Part shown: positions 1 through 64,000 of the stretch, one piece after another | How the letters are laid out: each line of letters starts with the position of its first letter | Numbering within the stretch: position 1 is the stretch's first letter | Assembly (NCBI GenBank): GCA_965205675.1 | Contig: OZ242186.1 | Coordinates: 1,120,001 to 1,184,000 of the forward strand | Source: Nitrosopumilus sp. | GTDB taxonomy: Archaea > Thermoproteota > Nitrososphaeria > Nitrososphaerales > Nitrosopumilaceae | Direction: 5' to 3' | Length of the DNA: 64,000 nucleotides | Notes under the pieces: generated by a model | The model's database searches: none | Told to the model about the DNA's origin: nothing | The model's input: only the letters and a program-made list of their open reading frames with translations | Position numbers and translations under genes: made by a program

Positions 1-271
1 ACAAAGTATTCCTGATGTTGAAATTAATGTCATTGATCCTATTCTTCGTAAGGGGTACTTGTTTCAAGGCAAATCTAGAATTCTTGAAGAGGGTACTTTG
101 TTCCAAGAGATACTATGTCATTATAGGCAAAAAGGAGTCAAGAGTCAGATAAATTCAATTGTTCTTGTAGATGTTTCTTTTGTCTCTCTTGTAACTTCAC
201 CTTTGTATGATCTTGGTATTTCAGAAGATGAAATAAAATCAAAATGGCAAAAACGCTTTGTAGATTTATGA
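1..271 (+). CDS. Pyridoxamine 5'-phosphate oxidase-like flavin-binding protein (5' truncated by window edge)
   Basis: Frame 2 is open from the window start: ...PDVEINVIDPILRKGYLFQGK...SPLYDLG, resembling PNPOx-like split-barrel proteins. Confidence 0.65.
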   Translation, partial: QSIPDVEINVIDPILRKGYLFQGKSRILEEGTLFQEILCHYRQKGVKSQINSIVLVDVSFVSLVTSPLYDLGISEDEIKSKWQKRFVDL

Positions 272-1045
272 TTTATTTGGTGATTGTGTAGTTTGTCTGA
301 GATTCTCCAAGTCTTTTTTTGTATTTTCATGTTCTCTTCTTTCTTTTTCTAATAATGTCTGAACTGTTTCCAATTCTCTTAGGGTTGTGTTGAGTTTTGA
401 TTTTAAAGATCCTACTACAGCACTTGCGGCCTCTATGATTCCTGCAGAACTTTTTTGATTTGCTTTATCTGCACCTATGAATTCTTTCTCAGATGGGGTT
501 AAAATACTGGCATCTTCAAAAGTGTCTTTTTTATTTAGTTCTTCTTTTGCATTATATAATCTAGAGTTTGCCCCCTCTAATTCTTTTTCAACTTCTACTT
601 GCTGTTTTTTGATATTGTGTAATGTTGCTTGTTCTTGTGCTATCTGTTCTTTGATTTTTTCGCATTTTTTTGTAAATTCATCTAACTCTTCTTTAATTTT
701 TGAATGTTCTCCTTTTGTCTTGTTGAATTGTTCTACGGATTTTGCGTCTTTGATTAATTCTGATTTTTTGTTTCTTTCTTCAATTTCTTTATGCTTGCGT
801 TGAATTATATCCAATTCCATTTTTTTTTGATTAAATTCTTTTTTTACTAACATTAGACTGCTAACTGTTGAATCATATTCTTCTTTTACAGATGTGATTT
901 TTTGTGTAATTTCGTCTAATTTTCTTTGTTTTTCTCTAGATTCTTCTTGTATTTTTTCTATTTTTGTCTCAAGTTCTGTTTTCAGAGTTATTTCTTCTTT
1001 CTCATCTACAGTTTTTTCTACTTTCTTTTTACCAAAAAATCCCAT
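266..1045 (-). CDS. Coiled-coil hypothetical protein
   Basis: 259-aa E/K-rich heptad-like ORF beginning MGFFGKKK. Confidence 0.75.
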   Translation of the reverse strand: MGFFGKKKVEKTVDEKEEITLKTELETKIEKIQEESREKQRKLDEITQKITSVKEEYDSTVSSLMLVKKEFNQKKMELDIIQRKHKEIEERNKKSELIKDAKSVEQFNKTKGEHSKIKEELDEFTKKCEKIKEQIAQEQATLHNIKKQQVEVEKELEGANSRLYNAKEELNKKDTFEDASILTPSEKEFIGADKANQKSSAGIIEAASAVVGSLKSKLNTTLRELETVQTLLEKERREHENTKKDLENLRQTTQSPNKS

Positions 1046-1084
1046 ATCTGTACACCCTGACTTTTTCCAAAAGATGAACCTTTC

Positions 1085-1285
1085 TTATGTCTTTTTTATT
1101 TGCCCTCTGAAAAATTTAAGATAGAATCCAATACTGCCAATAATTGTGCCTCCAATTATTGACATTGTGCCTAACTCACGCATATCTTGGTAGATATTTG
1201 GTGCAAGAAATAACAATAATGCTCCTAGTATAATTAATGCAAATCCTCCACTGTTTTTTGATCTGTTATGTTCTCCGTGAACCAT
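1085..1285 (-). CDS. Small two-TM membrane protein
   Basis: 66 aa, two hydrophobic segments, 2 nt downstream of the lysS stop. Confidence 0.65.
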   Translation of the reverse strand: MVHGEHNRSKNSGGFALIILGALLLFLAPNIYQDMRELGTMSIIGGTIIGSIGFYLKFFRGQIKKT

Positions 1286-1287
1286 GA

Positions 1288-2877
1288 TCAGATGTACTCT
1301 GAGAGTGTTTTTGCTACTTGTTTTCGTCCGATATCTGAAATGAATGGTCCTATTTTTGGCCCTTTAGATGTCCCAAGTATGATTTGGTATAATATTTTAA
1401 AGAAATCTTTTGGCTGCATGCCATTTGATTTTGCAATTTGGTATATTGTATTTTGAATGTCTTCTAGTTCTGAGTCTCCTCCCAACACGTCTACAAGTAA
1501 TTTTAGTGCCTTTTTTGCAGTTTCATCTAAATCTATTTTTATTTTTTCTTGTTCATTAAATTCATTTGAATAATTGCCTGCAAGTTCTATGAGTTTTTCT
1601 ATTTCTGTTTCTGGTGATTTGATTACCCTGTAATCTAATAATTTCTTCATTATTCTTTCAGTTCTATTTTCTTTGAATATTTTTGCCAATTCAATTAATA
1701 ATCTATAGTTTACATGTGTGCTTGATTGTTTTGGTGGATTTAAGAGATTTACATATTCATATAATCCTTTAGATTTTATCAACTTTGCTTGATTCTCTAC
1801 TTTGATTCGTTCAAAGTAAATGTCTTCTAATTCATTATATTCGTTCATAAGCGATGGAATATCATCAAATCCTAATTCTCTTGCACCTGTAATTCTTTTG
1901 TAAAGTAATAGTAAGATTGATTTTGGACTACCAAACTCTAACCATTTTTGTGCAGTAATTACATTTCCTAATGATTTTGAAATTTTCTTTCCCCCTTTAT
2001 CAAGAAACATTTCATATTTTACATGGTGTGGATGTGGGAACTCTAAAATTTCATCTGCTACCCAATCATTTACTTTGACTGAGTCCATGATGTCTTTTCC
2101 ATATGCTTCAAATCTAATATCAAATGCAGTCCATCTTGCTGCAAATTCTACTTTCCATGCTAATTTTCCCAGGTCTTTTCTAATATCTGCCTCTCCTGTG
2201 TGACCACATCCTTTGACTCTCTTTGAGCTAATTTCCGCATCATGACAAGTGTACTTTACTTTCTTTTCATCTGTAATGTATTCTGAGGCTTCTGCAGTAT
2301 AGAGACGATTACAATTTGCACATACTGGAAAATATGGCAAGTATTTTTGATATTTTTCTTGTCCCACAAGTTCTGAGATTTTATCTCCAATTTTTGTACT
2401 GTTTGCTAGGATTGTGTGGATTTGTTCTTTTAGCAATCCTTGCTCGTACGTGTCTTTTGCTCTTCTAAATTCATATTTTATTCCAACTTTGTCTAATCCA
2501 TCCAGTAAAATACTACTCATATGCATCCCATACGAATCATGACAACCGTAAGGATCTGGAATTAATGACACTGGTTTTGCAATATGTTCTTCTAATCCAA
2601 ACTCTTGCATTCCTTCTGGAATTTTCCGTAGTCCGTCTAAATCATCTGAATATGCTATCAATTCTGATTTATATCCTAAATTTTCTAATGCTAGTTTAAC
2701 ACCATATGCTCTAACTGCATCTCCTAAACTTCCAATGTGTGGTATTCCTGATGCGCCCAATCCACTTTCTACTCGGAGTGTATCTGTATTTCTACCAAGA
2801 ATTTTTTCACGTTTTAATAATTCTGAAGCTAATTTATCAATCCAAGTTCCTTTTCCAATAATTTTCTGCTCCATCAT
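1288..2877 (-). CDS. lysS: Class I lysyl-tRNA synthetase
   Basis: SGIPHIG (HIGH-like), KISKSLG (KMSKS-like), GKLAWKVEF, GPKIGPF. Confidence 0.95.
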   Translation of the reverse strand: MMEQKIIGKGTWIDKLASELLKREKILGRNTDTLRVESGLGASGIPHIGSLGDAVRAYGVKLALENLGYKSELIAYSDDLDGLRKIPEGMQEFGLEEHIAKPVSLIPDPYGCHDSYGMHMSSILLDGLDKVGIKYEFRRAKDTYEQGLLKEQIHTILANSTKIGDKISELVGQEKYQKYLPYFPVCANCNRLYTAEASEYITDEKKVKYTCHDAEISSKRVKGCGHTGEADIRKDLGKLAWKVEFAARWTAFDIRFEAYGKDIMDSVKVNDWVADEILEFPHPHHVKYEMFLDKGGKKISKSLGNVITAQKWLEFGSPKSILLLLYKRITGARELGFDDIPSLMNEYNELEDIYFERIKVENQAKLIKSKGLYEYVNLLNPPKQSSTHVNYRLLIELAKIFKENRTERIMKKLLDYRVIKSPETEIEKLIELAGNYSNEFNEQEKIKIDLDETAKKALKLLVDVLGGDSELEDIQNTIYQIAKSNGMQPKDFFKILYQIILGTSKGPKIGPFISDIGRKQVAKTLSEYI

Positions 2878-2886
2878 TTCTTTTCA

Positions 2887-4470
2887 CTAGTTCAATGTTT
2901 TAGACATGTATGGCCCATATAACGAATACCCTAATTTTTGATAATATTCTCTTGTCCCTACTGCACTAATCACTAGTAATTTTTTTACATCAAATTCTTC
3001 TTTAGATATTTTTTCTGCTTCTTTCATTAGATTTTTACCCAGTCCGGCGTGCTGAATTTCTTCTTCTGTCTTTTCTCCAAGCTTTAATGATTTTCCATAT
3101 ACATGAATCTCTCTTACTATGCATGTATTTTGATTAATTTCATCTCTGTGTGCGTCACTGCTTGGCTTTCTTAATCTTAAAAATCCATAAATTGATTCAT
3201 TCTTATCTTCATACGACAAGAACACTTCTTTTCCTCCTGATGAATTATAATCAATTCTATTTAATTTCAAATCTCTGTTTGTTTTTTCTTTTGTCAGCCC
3301 TGCCTCTCTACATCTGATACATTTACAAGATAATCCCTGTTTGGCAAGATTTTGATGTACGATTTGTCTCAAATTCCCAGATTTTGGACCTGCGATAATC
3401 TCTCCAGGAGATATTTCTCTTTGTACTCTCATAATTCTGACCCATTTTGGAACATTTCTTTTTGCTTCTGTTAGTACATTGATCATGTCTTCATCTGAAT
3501 ATGGCGTGTACTTTCCTTGTTTGTATTCTTCATACAATGGCGTATTTTCAATGACTAGTGATGGATAAATTTTCAGCATGTCTGGACGTAATTGCGGGTC
3601 TGAAAATAACTTTTTAAAATCTGCAACGTCTTCTTCGGGTTTCATGGTGGGCAATCCAGGCATCATGTGTGCCACTAACTTGTAACCGGCATCTTTTGAG
3701 ATTTGAAATGATTCTACTACGTCATTGTAATTGTGACCTCTGTTGACTATTTTGTATACTCTTTCTTGTAATGATTGGACTCCGATCTCTATTCTTGTAA
3801 TTCCATAACTTAACATTAAATCCACGTGCTCTTTTTTGCAATAATCTGGCTTTGTTTCAATGGTAAAACCTACATTTCTTATTATTGCATGTTCATTGTT
3901 GGTTTTTGCTTCTTCTAAATTTTTAGAATCCATTACATTTAATGCATCATAGCATGATTTTATGAAATCTTTTTGATAGTCTTTTGGCATAAATAGAAAT
4001 GTACCCCCCACAATTACAATTTCCATTTTAGATGGGTTGTGACCAAACGCAACTAGTTTTTCAATTTTTGATGCAATTTGTAATTTGGGATCAAACTCAT
4101 TTTGAATTGCATTTAGTGACGACGGTTCTTTTCCGGTATAACTGTTGGGCGAATTAAATTCAATCCCTCCCGGACAATATGTACACCGTCCATGGGGACA
4201 AGCATATGGTTTGGGCATTAATGCTACTATGGATACTCCTGATGCTGTTTTTGCAGGTTTCCGCATTAACACTTTTTTTAGTTTATCAAAATCTGATTCT
4301 TTTACCATTGATAATATTTCATAATTTTTAGGAATTCTTTCCAATGCATATTTTGTACAGATTTTTATGATTTCTTCTCTTACTTGTTTTTTACTTGGTT
4401 CTTGAATTGTTAAAAGATTTTGTGTGATTTCATCACATGCTTTTAAAATAACAGGGTCAAGCTTGTTCAT
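2887..4470 (-). CDS. elp3: Elp3 tRNA U34 carboxymethyl synthase (radical SAM + KAT)
   Basis: CPHGRCTYCPGG, ETKPDYC, LKIYP, REIHVYG, QHAGLG, ISAVGTREYY. Confidence 0.95.
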   Translation of the reverse strand: MNKLDPVILKACDEITQNLLTIQEPSKKQVREEIIKICTKYALERIPKNYEILSMVKESDFDKLKKVLMRKPAKTASGVSIVALMPKPYACPHGRCTYCPGGIEFNSPNSYTGKEPSSLNAIQNEFDPKLQIASKIEKLVAFGHNPSKMEIVIVGGTFLFMPKDYQKDFIKSCYDALNVMDSKNLEEAKTNNEHAIIRNVGFTIETKPDYCKKEHVDLMLSYGITRIEIGVQSLQERVYKIVNRGHNYNDVVESFQISKDAGYKLVAHMMPGLPTMKPEEDVADFKKLFSDPQLRPDMLKIYPSLVIENTPLYEEYKQGKYTPYSDEDMINVLTEAKRNVPKWVRIMRVQREISPGEIIAGPKSGNLRQIVHQNLAKQGLSCKCIRCREAGLTKEKTNRDLKLNRIDYNSSGGKEVFLSYEDKNESIYGFLRLRKPSSDAHRDEINQNTCIVREIHVYGKSLKLGEKTEEEIQHAGLGKNLMKEAEKISKEEFDVKKLLVISAVGTREYYQKLGYSLYGPYMSKTLN

Positions 4471-4526
4471 AAATGATCATTTTGATTTGGACATAAATTC
4501 GTTAAATAATTTGATATATTTCGTAT

Positions 4527-4877
4527 CTATCGACGCCTAGATATCCTTCTTTTGGCTATCTTTTTAGCGGGTTTTCTCTTTACTACCTTTTTCTTTACTA
4601 CCTTTTTCTTTACTACCTTTTTCTTTACTATAATCTTTTTAGCGGGTTTTCTCTTTACTACCTTTTTCTTTACTACCTTTTTCTTTACTACCTTTTTCTT
4701 TACTATAATCTTTTTAGCGGGTTTTCTCTTTACTACCTTTTTCTTTACTACCTTTTTCTTTACTACCTTTTTTACCATATTTTCTTTGATATTTTTTAAT
4801 TCGTTTAGTTCTAATTGGATTTTTTTAATCTCTTCAATCATTTCTTTTTTAAATAATTCATTGCTTATTTCGGACAT
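4527..4877 (-). CDS. Lysine-rich histone H1-like pentapeptide-repeat protein
   Basis: Short N-terminal coiled coil, then KKKVV/KRKPA/KKIIV pentamers and an Arg-rich tail. Confidence 0.7.
   Translation of the reverse strand: MSEISNELFKKEMIEEIKKIQLELNELKNIKENMVKKVVKKKVVKKKVVKRKPAKKIIVKKKVVKKKVVKKKVVKRKPAKKIIVKKKVVKKKVVKKKVVKRKPAKKIAKRRISRRR
4555..4776. repeat. Hierarchical tandem repeat: 15-bp units in a 75-bp higher-order period
   Basis: GCGGGTTTTCTC at 4567, 4642 and 4717; TTACTACCTTTTTCT subunits. Confidence 0.9.
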
Positions 4878-4941
4878 GAGTTAAACTAGAGAATTTTCTG
4901 TGTAATTTAAGACTTTTTGAGAATCTATTCTGTTCTTATAT

Positions 4942-6180
4942 CTATACAGTGTTTTCTGTAGATGGATCTCCTTCTCGTTTTTGTTCTTTTCTATATTCCA
5001 TCTTTAACCATATTGGAGTAATAATTGTTGTAACTGCCACCATTATTACAATTGTAGAATATACGGATGTTGATAGAACTCCTGCTGTTACGCCCACGCC
5101 GGCCACAATCAACCCGACTTCCCCTCTAGAAATCATTCCTATCCCTACTCTCATTCCTTGTGCCTTGCTTTTCAAAAAGAACATGGCAGGTAGTCCACAT
5201 CCAAATAACTTTGTTACGATTGCTATTACAATAATTGCTCCACTTAGTATCAGAATATTCAAATCTACTGCTCTTAGATCTACTTGCGCTCCAATTATTG
5301 CAAAGAATAATGGTGCAAAAATCAATCCTATTTTGCCAATAAAGTTCTCTACTTTCTCAAATACTTTGGTAGTTGACAAAGCCATTCCTACTGCAAATGC
5401 ACCTACAATCGGTGAAAGTTCTAAGAGTCCGGCTACTGCTGCAGCACCAAAGAACGCTGCAGTAGCTATCCCTTCCACACTGCCTTTTGCTTTCCACAGT
5501 CTTGGTGTGATTACTTTTGGAATTATTATAACGGCTGTAATCAGCATTATTGCAAAGAATCCTAATACTTTCAAAATTGTTACTGTTACTTCAGTAATGT
5601 CTATGCTCTCAACTCCTCCATCTGAACCAGTAATGGATATTACTACTGACAAGACTGCAATTGCTAAAATATCATCTACCACTGCTGCTCCAATTATCAA
5701 TCTAGCTTCGGGAGTTTTGATTTTTCCAAATTCGTTTAACACTTGAATTGAAATTGCAATACTTGTGGCAGTAAGTGCTGTTGCAATCAACATTGATTCT
5801 AATGCCTCAAATCCAAATATCCCAAATACTGCCAATCCTGCAAAAAATGGGACTATTACTCCCAATGTTCCTACTGTAAATGATGCTTTACCTCCTCTGA
5901 GAAATTCTTTCGGCGTCATTTCCAATCCGGCCATAAACAAAATAACAATTGCTCCCATCTCCCCTAAAATTTTGATTTCATCATTGATGTGTAACACTTG
6001 TTTGCCATCGATTACAAAAAATTGTCCTAATGCAAATGGACCTATGATCATACCTGCAAGTAATTCTCCTAATACAATTGGAAGTTTTAATCTGAGGAAA
6101 AGTTCTGCCATTAATTTAGCCGCAAATAAAAGTATGCCTACGCCTATGATTGTTTCAATGAAATGCGCCTCTGCTGCCAT
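4942..6180 (-). CDS. Cation:proton antiporter (CPA2 family)
   Basis: Multi-TM; GELLAG, LFMAGLE, ATSIAIS, AAVVDDILA, GMISRGEV. Confidence 0.92.
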   Translation of the reverse strand: MAAEAHFIETIIGVGILLFAAKLMAELFLRLKLPIVLGELLAGMIIGPFALGQFFVIDGKQVLHINDEIKILGEMGAIVILFMAGLEMTPKEFLRGGKASFTVGTLGVIVPFFAGLAVFGIFGFEALESMLIATALTATSIAISIQVLNEFGKIKTPEARLIIGAAVVDDILAIAVLSVVISITGSDGGVESIDITEVTVTILKVLGFFAIMLITAVIIIPKVITPRLWKAKGSVEGIATAAFFGAAAVAGLLELSPIVGAFAVGMALSTTKVFEKVENFIGKIGLIFAPLFFAIIGAQVDLRAVDLNILILSGAIIVIAIVTKLFGCGLPAMFFLKSKAQGMRVGIGMISRGEVGLIVAGVGVTAGVLSTSVYSTIVIMVAVTTIITPIWLKMEYRKEQKREGDPSTENTV

Positions 6181-6426
6181 CTTCTCTCTTAATTGATGAA
6201 AAATCTGTCATATAAGGTGATACTAGATCGAAAATTATTTTGTTGTTGTTAAATTAAATCGTTCCAGATATAGAGTTATTATTCAGATCAGGAAAAATTC
6301 TGATATGGGATTCAAAAAAAGGCATTAACAAATGTGTAGAATATGAGAAGAAAATGAAAAAAGATCCTAACAAAACGGCATGTGTAGCAAATGCTGCTCA
6401 GTCCAAGATCGTATTGAATCAACGTT

Positions 6427-7311
6427 CAACTCATCTCAAAACCCTACAACACATCAAAATAATGCAATGTTATCTAACCCAAGATAATTTTCTGCCTACT
6501 CTTTCATATCTGATTGCGGTTCTTGCAGAATCCACACTTGAGCCATGCAAAGAATCTCTCCACAACATAACGAATCGTGTTATATTTTTTGCATGATTTA
6601 TTTTTTGCATGATTTATTTTTTATTGCTCCAGTATTATTTTTTCTAAGTGGAATATAGGGATTGATGTTTCTGTTTCTCAAATAATTTCTAATTGATTTT
6701 GCATCATAACCTTTGTCTGCATAAACTGAAACAATTTCCCTCACCATCTACAAAATCAGAGATGTTTTCTATTACATCAGCTAATTTTGTGGAATCATGG
6801 AATATTTGCAGAATCCATTGCAATAGATATCGGTAAACCGTTTTGTTCTACTGCAACATGAATTTTTGTGCCTGTAATCTCTTTGAAACCATCTCTTCTT
6901 ATATCGTTACCCCTTTTTTGCAGCAACCCTTGAGGAGTAAGCTGGTACTTTTTGTGAATTAATCTTACCAGATGAGTAAGCTGGTTTTATTGCAGATTTT
7001 AGAATATTTCATCCATATTCCTCTTTGTTGCCATCTGTTTAATCTTTTAATTTGCAGTATTCATCACCATACTTTTTTGGCATGTCATCCCATCTACACC
7101 CAGTAGTTAGGACGTAGATTATTCCATTGATGATTTTTCTATCTTCATCTCTCAGTCTGTCTGTTTTTGTAGGTGAAGGAACATGTAGTTCTGATATTTC
7201 CGTTGTTTGTTTGTCAATTCTTGATATTTTACGGACTAGCTTGACTGTGATTGTTCATAGATCCAAATGATCATCAATCATTTACTAAATGAACTGTTTT
7301 GAGATGAGTTG
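6427..7311 (-). mobile_element. Decayed IS5-family element with frameshifted transposase
   Basis: 16-bp terminal IRs CAACTCATCTCAAAAC / GTTTTGAGATGAGTTG; minus-strand fragments IINGIIYVLTTGCRWDDMPKKYG, GTKIHVAV, YADKGYDA, RYVVERFFAWLK; internal 18-bp duplication near 6590-6620. Confidence 0.88.
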
Positions 7312-7428
7312 TTTATACAAAGAATTAATCAATGAGATGCGTCCTTAATCAAGTCTTGATTTGCTAGCAGACTTTATTTTTGACTAAAATAATTTTATGT
7401 GTAAATTAAATCAAAAATAATCCTTTTG

Positions 7429-7578
7429 TTATCTTTGCGTGTTTTCTGTTATTTTTTTTAATTCAGAAAGAATCAAAACCAATATCTCCTTCTCGCTTAA
7501 TTTCAAAAGTTCTGTTGTTTCTTCTTCTGTAAATTTGATTTCTTCATTTATTTTTTCATATGTTTTAAGATCAACCAT
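7429..7578 (-). CDS. Putative 49-aa small protein
   Basis: ATG-TAA ORF MVDLKTYEKINEEIKFTEEETTELLKLSEKEILVLILSELKKITENTQR, below the ORF-track cutoff. Confidence 0.4.
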   Translation of the reverse strand: MVDLKTYEKINEEIKFTEEETTELLKLSEKEILVLILSELKKITENTQR

Positions 7579-7739
7579 GTATCAAAACAAGTTACAGGAT
7601 TTATTAAATTTATCAATAATTGATTCAGCATAGATTTCTAATCAAAAAATATCATAGTTTCTAATCTCAAGTGTTGTTTTTGAGTATTTTTTGAGTTTTT
7701 ACTATACAATTTTTGTAGAATTTACAAAAAACAAAGGAA

Positions 7740-7922
7740 TTGCATAATACAAAAAAATACAAAGATAAAAATAATAAACCACTTTTAAGGATTGATTGTT
7801 TGCTTGTTGTGTATTTTCAGCACAATAATGAGGTCATAGTTACAACTAATGACGGTTTGTTAAATCAAACCATAATTGGTTTAGGTGGAAAAACATGTAC
7901 ATTTTTTGATATGATTACATAG
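7740..7922 (+). pseudogene. Possible C-terminal remnant of a PIN-domain protein
   Basis: RIDCLL...IVTTNDGLL...LGG resembles PIN C-terminal acidic motifs; no convincing 5' half. Confidence 0.3.
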
Positions 7923-8147
7923 AAATTTGATTGTGTAACATTTTAAAAAACATACTATCATCGTATCATATTTAGAACATTGAATGTGAGACCTGCCTCT
8001 GAATTTGTATTTCTATGTGGCAATTTCACATATGGCTTTAATTGCTTATAATGTTCATTTGTGGTTTTTCGCCATTTGAATCAATCTTTGAATAATCCCT
8101 TTATTTTGAATAGTAATATTCATCTTTGATTATGTTATACCTTATAC

Positions 8148-8339
8148 ATGACTCCGAAGATCAACTGTCCTAATTGCCAACAAAAGGAATGGCTTGAAAA
8201 TAACGAGCTAAGCTACCTCCCAACGGTTATGAAAATGGATGACGACAAGTATGCTGCTGATACCAATAATGGTGTTCATGTTAGACTGTGGCGATGTAAC
8301 AATTGCATGTATCTTATGCAATTTTGGGAACCTGATTAA
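8148..8339 (+). CDS. Small zinc-ribbon protein
   Basis: CPNC...CNNC, 63 aa. Confidence 0.75.
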   Translation: MTPKINCPNCQQKEWLENNELSYLPTVMKMDDDKYAADTNNGVHVRLWRCNNCMYLMQFWEPD

Positions 8340-8414
8340 TTCAAAACCAATGTAATTCTTACAATATATTTTATTTTTTTATCAATTAATTTGAAGAAAA
8401 ATTTTAGATGATCA

Positions 8415-8428
8415 AAATGTAAATAAAC
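8415..8428 (+). promoter_or_regulatory. Promoter-like motif AAATGTAAATAAAC shared with the paralog promoter
   Basis: Same 14-mer lies 22 nt upstream of ATG 8451 and 21 nt upstream of ATG 15256 (15278-15291, minus). Confidence 0.6.
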
Positions 8429-8450
8429 AATACGTTATTTACTTTAAGGA

Positions 8451-9500
8451 ATGGCAGGAAAAACTAAAGCAAGTACTAAAAAAGATCTTCAAGTCAAAAT
8501 CGCAAATCTTGAAGCCAAAATAGCTAAATTGTCAACACAGCTTGAAGTTAAACCAGCTGAAAAACCTGCAGAAACTAAACCAGCTGAAAAACCTGTAGCA
8601 ACTACCAAACCAAAAGGTACACTGCCTAAAGGAATGGGCACAAAACCTGCAGAAACTAAACCAGCTGAAAAACCTGTAGCAACTACCAAACCAAAAGGTA
8701 CACTGCCTAAAGGAATGGGCACAAAACCTGCAGAAACTAAACCAGCTGAAAAACCTGTAGCAACTACCAAACCAAAAGGTACACTGCCTAAAGGAATGGA
8801 TGCAAAACCTGCAGAAACACCAAAACCATCTGAAACTACATCACAGCCTCCCGCAACTGTACAAGACGCATTAGAGAATGCATACATGACTGCTGCAATG
8901 ACTGATTTCCATCAGTACAGAGCCAAAGTCACAGGTTATTCTCCAGCTCCTAACAGATACTTTGTTAGATTAACTGCTCCTGTAGGAAAAGTTCCAACTA
9001 CAAACTGGAATGATCAAAAATCAACAGTGACTGGTTACACAGCAGTCTCAAACCAGTACTATGCAACAAGAGCAAGACTAGCATATCATCCATCTGATAA
9101 AACATTTGGAAGTTTTAGTGGAGTCAATATGTCAGTTGAAGGTGCAAGTGCACAAACTCAAACACAACAAGCACCACCTCCAGAACCACCAAAACCTGCA
9201 AAAGGCACTCTTCCAAAAGGTATGGCGCAAACACAACAGGCACATCCTCAGCAACAATCAACATATCTCACAAATGATGGAAAATCTAGAGACGAAAAAC
9301 TAGCCGACTATGAAGCAGATTACTTGCAAAGATTAGAACAACAAAAGATAGATGAAGAAAAAGCCTTTCAAGAATTACTTGAAACAGAAGCTAAAGCACA
9401 CGCTACAGCCAGTAGAGGTACATTACCCAAAGGATTTGAACCAAAATCTGAATCTGAAGCACCAAAAGCATCTAGAGGCACTCTACCAAAAGGTTTCTGA
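8451..9500 (+). CDS. Pro/Lys/Thr-rich repeat protein with GTLPKG[MF] motifs (long paralog A)
   Basis: 349 aa: N-terminal coiled coil, three 27-aa repeats, aromatic core, acidic helical extension, ends GTLPKGF. Confidence 0.85.
   Translation: MAGKTKASTKKDLQVKIANLEAKIAKLSTQLEVKPAEKPAETKPAEKPVATTKPKGTLPKGMGTKPAETKPAEKPVATTKPKGTLPKGMGTKPAETKPAEKPVATTKPKGTLPKGMDAKPAETPKPSETTSQPPATVQDALENAYMTAAMTDFHQYRAKVTGYSPAPNRYFVRLTAPVGKVPTTNWNDQKSTVTGYTAVSNQYYATRARLAYHPSDKTFGSFSGVNMSVEGASAQTQTQQAPPPEPPKPAKGTLPKGMAQTQQAHPQQQSTYLTNDGKSRDEKLADYEADYLQRLEQQKIDEEKAFQELLETEAKAHATASRGTLPKGFEPKSESEAPKASRGTLPKGF
8561..8798 (+). repeat. 81-bp tandem repeat, about 3 copies
   Basis: AAAACCTGCAGAAACTAAACC starts at 8561, 8642 and 8723. 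Confidence 0.92.
8723..9221 (+). repeat. 499-bp inverted repeat, arm 1
   Basis: Reverse complement of 14648-15146; no mismatch seen by eye. Confidence 0.92.
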
Positions 9501-9530
9501 CCTTTTTACAATCTTTTCTTTTACTTATTT

Positions 9531-9995
9531 TTATTTTGAATTTAGAAATTCTTGTAATACTTCTTTAGAATGTTCTGCAGGTTTTACTTTGGGATATATT
9601 TTGAAGATTTTTCCTTTCTCATTTACAAGGAATGTACTTCTCATAACTCCCATGTACTCTCGACCCATGAATTTTTTCTTACCCCAAACCCCAAACAAAT
9701 TTGAGATTTCTTTGTCTACGTCTGCTAACAGTGTATATTTGATTCCCATCTTGTTACAGAATTTTTTATGAGATTCAACATTATCTGGACTGACTCCTAT
9801 AATTTCTATTCCTTCTTTTTGGAATTTTTTATAGTCTTTAGAAAATCCGTCAGCTTCTGTGGTACATCCGGGTGTAAAATCTTTTGGATAAAAGTAAATA
9901 ACGTGTTTTTTGCCCTTAAAGTCACTTGATTTTACCTTCTCCCCATTTGCATCATTTACTACAAATTTTGGAACAGAATCTCCTTCAGAAATCAT
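9531..9995 (-). CDS. bcp: BCP-type peroxiredoxin
   Basis: YFYPKDFTPGCTTEA, GVSPD, RSTFLV. Confidence 0.93.
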   Translation of the reverse strand: MISEGDSVPKFVVNDANGEKVKSSDFKGKKHVIYFYPKDFTPGCTTEADGFSKDYKKFQKEGIEIIGVSPDNVESHKKFCNKMGIKYTLLADVDKEISNLFGVWGKKKFMGREYMGVMRSTFLVNEKGKIFKIYPKVKPAEHSKEVLQEFLNSK

Positions 9996-10098
9996 GTATT
10001 CTTCATTGGATTGTTCTATAATTAATTACTTTTTGAGATCAGTTGATCAGAAATCTAGGTCGAATCTTTTATATGGATATGCACAAGGCTTTAGCTTG

Positions 10099-10809
10099 AT
10101 GGCTAATCCAAGAGCATATCTTGCAGAAGCAATTGCAACTTATGGTTTGGTATTCTTTGGTCCTCTTTCAGTAATTCTTGCAGTTTCTGCATTTGGCGAA
10201 GAATTGACAACACAATCTGTATTGTTCATTTCGCTTGGACACGGCGGTGCCATTGCTTTGATGGTTTATGCATTCGGACATGTTTCTGGTGCTCACATTA
10301 ACCCTGCAGTTACCATTCCTATGATGATTACAAAAAAAATCGGAATTGTAGATGGAGTTGGATATATTATTTCACAATTAATTGGCGCTGTAGCCGCAGC
10401 TGCAACCCTTATGGTAATCTTACCTGAACTTGGTGCAAGAGTTAACTTTGCAACTCAAGGCGGTCCAAGTGATTTAATCAATAATAGTGTGGGTTCTGGA
10501 TTTGCAATTGAGGCAATCTTGACATTCTTCTTAGTAACTGTAATCTTTATGACAGCGGTTCACAAAAAAGCGTCTCCAGGATTACATGGATTATCAATTG
10601 GCGGTATGGTATTTCTAATTCACTTGATTGCCGTACCATTAACTGGCGCATCTGTAAATCCTGCAAGAACATTTGGTCCTGCATTAATTTCCGGATTCTG
10701 GGAATTTCATTGGTTATATTGGGCAGCCCCAATTTTGGGGGGAATTATTGCAGGTCTGATAATGAATTATGTTTATACCAAACCTGCAGAAAAAGAAGTA
10801 CAATCCTAA
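10099..10809 (+). CDS. Aquaporin (MIP family)
   Basis: SGAHINPAVT and GASVNPARTFGP; start placed at MANPRAYL. Confidence 0.93.
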   Translation: MANPRAYLAEAIATYGLVFFGPLSVILAVSAFGEELTTQSVLFISLGHGGAIALMVYAFGHVSGAHINPAVTIPMMITKKIGIVDGVGYIISQLIGAVAAAATLMVILPELGARVNFATQGGPSDLINNSVGSGFAIEAILTFFLVTVIFMTAVHKKASPGLHGLSIGGMVFLIHLIAVPLTGASVNPARTFGPALISGFWEFHWLYWAAPILGGIIAGLIMNYVYTKPAEKEVQS

Positions 10810-10842
10810 CATTTTTAAAAATTTAAACTTTAATTTTTCTAT

Positions 10843-11280
10843 ATGACTTTTGCTGAAGATATTTCTAAAATGTTTGAGGATGAATCTCAAAAACTTGTAG
10901 TTTTGCTTGATACTGCATACTCAAAAACTGATATGAATATTCATGAAATTGTTGAGACATACTATCAAATCATGAATGTCTCGTCTATGACTATAATGCT
11001 GAAACAACAATCTAGTCTTGAGCCTAAGGAACTAATGGAAAAAATTTCACAAATTGAAAATTTAATTTCTGAAAGATTTGACTCTGTTATTCATCCAAAA
11101 ATTATGGCAAAATTATCCAAATCTATTCAAAACTTGACAAAGAATTTACAATCTGGAAATTCTATTGAAAAGTCAAAAGAACAAACAGAATTAGATGCAA
11201 AGTTGTTTGATGAATTGCGTCAAACAATGAGTACTAAAGAATTTGTTGAACAATACGAGAATGGAATTTCCCATGATTAA
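10843..11280 (+). CDS. Hypothetical helical protein
   Basis: 145-aa ORF overlapping the next gene start. Confidence 0.7.
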   Translation: MTFAEDISKMFEDESQKLVVLLDTAYSKTDMNIHEIVETYYQIMNVSSMTIMLKQQSSLEPKELMEKISQIENLISERFDSVIHPKIMAKLSKSIQNLTKNLQSGNSIEKSKEQTELDAKLFDELRQTMSTKEFVEQYENGISHD

Positions 11281-12094
11281 AGAACTTGCAAAAAAATTGG
11301 TTGAACTAAAAAAAGAATTTGTTCAAATCTATGATGGTAATAGTCAAATGCAAGAAATAATTCCAAAATCTAAATCGGAATTATTCCCAATAGAGCAATC
11401 TCACTTAGAATTGCTACATAAATTTGTAGCAAAGAATCCTATCTACTATAATTCCTTTGAAAAACAAATCAATTCTATTGATTGTGTCGTATATGAAGGT
11501 GACATTAACAAATATTGGTTAAACAGTATCCAACACGGTTCAAGTAAAGCTCCTTTTTCACCCACGTGGATCCTGTCTGCTTATATTGGTTCGTTATTTG
11601 CAAAAGAATTGAGATATTCTGAAATAATTGATATTGGTTCTGGTGATGGCCGTATTGCATTTTGTGCAAAAATCTTAGACATGACTTCTTACAGTATAGA
11701 ACTTGATGATATGCTTGTAGCTTTACAAAATACTCTGACTTCTATATTGGATTTTCATCCAATCTGTTCTGATGCTGTATCTTTTGATTACTCTTCTTTG
11801 AATCTAGCATGTCCAATATTTTTCATCGGGGGCTTGGCACAAATGGGCGGGGTTTCGCTTGCAACTGGAGTTTTAAATAAAGTCAATTCTATTTCTACTC
11901 TCAAGAAAAAAATTGGTTGGGCGTTTCCTGGAACCCTATCCAAAAAATATACTCTTGATCCAAAAAATGAGGCAGGGTGGGGAACTTTAATTGAAGGCAA
12001 TCATCTCAAATTTGTTCAGAGTGTTTCATTGCCCACTGCTTGGACATTTCATGACTCTGATGATACTCCATATATTTTTGCAAAATCTAACTAA
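11273..12094 (+). CDS. Putative SAM-dependent methyltransferase
   Basis: IIDIGSGDGRIA motif I; SIELD. Confidence 0.7.
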   Translation: MIKELAKKLVELKKEFVQIYDGNSQMQEIIPKSKSELFPIEQSHLELLHKFVAKNPIYYNSFEKQINSIDCVVYEGDINKYWLNSIQHGSSKAPFSPTWILSAYIGSLFAKELRYSEIIDIGSGDGRIAFCAKILDMTSYSIELDDMLVALQNTLTSILDFHPICSDAVSFDYSSLNLACPIFFIGGLAQMGGVSLATGVLNKVNSISTLKKKIGWAFPGTLSKKYTLDPKNEAGWGTLIEGNHLKFVQSVSLPTAWTFHDSDDTPYIFAKSN

Positions 12095-12132
12095 TAGTAA
12101 TCCAAATTAAGCGTAAATTTCCAAAACTTTTC

Positions 12133-12207
12133 GGACTCGTTGCATAGCTTGGATAGTGCGATTGCTTGCGGAGCAATAGGTCGCCGGTTCGAATCCGGTC
12201 GGGTCCG
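12133..12207 (+). tRNA. tRNA-Arg(GCG)
   Basis: Acceptor GGACTCG/CGGGTCC, anticodon stem ATTGC/GCAAT with loop TTGCGGA, T-arm GGTTCGAATCC; no encoded CCA. Confidence 0.95.
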
Positions 12208-12361
12208 TATGATTTTTTACATAATATGAAAATGATACTTGCATCATATTGTGATCTACTACATTCAACTCATTTCAATACTCCCCAATACATCAAAATT
12301 TGGAGTGGACCCCTGTTTTTAGTACCACTTTTTGCATAATCTTACATACAGTCTGATTCAT

Positions 12362-13183
12362 TTATGTTTTCATCTCCCATAACTCCATGAATTCATCAGG
12401 TATAAGATATCCCAATGCAGAATGAATCCTGGAACCATTGTAATCGATTCGTGCTTTCTCTAGAGCAACTTCGGCTTCCTGATAGTTTGCAAACTCGTAC
12501 CTCCACAAGTATTCCTTCTTGAGTGTTTTGTGGAATGATTCGACATGTCCGTTTTGTTCTGGCGTGTGGTGCCAGATGAATTCGTGTCTTATTCCAAGTA
12601 GAACAACTGCTTTTCTGAAATCTCGGCTGTTGTATTGCGAACCGTTGTCCGTTCTGAGAATCAGTTTTGTGCAATCAGGCTTTGCAGTAGCTACTGCATT
12701 AATGATGCTGTCAATTGCAGTGCTCTTTGGAGCTGCCACATCAAATGAATGCCAAATCCATTTCCTGCTAAATGCATCAATCACGTTAAAGCAGTAGCAC
12801 CATCTGTCAACCCCACACCAGACATATGTGATGTCTGTCTGCCACAACTGGTTTGGTGCATCAGGCTTGAATAATGTTCTGGCAGATTTGATGATGTCAT
12901 TTTTGGTCTTTTTAGGCTCAATCCAGCCCAATTTGTGAAATATTCTTCTGATTTGTTTTCTGTTTACAGGCTTGTTCAGTTCCCTTGAGACTTGGGATGC
13001 CATGCGTCTGGTTCCATAAGTTGGCCTTTGTTTTCCAATCTTTTGAACTACATCAGTTACTGCAGGATCTGTCTGAATCCTTCTTGGTGACTTTGAGTAA
13101 TACCATTTGGATTTTGAGACTCCAATTAATAACAATGACTTGTTCAAACTGATGTGTTTGTTCAGTTGATTCACTGCAGTCAT
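12362..13183 (-). CDS. IS3 transposase OrfB (DDE integrase core)
   Basis: YGTRR, PNQLWQTDITY, RTDNGSQY, PEQNGHVESFHKTLK, HSALGY. Confidence 0.93.
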   Translation of the reverse strand: MTAVNQLNKHISLNKSLLLIGVSKSKWYYSKSPRRIQTDPAVTDVVQKIGKQRPTYGTRRMASQVSRELNKPVNRKQIRRIFHKLGWIEPKKTKNDIIKSARTLFKPDAPNQLWQTDITYVWCGVDRWCYCFNVIDAFSRKWIWHSFDVAAPKSTAIDSIINAVATAKPDCTKLILRTDNGSQYNSRDFRKAVVLLGIRHEFIWHHTPEQNGHVESFHKTLKKEYLWRYEFANYQEAEVALEKARIDYNGSRIHSALGYLIPDEFMELWEMKT

Positions 13184-13470
13184 CTTTTCTGGTTCTCCAA
13201 CGTTTTTTTTAAAATGTCATTGGCAATTGTGATCTCGCCGATTAGTTTTTTGAGGGAATCATTTTCCTTTTGCAGATTCTTGCAGACATCTCCGTTTGGT
13301 GTGCCATTTAATGATGCCTTGCAACCTTCTACAAATCGTTCCCTCCATTGGCAGAATGTCTGTGGATGAATATTGTACTTTCTGCACAACTCTGCAGTTG
13401 CAATGTTTGTGTTTAGTGACTCTAAAACCACTCTTGACTTTTCTGCTGATGTGAATTTGCTCTTTACCAT
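13180..13470 (-). CDS. IS3 transposase OrfA (HTH)
   Basis: AELCRKYNIHPQTFCQW plus leucine-zipper-like segment; ATGA overlap with OrfB; A8 run at 13203-13210. Confidence 0.9.
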   Translation of the reverse strand: MVKSKFTSAEKSRVVLESLNTNIATAELCRKYNIHPQTFCQWRERFVEGCKASLNGTPNGDVCKNLQKENDSLKKLIGEITIANDILKKTLENQKR

Positions 13471-13899
13471 GAGGGTAAGCCTCCCAAGTTATCTGAAAAG
13501 TGTATGTATGGGACTGGTCCTACTCTAGAGGGGACCAGACCAAATTGATGCCAAGTAAACAAGTTCCAGATAATTCTCGCAATTCTTTTCATATCTTATT
13601 GCAGTTCTTGCAGAATCCACACTTGAGCCATGCAAAGAATCTCTCCACAGCATAACAAATCTTGTTATATTTTTTGTATGATTTATTTTTTGTTGCTCCG
13701 TCATTATTTTTTCTAAATGAAACACATGTATTCAATAACAAAAATTCATCACCCTATTTTGAACTCGATTTACATACATTGTAGATTCAAGTTTAAATTT
13801 CAGGAATTAGCATAATTTGGAAGATTTTGGGTCATGAATATTTGTTAGACAGTATAGTATTTCGGGATCTGAGTATCTCGTTTGTTATCTTTTTGGCAT

Positions 13900-14090
13900 A
13901 ATACACATCAGATGGCGTCTCCATCTTATCTAGATTCAGTGTATCATGTGGTCTTGTGTGGTTGTACCAATACATAAACTGCCACTGATTCAAAGTATTT
14001 TATCTTACACTCAAAGACATCCCAAAACTTTTCTAATTTGCCATTTGTCTGCAGATGTCTCACTCTTGTATGTGGATGCTTTACATGGTT
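13900..14090 (-). pseudogene. Integrase-core transposase remnant (IS481-like)
   Basis: Minus-strand fragments RVRHLQTNGKLEKFWDVFE and FMYWYNHTRPHDTLNL separated by a frameshift. Confidence 0.65.
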
Positions 14091-14309
14091 TCTCATTAGT
14101 TATTGTTCAAAGTCTACTGGCTTGTTATGATCCAAGGGTTTTACATTTGACATGATTATTCATTGAATAAAATTATGGTAATGGTTCATGCCCTCTTTTA
14201 TATCCTGAAAATTTACGATATTCGTAATCAGTTAGTGGTGTTTGACATCCGCATTTACAAAATGTTTTCATGGTTTTTATAGATTCCACACATACAAAAA
14301 GTTTAGGAA

Positions 14310-14385
14310 TCTATCTGAGACTTGGGCATAATTGATTCTATTTTTAGTCATCTCTTAAATTATTCAAATAAAAAAACTAAGGATT
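14310..14385 (-). repeat. Dispersed ~80-bp repeat, also at 52420-52500 (probable IS-end remnant)
   Basis: ATCCTTAG...TTTGAATAATTT...TAGAATCA.TTATGC.CAAGTCTCAGATA in both places. Confidence 0.7.
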
Positions 14386-14641
14386 TTTACATCCTTATTT
14401 CATTACAACATGAAAAATATGAAAATCCTTGAGCAAAATTCTATCTGAATTCTTGACTTTCTGGTCTTTTAATTTCATTATCCACCTTATCTTTTTATCA
14501 CCTAATTTTACCATAGATATGCCAGTGTATTTTCATATACGATAGTATGGCCATAATACTTTCCTAGTTAAGGGGTGAACTAATTTGAGGATAATAGAAG
14601 ATCAACAATATAGAAAAATGAAAATAAAGGATGTTGTTGAA

Positions 14642-15256
14642 TTAGAAACCTTTTGGAAGAGTGCCTTTTGCAGGTTTTGGTGGTTCTGGAGGTGGTGCTT
14701 GTTGTGTTTGAGTTTGTGCACTTGCACCTTCAACTGACATATTGACTCCACTAAAACTTCCAAATGTTTTATCAGATGGATGATATGCTAGTCTTGCTCT
14801 TGTTGCATAGTACTGGTTTGAGACTGCTGTGTAACCAGTCACTGTTGATTTTTGATCATTCCAGTTTGTAGTTGGAACTTTTCCTACAGGAGCAGTTAAT
14901 CTAACAAAGTATCTGTTAGGAGCTGGAGAATAACCTGTGACTTTGGCTCTGTACTGATGGAAATCAGTCATTGCAGCAGTCATGTATGCATTCTCTAATG
15001 CGTCTTGTACAGTTGCGGGAGGCTGTGATGTAGTTTCAGATGGTTTTGGTGTTTCTGCAGGTTTTGCATCCATTCCTTTAGGCAGTGTACCTTTTGGTTT
15101 GGTAGTTGCTACAGGTTTTTCAGCTGGTTTAGTTTCTGCAGGTTTTACTTCAGCTGGTTTTGATGTTAGCTGATTAGAAAGTTGATTTAGCTTTGTTTCT
15201 AATTCGGCAATCTTTTTTTCAAGATCTGCTTTGGTTTGTTTTTTAGCAGCTGCCAT
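14642..15256 (-). CDS. Pro/Lys/Thr-rich repeat protein with GTLPKG[MF] motifs (short paralog B)
   Basis: 204 aa; core identical to 8451-9500, different N-terminal coiled coil, ends GTLPKGF. Confidence 0.85.
   Translation of the reverse strand: MAAAKKQTKADLEKKIAELETKLNQLSNQLTSKPAEVKPAETKPAEKPVATTKPKGTLPKGMDAKPAETPKPSETTSQPPATVQDALENAYMTAAMTDFHQYRAKVTGYSPAPNRYFVRLTAPVGKVPTTNWNDQKSTVTGYTAVSNQYYATRARLAYHPSDKTFGSFSGVNMSVEGASAQTQTQQAPPPEPPKPAKGTLPKGF
14648..15146 (-). repeat. 499-bp inverted repeat, arm 2
   Basis: Reverse complement of 8723-9221. Confidence 0.92.
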
Positions 15257-15352
15257 AATTTGGATGAATAATCCGGGGTTTATTTACATTTGGGTTGATT
15301 ACGCCAACCAATTTTGATCAAGTTTTATATGCTAATTCACATATTTTATCAC

Positions 15353-15727
15353 ATGGATGACTTTGAAAAAGAATTTCCAGATTTCGATTGGAAAAACATA
15401 CCAGCCTACAAACATCCAGGAGGTAAAGATTGTCCATGTCCAAAACATGAATACATTAGAGAACAGATCAATTTCACAAAACAAGTTAATGAAAAAGGCA
15501 AAGAACCATCCAAAATCACTCTAAAATTTTGCCCCGATCATTACAAAGTATACATGGATGAAGTAATTCCGGCAATGCCATTAAAATACAGAATTCTAAC
15601 AAAAATTGCACTAAAGATAGGAGCAATTCAAGTTGAACAATTAAAATACATGGAATCAGAATTATGTTTTTACTGCAAATTCGGATCTGGCGGTCATGAC
15701 AAAAAGACTGAACTTCCACCGATGTAG
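15353..15727 (+). CDS. Hypothetical Cys/His-containing protein
   Basis: CPCPKH, FCPDH, CFYC; start placed at MDDFEK. Confidence 0.7.
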   Translation: MDDFEKEFPDFDWKNIPAYKHPGGKDCPCPKHEYIREQINFTKQVNEKGKEPSKITLKFCPDHYKVYMDEVIPAMPLKYRILTKIALKIGAIQVEQLKYMESELCFYCKFGSGGHDKKTELPPM

Positions 15728-15768
15728 AATCGAGTTAAGCTTATACTTGATCTGACTAGAGAATCAAT

Positions 15769-17214
15769 GTGAGGATAAAAGATATCAGAGATTTTATTGC
15801 AGAGCTTGAAAAACAAGGAGAATTAAAGAGAATCAAAATAAAAGTAGATCCAGATTTAGAAGTTGCTGAAATTATGAGACGAGAAATGTACTCCAATGGA
15901 CCAGCAATACTTTTTGAGAATGTAAAAGGATACGATATGCCAATTTTAGGAAATGCGTTTGGTTCCATGAAAAGACTAGAGATAGGATTAGAGATGACAG
16001 ATTTTACTGAAATTGGTCAGCGTATAGCAGATATGACAAAGATGGATATTCCATCAGGGTTGTTAAATAAAATTAAAAAACTTCCAGAACTTTCTAAAAT
16101 TACTGCATCATTTCCAAAAACAGAAACCAGCGGACCAGTAACAGAGGTTACATCAAAAGATGATGCATCATTTGATGATTTGCCAATTTTAAAATCATGG
16201 CCTGATGATGCAGGTAGATTCATCACGTTAGGATTAGTTGCAACAAAACATCCAGAGACAGGAATTAGAAATCTAGGCGTTTATAGAATGCAAATTGTTG
16301 ATAAAACTCATGCATTAATGCATTGGCAAAAACACAAAAGAGGGGCACAACATAGTGACATTTCAAAAGATAAAGGGGAAAAAATACCAACTGCGATAAT
16401 TATCGGAGGCGAACCAGCCACAATCTTTTCAGCAATTGCACCAGTCCCTGAAGGACTAGACAAATATCTTTTTGCAGGAATTACAAGAAAAGAAGGAATC
16501 AAAACTGTGAAATGTAAAACTATTGATTTAGATGTTCCAGCTAACGCAGAGATTGTTTTAGAAGGATATGTAGATCCTGTAGATATTAGAGATGAAGGCC
16601 CATTTGGAGATCATACAGGATACTATACACCAGTTGAACCATACCCAACATTTACGCTAACAGGGATTATGAGGAGAAAAGATCCAATATACGTTACAAC
16701 AGTGGTAGGAAAACCAATTCTAGAAGATGCATTCATTGGCAAAGTCATTGAACGTTCATTTTTACCATTAATTCAGATGTTTCATCCAGAAGTAATAGAT
16801 TTCAGTATGCCAGCAGCAGGATGGTTCCAAGGATTTGCAATTATCTCAATAAAGAAAAGATATCCAGGTCAAGCAAGAAAAGTCATGATGGGTCTTTGGG
16901 GTATGGGGCAATTATCACTCACAAAGATGTTCGTGGTAGTAGATGGAGACATCAACGTACATGATATCAACGATGTAATCTGGGCTATAACTACAAGATC
17001 AGATGCAGTAAGAGATACAATGATTATCAACAACACACCTACAGACACATTAGATCCAGCATCACCATTAGTGAATCTAGGATCTAAGATGGGAATTGAT
17101 GCAACACAGAAAACCAGAGAAGAGGGATATGAAAGAGAGATTCAACAACAAGTCAAAGTTGATGATAAAACAAAGAATCTAGTAGATTCAAAATGGTCCA
17201 GTTATGGATTATGA
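15769..17214 (+). CDS. UbiD-family decarboxylase (menaquinone biosynthesis, MqnL-like)
   Basis: RNLGVYRMQ, EGPFGDHTGYY, GSKMGIDAT; adjacent to an MqnC-like gene. Confidence 0.92.
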   Translation: MRIKDIRDFIAELEKQGELKRIKIKVDPDLEVAEIMRREMYSNGPAILFENVKGYDMPILGNAFGSMKRLEIGLEMTDFTEIGQRIADMTKMDIPSGLLNKIKKLPELSKITASFPKTETSGPVTEVTSKDDASFDDLPILKSWPDDAGRFITLGLVATKHPETGIRNLGVYRMQIVDKTHALMHWQKHKRGAQHSDISKDKGEKIPTAIIIGGEPATIFSAIAPVPEGLDKYLFAGITRKEGIKTVKCKTIDLDVPANAEIVLEGYVDPVDIRDEGPFGDHTGYYTPVEPYPTFTLTGIMRRKDPIYVTTVVGKPILEDAFIGKVIERSFLPLIQMFHPEVIDFSMPAAGWFQGFAIISIKKRYPGQARKVMMGLWGMGQLSLTKMFVVVDGDINVHDINDVIWAITTRSDAVRDTMIINNTPTDTLDPASPLVNLGSKMGIDATQKTREEGYEREIQQQVKVDDKTKNLVDSKWSSYGL

Positions 17215-18327
17215 TACAGAAATAGGATTGTAAAAATTATCTCTTTCTTCTACTTGATAACCAATTTGGTGAATGGCATCCATAATTATTTTATCGGTAA
17301 GTTCTGTTGAACGTGCGCCAGTACATGAAACAACTTCTTCGCCAATCAGAGTACCACCAAAATCATCAGCACCATATTGTAAGGCAAGTTGAGCCATACC
17401 AACACCATTAGTTAGCCAAGAAGATTGAATGTGGGGAATTAAACCATCAAGAACAAGTCTAGATATTGCAATCATTTTCAAAAGTTGGATTCCGCCAGTA
17501 CCATATTCAACAATGCCTTCTTTATGCATCAAAGTATTGTTTGGTTCAAAATTCCACGGAATAAATGCCATAAATCCCCTAGTTTTCTCCTGAAGTTTTA
17601 CAATTTTTGAAAAGTGTTCAACAATGTCATTGTTATTCTCCACATGGCCATACATCATTGTTGCAGAACCAGGAACGCCAAGAGAATGGGCTTCATCCAT
17701 AATTCTAAGCCAATCATCACTAGATATTTTCTTTGGACTGATGATTTCTTTAATGGAATCAGTTAAAATTTCAGCACCAGCTCCGGGGATAGATTGCAAT
17801 CCCGCATCTTTTAGTCTAGATAGAATTTCTTTGGTTGATGATTTTTCAATTCTTGCAATCATATCAATTTCAGATGTAGATAATCCATGAACCCCTACTA
17901 GAGGGAATTTCTCCCTAATCATTCTAAATGCATCTTCATAATATTCAATCCTTAGATTTGGGTTATGACCGCCCTGAATCAAGATTTGACGAATCTTAAA
18001 CATATCATAAGATGTTTTTACTCTAGATTCAATTTCATCAAGAGTTAACGTGTAAGAATCTTCAGCTCCAGGGGATCTATAAAATGCACAAAACTTACAA
18101 TCAGTAATACAGACATTAGTATAATTTAAAATAATATTATTTACAAAAGATGCTTTTTTGCCAAATTGTTTTCTTGTAAGATGACCAGCAGTAAGACCCA
18201 TCAAATGAACATCATCAGATTCTAACAATCTCAAACAATCCTCAGGTCCAGGTCTTTGACCGTTTAGGGAATTTTCTAAGATATCTTTAATATCGCTTTT
18301 TTGTATCTGTTTGGTTGCTTGACTCAA
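17209..18327 (-). CDS. mqnC: Radical SAM, CofH/MqnC family (cyclic dehypoxanthinyl futalosine synthase-like)
   Basis: NYTNVCITDCKFCAF, QGGHNP, PGAGAEIL, HIQSSW, GADDFGGT. Confidence 0.8.
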   Translation of the reverse strand: MSQATKQIQKSDIKDILENSLNGQRPGPEDCLRLLESDDVHLMGLTAGHLTRKQFGKKASFVNNIILNYTNVCITDCKFCAFYRSPGAEDSYTLTLDEIESRVKTSYDMFKIRQILIQGGHNPNLRIEYYEDAFRMIREKFPLVGVHGLSTSEIDMIARIEKSSTKEILSRLKDAGLQSIPGAGAEILTDSIKEIISPKKISSDDWLRIMDEAHSLGVPGSATMMYGHVENNNDIVEHFSKIVKLQEKTRGFMAFIPWNFEPNNTLMHKEGIVEYGTGGIQLLKMIAISRLVLDGLIPHIQSSWLTNGVGMAQLALQYGADDFGGTLIGEEVVSCTGARSTELTDKIIMDAIHQIGYQVEERDNFYNPISVS

Positions 18328-18884
18328 GTGACATTCATCCTTTGGAATTTCTATTTAATCCTTGATAGAAATAATGAACTACAAAAATTAAACCAAACGA
18401 GAATTTGTGCCCAATTTTAATAAACGCAATTGTAAAATCCCGATTTTGCAACCAGTCTAGAGAAAACAACACAACAAGAAATAGCAGAGACTGAGGATCA
18501 GGCAAGGGAAAGAGGATCTGTTTAACTTTATTTCCTAATTCTTCAATCTAGGTTCAATTACAATCAAAAAAGATTTGGATCGTAATTTCTGCAACAATCC
18601 CATATCGCAGACCAAAAGTACGCCTTACATGGACCATTCCATGCATTACATCCAGATTCTAAGATAGTCTCTAAAGGGCCAGACAAATTAAATAACAACA
18701 AAGTTGGACATTCATTTGTTTACTATACTGATTCATGTGTTATGATAACTGTACTGTTTAGAAATACAGTTGGTGTTGCATATAGGCAATTTTAAGGAAT
18801 TATCAAGGGAATGCTTTGGAAAGAAAATTCTTTGAATTTTTCTCTTACATGCAAGAGAATCATCTTTTTTATTTTAACTAGATT

Positions 18885-19703
18885 CTACTTTTTAGATCTT
18901 GCAATATAAAAATCGGCATAGAAATTACCGTCATCTTCATAATTTTTAGTGTTAATTCCCATGCTATGTAGTAACAAAATAGTCTGTGCTTCTTCTTTAG
19001 GATCAGAAAAACTTCTTTGACGTATTGGTTCTATGTCGCTTTTTACAATAGAGTAGCCATAGATTTTAAAAACTTCTTCAATGTCTTTCATATCAAACAT
19101 TCTAAGAACAGAAAATGCAAAAATTGGAGGAACATATTCTGTTTCTGATTCGTTTGAATTAGATTGTCTATTTTTAATTACTTTTAGTAAATTTAAAAAC
19201 GCCTTATATCCAATATATCCCACACATCCCGTTGCAATCACCATATCAATTTTTGGCAAGGGTTCAAGCAGATTCAATTTTTCATCTTCAAGATCAATAT
19301 TTATGCCCCTCTCACACAAATTCATCTCTTCGGAGAATTTCAAAGCCTCTTCTGAGATATCTATTTGATAGAAATTTATGTTATCATTACTGTTACATTT
19401 TTCGTAGAATTGTTTAATTTCTTTTTTTGTAGGTTCAGAGCCGTCTAAAAAGAAATCACTTAATTCAGACATTGTTAACTTGTATTTTATCAATGATGAG
19501 TTAATACCGTATGAACTTCCTAAATCTAAAATGTTAATGGGTCTAGATAATGTCTCTTCAAGTTGCCCTATGATGGAGTTGTACAACGGTTTTGTAGAAT
19601 CGGATATGAAATATTTCAATCTGTTCATTTCCTTTAGATATCCACATGGAGAATCTTGTGTGTAAATATCTGTAAAATCTTTTTTTACTTTTAATTCATT
19701 CAT
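18885..19703 (-). CDS. Class I SAM-dependent methyltransferase-like protein
   Basis: ILDLGSSYGIN, IDISEEAL, TGCVGYIG. Confidence 0.8.
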   Translation of the reverse strand: MNELKVKKDFTDIYTQDSPCGYLKEMNRLKYFISDSTKPLYNSIIGQLEETLSRPINILDLGSSYGINSSLIKYKLTMSELSDFFLDGSEPTKKEIKQFYEKCNSNDNINFYQIDISEEALKFSEEMNLCERGINIDLEDEKLNLLEPLPKIDMVIATGCVGYIGYKAFLNLLKVIKNRQSNSNESETEYVPPIFAFSVLRMFDMKDIEEVFKIYGYSIVKSDIEPIRQRSFSDPKEEAQTILLLHSMGINTKNYEDDGNFYADFYIARSKK

Positions 19704-19832
19704 CTTGGAGTAGTGTTATAGTTTAACCCTTAATAAAATGCATATAATGATTTAGCCATGAAAATAGAACTTTAGTTATTTTTTATCATTTGGGATAATC
19801 CATTAATACTCTAAGTTGAGGATGTCTTTTAG

Positions 19833-20231
19833 ATGAAAATTGATCATATTGCTATTGCTGTAAATGATGTGGAAGAATCCGCCAAAGTATACCAACAAGC
19901 TTTAGATGTCGATAATATTGAATTTGAAACCATAGAATCTGAAGGAGTCAAAGTTGCAATTATTCATCTGGAAAATGGTAGAGTGGAGCTAATGCAGCCA
20001 ACCAATGAGAATAGCCCAATTAAAAAATTCCTTGATAAAAAAGGCCAGGGATTACATCACATGGCATTAGATACTGATAACATCGACGGTGAAGTAAAAC
20101 GAATGGAAGGTTGTGGGATACAGTTCTTAGGCAAGATAAGACAGGGCTCTGCTGGAACTAGAGTTACTTTCGTTCATCCGAAATCTTTGCATGGGGTGTT
20201 AGCAGAATTATGTTCACATCCTAAAGAATAA
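19833..20231 (+). CDS. mce: Methylmalonyl-CoA epimerase
   Basis: KIDHIAIAV, QGLHHMAL, FVHPKSLHGVLAEL (VOC fold). Confidence 0.9.
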   Translation: MKIDHIAIAVNDVEESAKVYQQALDVDNIEFETIESEGVKVAIIHLENGRVELMQPTNENSPIKKFLDKKGQGLHHMALDTDNIDGEVKRMEGCGIQFLGKIRQGSAGTRVTFVHPKSLHGVLAELCSHPKE

Positions 20232-20305
20232 TCACCTCATCATATAACACAACGACATGTAATTAATGAAAATAAGGCACAAATTGAAAATTCATGATCG
20301 AGGAT

Positions 20306-20497
20306 CTAATTTATTTCATAACCTATAGTTCTCATGCCGATACAGGGTTTGTTTCCTTTACTCCAGCATTTACAAGAACAAGAAACAGCTTTTCCACTTT
20401 TCAAATCTTTAACAACTTTGTGAAAAATCCCCTCCCTAACTTTTGATTCAATCATTATTGTTTCATATTTGTTTGATTCTGGACTTGATTTTACCAA
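20306..20497 (-). CDS. Small SWIM-like zinc-finger protein
   Basis: SCSCKCW...PC. Confidence 0.5.
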   Translation of the reverse strand: MVKSSPESNKYETIMIESKVREGIFHKVVKDLKSGKAVSCSCKCWSKGNKPCIGMRTIGYEIN

Positions 20498-20536
20498 TAC
20501 AGTTTGATACTTTTTCTAGTAAATTAGCATTATTAT

Positions 20537-21103
20537 CTATTCCATCATTTTCAGAGTATCCGAAGCTGTAATGATTCCTACAATCTTTGATTTTTTAGAC
20601 ACTAGGATGCATTTAGAATATCTAATTAATGGAACTAAAACATTGGCAGGAGTATCAAAGTCCACTATTGGCGGAACTGAATCCATAGTATCTGCAAGTT
20701 TCGCCTTTTTGAGCTCTGCTTCTCCTAATTCTGACAAGTGTTTTACAATTCCATCTTCTGAGACCACTCCTACTACATCCGAATTATTAAACACAGGAAT
20801 TTGACTAATTGATAACTCGTGCATTTTTTTGATTGCATCGTGAAGTGTGTTTGTTGGTTTTAATTTCACAATATCCCTACTACAGAAATCTCCCGCTGTA
20901 TGAGATGATGATTCTCCCTCTAATTTTGTAAGACTCTCAAAAATCTTTTTTGCTGTATCATAACTTGGTTGACTTCTTCCTGATTCTATTTGGTTAATCA
21001 TTGACGTGCTTACTCCAGTCATCATTGCCAATTTTTTTTGAGTAATTCCTATTTTTTGCCTAATTTGTTTTATTGATTCAATTCTTGGGAGCAATTCATT
21101 CAC
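20537..21103 (-). CDS. XRE-HTH + CBS-pair transcriptional regulator
   Basis: ITQKKLA...INQIESGRSQPS followed by two CBS motifs. Confidence 0.9.
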   Translation of the reverse strand: MNELLPRIESIKQIRQKIGITQKKLAMMTGVSTSMINQIESGRSQPSYDTAKKIFESLTKLEGESSSHTAGDFCSRDIVKLKPTNTLHDAIKKMHELSISQIPVFNNSDVVGVVSEDGIVKHLSELGEAELKKAKLADTMDSVPPIVDFDTPANVLVPLIRYSKCILVSKKSKIVGIITASDTLKMME

Positions 21104-21145
21104 AATTATAGTTATAGGCTTTAAAATCTATGGCTTTGAATATTT

Positions 21146-21322
21146 TCAAATATCTTTGATCAATGATTTTATGTCAGATATTGATTTTGAGTTTAACTCA
21201 ATTTCTTTATGTTCTGCAATAACATGCTCGGTCACTTTTTCCATTAATTCCTCGTTACTTTGTGCAGTAGCTGACCATTTACAATCTTTACCTGCATCTG
21301 AGCAGCTTATACTTTTAGTCAT
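21146..21322 (-). CDS. DUF1059-like small metal-binding protein (58 aa)
   Basis: MTKSISCSDAGKDCKWSATAQSNEELMEKVTEHVIAEH...IKDI*; C..C..H..H pattern; not in the ORF track. Confidence 0.85.
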   Translation of the reverse strand: MTKSISCSDAGKDCKWSATAQSNEELMEKVTEHVIAEHKEIELNSKSISDIKSLIKDI

Positions 21323-21347
21323 AGTTATTGTAATTTTTTAGAATTAT

Positions 21348-24017
21348 TTATTTTTTCTTTGTTTTTGATTTCTTTGGTTGCTCAATTGCTGCTTGTGCTG
21401 CTGCAACGATAGCAATAGGAATTCTATGCGGAGATGCACTGACATAACTTAGACCCACATCGTGGCAAAATTTAATTGAATTAGGATCTCCTCCATGTTC
21501 TCCACAAATTCCAACTTCCATGTTTGGTCGGAGTCCTCGCCCTGCAGCAACTCCTATTTTGATTAAACTGCCTACACCGTTTACATCAATTGATTGGAAT
21601 GGATTTCTTTCGAGTAGCTCTTTTTCCATATATTCTGGGAGGAATTTTCCTTCCACGTCTTCTCTGCTGAAACTAAATGTTCCCTGTGTCAGATCATTAG
21701 TACCGAAACTAAAGAATTCTGCAGTAGTTGCAAGTTCGTTTGCAGTTAATGCGGCTCTTACCACTTCTATCATGGTTCCAAAGTTGATTTTTAATTTCAT
21801 TTTATGTTTTGTTTCTGCCTCTTTCTTGATGGTATCGTAAATTTTCTTGATATGGTTTAATTCTGCAATACTACTGATTTGCGGAATCATGATTTGTGGA
21901 TGTGTTTTAACTTTTTTCTTTGTCAATCCAACTAATGCATCAAAGACTGCACGAATTTGCATTTCATAGATTTCAGGATATGTGATTCCTACACGAACTC
22001 CCCTATGTCCCATCATCGGATTGACTTCTGCTAATTCTCTTGCTCTTTTTAAAACTATTTTTGCTTGATTAATTTCATTCGTATTCCCACTTGATTCTAA
22101 TTTCTGAATTTTTTCAACTAACTCTTCGGGATTGGGTAAGAATTCATGTAATGGCGGATCTAATAATCTGATCGTGACTTTATAACCTTCCATTGCTTTT
22201 AGAATTTCAATAAAGTCACTTTTTTGTAAGTGGCCTAGTTTTGTCAATATTTTATTTCGTTCTTTTATATTTTCAGCCATGATCATTTCTACAAACAAAT
22301 TGATTCTATCACTACCATTGAACATTCTTTCTGTTCTGCATAATCCGATTCCTTGACCTCCAAATCTTCTTGCAAGCTTTGCCCCTTCAGGAGTGTCTGC
22401 ATTTGCTCTAATTCCTATCTTCTTTGCTTTTTGAGCCCAATCTAGAATTTGTTCAAAGTCTTTTGTTACTTTTGGCTCCACTGTTGGCACTTCTCCGATG
22501 AAGACAGTACCGGCACTTCCATCTATGGTGATTGTGTCCCCTCTTTTGATAGTTATTCCATTGGCAATACACGTGTTATTATCATAATCAATTTTTAATT
22601 CTGGGCATCCTACTATGCACGGTTTTCCCATCCCTCTTGAGACTATTGCTGCATGAGATGATTTTCCTCCTAAACTAGTCAAAATCCCTTCTGATGAAAA
22701 AAATGCTGGAACATCTTCAGGTTTTGTTTCTTTTCTTACCAGGATAACTTTACTTCCTGCATCTCCTAACTCAATTGCTTTTTTAACATCAAATTCTACT
22801 ATCCCACTTGCAGCTCCTGGAGAAGCTGCAATTCCTTTTGCCAATTGTTTGTAATTTTTTATTTTTGATTCATTCATTGTTCTATGTAGCAATGCTTCTA
22901 ACTGTTGAGCAGGAATTCTTGTTAGTGCCTTGTTTTTATCAATTAATCTTTCTTTTACCATGTCAATTGATGTTTTTACTAATGCTGCGGCACTCATCTT
23001 TGCAGTTCTTGTTTGTAGCAAGTAGAATTTTCCTTGTTCGATAGTAAATTCAATATCTTGTGGTTCTCTGAAATGTTTCTCTAATTTTGCACATGCATTA
23101 CTTAGTTCCTTATGTGACTTTGGCATATCTTTTTTTAGTAATTCTATACCTTTTCCTGTTCTAACTCCTGCAACTACATCTTCTCCCTGAGCGTTTATCA
23201 GATATTCTCCTTCAATTTCTTTTTTACCATTATGACCATTTCTTGTAAATACTACTCCTGTTGCACTATCATCTCCCATATTCCCAAATACCATTGTAAC
23301 CACATTGACTGCAGTTCCATTTGCAATATCTTTTGTGATGTTATTTTTTTCACGATAGACTATTGCTCTTTCCCCCATCCAACTTTTGAAAACAGCTTCT
23401 ATTGATAATACTAGTTGTTCATCAGGAGTATCAGGAAATTTTCTTTTGGTATGTTCTTCACAGATTTTTTTGTATTCTGATACAATTGCTTTTAGAGATT
23501 CTACGTTTAGTTTACTATCATCTGAAACTCCTTGTTTAGTTTTTGCAGCATCTAGTACATGATCAAATTTTTCATCATTTACACCAAATACAACTTTTCC
23601 AAATAACTGAATAAATCTTCGATATGAATCCCATGAAAATCGTGGATTTTGTGTCTGTTCTGCAAATCCTTCCACTGTTTTTTCATTTAATCCTAGATTC
23701 AAAATAGTATCCATCATTCCAGGCATTGAGATTGCCGCACCAGAACGAACTGAAACTAGTAATGGGTTTTTTGTAGAATTCCATTTTTTACCTGTCTTTT
23801 TTTCCATTTTTACAATATTTTTCATTACGGCTGGCATGACATCTTTTGGAAGTTTTTTGTTGTTATCATAATACCTGTTACAAACTTCAGTTGTGATCGT
23901 AAATCCTGGAGGAACAGGTAGTTTTAGTCGAGTCATCTCGCTTAATCCCGCCCCTTTTCCTCCTAGAAGCATTCTTTTTTTACTATCTGCCTCTTCAAAT
24001 GCATAAACTGGTTTCAT
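21348..24017 (-). CDS. ppdK: Pyruvate phosphate dikinase
   Basis: LLGGKGAGL, VSVRSGA, SMPGMMDT, GGKSSHAA, GLCRTE, SFGTNDLTQ, GICGEHGGDP. Confidence 0.97.
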   Translation of the reverse strand: MKPVYAFEEADSKKRMLLGGKGAGLSEMTRLKLPVPPGFTITTEVCNRYYDNNKKLPKDVMPAVMKNIVKMEKKTGKKWNSTKNPLLVSVRSGAAISMPGMMDTILNLGLNEKTVEGFAEQTQNPRFSWDSYRRFIQLFGKVVFGVNDEKFDHVLDAAKTKQGVSDDSKLNVESLKAIVSEYKKICEEHTKRKFPDTPDEQLVLSIEAVFKSWMGERAIVYREKNNITKDIANGTAVNVVTMVFGNMGDDSATGVVFTRNGHNGKKEIEGEYLINAQGEDVVAGVRTGKGIELLKKDMPKSHKELSNACAKLEKHFREPQDIEFTIEQGKFYLLQTRTAKMSAAALVKTSIDMVKERLIDKNKALTRIPAQQLEALLHRTMNESKIKNYKQLAKGIAASPGAASGIVEFDVKKAIELGDAGSKVILVRKETKPEDVPAFFSSEGILTSLGGKSSHAAIVSRGMGKPCIVGCPELKIDYDNNTCIANGITIKRGDTITIDGSAGTVFIGEVPTVEPKVTKDFEQILDWAQKAKKIGIRANADTPEGAKLARRFGGQGIGLCRTERMFNGSDRINLFVEMIMAENIKERNKILTKLGHLQKSDFIEILKAMEGYKVTIRLLDPPLHEFLPNPEELVEKIQKLESSGNTNEINQAKIVLKRARELAEVNPMMGHRGVRVGITYPEIYEMQIRAVFDALVGLTKKKVKTHPQIMIPQISSIAELNHIKKIYDTIKKEAETKHKMKLKINFGTMIEVVRAALTANELATTAEFFSFGTNDLTQGTFSFSREDVEGKFLPEYMEKELLERNPFQSIDVNGVGSLIKIGVAAGRGLRPNMEVGICGEHGGDPNSIKFCHDVGLSYVSASPHRIPIAIVAAAQAAIEQPKKSKTKKK

Positions 24018-24049
24018 TTTTACGATTAACCAATCTTAGAAAGGGGGTA

Positions 24050-24706
24050 TTAAACCATTGACTTGGCAAAATCAGCCATTATCTTATCCCAGTTCTTTGC
24101 CTTGATGATTCCACTTGCAACTAGAATCCCTTTAGAGCCTAATTCAATTGCTTTTGAAACATCTCGTCCTGAGACGATACCTGCACCACAAAGTAGTTTT
24201 GTACTATTTTTTGCACACTCTACGACGTTTGCAGCCTTTGAAATTAGTTCTGGCTTTTCTGTAGATACGGCTTTGCCTGATCCAATTAATTCTGGAGGTT
24301 CTATGGCTATATAATCCGGATTCAGTTTTACATACTTTTTTACTTCTGCTATATCCTTTACGCATAGAATCGATATCATTTTTAATTTTTTTAGTTTTAA
24401 AATTAATTTTGAAATTTCTTTACTTGAAATTCTATGTTCACTGTGATTGATTAAAGATCCTTTCACTTTGGATTTTTTTAACAATTCAGGTATGACAAAA
24501 CCAGTTGTATTTCCAATTTTGGAATCATCTACATGTTGAGCAAATATTGGAATTGAACTATTTGACACTAGTCCAATAAGATGCTGTGGTGGGGATATCA
24601 CTATTTTTATTTTATATTTTTTAGAGATTTTTTCTGCAGTTTTTACAAATCTAATTATTTTATCTCCTGCGATTTCTTCATAATTTTTACAATTAATGAC
24701 AAACAT
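24050..24706 (-). CDS. tpiA: Archaeal-type triosephosphate isomerase
   Basis: INCKNY, LINHSEHR, IAIEPPELIGSG, LCGAGI, ILVASG. Confidence 0.93.
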   Translation of the reverse strand: MFVINCKNYEEIAGDKIIRFVKTAEKISKKYKIKIVISPPQHLIGLVSNSSIPIFAQHVDDSKIGNTTGFVIPELLKKSKVKGSLINHSEHRISSKEISKLILKLKKLKMISILCVKDIAEVKKYVKLNPDYIAIEPPELIGSGKAVSTEKPELISKAANVVECAKNSTKLLCGAGIVSGRDVSKAIELGSKGILVASGIIKAKNWDKIMADFAKSMV

Positions 24707-24741
24707 CTTTCTTTGAATTTTTTTGTATTATATTTAATTCT

Positions 24742-25035
24742 TCATAAGGCATTTGCAGTTTTACTTTGCATGTCATATTTCTTTTTCATTGCTAACACTA
24801 TCATCATTAGAACAATTGCTGTAATATTTGTGCCTATGATAAATACGTCTGATACTATGACTCCATAAATTAGCCATAGTATTGCCCCTGCAGAAATAAA
24901 AATCATTAAAAACTTTGAAACATCTTTGAGACTTTTTGTTTTGTAACCTTTGTAAATTTGCTCTACCCATCCTGTGAGAATGAGAATACCTGCTGCCACT
25001 CCCAATATGGTTAAAAGGAGTCCATCAATTTCCAT
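24742..25035 (-). CDS. SemiSWEET/PQ-loop-like 3-TM transporter
   Basis: QIYKGYKTKSLKDVS...LWLIYG...IIGTN. Confidence 0.8.
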   Translation of the reverse strand: MEIDGLLLTILGVAAGILILTGWVEQIYKGYKTKSLKDVSKFLMIFISAGAILWLIYGVIVSDVFIIGTNITAIVLMMIVLAMKKKYDMQSKTANAL

Positions 25036-25038
25036 TCG

Positions 25039-27597
25039 CTAACCCCAAAAGAATTCATCTAATCCTGTTTGTTTTGGTTTTCCTAGCATTGTATCAAAAT
25101 CTAAATCCATTGATGCAGTGATTTGTTCTAGTGTTGATTCCATAAATTCCATATATTTTTTAGAATCAATTTCTTCTTTTTTAGCCAATTCTACAGGTTT
25201 TACTCCAGGTTTGTTTATAATTTTGATAAATGAAATTCTATCTCCCTTTTTTATTTCTCTAATGGATTCTAATTGCTTTGCAGCCCTTATGTGTTGAGGA
25301 ATTGTTTTAACATATTCTGATGGGGCTTTGCTCAACATTACATTAAAAGTCAATTCTTCTAATGGGATTTCTTTTGCTTCTACTTTTTTACCACATGTGG
25401 CAATTTTTTCAGAAATTTCTTGTTTGGCTTTTACGAAATCTTCCATTGTCTGAACTTTAGATAACACATCAATTAGTTCATAAAATAAATTTTTGATAAA
25501 TGCAGGCGTATGTGACTTTTTACCTGTAAGTCCTTTGACATCTACTTTACCTGATTTTGTTACGCCTAGATAGTTTTTCTTTCTATTGCTTAGTACACAA
25601 TATCTGTATGTCTTATCAATTTCTAGATCAACTCCGTGATCTTTTTTTGCTTGCTGTATTACCATCTGAATTTGTTCAGGGTTTGGATTTTTGATAAATA
25701 ACGAATCGGTATCCCCATACAGCACCTCTATCTTTACATCTTCACATTTTTTGATTGTCTCTAAAATGGTATGTCTTCCAATTGCAGTTGTCGCTTCTGC
25801 TACGGGTAGAAAGTATAATGGAAATATCTCTGCACCCATTACCCCGTAACTGGCATTGAGAATTACTTTAAGTGCTTGACTGACAACGGTGTATTGTTGT
25901 CTTTGATCTTCTGTTAGCGTTTCTTTCTTTGATAAACTCTTGTAGTAATTTACTCTCAAATCTCGTAATGATCCGATGATCATTGATGTTAAACCATTTT
26001 TCTTTGTACATGCCCAATGATGGGTTCCCGATATTGTGTTTTGCTTGCATTCTTCATGAACACATCTAACTGTTTCATATGATAAATTCTTGACTTTAAT
26101 TATGCTAGGATACAGACTTGCAAAATCCATCACAACAACATCAAAATGAATTCCTTCTTTTGGCTCAACTACAAGTCCTCCTCGATATTTTTTATCTTTA
26201 ATTACTGCATCAGACATTACCCCTTCTGATCTTCTCTGTAACTCTTCTCGTTTTGGAATTAAACAATTCCTTCGTCGATGTTCATAATACAATAAACTTC
26301 TAATCCATTGGGACACTCCCATTCTTGCAATATCATCAATGGGCATTCTGCCAATCCTTGCAATGATTACAAGTAAATCCATCATCAAATCTTTGTTAAA
26401 GCTTGTGAGTTCGTATGTTAGTAAAGCATCATTATAACAATAATTTGCTGTTTGATATAATGACAATTCGTCAAATTCTAAGCCATAATCTATCTTTTCT
26501 TTTCCAAGTAGTGCTTTTGAAACACTGTTCAAAGAAAAATCAGTGTATTTTTGACTGAATGCATAAATTTGAAATGATCTATTTGAAAGAACTTTGTACA
26601 AGTCAAGATGCACTCCTTCTTTGAGAGTTGCAGAATCCCTCATCATGTATAGCGGATTATCAGATTTTTTTATTCCTAATCTTTCAGCTCTGTTGTAAAG
26701 ATACGGTAAATCAAATTCATCCCCATTGTATGTTAGAACAAATGGAAATGTTTTGATTATTTCAAATGCATCATAAATCATGTCTTTTTCTTTGTCTAAT
26801 TCATAAAATATCACTTTGATGTTTTGGTCTAATTCGTTTGTTCCTTGCTCTGTATCTTTTGTTTTGAGCACAAATATTTGATCAAATCCATCAGATCCTT
26901 TCAGCCCTATGGCCGTTATTTTTTTTTCAGCAAGTTTTGGATCGGGAATTCTGCCAACCTCGGATTCTATTTCTATATCTACACCAAGTCTTTTTATTTT
27001 TGGAATTGGTTGATTTAGTAAATCGGCCCATTCTGAAATATATTTTTTAAATCCTTCAGGATCAACCATACTTTTACTATCTACTTTATCCCACAACAGA
27101 CTTTTCAATGCAAGTTTGACTTGGTCTGAAATTTCAAGATCATGTTGTTTTATTTTCCCATCTGTGATTTCATAGTATTTTCCAACAATTAATTTTCTAT
27201 CATACAAGTAATTTTCATAATATTTGATATCGGATTCCCATGTTTCAATTACATTTCTAATACTCTTCTCTCCCATAGTTCCTCCGATTGCAAGTGGATC
27301 CGTAACTGTAATTTTTGAGAGGTCTATTTCTTTGTCTTGGATTAGATCATATCTTTGAACAGTTTTAATTTCTAAAACATCTTCTCGTTCTTGCAAGAAA
27401 TCCAATTCATCTGGCGCTAATCTTGAATAGCAATAGGGCTTGTGATTTATTTCGTCTTTCCATAAAAATAATTTTTTAGTTTCTGGCTCATAAAATTTCA
27501 ACACTGCGGATTTTGAATTATTATCATATGTTGCAGATACCAACATTGAGGGAGGCATTGATTCAATTTTTTTAGATTCTGGTATGTTTACTTGCAT
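25039..27597 (-). CDS. polB: Family B DNA polymerase
   Basis: DIE and YNGDEFD exonuclease motifs; DFASLYPSII, KVILNASYG, YGDTDS; no intein. Confidence 0.97.
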   Translation of the reverse strand: MQVNIPESKKIESMPPSMLVSATYDNNSKSAVLKFYEPETKKLFLWKDEINHKPYCYSRLAPDELDFLQEREDVLEIKTVQRYDLIQDKEIDLSKITVTDPLAIGGTMGEKSIRNVIETWESDIKYYENYLYDRKLIVGKYYEITDGKIKQHDLEISDQVKLALKSLLWDKVDSKSMVDPEGFKKYISEWADLLNQPIPKIKRLGVDIEIESEVGRIPDPKLAEKKITAIGLKGSDGFDQIFVLKTKDTEQGTNELDQNIKVIFYELDKEKDMIYDAFEIIKTFPFVLTYNGDEFDLPYLYNRAERLGIKKSDNPLYMMRDSATLKEGVHLDLYKVLSNRSFQIYAFSQKYTDFSLNSVSKALLGKEKIDYGLEFDELSLYQTANYCYNDALLTYELTSFNKDLMMDLLVIIARIGRMPIDDIARMGVSQWIRSLLYYEHRRRNCLIPKREELQRRSEGVMSDAVIKDKKYRGGLVVEPKEGIHFDVVVMDFASLYPSIIKVKNLSYETVRCVHEECKQNTISGTHHWACTKKNGLTSMIIGSLRDLRVNYYKSLSKKETLTEDQRQQYTVVSQALKVILNASYGVMGAEIFPLYFLPVAEATTAIGRHTILETIKKCEDVKIEVLYGDTDSLFIKNPNPEQIQMVIQQAKKDHGVDLEIDKTYRYCVLSNRKKNYLGVTKSGKVDVKGLTGKKSHTPAFIKNLFYELIDVLSKVQTMEDFVKAKQEISEKIATCGKKVEAKEIPLEELTFNVMLSKAPSEYVKTIPQHIRAAKQLESIREIKKGDRISFIKIINKPGVKPVELAKKEEIDSKKYMEFMESTLEQITASMDLDFDTMLGKPKQTGLDEFFWG

Positions 27598-27601
27598 TCT
27601 C

Positions 27602-28174
27602 TCACTCAGGATTCTCGTATTTACTAGCTAGTGTTTTTGCCCATTTTGTAATCTTATTTTTATCCAAATTTACAACTTTCACGCCTGCTTCTTTTAACAA
27701 ATCGTAATCTGTTTCAGGATAAGAGTCCAGACAGACAAATTTTTGGATTCCAATTGTAATTGCCATCTTTGTACATTCTAGGCATGGGACAAATGTAGTG
27801 TATAGTATGGCCCCTTTTATTCCGGCCTCTATTCCCAATATTGCACAATGCATAATTGCATTGGCTTCTGCATGATTGCAGAGACATCTATCAAGGGATG
27901 CACCTGACTCAATTTTTCCATCCATTCTAAGCTCACATCTTTTACACCCTCCTTCAAAACAATTTTTGATTCCTGGCGGGGTCCCATTATATCCTGTTGC
28001 TAACTGCCTATGATTTCTTACAATTACAGCTCCCACCTGCCTTGTCATACAATTTGAGCGAAGTTTTGCAAGTTCTGCTTGAAGCATGAAATATTCATCC
28101 CAATCGGGCCTGTCAAAAGAATCGTTCACATCAATCTTGTCTGTCTGATCAATATATGGATCACGTTGATTCAA
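27602..28174 (-). CDS. dCMP deaminase family protein
   Basis: TGYNGTP, HAEANA, PCLEC. Confidence 0.9.
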   Translation of the reverse strand: MNQRDPYIDQTDKIDVNDSFDRPDWDEYFMLQAELAKLRSNCMTRQVGAVIVRNHRQLATGYNGTPPGIKNCFEGGCKRCELRMDGKIESGASLDRCLCNHAEANAIMHCAILGIEAGIKGAILYTTFVPCLECTKMAITIGIQKFVCLDSYPETDYDLLKEAGVKVVNLDKNKITKWAKTLASKYENPE

Positions 28175-28294
28175 ATTTTATATGCGATCAAGTCTGTTTT
28201 TTGTCAAATATTTTCTAAAGAAAGATATGACTGTTACATAGTATTTTGTCATACAAAAGCATAAAATCAATTAATTCCGATCTAAATATCAATA

Positions 28295-29803
28295 ATGACG
28301 GAATTTATTGAAAAAAAATATGTTAAAAAGGAATCAATTGAAAAACGAGATTACCAAATCAACTTGGCAAATCAAGCAATTGATGAAAATTGTATTGTAG
28401 TTTTACCCACGGGTCTCGGAAAGACTACTGTTGCGTTACATGTAATCTCCGAATATCTTTCTAAGGGTACTGGTGGAATATTATTTTTAGCTCCTACCAG
28501 AGTTTTAATAAATCAACATTATGAATTTTTAAAAAACAACCTACTACTAGATGATATTTCAATAATTACCGGAGAGGACCTTATTCAAAAACGAACCAAA
28601 CTATGGAATAACAGCATTGTTTGTGCCACCCCTGAAATTGCACGAAACGATCTAAATAGAGGGATTGTATCTTCTGCACAATTTACTTTGGTAATTTTTG
28701 ATGAGGTTCATAGAACTGTTGGAGATTATGCATACTCTGGAATTGCTGCGCGTTTTGAGGATTCTTCTGCTCGAATTTTAGGAATGACAGCTACTCTGCC
28801 TAGTGAAAAAGAAAAAGCAACTGAAATCTTGACAAAACTTCGTATTTCTAGTGTCGCAGAACGAACCGAAGACAGTCCCGATGTAAGACCATACACTCAA
28901 AAAACAAATACAGAATGGATTAATGTAGAACTCCCTATCGAATTGAAATCTATACAAAAATTATTGAAATTGGCCCTAGATGAAAGATATGACATTCTTA
29001 GAAAAAATGGCATACGTTTAGCTGAACAACAATCTCTTTCCGCATTGTTAAGAATTAGGCAGTTTGTGTTGAATCAAAATAGGCGCTCTGCAAAACCACT
29101 ATTTACTGCAATTAGAATTCATTATGCTTTAAATATTCTTGAAGCTCATGGCGTAACTCCTTTTCTAAAATTCTGCGATCGTGCAAAAGCAAAGAAAGGT
29201 GTCGGAATAAAAGAATTATTTGAAGTTGATCCTAATTTTACAAGAGCAATTCATCTTGCAAATGAAGCACAATCTCGCGGAATTGAACATTCCAAAATAC
29301 CTAAACTAAAAGAAATTATTGAATCGGTTCCGGGCAAGGCTTTGATTTTTACCAGTTACCGCGACTCTGTTGATTTAATACATACAAAATTAACTGAATT
29401 GGGAATTTCTGCAGGAATTTTAATTGGTAAAGCCGGCGATACAGGTTTAAAACAAAAAAAACAGATTGAGACCGTACAGAATTTTAGAGATGGAGTTTTT
29501 CGCGTATTGGTTGCCACTCGTGTTGGAGAAGAAGGATTGGATATTGCTGAGGTAAACCAAGTTATTTTTTATGACAATGTTCCTAGTTCTATTAGATTCA
29601 TTCAGAGGCGAGGAAGGACAGGTAGAAAAGACACGGGTAAATTAGTGGTTCTGATTGCAAAGAATACTATTGACGAAGCATACTATTGGATAGGTAAACG
29701 AAAAATGACTGCTGCAAAATTTATGGGAAGTAAAATGACCCAAGTTCTAGAACAAAATCAAGAAAATGAATTAAAAAAATCTAGTCTAGATGCATTTATT
29801 TAA
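28295..29803 (+). CDS. Hef/FANCM-like SF2 helicase (helicase domain only)
   Basis: RDYQ, PTGLGKT, DEVH, TAT, GEEGLDI, QRRGRTGR. Confidence 0.9.
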   Translation: MTEFIEKKYVKKESIEKRDYQINLANQAIDENCIVVLPTGLGKTTVALHVISEYLSKGTGGILFLAPTRVLINQHYEFLKNNLLLDDISIITGEDLIQKRTKLWNNSIVCATPEIARNDLNRGIVSSAQFTLVIFDEVHRTVGDYAYSGIAARFEDSSARILGMTATLPSEKEKATEILTKLRISSVAERTEDSPDVRPYTQKTNTEWINVELPIELKSIQKLLKLALDERYDILRKNGIRLAEQQSLSALLRIRQFVLNQNRRSAKPLFTAIRIHYALNILEAHGVTPFLKFCDRAKAKKGVGIKELFEVDPNFTRAIHLANEAQSRGIEHSKIPKLKEIIESVPGKALIFTSYRDSVDLIHTKLTELGISAGILIGKAGDTGLKQKKQIETVQNFRDGVFRVLVATRVGEEGLDIAEVNQVIFYDNVPSSIRFIQRRGRTGRKDTGKLVVLIAKNTIDEAYYWIGKRKMTAAKFMGSKMTQVLEQNQENELKKSSLDAFI

Positions 29804-30111
29804 TTTTTATATCGTTTAGAAAACTCACTAAAAATCTTTTGTTTTCTCTGAATTATTTTATTTTTCATACTTGATTCTAAATAATGTATGCTGCTGTTTT
29901 TTGCAACTAGTAAATTCTCCAATCTTATATCATATTGAGTTTGAAGAAAATATTCCACGTCTGAAAATCCTCCTTCTATCTCCAAGCTCTCAAATGTATC
30001 TTTTGCTAAATTATTGATTGATTTTTCAAGATATTCTAAAATTTCTTTCAGACTTTTTTCATCTAGTATCACAATTTTGCTTATATTGTATCTAAAAAAA
30101 ATGTTGTGCAT
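29800..30111 (-). CDS. Hypothetical protein
   Basis: 103-aa ORF; true start may be downstream. Confidence 0.6.
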   Translation of the reverse strand: MHNIFFRYNISKIVILDEKSLKEILEYLEKSINNLAKDTFESLEIEGGFSDVEYFLQTQYDIRLENLLVAKNSSIHYLESSMKNKIIQRKQKIFSEFSKRYKN

Positions 30112-30310
30112 TTTATTTTCGTTTTTGCAGGTGTCAGATATCTTCTAATCGATTTTTCATTATTGTTTTGGAGGGATTTTTGATAAATCAAAGAAAATAA
30201 AAGATTGATTAAAAAAGAGAAAATTTTTTTATAAATAAATCAGAGGATATTTTAAAAAAATTAGTTAGAAAATTAATAATAATTTTGATAAAGTTAAAGA
30301 ATCTAAACTA

Positions 30311-30589
30311 CTATCCCAATCTCTTGATGATATGATATCCAAATTCGGATTTGATCGGTTCAGAAATTTCTCCCATCTGAAGCTTAAATGCAGCTTCTTC
30401 AAAGGGCTTTACCATCATTCCTTTTGTAAAATAGCCTAAATTTCCTTCTTTTTTTCCACTGCCGAGGTCTGTCGAGAATTCTTTGGCCAGTTTTCCAAAT
30501 TTCTCACCCTTTTTTATCTTCTCTAAAATGGTTAATGCTTCACTTTGTTTTGTTACTAGTATGTGAGAACATTTTATTTTATTTGACAT
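30311..30589 (-). CDS. Parvulin-type peptidyl-prolyl isomerase
   Basis: SHILV, FGKLAKEFS, GNLGYF, MVKPFEEAAF, FGYHIIK. Confidence 0.93.
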   Translation of the reverse strand: MSNKIKCSHILVTKQSEALTILEKIKKGEKFGKLAKEFSTDLGSGKKEGNLGYFTKGMMVKPFEEAAFKLQMGEISEPIKSEFGYHIIKRLG

Positions 30590-30822
30590 TACTGATTTGA
30601 AGCTATTTCATGTCTTTATTTGTTAAGATTTTTAGAGTTTTCTAGAAATCATCAATATTTTACCTAATCTTACATCAAACTAACCATTAAAATCTCCCTT
30701 ATGCTGTATATTCTAAAGAAAATCAAGGTTCCACTGTTTTTGCATTCCAAATCAAAACATACAAGTCGTTTCTTAATAGATCTACACCTAAGATTTTTAA
30801 TCCTTGTTTTCTGCTAGATCAC

Positions 30823-31224
30823 ATGTTCTCATTTTTTACTACTAATGAAGCAAATGTCGCATTACCAGATGTAATAAAAAAATTTGAATATGCATTAGTA
30901 AAAAACACCGAAGTAAAGAAAATAGAACAAGAATTACAGATTAATGTATCTACTACAAATTCTTTTGAATCTTATGTAAATTTAAAACAAAAACTAAATT
31001 CTGCAATTACAAAATTCTATGAATCTGTTGAAATATTGGAAAATACAGGTGTTGTTGTCAAAAGCATTGAACAAGGATTGCTGGATTTTCCCTCAAAACG
31101 ATTTGATGAAGAAGTTTGGCTATGTTGGAAATATGGTGAAACTGAGATTAAATTTTGGCATGAAAAAGATTCAGGATTTATGGGTAGAAAACCAATTGAA
31201 GTTAATGATGATTCGTTGATTTAA
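30823..31224 (+). CDS. DUF2203-like protein
   Basis: GLLDFP...LCWKYGE...WH...GFMGRKPI. Confidence 0.85.
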   Translation: MFSFFTTNEANVALPDVIKKFEYALVKNTEVKKIEQELQINVSTTNSFESYVNLKQKLNSAITKFYESVEILENTGVVVKSIEQGLLDFPSKRFDEEVWLCWKYGETEIKFWHEKDSGFMGRKPIEVNDDSLI

Positions 31225-31241
31225 TTTTTTAAGAGCATGAC

Positions 31242-31289
31242 AAAAGCAATTTGGTAAGAAACTGTTATTATTTACAGGTGATGCATCAT
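31242..31289 (+). pseudogene. ~45-bp internal fragment of the IS630 transposase
   Basis: CAATTTGGTAAGAAACTGTTATTATTT...ATGCATCAT matches ~36265-36308. Confidence 0.7.
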
Positions 31290-31493
31290 CAATTACTTAA
31301 ATTCAATTTTGATGTTAAATGGATCTAGTTCAAATAACTAAGTGAATTTCATATTCCATTGGGGTTTATTTTCATCCACAAAACTGTAGACTAGGATACT
31401 AAAAATAACGGTTCGCTCCAGTTTGAATTTGTTCCAAATGATCAATTAATGAAATCCTCTCAAATTATTTTATAAGAAAATAAAAAAAATGGA

Positions 31494-33185
31494 CTAGAGT
31501 CCAAATGGGGTTTTTAACAAGACGCCACCGACTGGCACATTAGGTTCAGGGTTTGAATCTCCAATAGGTTCTTCAGTAATCACAATTGCATCATAAATCC
31601 AAGGATTTACCATATGTTGTGAGAACAAAAGGTTTCCATTATCATGAGATTTGCCTAAACTTAGCTTATAGCCAGAGTCCATATCGACAAGCCAACCTTC
31701 TTGAATCATTCCTGATGAAGTATTTTCGATGTAAGTAGTTACAATGACATGATCACCATCATCTACGGAAATTGAAAAAGTTCCAACAATGTTGCCGCCA
31801 AATGGAGCATCACCTGAAGGGGCAGTTAATTCACCATTCATAGAATTATCTTTCATCATTTTGTCATCCATCATGTGATCGTCTTTCATCATTTTGTCAT
31901 CCATCATGTGATCGTCTTTCATCATTTTGTCATCCATCATGTGATCGTCTTTCATCATTTTGTCATCCATCATGTGATCGTCTTTCATCATTTTGTCATC
32001 CATCATGTGATCGTCTTTCATCATTTTGTCCATCTTGGCATCAACTTCAACAAATGGGCAATTTACTACAAAACCAGCTAAACCAGTTTCAAGTTTGCCT
32101 CTAGATGCTGCCTGAGTTATCTCCTCCACCGTCTTTAGAAAATCTGCGCTATCAGGATTATCCCATGTTGCAGTTTGAATTCTCCAGAGGGGGCTATAGA
32201 ATTTGTCGCCAACAGTTGTTGAGCCAATACTTGCTTGGAATCCTAGTGGTCCATTACCTTCTAAACCATTTGTAAATACATACAAGTCTGAGGATGATGC
32301 AGTAGATATTGTTTCTTGAATTCTAGGTACATGAATCACACCTAGTGCATCTGCAGTATCTTTTGAGGATGTATCAGTTGCAATGTAATAGATAGTATCA
32401 CCGTTTGGTGCAAAACCTCTATGTGCAACAAATGTTACTTTCATATGATCAAGATCAATATTAAGTACTTGTCCTCCACCATATGGATCAGCGTCAGTTA
32501 CGTAAGAATTATCTCGGAGTTGGAGTTGATCACCATCCCATTTTACAAATGGGCAGTTTACAATTACGCCAGCTTCTTCAACAGATAATTCCCCATCACT
32601 TTGAGCTTTAAGGATATCCATTTCGGATTTTAATTCTCTTGGTTCTGAATCCTCATTCCATGTTACTGCATTTACATTCCATAATGGACTGTATTTGTCA
32701 TCTCCTGGTTGTGAATCAGCAACTTGTGGTTGAAAACCAAAAGCTCCATTGCCTTCTACACCATTAGTAAAAGCATAGATTTGTGCAAGTGATTCTTCGG
32801 GAGTGAATTCTAATGCAGGGGTGTAAGCAACTCGGAATCCTGTAAGATCAGTTAAATGATTAGCAACCTCTTCTACTGATGCTTCAGTAGAGATATAGAA
32901 AACCTCTCCACCATTTACATATCCTTTGGTTAAAGGAATATCAATCGGTAAATTGATGTTAGGAAGTGTTGGTTGTTTTTTTGAACTAGTCATACTAGAT
33001 TGGGATTCAACTTCTGAGCATAATCGATCACCACATACAACGGAATTTGCAGATCCGTATTGAGCTAGACGATTTCCATCGCTTTTTAACGCTTCAGCAT
33101 TTGGAATCAATTCTACAGATGTTACAGTAGCAGATGTCATAAGAACAGTCATAATGAATAGGACTGAAATTGTTTTATTCGTCAT
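31494..33185 (-). CDS. Secreted protein with duplicated domain and His/Met-rich repeat linker
   Basis: Signal peptide, VCGDRLC motif, two homologous domains (YISTEAS..YSPLW..VNCPFV), (KDDHMMDDKMM)5, C-terminal EGWLVD..ITEEP domain. Confidence 0.88.
   Translation of the reverse strand: MTNKTISVLFIMTVLMTSATVTSVELIPNAEALKSDGNRLAQYGSANSVVCGDRLCSEVESQSSMTSSKKQPTLPNINLPIDIPLTKGYVNGGEVFYISTEASVEEVANHLTDLTGFRVAYTPALEFTPEESLAQIYAFTNGVEGNGAFGFQPQVADSQPGDDKYSPLWNVNAVTWNEDSEPRELKSEMDILKAQSDGELSVEEAGVIVNCPFVKWDGDQLQLRDNSYVTDADPYGGGQVLNIDLDHMKVTFVAHRGFAPNGDTIYYIATDTSSKDTADALGVIHVPRIQETISTASSSDLYVFTNGLEGNGPLGFQASIGSTTVGDKFYSPLWRIQTATWDNPDSADFLKTVEEITQAASRGKLETGLAGFVVNCPFVEVDAKMDKMMKDDHMMDDKMMKDDHMMDDKMMKDDHMMDDKMMKDDHMMDDKMMKDDHMMDDKMMKDNSMNGELTAPSGDAPFGGNIVGTFSISVDDGDHVIVTTYIENTSSGMIQEGWLVDMDSGYKLSLGKSHDNGNLLFSQHMVNPWIYDAIVITEEPIGDSNPEPNVPVGGVLLKTPFGL
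31849..32030. repeat. 33-bp tandem repeat, 5 copies plus a partial
   Basis: TCTTTCATCATTTTGTCATCCATCATGTGATCG at 31849, 31882, 31915, 31948, 31981; partial at 32014. Confidence 0.93.
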
Positions 33186-33287
33186 TATGGAATAAAATAA
33201 CTTTAGATATTAAGTATGTTTTCCACTTTTCACCCTAATCTTTTGAGAAACAATTTTTGGGATAAAAATAGGCATAAAAATACAATT

Positions 33288-33800
33288 TTATAAATGAAAG
33301 ATTTGTTTCCTAGTTATCAAATTTAAGCTCAAATTACAGCCAAAAAAGATTGGGATTACAAATTTACAGTGTATATATACCTCAGAAAAAATATGATGGC
33401 TAACAATACATCTCACGTAACAAATGCCATATTTTGCATCTTGATTCAGAGATGATCTCCGAAGATGAATCCTGTATTGGACCAGGGCTTTGTTGGTCCT
33501 GTCATATTTGATGCGACCTCTGTACCCTTGGGTTTCTAGTTCTTGTTCGATATAGTTTTTTGCCAAGAGTAGTTTTTGATTTTGTGCATTTTTGATACTT
33601 GCACTTGTAATGTTTTGTTGAGCCATTGGCGTCAACTCCTTTTATTCTGGCTGTAACGTCACCAGTAGTACGATTCCCGGCATGAGAGTTAGCTTGAGTT
33701 ACTCCCTTTTGGAAATAACTTGTTACAACTCTGTGGGAATAATTTCAAAAATCATTTTGATTTTCTTTGATATCATCTCATACCCATCTGCTGAGTCAGT
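33288..33800 (-). pseudogene. Degraded gene or mobile-element remnant, identity unclear
   Basis: Broken frames; one reads NKGVDANGSTKHYKCKYQKC, reminiscent of transposase zinc ribbons. Confidence 0.3.
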
Positions 33801-33869
33801 CCTGAAATTACTTCAAGATAAAATGGGTTTGGATGAGTAGACTCAGTCAAAAAAATATTTGTTTGTTGC

Positions 33870-34139
33870 CTAGTCTTTGTTGTAGACTGATTTGTGGTCG
33901 CATACTCGCATCAAGTCTATTGTATTTTCAGAATATCTTATGTTGTATAGTATTCTGTATTTCCCTACATTGTATACAAATACTCGCATGTCTGGTTTGT
34001 ATATTCCTAAATCTGATAGATTCTTAGAATTTTCTAATTCTTGGATTGTCTGATTTATTCTTTGTTTGATTTGGGAATCAAGATGCGTGTATTGTTTTTT
34101 AAATTTTGTTTCTGCTTTGGTTTCCCATTGGGCAGCCAT
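33870..34139 (-). CDS. RelE/ParE-family toxin
   Basis: KFKKQYTHL...VGKYRILY...VCDHKSVY. Confidence 0.82.
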   Translation of the reverse strand: MAAQWETKAETKFKKQYTHLDSQIKQRINQTIQELENSKNLSDLGIYKPDMRVFVYNVGKYRILYNIRYSENTIDLMRVCDHKSVYNKD

Positions 34140-34141
34140 GC

Positions 34142-34384
34142 TTAATCATTGAGCCACTTGATGAACTCATCAGAAGTCTTGAATGTCTTCTTTCCATCAT
34201 CGCTGCTTCTAAACTCTATGATATCTAATACCTCTTCTGGAATTAGATCATCTTCATGCAGTGATTTTAGGTGTCCCTCAAAAGTATCTGATCTGTAGCT
34301 GCCTCGCTCAAAGTCTTTTCTGATTATCTCCAATTTGTCTTCTGGAAGATTATCAAAAGGATTCATAGTTTTTGTCTCAAACAT
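34142..34384 (-). CDS. Putative cognate antitoxin
   Basis: Acidic 80-aa ORF 2 nt upstream of the toxin, ending FKTSDEFIKWLND. Confidence 0.72.
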   Translation of the reverse strand: MFETKTMNPFDNLPEDKLEIIRKDFERGSYRSDTFEGHLKSLHEDDLIPEEVLDIIEFRSSDDGKKTFKTSDEFIKWLND

Positions 34385-34527
34385 GATTCTTGATGATGTC
34401 CTCTTGCTTTTTAAGATTGACCAATCTTTTCAAGTTTGTGAACTGTTTGCAGCACCTGCCCCTTTATGATACAGCCAACTGTATTTTCTGCTACAAGATT
34501 TGATTTCTGTATCAGTTGTGCATATGC

Positions 34528-34835
34528 GGGTGTGTCCTAAAACTATCCTCTAACATGTTTTGTAACCTCCATCAAATTAACAACTCGTATGTTGTAACAA
34601 ATTACACGCAACGCCAACTCTTTTCTTTGAACCAGCTTGTTTTTTGATGACAAGCTATTTCCAAAGATTTCTTTGAGTACTGCAAATCCTGATTCAACAA
34701 GTGACCTCTTGTGACAATGTCTGTCAAATTCATCTTGATTGTCCTGGAATAATGTTATCATTTTTTTCCATGATGCAGAGCCTTTGGGATTTCTAACTGT
34801 GTTCTTCTTTGGTTTGATGTATGGTATCTTTTGCA
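34528..34835 (-). pseudogene. C-terminal fragment of a DDE (IS4/IS5-type) transposase with one end
   Basis: PYIKPKKN...KRSLVESGFAVLKEIFG...ICYNI; IR-like GGGTGTGTCCTAAAA next to the stop. Confidence 0.8.
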
Positions 34836-34943
34836 GAGAGCGGGTTTCATTAACAGTACTTGGTGCTGTGTTTCCCAACATGACTAGTTGATCCAATTAA
34901 TTTCATCACCCAAGCTTTAGATCAGAATATTCTGTATTATTCC

Positions 34944-35403
34944 ATGAACAGAAACTGGAAAAATTACAACAAAACACTAGTTAGACGTGGAGAAATCATG
35001 TTGTCCTTTGACGCAATGGAATCATGGAGTATGGAACTAAAAGAGATGAATCACAAAAAGGAAGGTCATCGATTTGTCTATCCTGAATCCTTCATGGAGG
35101 CGCTAGGATACTGTCATCTCTATTTGCATCTTCCATTCAGACAAACAGAAGGTCTGATAAAATCACACCTCCAATCCAAAACAAAGACTCCCACATATTC
35201 TGCCATTTGGAAACGTGTCAACAAACTTGACATCAAGATGAATCCAAAACTAGGAAAAGACATTGTCATTGCAATAGACTCAACTGGAATCAAGGTTGCA
35301 GACAGAGGTGAGTGGATGAGACAGAAATGGCAGAAGAGAAGAGGATTTCTTAAAATTCATGTGGCAGTAGATGTGAAATCTAAACAGATCACAGGGATTG
35401 ATA
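34944..35403 (+). pseudogene. IS5 transposase, N-terminal half
   Basis: NWKNYNKTLVRRG, LPFRQTEG, AIDSTGIKV, KIHVAVD. Confidence 0.9.
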
Positions 35404-36549
35404 TAGTTTAGGCATATAAATTTTGAATAAACTGTCAAGTATTTTAACCCAAAAGATCTAGATCGTAGAATCAATTAATGAAACCATGTCAAAGAGTACA
35501 AGACAATCCAAGGTTTCCTCTGGGAATCAATTCATGAAAGGTACAAGCATTAATTTTTTGAGAAAAGCATGCAAGAATGAAAAAAATGCAAAAGCAAAGA
35601 TAAGATTAAAGGCTGCAATACTAAGAAAACAAAATATTCCGTATTCTGTGATATGTGCAAGTCTGGATGTCATACCATCAACTCTGTCCTACTGGCTAAA
35701 TCGAATGGATGAAGAGGGAATATCTGCATCACGCCGCAAGAAATATTCTGGTTCTAGATGTTTTTTAAATGAAAAACAACTAGTATCATTAAGAAATGAT
35801 CTGATTTCAGGTCCTCAGAGATTTGGATTTAATCAATTCATGTGGAGTACAAGAATGGTAATTACACATGTGAATAAAAAATACAACACCCTATACTCTG
35901 CACGTGGAATGCGAGAATTGCTACACAGAATTGGATTTTCATCTAAAAAACCACGTCCCACACATCATAAATCAGCCTCAAAAGAGGAACAAACCCGTTT
36001 TAAAAAAACGCAAAAAGGAGTATCAAAAAATATTCCAAATTGGGACATATCACGCTATGTCTGGATGAGTCAACAAACAAGATAGCACCTAACATAAAGC
36101 GCGGATGGTATCTTGCAGAGAATAACATTACCACACCAATTAATTACACTCGAGAAAAATTTCAATCATTTGGTGCATTGGGGAATAACGGTGTATTTTT
36201 TTGCAAGTTCTATGATAAATCAAACACAGACTCATTTCTTGATTTCTTAAAATCCTTGCAGAAACAATTTGGTAAGAAACTGTTATTATTTGCAGACAAT
36301 GCATCATACCACAAAAGTGTCAGAGTAAAAGAATTTCTCAAAGCATCAAAAAGAAATGTAATCATAAGATATTTTCCTGCATACACTCCAGAACTCAATC
36401 CAATTGAGGTACAGTGGAGAGAAGAGAAAAATGGTAATGCCAATACATTCTTTGCAAATGGAACTGAGATGAGAAAACACATGCAGAAGAGACTAGATAA
36501 TGGAGACGTTCGAGTTGTGAAATTATTCAAATATTTAATGCCTTAACTA
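35404..36549 (+). mobile_element. IS630-family element (two-ORF form)
   Basis: TA duplication at 35402-03 and 36550-51; IRs TAGTTTAGGCAT / ATGCCTTAACTA. Confidence 0.92.
35486..36546 (+). CDS. IS630 transposase (OrfA 35486-36085 + OrfB to 36546; probable -1 frameshift)
   Basis: HTH part, then LDES, DNASYH, YTPELNPIE; slippery TTTTAAAAAAAC at 35998-36009. Confidence 0.88.
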
Positions 36550-36551
36550 TA

Positions 36552-36958
36552 TTACAGATGACAAGTCACATGATTCAAAACATTTCATATCGCTAGTTGA
36601 GCAATCAAAACAGTTTGGCAATGTCACTAAAACTTTGGCTGATGGTGCATATGATACAAAGGATAATTTTTCATATCTGTATTATGATAATGATATTCTA
36701 CCTGCAATTAAAACAAGAAAAAACTCATCAGTTGTAACTGATTGTTATCCTCGGAGAAAGTCTGTTTTGGCACAATTGTATAACTTGGATCTATGGAAGC
36801 TCAGCGTAAGCTATGGGGATAGATGGATTGTAGAGGGAGCATTCTCTGTATTCAAAAGAATGTTTGGAGAGCATGTGACATCGCACAAGAGAGAAAACAT
36901 GATTCATGAATTGAAAATGAAAGTTTGTCTGTACAATAAAATGATTGCAATGCAATAG
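36552..36958 (+). pseudogene. IS5 transposase, C-terminal half
   Basis: ADGAYDT, YGDRWIVEGAFSVFKRMFG; joins 35403 in frame once the IS630 is removed. Confidence 0.9.
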
Positions 36959-37131
36959 AATCAGAAATGATTTCAAAGCATCAAAGAGTGTTGATGGTTA
37001 TTTGGGGTTGGGAAACAAAGCAGTACTTGGGAAAGTAATCCAATTTAGATCACAAACTAACCATTATTTCATCAGTTAAACAACAAATTTGGATAGAAAA
37101 AGCTTGATGGAGGTGTGCTGCTCCATCAAAT

Positions 37132-37498
37132 ATGAATCATAATCTTGATTTTGCACACCTTAGAAATTCAACAACTCAAGCATTTGCAAATATTGCTAAA
37201 ATAATGTGCACAACATTGTCGTTTTCTACTTCACAGAAAAACAACGCACAATACAATTCAGAGGACATTCATCATTTCATCATGGAGTGTTGTCTTGGTA
37301 ACTGTTATTCTGAATCAACTACAAAGAAATTGAAGATAAAAACAGAATGCATCATTCCATCAGGCTCTTGGATTAGAAAGCAGATTGCAAAAATACCGCA
37401 AGAGAAAATGATTATTGCATTATCTGATGAAATTGATCAAACAATTACACACCTAAAGAATTTGGGAATGTTGAATCATCCAGTAACTGTTGCAATTG
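37132..37498 (+). pseudogene. ISH3-like transposase, N-terminal part
   Basis: Truncated at VTVAI (first DDE strand) by an IS3 end. Confidence 0.78.
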
Positions 37499-37635
37499 TG
37501 GTCTGGTCCCCTCTAGAGTAGGACCGGTAGCATACATACACTTTTCAGATAACTTGGGAGGCTTACCCTCATGGTAAAGAGCAAATTCACATCAGCAGAA
37601 AAGTCAAGAGTGGTTTTAGAGTCACTAAACACAAA
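37499..37635 (+). mobile_element. IS3 left-end fragment (same element as 12301-13542)
   Basis: Near-identical to reverse complement of 13406-13542; orfA start MVKSKFTSAEKSRVVLESLNT. Confidence 0.92.
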
Positions 37636-37679
37636 TCTATGTGAAATCTTTAAAAACATTTGCACTCTTTTGCAACACA

Positions 37680-37855
37680 TGAGAATGGCTACCGCTAGAG
37701 ATGATCCCATTCATTTTCAAAAGATGAAACCGGACACATATCTATTCGAGGATCTCCCTCAGTACCATTCTTCATCCATTTATCAGAACCATGCCGCAGT
37801 TACAAAACGAGGATCTCCCTCAATATGTTTAACGAGGATTATAGTTCTGATCATA
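37680..37855 (-). ncRNA. Candidate bridge/seekRNA of the IS110/IS1111 element
   Basis: Two closed stem domains (37782-92 with 37841-51; 37682-94 with 37760-71), each associated with a copy of TGAGGGAGATCCTCG; position matches the IS1111 ncRNA layout. Confidence 0.65.
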
Positions 37856-37863
37856 ATGTTTCA

Positions 37864-38973
37864 TTATGCATTTTTGATGCACTGGTAAAATGTCATGTTG
37901 TTTTTTAACATCCAGTAAATTATTCTCAACAGTTTGGATGCTGCTGCCACTGCAGCTTTTGATGTCCCCCTCTTTTTTGCAAGACGTTTGTAAAAATTTG
38001 TAATGGTGCTGTTTTTTGCATATCTTACATGAGAATGTACTGCCTCCACCAGAACCCAGCGTAACATGCTACTTCCTCTTCTTGTTATGGACCCATGGCG
38101 TATGGTGTCAGCTGAGTTTCTCACCGATGGTACAATTCCTGCATATGAACACAGTTTGTGAGAATCTGAAAATCTTTCGATATTGTCAATTTCAGAGGAT
38201 ATGGTTAATGCAGTAAATCTTCCAACACCAGGTATTGATTCTAAGAGTTGTGCATTAGAATCATGTTTTAGAGCATCCTTGATTCTCATGTCTGACTCTG
38301 CGATTCTATCATTGATTGATATTGTCATCTTGAGATATCCATCTATTCGATAGTCATCTAATCCCAACAGTTTGTGCACATATGAATCAGAAAATGCAGT
38401 TCCTGGTATCTTGATTGCATTTTGTAAGGTTATACTGTGAATCAAATTTTTCATCCTTGTCCTGTTGCGGACTAGTTTGGTTCTATATCTCACCAGTTGT
38501 CTTGTTTGCACGGTATCTTTTTCTGGTACATGACAAGATGAGATGTATCCTCCTCTTAGCAAATCTGCCAAGATGTGAGCATCAATCTTGTCAGTTTTTT
38601 TCTTTGATGCTGCAATTGCTTTTGTGTGATATGGGTTTGATAGTATTACATCAAATCCTAGTTCGTCTCGCAGAAACCTAAACACGCCATACCAGACAGA
38701 TGATGATTCCATTACACATTTTGAGTTTTTTGGGATTGCAGAAAATACTTTTTTGATATCCTCTCTGGTGTTTGTAATTTTTTCATTGAATAATGTATGT
38801 CCTTTATCATCCATTGTTTCGACCTGTAAGAATTCTTTGTGCAAATCAATTCCGACATAGGTCATGGGTTTTGTCTTTCTAGTCCTAATGATTTTCTTTG
38901 GTTTTTTCTTGGAGGTGTATCTTTTAGAAACTATAGAATCAGCAGTACCATCTAAATTTCGTTGTTTATTCAC
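37864..38973 (-). CDS. IS110-family DEDD recombinase/transposase, intact
   Basis: YVGIDLHK, VMESS, KKTDKIDA, LESIPGVG, SYAGIVPSVRNSA; alternative ATG start at 38865. Confidence 0.93.
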   Translation of the reverse strand: MNKQRNLDGTADSIVSKRYTSKKKPKKIIRTRKTKPMTYVGIDLHKEFLQVETMDDKGHTLFNEKITNTREDIKKVFSAIPKNSKCVMESSSVWYGVFRFLRDELGFDVILSNPYHTKAIAASKKKTDKIDAHILADLLRGGYISSCHVPEKDTVQTRQLVRYRTKLVRNRTRMKNLIHSITLQNAIKIPGTAFSDSYVHKLLGLDDYRIDGYLKMTISINDRIAESDMRIKDALKHDSNAQLLESIPGVGRFTALTISSEIDNIERFSDSHKLCSYAGIVPSVRNSADTIRHGSITRRGSSMLRWVLVEAVHSHVRYAKNSTITNFYKRLAKKRGTSKAAVAAASKLLRIIYWMLKNNMTFYQCIKNA

Positions 38974-39403
38974 ATATGGTTACTTTGCAACAAATATCAA
39001 AAGAGCAGAGATATCCCAAGACATTTGGCAAATCCAGGACCAGTATCGCAGAAGGTGGGGAATAGAGACAGGTTATGCATGTGTGGAAAAGTTCAGACCA
39101 AGGACATGCAGTGTTAATCCGACTGTCAGGTTTTTGTATTTTTTCTATCCTTTGATTTTGTTTAATGCATGGGTTATTGCAAATTGTACGTTGAAGAATA
39201 TTTGTTCTATCAATCACACAAATCCAATAATTACAATTGAGATCCTCAAGTGCATCTTTGGAATTATTATTGTGGGTTTCTTTAGAAGAATAAAATCCCA
39301 ATACTATTTGGAAGATGTCAGGTAGTTACTTTCCCAAGTACTGTAGACAGATACAAACAAGCCCATTTTTATTTCATGTAAAAAATTAACAAGTGAAAAT
39401 AAG

Positions 39404-40306
39404 TTATCTACGCTTAGATTTTTTAGAGGTGGTCTTTTTCTTTGCAGGGCTCTTTTTAGAGGTGGTCTTTTTCTTTGCAGGGCTCTTTTTAGAGGTGGTC
39501 TTTTTCTTTGCAGGGCTCTTTTTAGAGGTGGTCTTTTTCTTTGCAGGGCTCTTTTTAGAGGTGGTCTTTTTCTTTGCAGGGCTCTTTTTAGAGGTGGTCT
39601 TTTTCTTTGCAGGGCTCTTTTTAGAGGTGGTCTTTTTCTTTGCGGTAATTTTTCTTCGATTTGCCAGTAATTCTTTGAGTTTAACATTAGCTTTATCTAA
39701 AGACTTTTGTGCAGATTCTTCGGTTTTGATTCGTTTTTGTAATTCTTTAAGAAATTTTTGGACAGATTTGTGATTTGCAGTTTTAGTTTCACGTAAAGAA
39801 GGCTTTGATTTAGTTTGTTTTTGGATTTTAGAGACAATTTTAGATTTAATACCAGAGAAAGCAGCGACATCGTCTGAAATCTTTTTTGCAGTTTTTTGCC
39901 TACTTTTAATTTCTTCAATTAATTCACGCACATGGTCATTTAATGAACGTAATCTAGTCTCAGCATTTTGTTTTTCTATGAAATTATCAGCAAATTCAAT
40001 TTCTTGTTCAATCTGTTCGATGGTTTCTTTTTCTCTAGCAAGTCGTTCTTCTGCTGTAGTAACTAGTCTTCCAATACTCTCCAATTGGGAATTTTTCCTA
40101 TCAATAACAGTTGAGACATCAGCAGATTCCTCTTTTTCAGACTCTATTTTTTTATCAAGCAAGTGTAAACCAGAAGAAGAGTGTTTTTCAGCAGAACGGA
40201 ATTCTTTAATTTGTTCTTCAGCTTTTTTACGTAGTTTAGTTGCTTCTTGTTTCTTTTGTCGTAGTTGAACTACTATTTTTTCTAATGATGCCAATGATTG
40301 TATCAA
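39404..40306 (-). CDS. Coiled-coil protein with Lys-rich (KKKTTSKKSPA)n tail
   Basis: ~225 aa of heptads followed by a perfect 11-aa repeat tail. Confidence 0.8.
   Translation of the reverse strand: MIQSLASLEKIVVQLRQKKQEATKLRKKAEEQIKEFRSAEKHSSSGLHLLDKKIESEKEESADVSTVIDRKNSQLESIGRLVTTAEERLAREKETIEQIEQEIEFADNFIEKQNAETRLRSLNDHVRELIEEIKSRQKTAKKISDDVAAFSGIKSKIVSKIQKQTKSKPSLRETKTANHKSVQKFLKELQKRIKTEESAQKSLDKANVKLKELLANRRKITAKKKTTSKKSPAKKKTTSKKSPAKKKTTSKKSPAKKKTTSKKSPAKKKTTSKKSPAKKKTTSKKSPAKKKTTSKKSKRR
39420..39643. repeat. 33-bp tandem repeat, 6 copies plus a partial
   Basis: TTTTTAGAGGTGGTCTTTTTCTTTGCAGGGCTC units. Confidence 0.93.
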
Positions 40307-40430
40307 GATAAAAGAGTCGGTTAAGTTATGGACATAATCAGGATTTGACTTTCAAGTTAAGAAAATTAACTTAATTTGATCGCTAAAACGATTTTTTAAA
40401 AAATATTAGTTAAAAGAAATTACAATTATC

Positions 40431-40742
40431 ATGGAATTTCATCCAAAAGATTTACCAATAGAAAAAACATATGATCTAAAAAATGAGAAAGAAGCAATTA
40501 TTGCAATTGATGATATGGTAAAACTAGGATTTAAAGGAAAAAAAGAAGGATACAGAGTGTTAATGCCAAAAGAATCAAAAATTGCCAAAAGAATTGGTTA
40601 TTCTGTAACAACAGGAATAACAACAGGGCTCAGACAAAAAAATGAAGATCGAGATATAAAATATTGGACATATCATCATGATGAGGATCATTATGCAATA
40701 GTGCTGATTCATAGAGAAGGGTTAGCAGAATTAGGTTTTTGA
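40431..40742 (+). CDS. Hypothetical protein
   Basis: 103-aa ORF with typical codon usage. Confidence 0.7.
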   Translation: MEFHPKDLPIEKTYDLKNEKEAIIAIDDMVKLGFKGKKEGYRVLMPKESKIAKRIGYSVTTGITTGLRQKNEDRDIKYWTYHHDEDHYAIVLIHREGLAELGF

Positions 40743-41399
40743 TTTATTAAAAATTTTGTAGAGTTTGGTCCTACTGGCCATGACACCAGATAGCATTACT
40801 CCAATTATAGAACCTCCAATCACATCCATCGGATAGTGCTCTAAAACATAGAGTCTGCTAATAGAAATTAGAACAGGATACAAAAACATCAGATATGCCC
40901 CACGTGGGAATCTCTCAGATAATGCATATCCCAGAATAATTGCAAAAATCATTGATCTGGCGGCATGGCCAGAAGGATATGATGCATCATAACCGCCCTC
41001 ACAAAACAAAGCAAAAGTATCTTTACTCACAGGTACAGGAAATTGGGCAGAGGCATATTCAAAATCAGGTCTGTCTCTATCAACTCCGCATTTCACATAA
41101 CCTGTAAGAAGTGTAGAAATTACAATCAGAATCATCAATGTAACTCCAACTCTACGAGTTTTTGGAATAATTAAAACTAAAATTGCAAAACCCAACATCC
41201 ACAAAGCCTCACCACTTTCAGTGACGGATTGCATTATGAAATCTAAAGAGGAGTTTCCCACATTTTCAGAGAAAAATAAAATTATGTTTTGATCAAAGCT
41301 TTCAGTAATTCCTAAATACACAATTGCAGTAAGTATTAGAAAGGAAATTGTGAGTAAGACAAAAGAACGGGAACGAATATCAAAAATCCAATTTTGCAA
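40731..41399 (-). CDS. PAP2-family membrane phosphatase
   Basis: K..VDRDRP, YPSGH, SRLYVLEHYPMDV. Confidence 0.9.
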   Translation of the reverse strand: MQNWIFDIRSRSFVLLTISFLILTAIVYLGITESFDQNIILFFSENVGNSSLDFIMQSVTESGEALWMLGFAILVLIIPKTRRVGVTLMILIVISTLLTGYVKCGVDRDRPDFEYASAQFPVPVSKDTFALFCEGGYDASYPSGHAARSMIFAIILGYALSERFPRGAYLMFLYPVLISISRLYVLEHYPMDVIGGSIIGVMLSGVMASRTKLYKIFNKSKT

Positions 41400-41512
41400 T
41401 TACTAAAACCTCAATCACGGGTCTTTTAATTTTTGTTAATAAATAAATTTTAAAATAAAGAAAATATTTCTGATCGGCTAAAGAATTTAACCAAGGGGAC
41501 AATAGACAAGTC

Positions 41513-42721
41513 GTGAAGGTACTCACATTAGATGATTTTGACCTAAAAGGCAAGACTGTTTTTTTGAGAGTGGATATGAACTGTCCAATAGATCCGGAAA
41601 CTTTAGAAATTTCAGGAACTAAAAGAATCGAAGAGGCAATTAGAACTCTTGATTCATTAAAAGACGCCAAAGTGGTCATAGGATCACATCAAGGAAGAGT
41701 TGGAAATAATGAATATACAGGCATGGACAAACATGCAAAAGTTTTAGAAAAATTAATGAATAGAAAAATAAAATATGTTGAAGATACTATTGGAGAAGCA
41801 GCACAAAATGCAATTAAGAAGTTAGAACAAGGAGAAATTTTACTTTTAGATAATCTCAGATTATGTGCAGAAGAAAATTACGAGTTTACACCAGAGAATG
41901 CAGCTAAAACAATCATGGTTTCACGTTTATCTAAATTATTTGATCTTTGTGTATTAGATTCATTTCCTAGTGCACATAGATCACACCCATCAATAGTAGG
42001 ATTTCCACAAGTTCTTCCAGCATGTGCAGGAAAAATTGTTGAAAGAGAGGTAAGAAATCTAGATGAAATTATGACAGTGGCCAAAGCACCTCATGTTATC
42101 GTCCTAGGAGGTTCAAAAATTCCAGACAGATTGGAGGCAATAAAATTATTGATTCAGAACGGACGTGCAGATCATGTTTTGCTAACAGGGTTAATTGGCA
42201 ATGTGTTCATGCGAGCACAAGCAAGAATCAAGTCACCTATGGGAATAAAACGAGAAGAAGAAGGAGTAGCAAAGGCACATACATTAATTGGAGAATATCC
42301 AGATGTTTTTGCAACACCAGTAGATATTGCAATTGACAAAGACGGAGAAAGAGTCGAGATGGAGGTAAGAGAGATGGGCAAAGGAGATAAAATATTTGAT
42401 TTAGGACCAAAGACAGTAGAATACTATTCAAAATTAATTGCAGGGGCAGGTACTGTATTTATTAGCGGACCTGCAGGATTTTTTGAAAAAGAAAATTTTA
42501 GTTATGGAACAAAGGCATTGCTAAACTCAGTTGCAAATTCAATGGCAACAACAATTGTAAGTGGAGGTCATTTAACTACCGCATTAAAACAACAAGGATT
42601 AGCAGATAAAATCAATCATATCAGTACCGCAGGGGGGGCATTGGTACTTTATCTAACAGGAGAAAAGCTACCAATGATGAAAGCATTAGAAGACGCTGCA
42701 AAAAAATACAAATCTAAATAA
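41513..42721 (+). CDS. pgk: Phosphoglycerate kinase
   Basis: RVDMNCP, SHQGR, AHRSHPS, DLGPKT, HISTAGGA. Confidence 0.95.
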   Translation: MKVLTLDDFDLKGKTVFLRVDMNCPIDPETLEISGTKRIEEAIRTLDSLKDAKVVIGSHQGRVGNNEYTGMDKHAKVLEKLMNRKIKYVEDTIGEAAQNAIKKLEQGEILLLDNLRLCAEENYEFTPENAAKTIMVSRLSKLFDLCVLDSFPSAHRSHPSIVGFPQVLPACAGKIVEREVRNLDEIMTVAKAPHVIVLGGSKIPDRLEAIKLLIQNGRADHVLLTGLIGNVFMRAQARIKSPMGIKREEEGVAKAHTLIGEYPDVFATPVDIAIDKDGERVEMEVREMGKGDKIFDLGPKTVEYYSKLIAGAGTVFISGPAGFFEKENFSYGTKALLNSVANSMATTIVSGGHLTTALKQQGLADKINHISTAGGALVLYLTGEKLPMMKALEDAAKKYKSK

Positions 42722-43061
42722 AAGATTTGCAAGAAGGGTCAGGACATCTTTTTTCTTCAAAAGGCGCCAAATAGATATCATGATCACATTTAGGACAATG
42801 AGACTTTTCCAACGGATCAAATAATTTCAAATATATTGTGGTGAAATTTTGGGCAATACTTCTTGCAAGACCTGAATCACATAAAGCAGTAAAAAAAGAT
42901 TCAATATCATCAATTATCCAAGAAGGATCAAGATCACCATTTGTTTTTATGATTTTAAAAATATCATCATTTGTAAAATTAATATCAACATCATTAAATT
43001 TTTCAAAGATAATTTTTCTAATTTGAAGTTCAATTGGAACTGTAGGAATAAAATCACCCAT
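42714..43061 (-). CDS. Hypothetical protein with C-terminal zinc finger
   Basis: CPKC...CPDPSC; last gene of the suf string. Confidence 0.75.
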   Translation of the reverse strand: MGDFIPTVPIELQIRKIIFEKFNDVDINFTNDDIFKIIKTNGDLDPSWIIDDIESFFTALCDSGLARSIAQNFTTIYLKLFDPLEKSHCPKCDHDIYLAPFEEKRCPDPSCKSFI

Positions 43062-43062
43062 G

Positions 43063-43506
43063 TTAGTACAGATTTTCTGCCTCTTCTTTTAGTTTGTCCA
43101 CACCTTCAAAATCCTTTAGATTTTTACCGATGTAGGTATAAAGAGCAGATTTGAGTACTTTAAGAGAAAGCAATGCACACTTTATTCGTACAGCTTGCAG
43201 GTGTTCAAGGCCTAATTCACTTAGAATATCACTTTTTTCAATTGCACGGGCCTCTTCAATACTCTTACCTTTTGTAATTTCAGTCAAAACTGAAGAGCAT
43301 GCCATGCAGATTGCACATCCTTTTCCATGAAATTTAATATCGGCGACTTTATTTTCATTAATTTTCATATCAATGTCAATACTATCCCCACATAATGGAT
43401 TAGAGTCATGAAATGTTACATCATGATTTTCAATCTCTCCATAATTGATTGGATTTCTTGAATAATCAACAATCATTTCATGATAAATGTCTGCATTACT
43501 ACTCAT
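43063..43506 (-). CDS. sufU: Fe-S scaffold/sulfur-transfer protein (IscU/SufU)
   Basis: NPLCGD, GCAIC, RIKCALL. Confidence 0.9.
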   Translation of the reverse strand: MSSNADIYHEMIVDYSRNPINYGEIENHDVTFHDSNPLCGDSIDIDMKINENKVADIKFHGKGCAICMACSSVLTEITKGKSIEEARAIEKSDILSELGLEHLQAVRIKCALLSLKVLKSALYTYIGKNLKDFEGVDKLKEEAENLY

Positions 43507-44747
43507 AATTTGAACACCTTTGCCACAATATTTAATGAATTTACCAGAATATCAATGTCTTGTTTAGTATTGTAAATGTAAAAGCTAGCTCTAGATGTAG
43601 CTGCAACGTTTAGTCGTTCCATTAACACCTGTGCACAATGATGCCCAGATCGAACTGCAATTCCTTCCTCATCAATAATTTGTGCAACATCATGAGGATG
43701 AACATCTGCAAAATTAAATGAGATGACCCCTCCGCGTTTTGAAATATCTTTTGTTCCGTAGATACAAAGTCCTTTAACTGCAGATAATTTTTCCATAGCA
43801 TATTTTGTTAATTTAATCTCATGTTCTCTTACATTATCCATTCCAATTTTTGTTAGATAGTCTATTGCAGCACCCAACCCCACAACATCAGCAATGTTAG
43901 GAGTGCCTGCTTCAAATTTGTAAGGTAAATCATTCCAAGTAGTCTCATACTTGTGAACTTCACGAATCATATCGCCACCACCATGAAATGGACTCATAGT
44001 TTCTAGTATAGATTTTCTTACCCATAAGACTCCAATCCCAGTAGGGCCAAGCATCTTATGCCCAGAAAATGCAAAAAAGTCACATCCCAATTGTTGAAGA
44101 TCAACTTTCATGTGAGGCACGGCTTGTGCCCCATCAATTAATGTAGGAATGCCTAGAGATTTACATTTTTCAATAATTTTTTCAGCGTTAGTGATAGTTC
44201 CAAGAACATTTGACATTAGACTAAAAGTTACAAGTTTGACTTTGCCTGTTTTCAGATAGTTCTCAAGATCGTCTAAATTCAGTTCGCCATTATCATCCAT
44301 TCCAATATATTCTAATTTTGCACGTTTCTCTTGAGTGAGAAGTTGCCAGGGTACAATATTGCTATGATGTTCATATTCAGTTGTAACAATAATGTCACCT
44401 TCTTTGATATGAGGTCTGCCCCACGCATACGCAATTAGATTTATTGCCTCAGTAGTACCCCTAACAAAAATAATTTCTTGGCGATTTGTTATGTTAATAA
44501 AATTTGCAATCTTATCTCTTGTCGCCTCATATGCCTCAGTGGCTTCTTCAGCTAGGGCATAGACTGCTCTATGGATATTTGCATTATGGTTTTGATAATA
44601 ATCAGTGATAGAATCAATTACCTGATTTGGTTTTTGTGTAGTAGATGCATTATCAAGATAAACAAGAGGTTTGTTATCTCTAACAGTTCTTTTTAGAATT
44701 GGAAAATCATTTCTAATATTTTCAAATAATGATTCTATACTTTGCAT
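43503..44747 (-). CDS. sufS: Cysteine desulfurase
   Basis: YLDNASTTQKP, EHHSN, SGHKMLGPTG, RSGHHCA. Confidence 0.95.
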   Translation of the reverse strand: MQSIESLFENIRNDFPILKRTVRDNKPLVYLDNASTTQKPNQVIDSITDYYQNHNANIHRAVYALAEEATEAYEATRDKIANFINITNRQEIIFVRGTTEAINLIAYAWGRPHIKEGDIIVTTEYEHHSNIVPWQLLTQEKRAKLEYIGMDDNGELNLDDLENYLKTGKVKLVTFSLMSNVLGTITNAEKIIEKCKSLGIPTLIDGAQAVPHMKVDLQQLGCDFFAFSGHKMLGPTGIGVLWVRKSILETMSPFHGGGDMIREVHKYETTWNDLPYKFEAGTPNIADVVGLGAAIDYLTKIGMDNVREHEIKLTKYAMEKLSAVKGLCIYGTKDISKRGGVISFNFADVHPHDVAQIIDEEGIAVRSGHHCAQVLMERLNVAATSRASFYIYNTKQDIDILVNSLNIVAKVFKL

Positions 44748-44750
44748 ATC

Positions 44751-45059
44751 TTAAAGCTCGACGTAAATTTCACTGGCGTTTATTTTAACATTGTATATTT
44801 TAAGAGGGGTTTCAGCAGGGAGATTTTGAGGTTCGCCATTTACCAGATTAAAAACAGACAGATGCAAGGGGCACCTTACACCTTCATCAGTGAGAAAACC
44901 AGTAGAAAGATCAGCATCAGCATGAGTACATATCAAATCAGTTGCATGAATTTTACCCTTGATATTAGCAATGAGGAGTTTTTTATCTTCATGTATAAAT
45001 CCAAAAAGTTGTCCCTCTTTTACCTGCTCCATACTGCAAGCCTTAATCCATTCAGACAA
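44751..45059 (-). CDS. Rieske-type ferredoxin
   Basis: CTH...CPLH; TTG start at 45059. Confidence 0.88.
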   Translation of the reverse strand: MSEWIKACSMEQVKEGQLFGFIHEDKKLLIANIKGKIHATDLICTHADADLSTGFLTDEGVRCPLHLSVFNLVNGEPQNLPAETPLKIYNVKINASEIYVEL

Positions 45060-45063
45060 AATA

Positions 45064-46464
45064 TCACCGATACTTGTAGTGTTGTTCCATTTCAGAGTCC
45101 TCATTATAACGAGTCTCTTCAATTTCAACAAATTTGGCTAATTCCTCATCAGTGTTAATTGTAAGTTCTTTGTCATCCCATTTGGATTCAATAAGATATG
45201 CAATCCATGCCCTTACTTGAAAGGACATTTTTCTTGATAGAGGTTCCAAAAATCCTTCAACAATTGTCCTTTCAGCCTCTTCATGACTAAGACATCTACT
45301 TTTCAAATAGAAAATTTGTTCTTCATCAATTTGTGCAACAGATGCAGAGTGAGTAGCTTTTACATCATTAGTAAAGATCTCCAATCCAGGTATTGCATCA
45401 GATTTTGCATCTTTATCCAAGAGGATTGAACGACCAGACAAAAATGAATTTGATTTTGTAGCATTTTCTTTGATTCTAATCATTCCTTTGAAAAGAGATT
45501 TTGATTTATTTCTAAGAATGGACTTTTCAACAACTCGTCCTTCAGTTGCAGGACTTTCATGATTTACATTAGTTTGAATATCAAATGATTGTTCATTGTT
45601 TCCAAATATTACTTCAGAATCATTACAGGATGCACCAGTGCCATTTAAAAAATATTCAATTTTGTATCTAGATAATATCGAGCCAAACAATCCAGAATAC
45701 CAATTTATTTTGGCATCTTGAGCTAAATCAGTGCGTCTTGTTGAAAATGCTACTGCATGTTGGTCAATCATTTGTAAAGTTGTAACATCTAATTGTGCAT
45801 TTGCTCCAAGAGTAGTGTTCATTAATTCAAGATATGCCTGTTGGGTTTGAATATCAGGAGAGTATAATTCTTGGACAATAGTAGCTTTACTATTTTCATC
45901 TGCAAAGATCACATTTCTAGAAATTGTAGAGTGACCATCCTCAGAAAGACAAATCAAGAAATGGATTGGTTTGTCAATAATCAAATTACGAGGAATGCGA
46001 AGGAATATGCCAGAGTTAAAGGCAGCATTGTTTAATGCAGTAAATTTATCATCTTCAGATTTGGAAGCATCTAGTGCCTTTTTGACCAACTCGGGGTTAT
46101 TTTCTATTGCATCAGAAAGAGAAGAAAGCACAAGCCCTTTTGATTTCAAATCATCAGGAAGATGAATTTTGTGAATATTTGTTCCAATTTGGATAATACA
46201 TATTTCATTTTCTAGTTCTCCTAATCGTTTTTTAAGAAAACTAGGTACTGTTTGAGCAGTAGAGGTAGACAAGGATATTTTTTCTGGATCCATTTTTTTT
46301 GCATCAGTGTATTTGTTGTAAAGTGGAGATAATTCAATTGGTAAACGATCATAGATAGATAATGAATTTTTTCTATAATCTTTGAGCCAATCAGGTTCAT
46401 TTCTAGATGAAGAGAGTTCATCAACGATACTTGCGTTGAGTTTTGAGAGAATTTCTTGAGACAT
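45064..46464 (-). CDS. sufD: Fe-S assembly protein SufD
   Basis: SufBD fold; PGLEI..DVKATHSASV..EQIFYL.SR. Confidence 0.9.
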   Translation of the reverse strand: MSQEILSKLNASIVDELSSSRNEPDWLKDYRKNSLSIYDRLPIELSPLYNKYTDAKKMDPEKISLSTSTAQTVPSFLKKRLGELENEICIIQIGTNIHKIHLPDDLKSKGLVLSSLSDAIENNPELVKKALDASKSEDDKFTALNNAAFNSGIFLRIPRNLIIDKPIHFLICLSEDGHSTISRNVIFADENSKATIVQELYSPDIQTQQAYLELMNTTLGANAQLDVTTLQMIDQHAVAFSTRRTDLAQDAKINWYSGLFGSILSRYKIEYFLNGTGASCNDSEVIFGNNEQSFDIQTNVNHESPATEGRVVEKSILRNKSKSLFKGMIRIKENATKSNSFLSGRSILLDKDAKSDAIPGLEIFTNDVKATHSASVAQIDEEQIFYLKSRCLSHEEAERTIVEGFLEPLSRKMSFQVRAWIAYLIESKWDDKELTINTDEELAKFVEIEETRYNEDSEMEQHYKYR

Positions 46465-46491
46465 GATTAATCAGAATTAGGTATTGGGAGT

Positions 46492-47892
46492 TTATCCCAC
46501 TGAATCATCCATCTCTAGTTTGATGAGTCTGTTTAATTCAACAGCATATTCCATTGGCAATTCTTTTGTGAATGGTTCCATGAAACCATTAACAATCAGA
46601 GATAAGGCTTCCTCTTCATCAAATCCTCTACTCATAAGATAGAAAATTTGTTCATCACCAATTTTTCCTACAGTTGCTTCGTGAGTGATTGTTGCATCTT
46701 CTTGATTGATTTCCATATAGGGATAGGTATCAGTTTTAGAAGTATCGTCTAAAAGCAATGCATCGCATCGGACAGTAGATTTTACACCAGTTGCACCTTT
46801 TGCAACATTTAACATTCCTCTATAAGTGGAGCGACCATCTAATCTACTAACAGATTTTGATGTAACTTTGGAAGTCGTATTTGGTGCCAAATGAACCATC
46901 TTTGCGCCTGTATCTTGATGTTGTCCTTTACCAGCAAATGCAATAGATAGTGTTTCACCATATGCTCTCTCACCCATAAGATAAACTCCAGGATATTTCA
47001 TAGTTAATTTACTACCAATATTTCCATCAATCCACTCAACTGTTGCGCCCTCATATGCATAAGCACGTTTGGTTACAAGATTGTAAACATCAGCACTCCA
47101 GTTTTGGATTGTTGTGTATCTTAATTTTGCATCTTTGTGTGCAACTAATTCTACAACCGCAGAATGTAATGATTCTGAAGAATAAACCGGAGCAGTACAT
47201 CCTTCAATGTAGTGTACTTCTGCACCTTCATCTACAATTATCAGCGTTCTTTCAAATTGACCAATATTTTCTGCGTTAATTCTAAAGTATGCTTGTAGAG
47301 GCATGTCAACTTTGACACCTGGTGGAACATAGATAAAGGAACCGCCACTCCAAACAGCACTGTTTAATGCTGCAAATTTGTTATCCTCTGGAGGAATAAT
47401 TTTGCCAAAATATTTTTTGAATAATTCTGGATGTTCATTGAGTGCTGCATCAGTATCTAAAAAGAGAACACCTTGTTTTGCCAAATCTTCTCTCAAGCTA
47501 TGATATACAACTTCAGATTCATATTGTGCACCAACACCTGCCAGGAATTTCTTTTCAGCTTCTGGAATTCCTAGTTTATCAAATGTGTTTTTGACATTTT
47601 CTGGAACATCATCCCAATTCTTTTCGACTTTGTCAGATGCTTTTGCATAATAGTAAATATTTTGGAAATCAATTACACTAAGATCTCCACCCCAAGTTGG
47701 CATTGGTTTTTGCATAAAAATTTCAAAAGAACGTAATCTGAAATCAAGCATCCACTGGGGTTCATTTTTCATTTTACTGATACTGATTACAGTTTCCTTA
47801 GATAGACCTTTTTTACTAAGGTGGACATACAGTTCAGTAGAGTCCTTAAAATCATATTTTGAATAATCCATGTTTAGATTTTCGGCAGTCAT
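46492..47892 (-). CDS. sufB: Fe-S assembly protein SufB
   Basis: [31 protein letters not shown]. Confidence 0.95.
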
Positions 47893-47970
47893 GCTCAAAA
47901 TAACCCCGTTATATTATAAATACATGAGGAAAAATAGGCAGAGCTAAATAGCTTCAGCTAAATTTCGTAC

Positions 47971-48768
47971 TTAGGCAGGCAGTATATTTTTGAGGGCATT
48001 AAAAGCACCTGCAACAGTATGAACTTTAGCAACAGTATTTTTGACTTTGAATTTTTTTAGTTCATCAGATGTAAATGGACCAATAGAAACCACAGACAGT
48101 TTTTCCAAATTAGCAATCAAAAGATCTATCGCATAATCTTTTGACATTATCTCAAAGAAACCCCTAACAGATGAGGCACTAGTAAAAATTATACCATTAA
48201 TTTTATTTTGAGAAAATAATTTACGAAATCCGTTCCATTGAGTTGTATCTCGAAATGCACATACATCATACAAATAGATCTCTACAACATGAATTCCAAT
48301 CTTGTTTAGCAGTTCTTTGAGAAGAGAGTTTGACGCACCACTACGAGGAATAATTACTTTTTTGTCGACAGCATGAATTTTGGAAAATTCTTCACCAACT
48401 CCAACTGAAGAATTATTTGTTGGTTCGTGATTTACTTTAATGCCATATGTAACCAGAGTGGACGTTGTTTTAGGACCTACAGACATTACAATAGTATTTG
48501 CAACTGCCAATTGTAATTTTTTAAAGTTTCCAACATTTTTTGCAGTATCAAAGAGTATCTTTACAGCTTTTGAGCTTAAAAATACAGAATAGTCAGGATT
48601 TTCAATTTCAAGTAAATTCAAAAATTCATCAACGATTTTTTCACCCTTACTTACAAGTTCTATCGTAGGTAATGAAATTGGAATTGCCTTATTTTCTTGT
48701 GCAAGGCAAATAAATTCAGATGCATCATCTTTTGAGCGAGTAATTGCTAAAGTTTTTCCATCAAGCAT
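47971..48768 (-). CDS. hemD: Uroporphyrinogen-III synthase
   Basis: AITRS, VGPKT, FTSASSV, SIGPFT; in the hem operon. Confidence 0.88.
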   Translation of the reverse strand: MLDGKTLAITRSKDDASEFICLAQENKAIPISLPTIELVSKGEKIVDEFLNLLEIENPDYSVFLSSKAVKILFDTAKNVGNFKKLQLAVANTIVMSVGPKTTSTLVTYGIKVNHEPTNNSSVGVGEEFSKIHAVDKKVIIPRSGASNSLLKELLNKIGIHVVEIYLYDVCAFRDTTQWNGFRKLFSQNKINGIIFTSASSVRGFFEIMSKDYAIDLLIANLEKLSVVSIGPFTSDELKKFKVKNTVAKVHTVAGAFNALKNILPA

Positions 48769-49508
48769 TATTTCCAACCTATAGAATCAGACAAATCAAC
48801 AACATTGCCAATAATGATATTTGTGGGAGGAGTAATTTTATTTTCTTTAACTTTTTTGGCAATATTTGTAACGGTTCCTTTGATCATTTTTTGTTTGGGA
48901 GTAGTGCCATTTTGAATTACAGCCACAGGAGTTTTTTTGGCTATTCCGCCAGCGATGAGTTGTTTACAAATTACATCTATTCTTGATAGGCCCATCATAA
49001 TTACAATAGTGTCAACTGACTTTGCCAAATTTTTCCATTTGACAATTTCTTTTTTCTTTTCTGGATCTTCATGACCAGTAACAAAAACCACAGATGATGC
49101 ATGTTTTCTATGAGTTAATGGGATTCCAGCATATGTTGCAGAGCCAATCCCAGAAGTAATTCCCGGAACAATTTCATATTTTATTTTATTTTCTTTGAGA
49201 AACTCTGCTTCTTCCCCACCACGTCCAAAGATAATTGGATCACCACCTTTGAGCCTAACTATGTTTTTATGGGATTTTGCATATTGTATCATCAAATCAT
49301 TTGTTGTGTTTTGATGAGTTGTGTCATCGCCAACTCTACGACCGACATAGATTTTTTCTGTTTTTTTTGGAATCATAGAAATTATTTTTTTACTTACTAA
49401 TCTATCATACAAAACAACATCTGCTTTTCCAAGTAATTCAACTGCACGTAATGTAATTAATTTACTATCCCCAGGCCCTGCACCCACTAGATATACTTTT
49501 CCAGTCAC
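48768..49508 (-). CDS. cobA: Uroporphyrinogen-III C-methyltransferase
   Basis: LVGAGPGD, RLKGGDP, FGRGGEE, VPGITS. Confidence 0.95.
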   Translation of the reverse strand: MTGKVYLVGAGPGDSKLITLRAVELLGKADVVLYDRLVSKKIISMIPKKTEKIYVGRRVGDDTTHQNTTNDLMIQYAKSHKNIVRLKGGDPIIFGRGGEEAEFLKENKIKYEIVPGITSGIGSATYAGIPLTHRKHASSVVFVTGHEDPEKKKEIVKWKNLAKSVDTIVIMMGLSRIDVICKQLIAGGIAKKTPVAVIQNGTTPKQKMIKGTVTNIAKKVKENKITPPTNIIIGNVVDLSDSIGWK

Positions 49509-50440
49509 GTCTTATTCCATTCCTCTACTTTTTCTCTCCAATTTAATGCAAGATCATTTACTCCTTTTGTACGCAGTTCTTCTCCAACACTTTTTCCCAG
49601 AGATTTTGGATCATCTTTTTTTCCAGTTTTTGTTATCTCAAGGGATTGTTTTCCATCTACAGAAAATGCAGATACAGTTAAAGTCATATCAGAGCCATCA
49701 GATTTAGCATATGCACCCAATGGGAATCGACAACCAGAATCAACATAGTTAGAAAGAGCACGTTCAGCCTCTATCTCTAAACGAGAATTAACATCTTCAA
49801 TTTTTTTAAGCATTGAAATTGTCTTAGGATCATCTTGCCTTGCAACAATTGCAATAGCCCCTTGACCAGGGGATGGAGAAAAGTCCTTAATAGATAATGA
49901 AGTGTGCTTTATATCTACGCCCAATCTCGAGATTCCAGCTTGTGCAAGAACTATTGCATCATATTCTTCTCCAGATATTTTTCTAATTCTAGTTTCAATA
50001 TTGCCACGAATGGGTTTTACAATTACATCAGGTCTTTTTCTAGAGACCTGGACTGCACGACGCAAGGAACTAGTTCCAATTACTGAACCGTCTTTGATAT
50101 CATCTAGAGATAAACCATCTGAGGAAATGAAAACATCATTTACTGTCTCACGTTTTGGAATAGATGCCAATACCAAACTCGCATCTAGTTCAGAGGGAAC
50201 ATCCTTTAAACTGTGAACTGCAAAATGGATTTCTTTCTGAGTAACTGCTCTGTCAATTTCTTTTTCAAAAATGCCTTTTTGATCTATTGTAAATAATGGT
50301 CGAGTATCAATATCACCCTTTGTAGTAATAGTTTTAATTTCATAATCACAATCAGGATTTATTTTTTTTAATTCAGATATTACACAATTAGTCTGTGCTA
50401 TAGATAGTTGACTTGCTCTAGCACCTACTATATACTTCAA
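49505..50440 (-). CDS. hemC: Porphobilinogen deaminase
   Basis: AVHSLKDVP, GTSSLRR, IRGNIETR, GQGAIA. Confidence 0.95.
   Translation of the reverse strand: MKYIVGARASQLSIAQTNCVISELKKINPDCDYEIKTITTKGDIDTRPLFTIDQKGIFEKEIDRAVTQKEIHFAVHSLKDVPSELDASLVLASIPKRETVNDVFISSDGLSLDDIKDGSVIGTSSLRRAVQVSRKRPDVIVKPIRGNIETRIRKISGEEYDAIVLAQAGISRLGVDIKHTSLSIKDFSPSPGQGAIAIVARQDDPKTISMLKKIEDVNSRLEIEAERALSNYVDSGCRFPLGAYAKSDGSDMTLTVSAFSVDGKQSLEITKTGKKDDPKSLGKSVGEELRTKGVNDLALNWREKVEEWNKT

Positions 50441-64000: not shown

Follow-up and report, generated by a model that had tools for sequence, protein, structure and literature searches.

The A/B locus and its contents

The window analysed here is a 64,000-nt stretch of a Nitrosopumilus sp. 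genome (contig OZ242186.1, positions 1,120,001 to 1,184,000). The locus of interest within it consists of two convergent genes, A and B, which share an exact inverted repeat and enclose an interval of conserved genes and mobile-element debris. Its features, in window coordinates, are listed below.

8148–8339 (+): small Cys-rich ORF, 63 aa, without a Pfam or NCBIfam match
8451–9500 (+): gene A, 349 aa
8561–8803 (+): three 81-bp tandem repeats, encoding 27-aa units that end in GTLPKGM
8723–9221 (+): arm A, 499 nt, read below as a conversion tract that runs from the last linker repeat across the conserved ~90-aa core domain to GTLPKG
9531–9995 (−): peroxiredoxin of the AhpC/TSA family, bcp-like (Pfam)
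10087–10809 (+): MIP-family aquaporin (Pfam)
10843–11280 (+): conserved hypothetical ORF, syntenic among relatives
11243–12094 (+): conserved ORF, earlier called a methyltransferase, without a Pfam or NCBIfam match at E≤0.01
12132–12208 (+): tRNA-Arg (GCG), with which the conserved part of the inverted block ends
12259–13732 (+): truncated ~890-bp repeated element (12259–12300 plus 13543–13732), split by an IS3 insertion
12301–13542 (−): IS3-family element (orfA 13180–13470, orfB 12362–13183)
13717–14600 (no strand): mosaic of fragments of several other repeats
14642–15256 (−): gene B, 204 aa
14648–15146 (−): arm B, matching the reverse complement of arm A exactly
15314–15727 (+): conserved ORF divergent from B, followed by a UbiD-family gene (15769–17214)

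The two arms, compared by a repeat search and directly as strings, are 100% complementary over 499 nt without a single mismatch, as the first-pass annotation had noted by eye, and are spaced 5426 nt apart. At both arm edges the identity ends sharply in the string comparison, and outside the exact stretch the flanks are either unrelated or 59% identical. The arms lie in frame within the convergent genes, and a BLASTN search with gene A against the whole genome (2,011,361 bp in a single contig, 99.88% completeness) places the core at these two sites only. The bcp-like peroxiredoxin, aquaporin, tRNA-Arg and IS3 element first described in the interval are all confirmed, while the methyltransferase label finds no backing in Pfam or NCBIfam. 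The IS3 element inserted simply, duplicating 4 bp of target (AATT), and has 13 other full-length copies in the genome (98.4–99.0% identity). The ~890-bp element that it splits has a full copy at 6425–7319, in direct orientation relative to the truncated one, and the mosaic combines repeats of ~140 bp and ~150 bp with a degenerate fragment of rve (13832–14150) and a ~130-bp element that recurs in 17 other copies.

Exact identity between two copies might also be produced by the assembly process, with similar cores being collapsed or polished until they look identical. Polishing can homogenise repeats of such size, and in short-read genomes of the genus the contigs break at the A/B gene, as in G004, G005, G008 and G020, where the matches sit at contig ends. 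We nevertheless give this explanation almost no weight for a genome that consists of one contig at 99.88% completeness. Three sequencing runs contain about 70% of sampled words, and the contigs of runs X2–X4 list no variant letters inside the arms, with the bin 14847–15107 lacking assigned cover, probably because contigs fitting both arms were assigned to the first arm. Moreover, an assembly artefact behind the arm identity is unlikely because exact A/B stretches of 397–530 nt are found in seven of 11 separate two-copy genome assemblies.

A mislabelled family of modular proteins

In the product of gene A, an N-terminal coiled coil of the A type is followed by a PAEK-rich linker and the core; an acidic helical extension comes next, and two RGTLPKGF motifs close the protein. 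Gene B encodes a B-type N-terminal coiled coil, one linker repeat, the core and a terminal GTLPKGF. The two N-terminal modules are identical at 55 of 93 aligned nucleotides (59%). Units 1 and 2 of the 81-bp repeats in gene A are identical, and unit 3 (97%) lies within arm A. The family is restricted to Nitrosopumilus and its relatives, and its members are built alike: the N-terminus is a basic coiled coil, the linker is rich in Pro/Ala/Glu/Lys, GTLPKGF motifs are reiterated, and the core of ~90 aa is conserved.

Nitrosopumilus relatives of A and B carry the NCBI label 'trans-sialidase', an identity that we reject, as the sialidase catalytic domain is absent in Pfam and NCBIfam searches; these searches returned no match for A and B except a sub-threshold coiled-coil match to Ribosomal_L29. 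AlphaFold2 models of the core reached a pLDDT of 41 with an 18-row alignment and of 62.6, with short helices only, with a 44-row alignment. A Foldseek search of the PDB with the core gave nothing at E≤0.001 (best E 5.8), and the sole match in the ESM Atlas (0.81) was the family's own 'putative trans-sialidase' cluster, which is uninformative. A literature search for Nitrosopumilus trans-sialidase found no papers, and among the papers listed for gene conversion in Nitrosopumilus, judged by titles and abstract openings, none is about the A/B locus.

Arrangement of the pair across the genus

Matches to the pair are present in 117 of 151 genus genomes, and 51 genomes carry at least two listed matches on one contig. 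In a tally done by hand among the matches listed, with 39 further matches outside it, these lie on the same strand in 49 of the 51 genomes and on opposite strands in two, namely this genome (G000) and G009. The usual gene order in relatives is UbiD, the 15329 ORF, B, the small ORF, A, bcp, aquaporin and two ORFs. Among 14 loci examined, B and A share one strand in nine, G009 is convergent and four have a single gene; across the genus, the number of A/B-type genes varies from 1 to 4. The flank with the 15314–15727 ORF and the UbiD-family gene is unrearranged in all 14 relatives examined. A and B form an old, genus-wide pair whose usual state is tandem, B preceding A; convergence is derived and rare, found in 2/51 genomes among the matches listed.

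Homogenised cores and probable interlocus gene conversion

Within genomes, the 261-nt core is 100% identical between A and B in seven of 11 cases and 95–97% identical in the other four, while between genomes its identity ranges from 62 to 96%. The longest exact A/B stretches measure 499, 522, 530, 456, 397, 481 and 496 nt in seven genomes, with 481 exact nt in the convergent G009, and 207, 153, 110 and 89 nt in the remaining four. In a tree of the core, A and B are sisters in all 11 two-copy genomes, and monophyly of A is rejected (AU test, p=7.7e-5). In a tree of the 93-nt N-terminal module, nine A-type and 12 B-type rows split with support 96/99; this tree leaves out G002 and G018 (four rows), whose N-termini differ, and its A/B labels were assigned by a motif within the N-terminus itself. 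The labels match position and tail in 9/9 two-copy genomes having the coiled-coil N-terminus, and both tails and flanks are paralog-specific. Cores group by genome and N-termini by paralog, which bears out the earlier view of an old duplication with a homogenised core. The homogenised tract is discrete and sharp-ended, the same region is affected in other genomes, and homogenisation is independent of orientation, tandem pairs included.

We interpret the locus as the result of interlocus gene conversion in a normally tandem pair that was turned convergent here by a separate inversion, a reading to which we assign a probability of roughly 80%. Homologous recombination would recurrently copy the linker-core segment between the paralogs throughout the genus, thereby holding this segment identical within each genome, whereas the N-terminal module (~31 codons) and C-terminal tail would remain paralog-specific. 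In a separate event, the segment running from the small ORF through tRNA-Arg (~8102–12224) was inverted, which made A and B convergent. On this reading, the inverted 499-nt identity marks a conversion tract; it does not serve as the site at which a dedicated switch recombines. Conversion probably persisted after the inversion and would be performed by the general homologous-recombination machinery of the host (RadA in archaea). Crossovers may now and then invert 9222–14647, and such occasional homologous inversion between the arms is plausible.

Origin of the convergent layout

Comparison with tandem relatives shows that convergence in G000 arose by a lineage-specific inversion of ~8102–12224, with breakpoints outside the genes and the following junctions.

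8098–8107 (no strand): left junction, where homology to the B–A intergenic region of tandem relatives starts (CCTTTATTTT)
14614–14630 (no strand): right junction, where homology to the gene B 3′ flank resumes ~25 nt past the B stop

At the far edge of the inverted block, homology to relatives stops at ~12207–12224, and the right junction holds 2.35 kb of nested insertion-sequence debris, made up of layered, decayed mobile-element fragments with 73–94% identity to other copies. The small Cys-rich ORF, which lies between B and A in tandem relatives, has here moved with A in the inverted block, and the ancestral flanks of both genes are retained on each side of the arm. The breakpoint in G009 is unlike that of G000, as the small ORF remains with B in G009, and in a tree of a 2.4-kb flank, G000 falls together with G017, a tandem genome, with support 89/98. 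The inversions in G000 and G009 are independent, with convergence having arisen twice.

Alternatively, the arm identity may stem from a very recent event, either the inversion itself or a single overwrite of one copy, with the arms now diverging; likewise, the inversion could be so recent that the identity dates from the tandem state, without conversion since. An identity of 100% provides no clock, and no relative above about 90% core identity was found for dating the inversion. We consider a recent event improbable, since G009, which was inverted independently, retains its 481 exact nt, and homogenisation recurs in every lineage examined. In addition, the several layers of decayed nested fragments at the right junction suggest that this junction is not brand new.

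As for the agent of the inversion, the IS3 element was rejected, because its insertion into the ~890-bp element left a 4-bp duplication that is still intact, which makes it a later simple insertion. Transposition-mediated inversion was also examined; the ~890-bp element is present in two copies, which share a direct rather than an inverted orientation. The occurrence of CCTTTATTTT at both junctions gives an apparent 10-bp duplication; an alternative alignment requires none. A simple two-break model of the left flank was rejected as well, as relatives vary in what follows tRNA-Arg. In comparison with relatives, the wider neighbourhood has been rearranged more than once, and only G002, among the relatives compared, retains both side and orientation of the ELP3 and Na+/H+ exchanger genes.

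Does the locus act as a switch?

The exact inverted repeat was originally taken as the mark of a candidate invertible locus. In a form that is independent of a recombinase, crossovers between the 499-bp arms would flip 9222–14647 at a biologically meaningful rate, resulting in A-long, B-short, A-short and B-long proteins within a clonal population. A recombination substrate is available in the form of 499 nt of 100% identical inverted homology, with exact arms in frame within convergent genes, convergence arose twice independently, and core crossovers clearly occurred in the genus (G014, G023, G149 and G160). We still regard flipping at such a rate as unlikely. Tandem pairs are just as homogenised, and the arm identity therefore needs no switch; that it belongs to an invertible locus is not supported. 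The convergent layout is rare, with the inverted-repeat architecture present in 2/51 genomes among the matches listed and with different breakpoints, and it was made by an inversion whose breakpoints lie outside the genes. Both convergent assemblies, G000 and G009, are in the unswapped configuration, and the 14 near-identical 1.24-kb IS3 copies in this genome are equally good recombination substrates.

A dedicated invertase, not visible to the first-pass annotation, was not found by Pfam either: among 18 ORFs between 266 and 18201, there is no site-specific (serine or tyrosine) recombinase, only parts of the IS3 DDE transposase and housekeeping genes. Logan contigs from four runs were placed on the region; none bridges an arm, and no joints at the arms were reported. 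A pattern spanning the arm (arm A left flank, 499 N, either tail) has one match in the window and 0 in both metagenome contigs and genome contigs, collections from which this genome's own records were perhaps excluded.

The chimeric proteins expected from tail exchange do exist in other species, where they come from unequal crossover in tandem arrays. A B-type N-terminus with a long tail is the sole copy in G014 and G023, and an A-type N-terminus with a short tail is found in the four-copy array of G149 and the three-copy array of G160, so that all four N-terminus/tail combinations are present in the genus. These arrangements indicate that core crossovers have occurred in tandem arrays, and swapped proteins are therefore tolerated. 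It is doubtful, though conceivable, that accidental inversion made a recombinase-free shufflon in G000, and independently in G009, with both orientations and four isoforms in one culture. If true, this would be archaeal phase variation born from ordinary recombination, with flips of the 5.4-kb interval supplying each of the four N-terminus/tail isoforms of a scaffold protein that carries motifs.

Comparison with known systems

Programmed C-terminus-swapping inversion systems, such as the R64 shufflon with Rci, the Gin/tail fibre system of phage Mu and the hsdS inversion loci, have short specific sites, an adjacent site-specific recombinase and a conserved architecture. Like these, the A/B locus has inverted repeats within coding sequence, and inversion would exchange 3′ segments in frame. 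Unlike these, it lacks such a recombinase (Pfam, 18 ORFs), its arms consist of ordinary homologous coding sequence, 499 bp long, and its architecture occurs only in the two convergent genomes among the matches listed. Tandem gene arrays, on the other hand, evolve by unequal crossing-over, and the arrays of 1, 2, 3 and 4 copies in the genus, with identical cores and chimeric end combinations, are similar in this respect. In G000 and G009, however, the copies are inverted, which excludes unequal crossing-over and leaves conversion or inversion.

Hughes is said to have described in 2000 the co-evolution of tufA and tufB of Salmonella by homologous recombination and inversion. These inverted paralogs evolve in concert through homologous recombination, and the segment that they enclose is inverted by the process as well (PMC6735719). 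Both pairs are inverted and near-identical, and tuf conversion proceeds without a dedicated recombinase, a crossover inverting the segment between the genes (PMC6735719). The tuf genes are alike over their full length and inversion leaves the proteins unchanged, whereas the ends of A and B differ and a crossover would swap their C-terminal tails. The tuf arrangement is conserved, whereas A/B convergence is rare and derived, and tuf inversion was demonstrated experimentally, whereas A/B flipping is only proposed from sequence.

For mtrA-1/mtrA-2 of the methanogens Methanococcales and Methanomicrobiales, interlocus conversion confined to one domain has been described (PMC4632066). As with A and B, an old duplication of neighbouring genes has one domain kept homogeneous per genome in the long term, while the rest differs (PMC4632066). 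The A/B pair differs in its protein family and archaeal phylum, in a tract that is nucleotide-exact over 400–530 nt in most species, and in a copy number of 1 to 4 with crossover chimeras present.

Implications for Nitrosopumilus genomes

If conversion maintains the pair as proposed, homologous recombination in Nitrosopumilus is active enough to hold a 400–530-nt paralog segment nucleotide-identical in most species, and the same recombination shuffles the paralog ends, resulting in 1–4 copies and four N-terminus/tail combinations. The A/B pair would thereby offer a natural read-out of conversion and crossover in globally abundant archaea, and to our knowledge there is no genetic system for the Nitrosopumilus group. 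The locus also draws attention to a protein family that is abundant, carries a wrong label and is uncharacterised; selection seems to act on its modular build. It further cautions that an exact inverted repeat within genes is not necessarily a switch. For annotation, the homogenised pair accounts for the breaks at the A/B gene in short-read genomes of the genus.

Homogenised cores in a convergent gene pair

Genes A and B are convergent paralogs that carry an identical inverted core (arms A and B). The features of the locus are:

8451-9500, + strand: gene A, 349 aa
8723-9221: arm A, within gene A
Between A and B: AhpC/TSA-family peroxiredoxin gene (bcp), by family match
Between A and B: MIP aquaporin gene, by family match
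Between A and B: two ORFs without family match
12132-12208: tRNA-Arg(GCG)
12301-13542: IS3-family element, with further repeat debris between A and B
14642-15256, - strand: gene B, 204 aa
14648-15146: arm B, within gene B

A repeat search of the window returns the arms as 499 nt of 100% complementary sequence with a spacing of 5426 nt, and string comparison confirms this equality, in agreement with the exact identity reported in the first-pass annotation. One of the two unmatched ORFs had been labeled a methyltransferase there, a label that is unconfirmed. In the source genome (a single contig of 2,011,361 bp, with the window at C1:1120001-1184000), the core is present at two places only (BLASTN with gene A as query). 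The identity breaks off abruptly at both ends: the N-terminal modules of A and B are 59% identical (55/93 nt), while the 3′ end of the exact tract is the point where homology ceases. After a shared GTLPKG, B ends with F and a stop, and A continues with M and about 90 more residues.

This homogenisation extends across the genus. In a 261-nt alignment from 11 two-copy genomes, A and B cores from the same genome match at 100% in seven cases and at 95–97% in the remaining four, against 62–96% between genomes. The longest exact A/B stretches reach 499 nt in the source genome, 530 in G003, 522 in G021, 496 in G006, 481 in G009, 456 in G019 and 397 in G017, and are shorter in G012 (207), G018 (153), G010 (110) and G002 (89). 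Correspondingly, A and B are sisters in all 11 genomes in a maximum-likelihood core tree, and a tree constrained to unite the A genes is 527 log-likelihood units worse (AU p=7.7e-5). The first ~31 codons show the opposite pattern, with 9 A-type and 12 B-type rows separating (support 96/99) in a tree without the four rows of G002 and G018, which have a different, RGRP-repeat N-terminus. Although these labels were assigned from the N-terminal motif itself, they match gene position and tail length (long for A-type, short for B-type) in 9/9 two-copy genomes. The grouping test set by the first-pass annotation thus bears out its proposal of an old duplication with a homogenised core, and the two trees support recurrent conversion of the linker-core segment after that duplication. 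The same homogenisation is seen in tandem pairs of the genus, which speaks against the earlier reading of the identity as a property of an invertible locus; on sequence comparison, it is best described as genus-wide concerted evolution, independent of the inverted layout.

Ancestral gene order and origin of the inversion

Synteny was assessed in 14 relatives (~20 kb each) by tblastn with the ORFs of the window. The conserved order is a radical-SAM gene, UbiD and the ORF at 15329, then, divergently, B, a small Cys-rich ORF and A, with bcp, the aquaporin gene and two ORFs 3′ of A. B and A are in tandem on the same strand in nine relatives (G003, G012, G019, G017, G006, G010, G002, G018 and G021) and convergent, as in the window, in G009; G014, G023, G024 and G007 have a single gene. 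Across the genus, the core is matched in 117/151 genomes. Two or more listed matches share a contig in 51 genomes (39 further matches fall outside the listing); by hand tally, the copies are on the same strand in 49 of these and on opposite strands in two, the source genome and G009.

BLASTN against tandem relatives resolves the convergent layout into two blocks. Window positions 8102-12224 align to the relatives' block from the B–A spacer and small ORF to tRNA-Arg, and 14614-18418 align, oppositely oriented, to the segment that runs from B to the radical-SAM gene, which places the breakpoints ~25 nt beyond the stop of B and just beyond tRNA-Arg, both outside genes A and B. Each junction carries the sequence CCTTTATTTT (8098-8107 at one, the complement of 14621-14630 at the other), but a near-repeat of it occurs in the ancestral sequence, so that a junction alignment without duplication is also possible. 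In G009, the small ORF remained with B, which means that its breakpoint differs from that of the source genome. In a tree of the 2.4-kb flank, which is otherwise poorly resolved, the source genome pairs with the tandem genome G017 (89/98). These differing breakpoints and this pairing together indicate that the two inversions are independent.

Mobile elements accompany the inversion. Its right junction (12259-14613) is made up of repeats throughout. One is a truncated copy of an ~890-bp element that is complete, in direct orientation, at 6425-7319. The IS3 element splits this truncated copy, and pieces of four or more other repeats lie beyond it. As the agent of the inversion IS3 is rejected, since its intact 4-bp AATT duplication marks it as a later simple insertion.

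Several further observations concern the repeats and flanks. Insertion sequences are unusually abundant in the 2.0-Mb source genome; the 1.24-kb IS3 element has 13 other full-length copies (98.4–99.0% identity) plus partial ones. A ~130–140-bp repeat at 13717-13862 (17 other copies across the genome, 90–97% identity) looks like a MITE or an element end. Short dispersed repeats at 14303-14450 (about 20 copies at 75–84%) and 14442-14599 (several copies at 73–83%) make up the final 300 bp ahead of the 3′ flank of gene B. Gene order near the locus departs from that of relatives in several steps, and farther out on the left flank the relatives differ by more than one rearrangement. In all relatives examined, synteny stops directly behind tRNA-Arg(GCG) and genome-specific sequence follows, so the tRNA gene borders a variable region. 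The B–A spacer is an insertion hotspot: it holds a Na+/H+-exchanger-like gene in G021 (L031, 9435-10649), and 5–27 kb separate same-strand copies in G142, G113, G162, G135, G154 and G141. The small ORF (8148-8339; 63 aa, two Cys pairs, CPNC ... CNNC, no family match) is conserved in the spacer of relatives. Gene matches lie at contig ends in the fragmented short-read genomes G004, G005, G008 and G020, as expected if identical cores break assemblies.

Exchange of ends and the question of a switch

The first-pass annotation proposed that crossover between the arms inverts the interval and swaps tails, giving four N-terminus/tail combinations. All four are found in the genus, but they were made there by unequal crossing-over in tandem arrays. 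G014 and G023, with one match each in the genus-wide core search, have just one gene, which joins a B-type N-terminus to a long A-type tail, the product that deletion between direct cores would be expected to leave. The four-copy array of G149 (L045, 1447-5559) includes two identical genes (194 aa) that combine an A-type N-terminus with a short tail, and one copy in the three-copy array of G160 (L046, 1269-5202) is likewise A-type with a short tail; exact identity between copies in these arrays spans 374–911 nt. Each of these three kinds of variant records a crossover within the core.

Both convergent genomes retain their N-termini on ancestral tails and flanks, and are thus in the unflipped state. 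Three runs contain the A/B region as contigs, none of which bridges an arm, and an arm-spanning pattern had no match in two public contig collections, where records of the source genome itself may be absent. No serine or tyrosine recombinase occurs among the 18 ORFs scanned (266-18201), as the first-pass annotation had noted in seeing no dedicated invertase. The evidence weighs against a dedicated inversion switch: shufflon-type systems are alike in geometry only, their defining recombinase and conserved architecture both being absent here. For the inverted geometry, the nearest known system is tufA/tufB; in Salmonella, homogenising recombination between the inverted tuf genes is reported to give inversions in up to half of events (PMC6735719). 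By this analogy, any large population should contain some flipped molecules. The 14 IS3 copies of the source genome are equally good recombination substrates, and nothing points to selection for the convergent layout. Flipping at a rate that matters biologically is improbable. Conversion plus accidental inversion explains the locus with a probability that we put at about 80%, and the locus is a new example of an already known process, for which domain-limited conversion of mtrA paralogs is the nearest published archaeal parallel (PMC4632066). Its interest lies in the exactness and breadth of core homogenisation across Nitrosopumilus, in modular end-shuffling in an abundant protein family without assigned function, and in the opportunity to quantify recombination in an organism that lacks a genetic system.

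The protein family

Proteins A and B have no Pfam or NCBIfam match except one sub-threshold coiled-coil match. Protein B finds matches in 23/24 other genomes of the genus and in none of 16 genomes from other genera of the order. A ~100-aa core profile run against 1.84 billion proteins retrieves no more than 95 cluster representatives (E<=1e-3), and a word-seeded search found 1328 proteins among 8000 scored candidates, none with a Pfam domain. Named members of this set are called ‘trans-sialidase’ (in several Nitrosopumilus species), which is a mislabel, or ‘hypothetical’. More distant representatives are built like A and B, with a basic N-terminus and coiled coil followed by a Pro-rich linker and a core of two WN.QK..VTGYT..SN.YFATR units; an acidic helix and a C-terminal ..GTLPKGF often follow. 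Two AlphaFold2 attempts reached pLDDT 41 and 62.6, and Foldseek returned no structural match at E<=0.001. In G002 (L039) and G018 (L040), PRGRPRKV repeats replace the coiled-coil N-terminus in both paralogs; these repeats, which we take to resemble AT-hook DNA-binding motifs, hint at a possible nucleic-acid link for the family.

Follow-up and report, generated by a model that had tools for sequence, protein, structure and literature searches.

A candidate bridge/seekRNA in the 3' non-coding end of an IS1111-type insertion sequence of Nitrosopumilus

The stretch of Nitrosopumilus sp. DNA analyzed in this study (the window; 64,000 nt) carries on its minus strand an intact insertion sequence (IS) of the IS110 family and IS1111 type at positions 37635-38981, and the 3' non-coding end of this element very likely encodes a working guide RNA, a bridge RNA or seekRNA, that directs its insertion. 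This reading is based on the family of the transposase, the IS1111-type anatomy of the element, a fold that is conserved among relatives and the covariation of the loops of that fold with both the DNA flanking the insertion and the right end of the element. The first-pass annotation of the window had proposed such an RNA in this part of an archaeal IS110/IS1111 element, and its proposal is supported by each of these lines of evidence. The RNA would be ~140 nt long, encoded on the same strand as the transposase gene, and composed of two modules, each with a stem, an internal loop and a hairpin, with a possible third hairpin beyond them (Table 1).

As judged from its sequence matches, the protein encoded by the element is an IS110-family DEDD/Ser RNA-guided transposase. 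It matched the Pfam families PF01548 (DEDD_Tnp_IS110; 1e-28) and PF02371 (Transposase_20; 3e-23), scored 250 bits against the NCBIfam model NF033542 'IS110 family RNA-guided transposase', which has a cut-off of 140, and could be aligned from end to end with the IS621 and ISCro4 transposases, whose structures have been solved (E 3e-12). In this alignment, GID, (M)E, TDkiD (TDxxD) and nSa (Ser) coincide with the IS621 counterparts of these motifs; their roles and their mapping to D11/E60/D102/D105/S241 are those given in PMC11208158, and residue numbers of the aligned chain carry an offset of 2. The C-terminal motif reads GIVPSVRNSA versus GL-P----S(t)G, with the spacing and the Ser retained and SA in place of SG/TG; according to PMC11187229, TA is occasionally found at the C-terminal motif of IS1111 transposases.

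The limits of the element, which belongs to what we term family A, were set where identity among its four genomic copies stops, and its exact ends were placed by analogy with the uninterrupted target sites of the sister families B and D, each end being uncertain by ~2 nt. The subterminal inverted repeats are 8 bp in length, within the 7-17 bp that, together with short terminal extensions, characterize the IS1111 group. The 3' non-coding region (NCR) measures 229 nt versus 116 nt for the 5' NCR, so that the longer of the two lies downstream of the transposase gene, and this layout is the IS1111-type layout described in PMC11187229 and PMC11208160.

Table 1. Positions in the window of the family A element, its putative guide RNA and the adjoining flanks
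Feature	Positions	Strand	Remarks
Whole insertion sequence, family A	37635..38981	-	1347 bp; AACCA + TATGTGAA ... TTCACATA + GAT
Terminal extension AACCA (5 nt), before left repeat	38977-38981	-	Set by comparison with family B and D empty sites
Left subterminal inverted repeat TATGTGAA	38969..38976	-	Read from sequence; conserved in families A, B, D and others
Transposase gene	37864..38865	-	333 aa + stop; ATG at 38865
Two-module RNA, covariance model R1 match	37718..37858	-	Contig positions 1157718-1157858; 127.6 bits, E 2.5e-27; starts 6 nt past the stop codon
Module 1 (putative target-binding)	37782..37851	-	Outer stem 37841-37851/37782-37792; imperfect inner stem CCUC/GCGG, 37834-37837/37794-37797
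Loop 1, 5' strand UUAAACAUAU	37823..37832	-	Guide complementary to top strand right of insertion point
Hairpin 1 UGAGGGAGAUCCUCG	37808..37822	-	Helix 3: 99.4% of cells paired, 2 pairs changed on both sides
Loop 1, 3' strand UUUUGUAACU	37798..37807	-	Sense copy of left junction: target ..TGT + first bases of element, AACC
Module 2 (putative donor-binding)	37722..37777	-	Outer stem GGAUGAAG 37770-37777 / UUUCAUCU 37722-37729
Hairpin 2, sharing its 15-mer with hairpin 1 in this subfamily	37747..37761	-	Helix 4: 100% of cells paired
Loop 2, 3' strand AAUAGAUAUGUG	37735..37746	-	Sense copy of element right end ATAGAT, then AUGUG
Possible third small hairpin UAGC-GGUA-GCCA	37686..37697	-	Motif CUAGCG..GC conserved, judged by eye
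Right subterminal inverted repeat TTCACATA	37638..37645	-	Read from sequence; conserved
Terminal GAT (3-nt extension), after right repeat	37635-37637	-	Set by comparison with family B and D empty sites
Right flank TTGTGTTTAG	37625..37634	-	Start of 137-bp piece of repeat Y
Left flank ATTTGTTGCAAAGT	38982..38995	-	Part of a different, degraded DDE-type IS, X

The genome that contains the window is a single contig of 2.01 Mb with a G+C content of 33.7%, and it holds ~25 full or partial copies of elements from three families. Family A is represented by three full copies that are 99% identical, that of the window included, as well as a fourth copy split by another insertion and a 5' fragment. The sister families B and C (~60% and ~57% protein identity, respectively) have ~10 copies each, and the insertion point of family C is the left tip of sibling IS elements. 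Family D was found in another genome, where its ~14 copies occupy a single point within the terminal repeat of an ~82-nt MITE. For family A, no empty site was matched in its own genome and no contig from four DNA runs joined the flanks across the element. Among the contigs assembled from those four runs there was also no circle junction; what their loose ends showed was host repeat X in uninterrupted form and tandem junctions (a family C right end leading into a family A left end, and an A-type right end into a B-type left end).

Uninterrupted target sites were available for families B and D (in the sequences that follow, a caret marks the insertion point or element boundary). For family B, the unoccupied repeat X reads ..AAATCCAAT^AATTACAATTGAG and ..CCAAT^AATTACAA.., and the occupied repeat reads ..CCAAT^AACTATATGTGAA...CACATGGAT^AATTACAA... 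For family D, 10 of the 12 MITE copies fetched were unoccupied and read ..TTTGCT^TGATTCATAC, and 2 of the 12 were occupied and read ..TTTGCT^AACTATATGTGAAG... In both families, empty and occupied sites have at most 1-4 nt in common, AT(AA) or only T, from which it follows that the elements begin with AAC(T/C)A, end with ..GAT and generate no target duplication. Given these ends, the 3' strand of loop 1 comprises 2-7 nt of target followed by the first four nucleotides of the element, and so spells the left junction; it is the unoccupied sites of these two families that show how the strand divides into target and element bases. Since the uninterrupted sites themselves carry guide-matching bases, the flanks are target and not element. 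Two target models were discarded after giving no matches, AATAACT-AT-AATTACA for family B and TTGCTAA..GATTCATAC for family D, and the MITE copies showed that AAC(T/C)AT belongs to the element.

When folded as a single sequence, the RNA of the window formed two domains with a z of -2.56, and 3 of 200 shuffles folded equally well. As this is a modest result relative to shuffles, the evidence that the structure did not arise by chance comes from comparisons among relatives. A consensus was derived from eight diverged RNAs, four of them from this genome (one for each of the three families and one for a hybrid copy) and four from other members of the genus, with proteins that are 45-62% identical. 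It contained the outer stem, inner stem and hairpin of module 1 and the hairpin of module 2, with compensatory changes at 9 of 25 pairs. The outer stem of module 1, AUCAGAACUAU/AUGGUUCUGAU, had been correctly identified in the first-pass annotation as the closure of the first domain; it has 11 bp, including one G.U, and is present in both the minimum-energy and the consensus folds. Also confirmed were the two copies of the 15-mer UGAGGGAGAUCCUCG (RNA sense, minus strand), which form the hairpins of the two modules and whose similarity extends to 18 nt at 94% identity.

The covariance model R1 was built on 20 of the consensus pairs and run over 61 loci, where it found 48 matches, 46 of them full length (98-145 bits), and the full-length matches mostly begin at or just past the end of the transposase match. 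Among the 35 distinct rows of the resulting alignment, which was fitted to R1 and thereby inflates pairing percentages, 99.6% of cells pair, 11 of the 20 pairs have changed on both sides and none of 500 shuffles was equal, and when the partners were slid by 1-3 columns the pairing fell to 29-48% of cells. Both-sided changes were present at 6 of 10 pairs in helices 1 and 2 of module 1 and at three pairs in helix 4 (hairpin 2), one of which is GC in 23 rows and AU in 11. The closing pairs are U.G in 33-34 of 34 rows (33 of 34 for hairpin 1). From these compensatory changes and G.U pairs we infer that the conserved structure in the 3' NCR is that of an encoded RNA.

An alternative reading is that the region is a structured 3' untranslated region or terminator, or a set of DNA-binding sites for the transposase, with no part in guiding, and that any likeness of its loops to the flanks is due to element bases miscounted as flank. 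The modest performance of the single-sequence fold against shuffles is in keeping with such a reading, but the compensatory changes and the near-invariant U.G closing pairs point to RNA with the sense of the transposase gene rather than to a site in DNA.

For the closure of module 2, the helix GGAUG(AA)/(UU)CAUCC is present in 22 of 25 distinct relatives, in some of them in a changed form, for example AAAGGAC/GUCCUUU or GAUGAAG/CUUCAUU. RNAalifold picked GGAUG/UGUCC, which is mutually exclusive with GGAUG/CAUCC; on the sequences of the relatives, the latter is the preferred closure. The pairing AGAAUGG/CCAUUCU, which had been proposed to close the second domain, does occur and is used in the single-sequence fold, but an equivalent was present in just 2 of the 25 distinct relatives, both of the same subfamily, and the conserved closure is probably GGAUGAA/UUCAUC. 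Versions of the possible third hairpin were recognized by eye in relatives as UAGC-GAAA-GCUA, AGUC-GA-GACU and AGC-GUCG-GCU.

Among the genomes sampled, the RNA was seen only in Nitrosopumilaceae. Of 151 genomes sampled from the family, 20 were matched by R1, and these belong to 9 of the 27 genera covered; two of the 20 genomes (G080 and G105) had 20 and 21 matches, respectively. In a phylum-wide sample, R1 matched none of 131 genomes from outside the family. The records of related loci are from Nitrosopumilus, Cenarchaeum and Nitrosopumilaceae metagenome-assembled genomes (MAGs). R1 gave no match in six loci titled as bacteria or Thermoplasmatales (proteins 28-37% identical) or in seven loci of IS110-type relatives that have a long 5' NCR instead; the 3' ends of the bacterial relatives fold and could not be aligned to the archaeal RNA. 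A search of positions 36500-40000 with Rfam at E <= 1 identified no relevant curated family, the only matches being to SNORD24 and GcvB, both far under their gathering scores.

To compare guides with insertion sites, the loop strands of each R1 match were set against the DNA left of the left inverted repeat and the DNA right of the right tip. Terminal inverted repeats were located by anchored patterns, the results of an automatic repeat search being mostly spurious, and one split copy was patched by hand. The strands of loop 1 covary with the insertion flanks across many relatives: the right flank is matched by the reverse complement of the 5' strand, and the left junction has the sequence of the 3' strand itself. 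For example, the reverse complement of the right guide of L089, ACAATCATAAC, matches its flank AT^ACAATCATAAC at 11 of 11 positions, and that of L095, AGTTGTCTGAC, shares a run of 9 with the flank AT^AGTTGTCTGTA. Likewise, guide GUUGAUAACU agrees with the DNA GTTGATAACT at 10 of 10 positions in L088, guide UUAUCAAUUUG with TTATCAATTTG at 11 of 11 in L034, and the left guide of L077 with its left junction at 10 of 10. Differences between close relatives follow the same logic. The hybrid copy in this genome has UGAAAUUU in place of the UGUAAUU of family B and is located at AATTTCA, not AATTACA. In another Nitrosopumilus MAG, 99%-identical family A copies (L061 and L062) have the guide AAACACAU versus AAACAUAU here, a difference of one base, and their site is ATGTGTTTAG. 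In families A and D, a U of the RNA is opposite a top-strand C, where pairing with the bottom strand would be a G.U wobble.

The significance of the covariation was assessed by permutation, in which guide types were shuffled among site groups. For the right guide (20 types, 45 sites), the mean longest exact run was 6.82, versus 3.26 +/- 0.30 for the permutations (maximum 4.54). For the left guide (15 types, 48 sites), 4.35 of the six variable positions agreed, versus 2.48 +/- 0.26; sites that have the right end of another element as left neighbour and sites with no anchor were excluded from this test. In neither case did any of 20,000 permutations reach the observed value, so that the covariation of loop segments with target sites, which the first-pass annotation had named as a check, is borne out on both sides. 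There were weak cases, with the right guides of L032, L100 and L102 having runs of only 3-4 nt, and the register of the guide relative to its flank differs by 0-2 nt from one subfamily to another. In terms of order, the target segment that pairs with the top strand lies 5' of the segment that pairs with the bottom strand, an order that has been published for IS1111 seekRNAs (PMC11187229).

These comparisons bear on the alternative of a non-guiding 3' structure. Some apparent flank (AACC/AACT) did indeed prove to be element, as that alternative would have it. However, uninterrupted targets hold guide-matching bases on both sides of the insertion point, and where the guides of close relatives differ their flanks differ alongside. 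As such, we consider a purely structural role as untranslated region, terminator or DNA site to be close to refuted, and a guide RNA to be much the better account of the region.

They also allowed the guide assignments of the first-pass annotation, which were half right, to be corrected. The segment UAAACAUA (37824-37831), noted for having one mismatch relative to the plus-strand right flank TAAACACA, is the right-flank guide. The segment UUUGUAAC was paired with the plus-strand left-flank sequence TTTGCAAC, also with one mismatch; it does hold the left guide, but the true match is GT^AAC on the sense strand, and the resemblance to TTTGCAAC is incidental, that sequence being absent from the left flanks of the other three genomic copies. 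The annotation was wrong to place the matches of the two target-like segments on one strand: the segment preceding hairpin 1 corresponds to the right flank in reverse complement, and the one following hairpin 1 is the left junction in sense orientation.

The copy in the window is a poor example of these relationships. The reverse complement of its guide, ATATGTTTAA, has exact runs of 8, 7, 7 and 6 nt in the right flanks of the four genomic copies, its own right flank being the one with the run of 6 nt, and only 2 of 6 left target bases agree. The family A target is short, about TGT^ATGTGTTTA. The right flank of this copy belongs to a repeat, Y, that has 16 exact-match sites in the genome, the window site included, and that reads GCAATGT^TTGTGTTTAG where it is not interrupted. 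The left flank is part of X, of which ~480 nt that are present in another X copy are missing here. A 12-mer of the NCR (37669-37680) that resembles part of the left flank (38984-38995) was treated as a chance match, as many 11-12-mers match equally well. Since the two flanks derive from different repeats, are not collinear and lack ~480 nt of X, the site was rearranged either after insertion or by recombination between copies. It could be argued from the non-collinear flanks, the missing part of X and the imperfect fit of the guide to its own site that this copy is a dead relic, a member of a family that uses a guide RNA but no longer mobile itself. Against this, the window copy retains an undamaged open reading frame, two intact inverted repeats and a complete RNA, the four copies are 99% identical, which favours recent activity, and rearranged flanks are expected from recombination between copies. 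We therefore judge it quite unlikely that the copy is dead.

A role for module 2 in binding the donor is probable, based on sequence comparisons of loop 2 with the element ends. The 3' strand of loop 2 contains the last six nucleotides of the element in 10 of 13 distinct combinations (three are discordant), with the right end in one of the states ATAGAT, ATGGAT or AAGGTA, and the state changes even inside the C-like group (ATAG in L091 versus ATGG in L095). In the window, the segment AUAGAUAUGUG was found after the second 15-mer at 37735-37745, as had been reported. Beyond the right-end bases, the strand in family D runs on into AAUU, the left tip, and would thus read the circle junction; in families A and C, L103 and others, it runs on into the first 4-6 bases of the right target flank. 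For the AUGUG of the window copy, we infer the pairing partner. No segment complementary to the second donor strand was found, only one strand of loop 2 being donor-like, and part of the right-end stretch may be held in an inner stem instead.

These observations leave some room for the view that only module 1 guides, as in a seekRNA in the narrow sense, and that module 2 is a protein-binding scaffold, with the donor ends recognized through the subterminal inverted repeats and the loop 2 string unpaired. In ISEc11, an 82-nt RNA alone supported movement, and did so better than a 154-nt form (PMC11187229); in our data, a single loop 2 strand is donor-like, with three states only and 3 of 13 combinations discordant, and the inner stem may lock part of the string. 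On the other hand, the loop 2 states track the right-end states in 10 of 13 combinations, including the change inside the C-like group, module 2 is conserved to the same extent as module 1, and donor-binding nucleotides have been predicted in the bridge RNA of IS1111 elements (PMC11208160). We regard guiding by module 1 alone as unlikely, and in what follows module 2 is taken as the probable donor-binding module.

The proposed mechanism is as follows. The 5' loop strand of module 1 would pair with the top DNA strand immediately to the right of the insertion point. The 3' loop strand would pair with the bottom strand immediately to the left of this point and continue over 4 nt of the left-tip sequence of the element, thereby spelling the left junction produced by insertion. 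The 3' loop strand of module 2 would spell the right tip AUAGAU and then enter either the left tip, as in the circle junction, or the start of the right flank, depending on the subfamily. The DEDD/Ser transposase, loaded with the RNA, would join the excised circular element and the target by recombination without target duplication. Transcription of the RNA, its binding by the protein, the circular intermediate and the strand-exchange chemistry are all presumed by analogy with ISEc11 and IS621. We further speculate that the 3' strand of each loop reads 4-6 nt past the crossover into the partner DNA, with loop 1 matching the left junction and loop 2 the circle or right junction, in what would be a much longer handshake than that known and one located on the bottom-strand guides. 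In this extended scheme, family C, the elements of which are frameshifted, would have been retargeted to the left tips of siblings, forming composite C-B units that move with the target specificity of family B. We put this forward tentatively, as a possibility that is less likely to hold than to fail; if true, the RNA would template the recombined products and not the substrates alone.

The system resembles two that are known. Like the seekRNAs of the IS1111 elements ISEc11, ISPa11 and ISKpn4 (Siddiquee et al. [quoted passage not shown] As described for those seekRNAs, the first segment would pair with the top strand of the target and the second with the bottom strand, and close relatives are redirected naturally by the exchange of guide bases. 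The sizes, ~70-80 nt for module 1 and ~140 nt for both modules, compare with published lengths of 82 and 154 nt (PMC11187229). Unlike the bacterial IS1111 seekRNAs, the host is archaeal (Nitrosopumilaceae), no likeness at the level of sequence or model was detected with R1 in the six loci mentioned above, and the Ser motif of the transposase is SA versus SG/TG. As in the bridge RNA of IS621 (Durrant et al. 2024, PMC11208160), there are two modules, for target and donor, each with an internal loop under a hairpin, and the transposase is homologous and has the DEDD and Ser motifs. In IS621, too, the guides to either side of the crossover pair with different DNA strands (PMC11208160, PMC11208158), and extra bases pair with partner DNA after exchange as handshake guides (Hiraizumi et al. 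2024, PMC11208158). There are several differences from IS621: the RNA is at the 3' end of the element here versus the 5' end in IS621, and the order of guides is reversed; the guide that pairs with the bottom strand extends 4-6 nt into the partner, whereas the IS621 handshake is 2 nt beside RTG/RDG (PMC11208158); and there was no clear common core in the two empty-site comparisons and no second donor guide was found.

The principle of these RNAs is already known, and what is new is very probably a well-supported guide-RNA system in an archaeal lineage. Bridge RNAs have been predicted for 93% of catalogued IS1111 elements (PMC11208160), and for seekRNAs both transposase binding and reprogramming have been demonstrated (PMC11187229). 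IS110 recombinases have been described in archaea as well, and their presence there has been attributed to transfer (bioRxiv 10.1101/2024.06.21.599552). Our search of the literature identified no paper on bridge or seeker RNAs in Nitrosopumilus; supplements such as ISfinder-wide tables may list related archaeal elements. IS110/IS1111 RNA-guided recombinases are under development as genome-writing tools. For this purpose, the lineage studied here provides a natural system that is compact and comes from a mesophilic, AT-rich archaeon, and its at least 20 naturally reprogrammed guide variants on one conserved scaffold amount to a map of the positions that are free to change. A symbiont-like Nitrosopumilus genome of this kind has been described in a published survey as the most IS-rich archaeal genome (PMC13343696). 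The specificity of the elements for other repeats, such as a MITE end, the tips of sibling IS elements and other ISs, accounts for the nested and tandem IS arrangements that are seen in these symbiont-like Nitrosopumilus genomes.

In the Nitrosopumilus genome that contains the window, family C, a sister of the window's IS1111-type element (family A), has a transposase frame made up of two overlapping pieces, and in nine of the ten copies aligned from this genome, the left tip of a family B (a second sister family) or family A element comes immediately after the C copy. The right guide of family C, that is, the 5' strand of RNA loop 1, agrees as its reverse complement, ATGTGAAAAC, with the left tip of the adjoining B or A element. 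The C-B pairs are located at B-type target sites and contain six additional bases, AACCAT, as though each pair were a single mobile unit.

The copy of family A in the window interrupts a degraded DDE-type IS, designated X, whose ORF (38864-39325, plus strand) contains ..QYRRRWGIETGY.., and X is also a target of family B, at window position ~39220. The right end of the element adjoins repeat Y, near-identical across at least 137 bp; here the element is bordered by no more of Y than the piece listed in the table. Within the 3' non-coding region, a 12-mer (37669-37680; RNA sense AUGUGUUGCAAA) that is similar to the left flank ATTTGTTGCAAA (38984-38995) was judged to be a chance likeness because many repeats of equal quality were listed. 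Among the other genes close by, the split frame of an IS630-like transposase is either a case of programmed frameshifting or the mark of a gene that is broken, and the lysine-/glutamate-rich protein, which looks like a coiled coil, has at its C-terminus KKTTSKKSPAK repeats encoded by ~7 tandem 33-bp units (39420-39650).

Coordinates of the mobile elements, repeats and neighbouring genes (C1, contig of the Nitrosopumilus genome)
Feature	Position	Strand	Remark
IS630-like transposase	window 35486-36546	plus	two overlapping frames
IS630-like frame, HTH domains	window 35486-36085	plus	
IS630-like frame, DDE_3	window 36040-36546	plus	
DDE_Tnp_1 fragment	window 36635-36958		after IS630-like transposase
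IS X, remains	window 37021-37498 and 38984-39343		
IS X, further copies	C1:814838; C1:1667521-1668729		
Repeat Y	window 37499-37635		matched exactly at 15 other genomic sites, e.g. C1:201279, 570247, 812963
Lysine-/glutamate-rich protein	window ORF 39404-40306	minus	300 aa
Family C elements	C1:927558-929891; 996554-998887; 1501394-1503727; 1665085-1667418		examples
C-A tandem	C1:953179-954612		

In another genome, G061 (loci L067-L080), a further sister family, D, specifically targets a MITE of ~82 nt, with the insertion point 10 nt from the MITE right end. This MITE (loci L121-L132) has 42 matches in G061 and terminal inverted repeats GTATG(T/A)ATCA...TGATTCATAC. More remote IS110-family genes (29-38% identity) were identified in the same genus and order (L037-L041, L045 and L056); these have long 5' non-coding regions that share the motif ..GCTGAC(C/T)CCT..GTGAATGGGGC.ATCCGAGCTGC..GATAG.. 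and presumably encode 5' bridge RNAs of the IS110 type.

An in-frame TAA interrupts the early part of the transposase gene in eight of the ten family B copies (e.g., C1:202721-203659), the remaining two (C1:1108267-1109247 and C1:616022-617002) being open. The RNAs of the interrupted and open copies are identical, and the broken family B copies could therefore be mobilised in trans.
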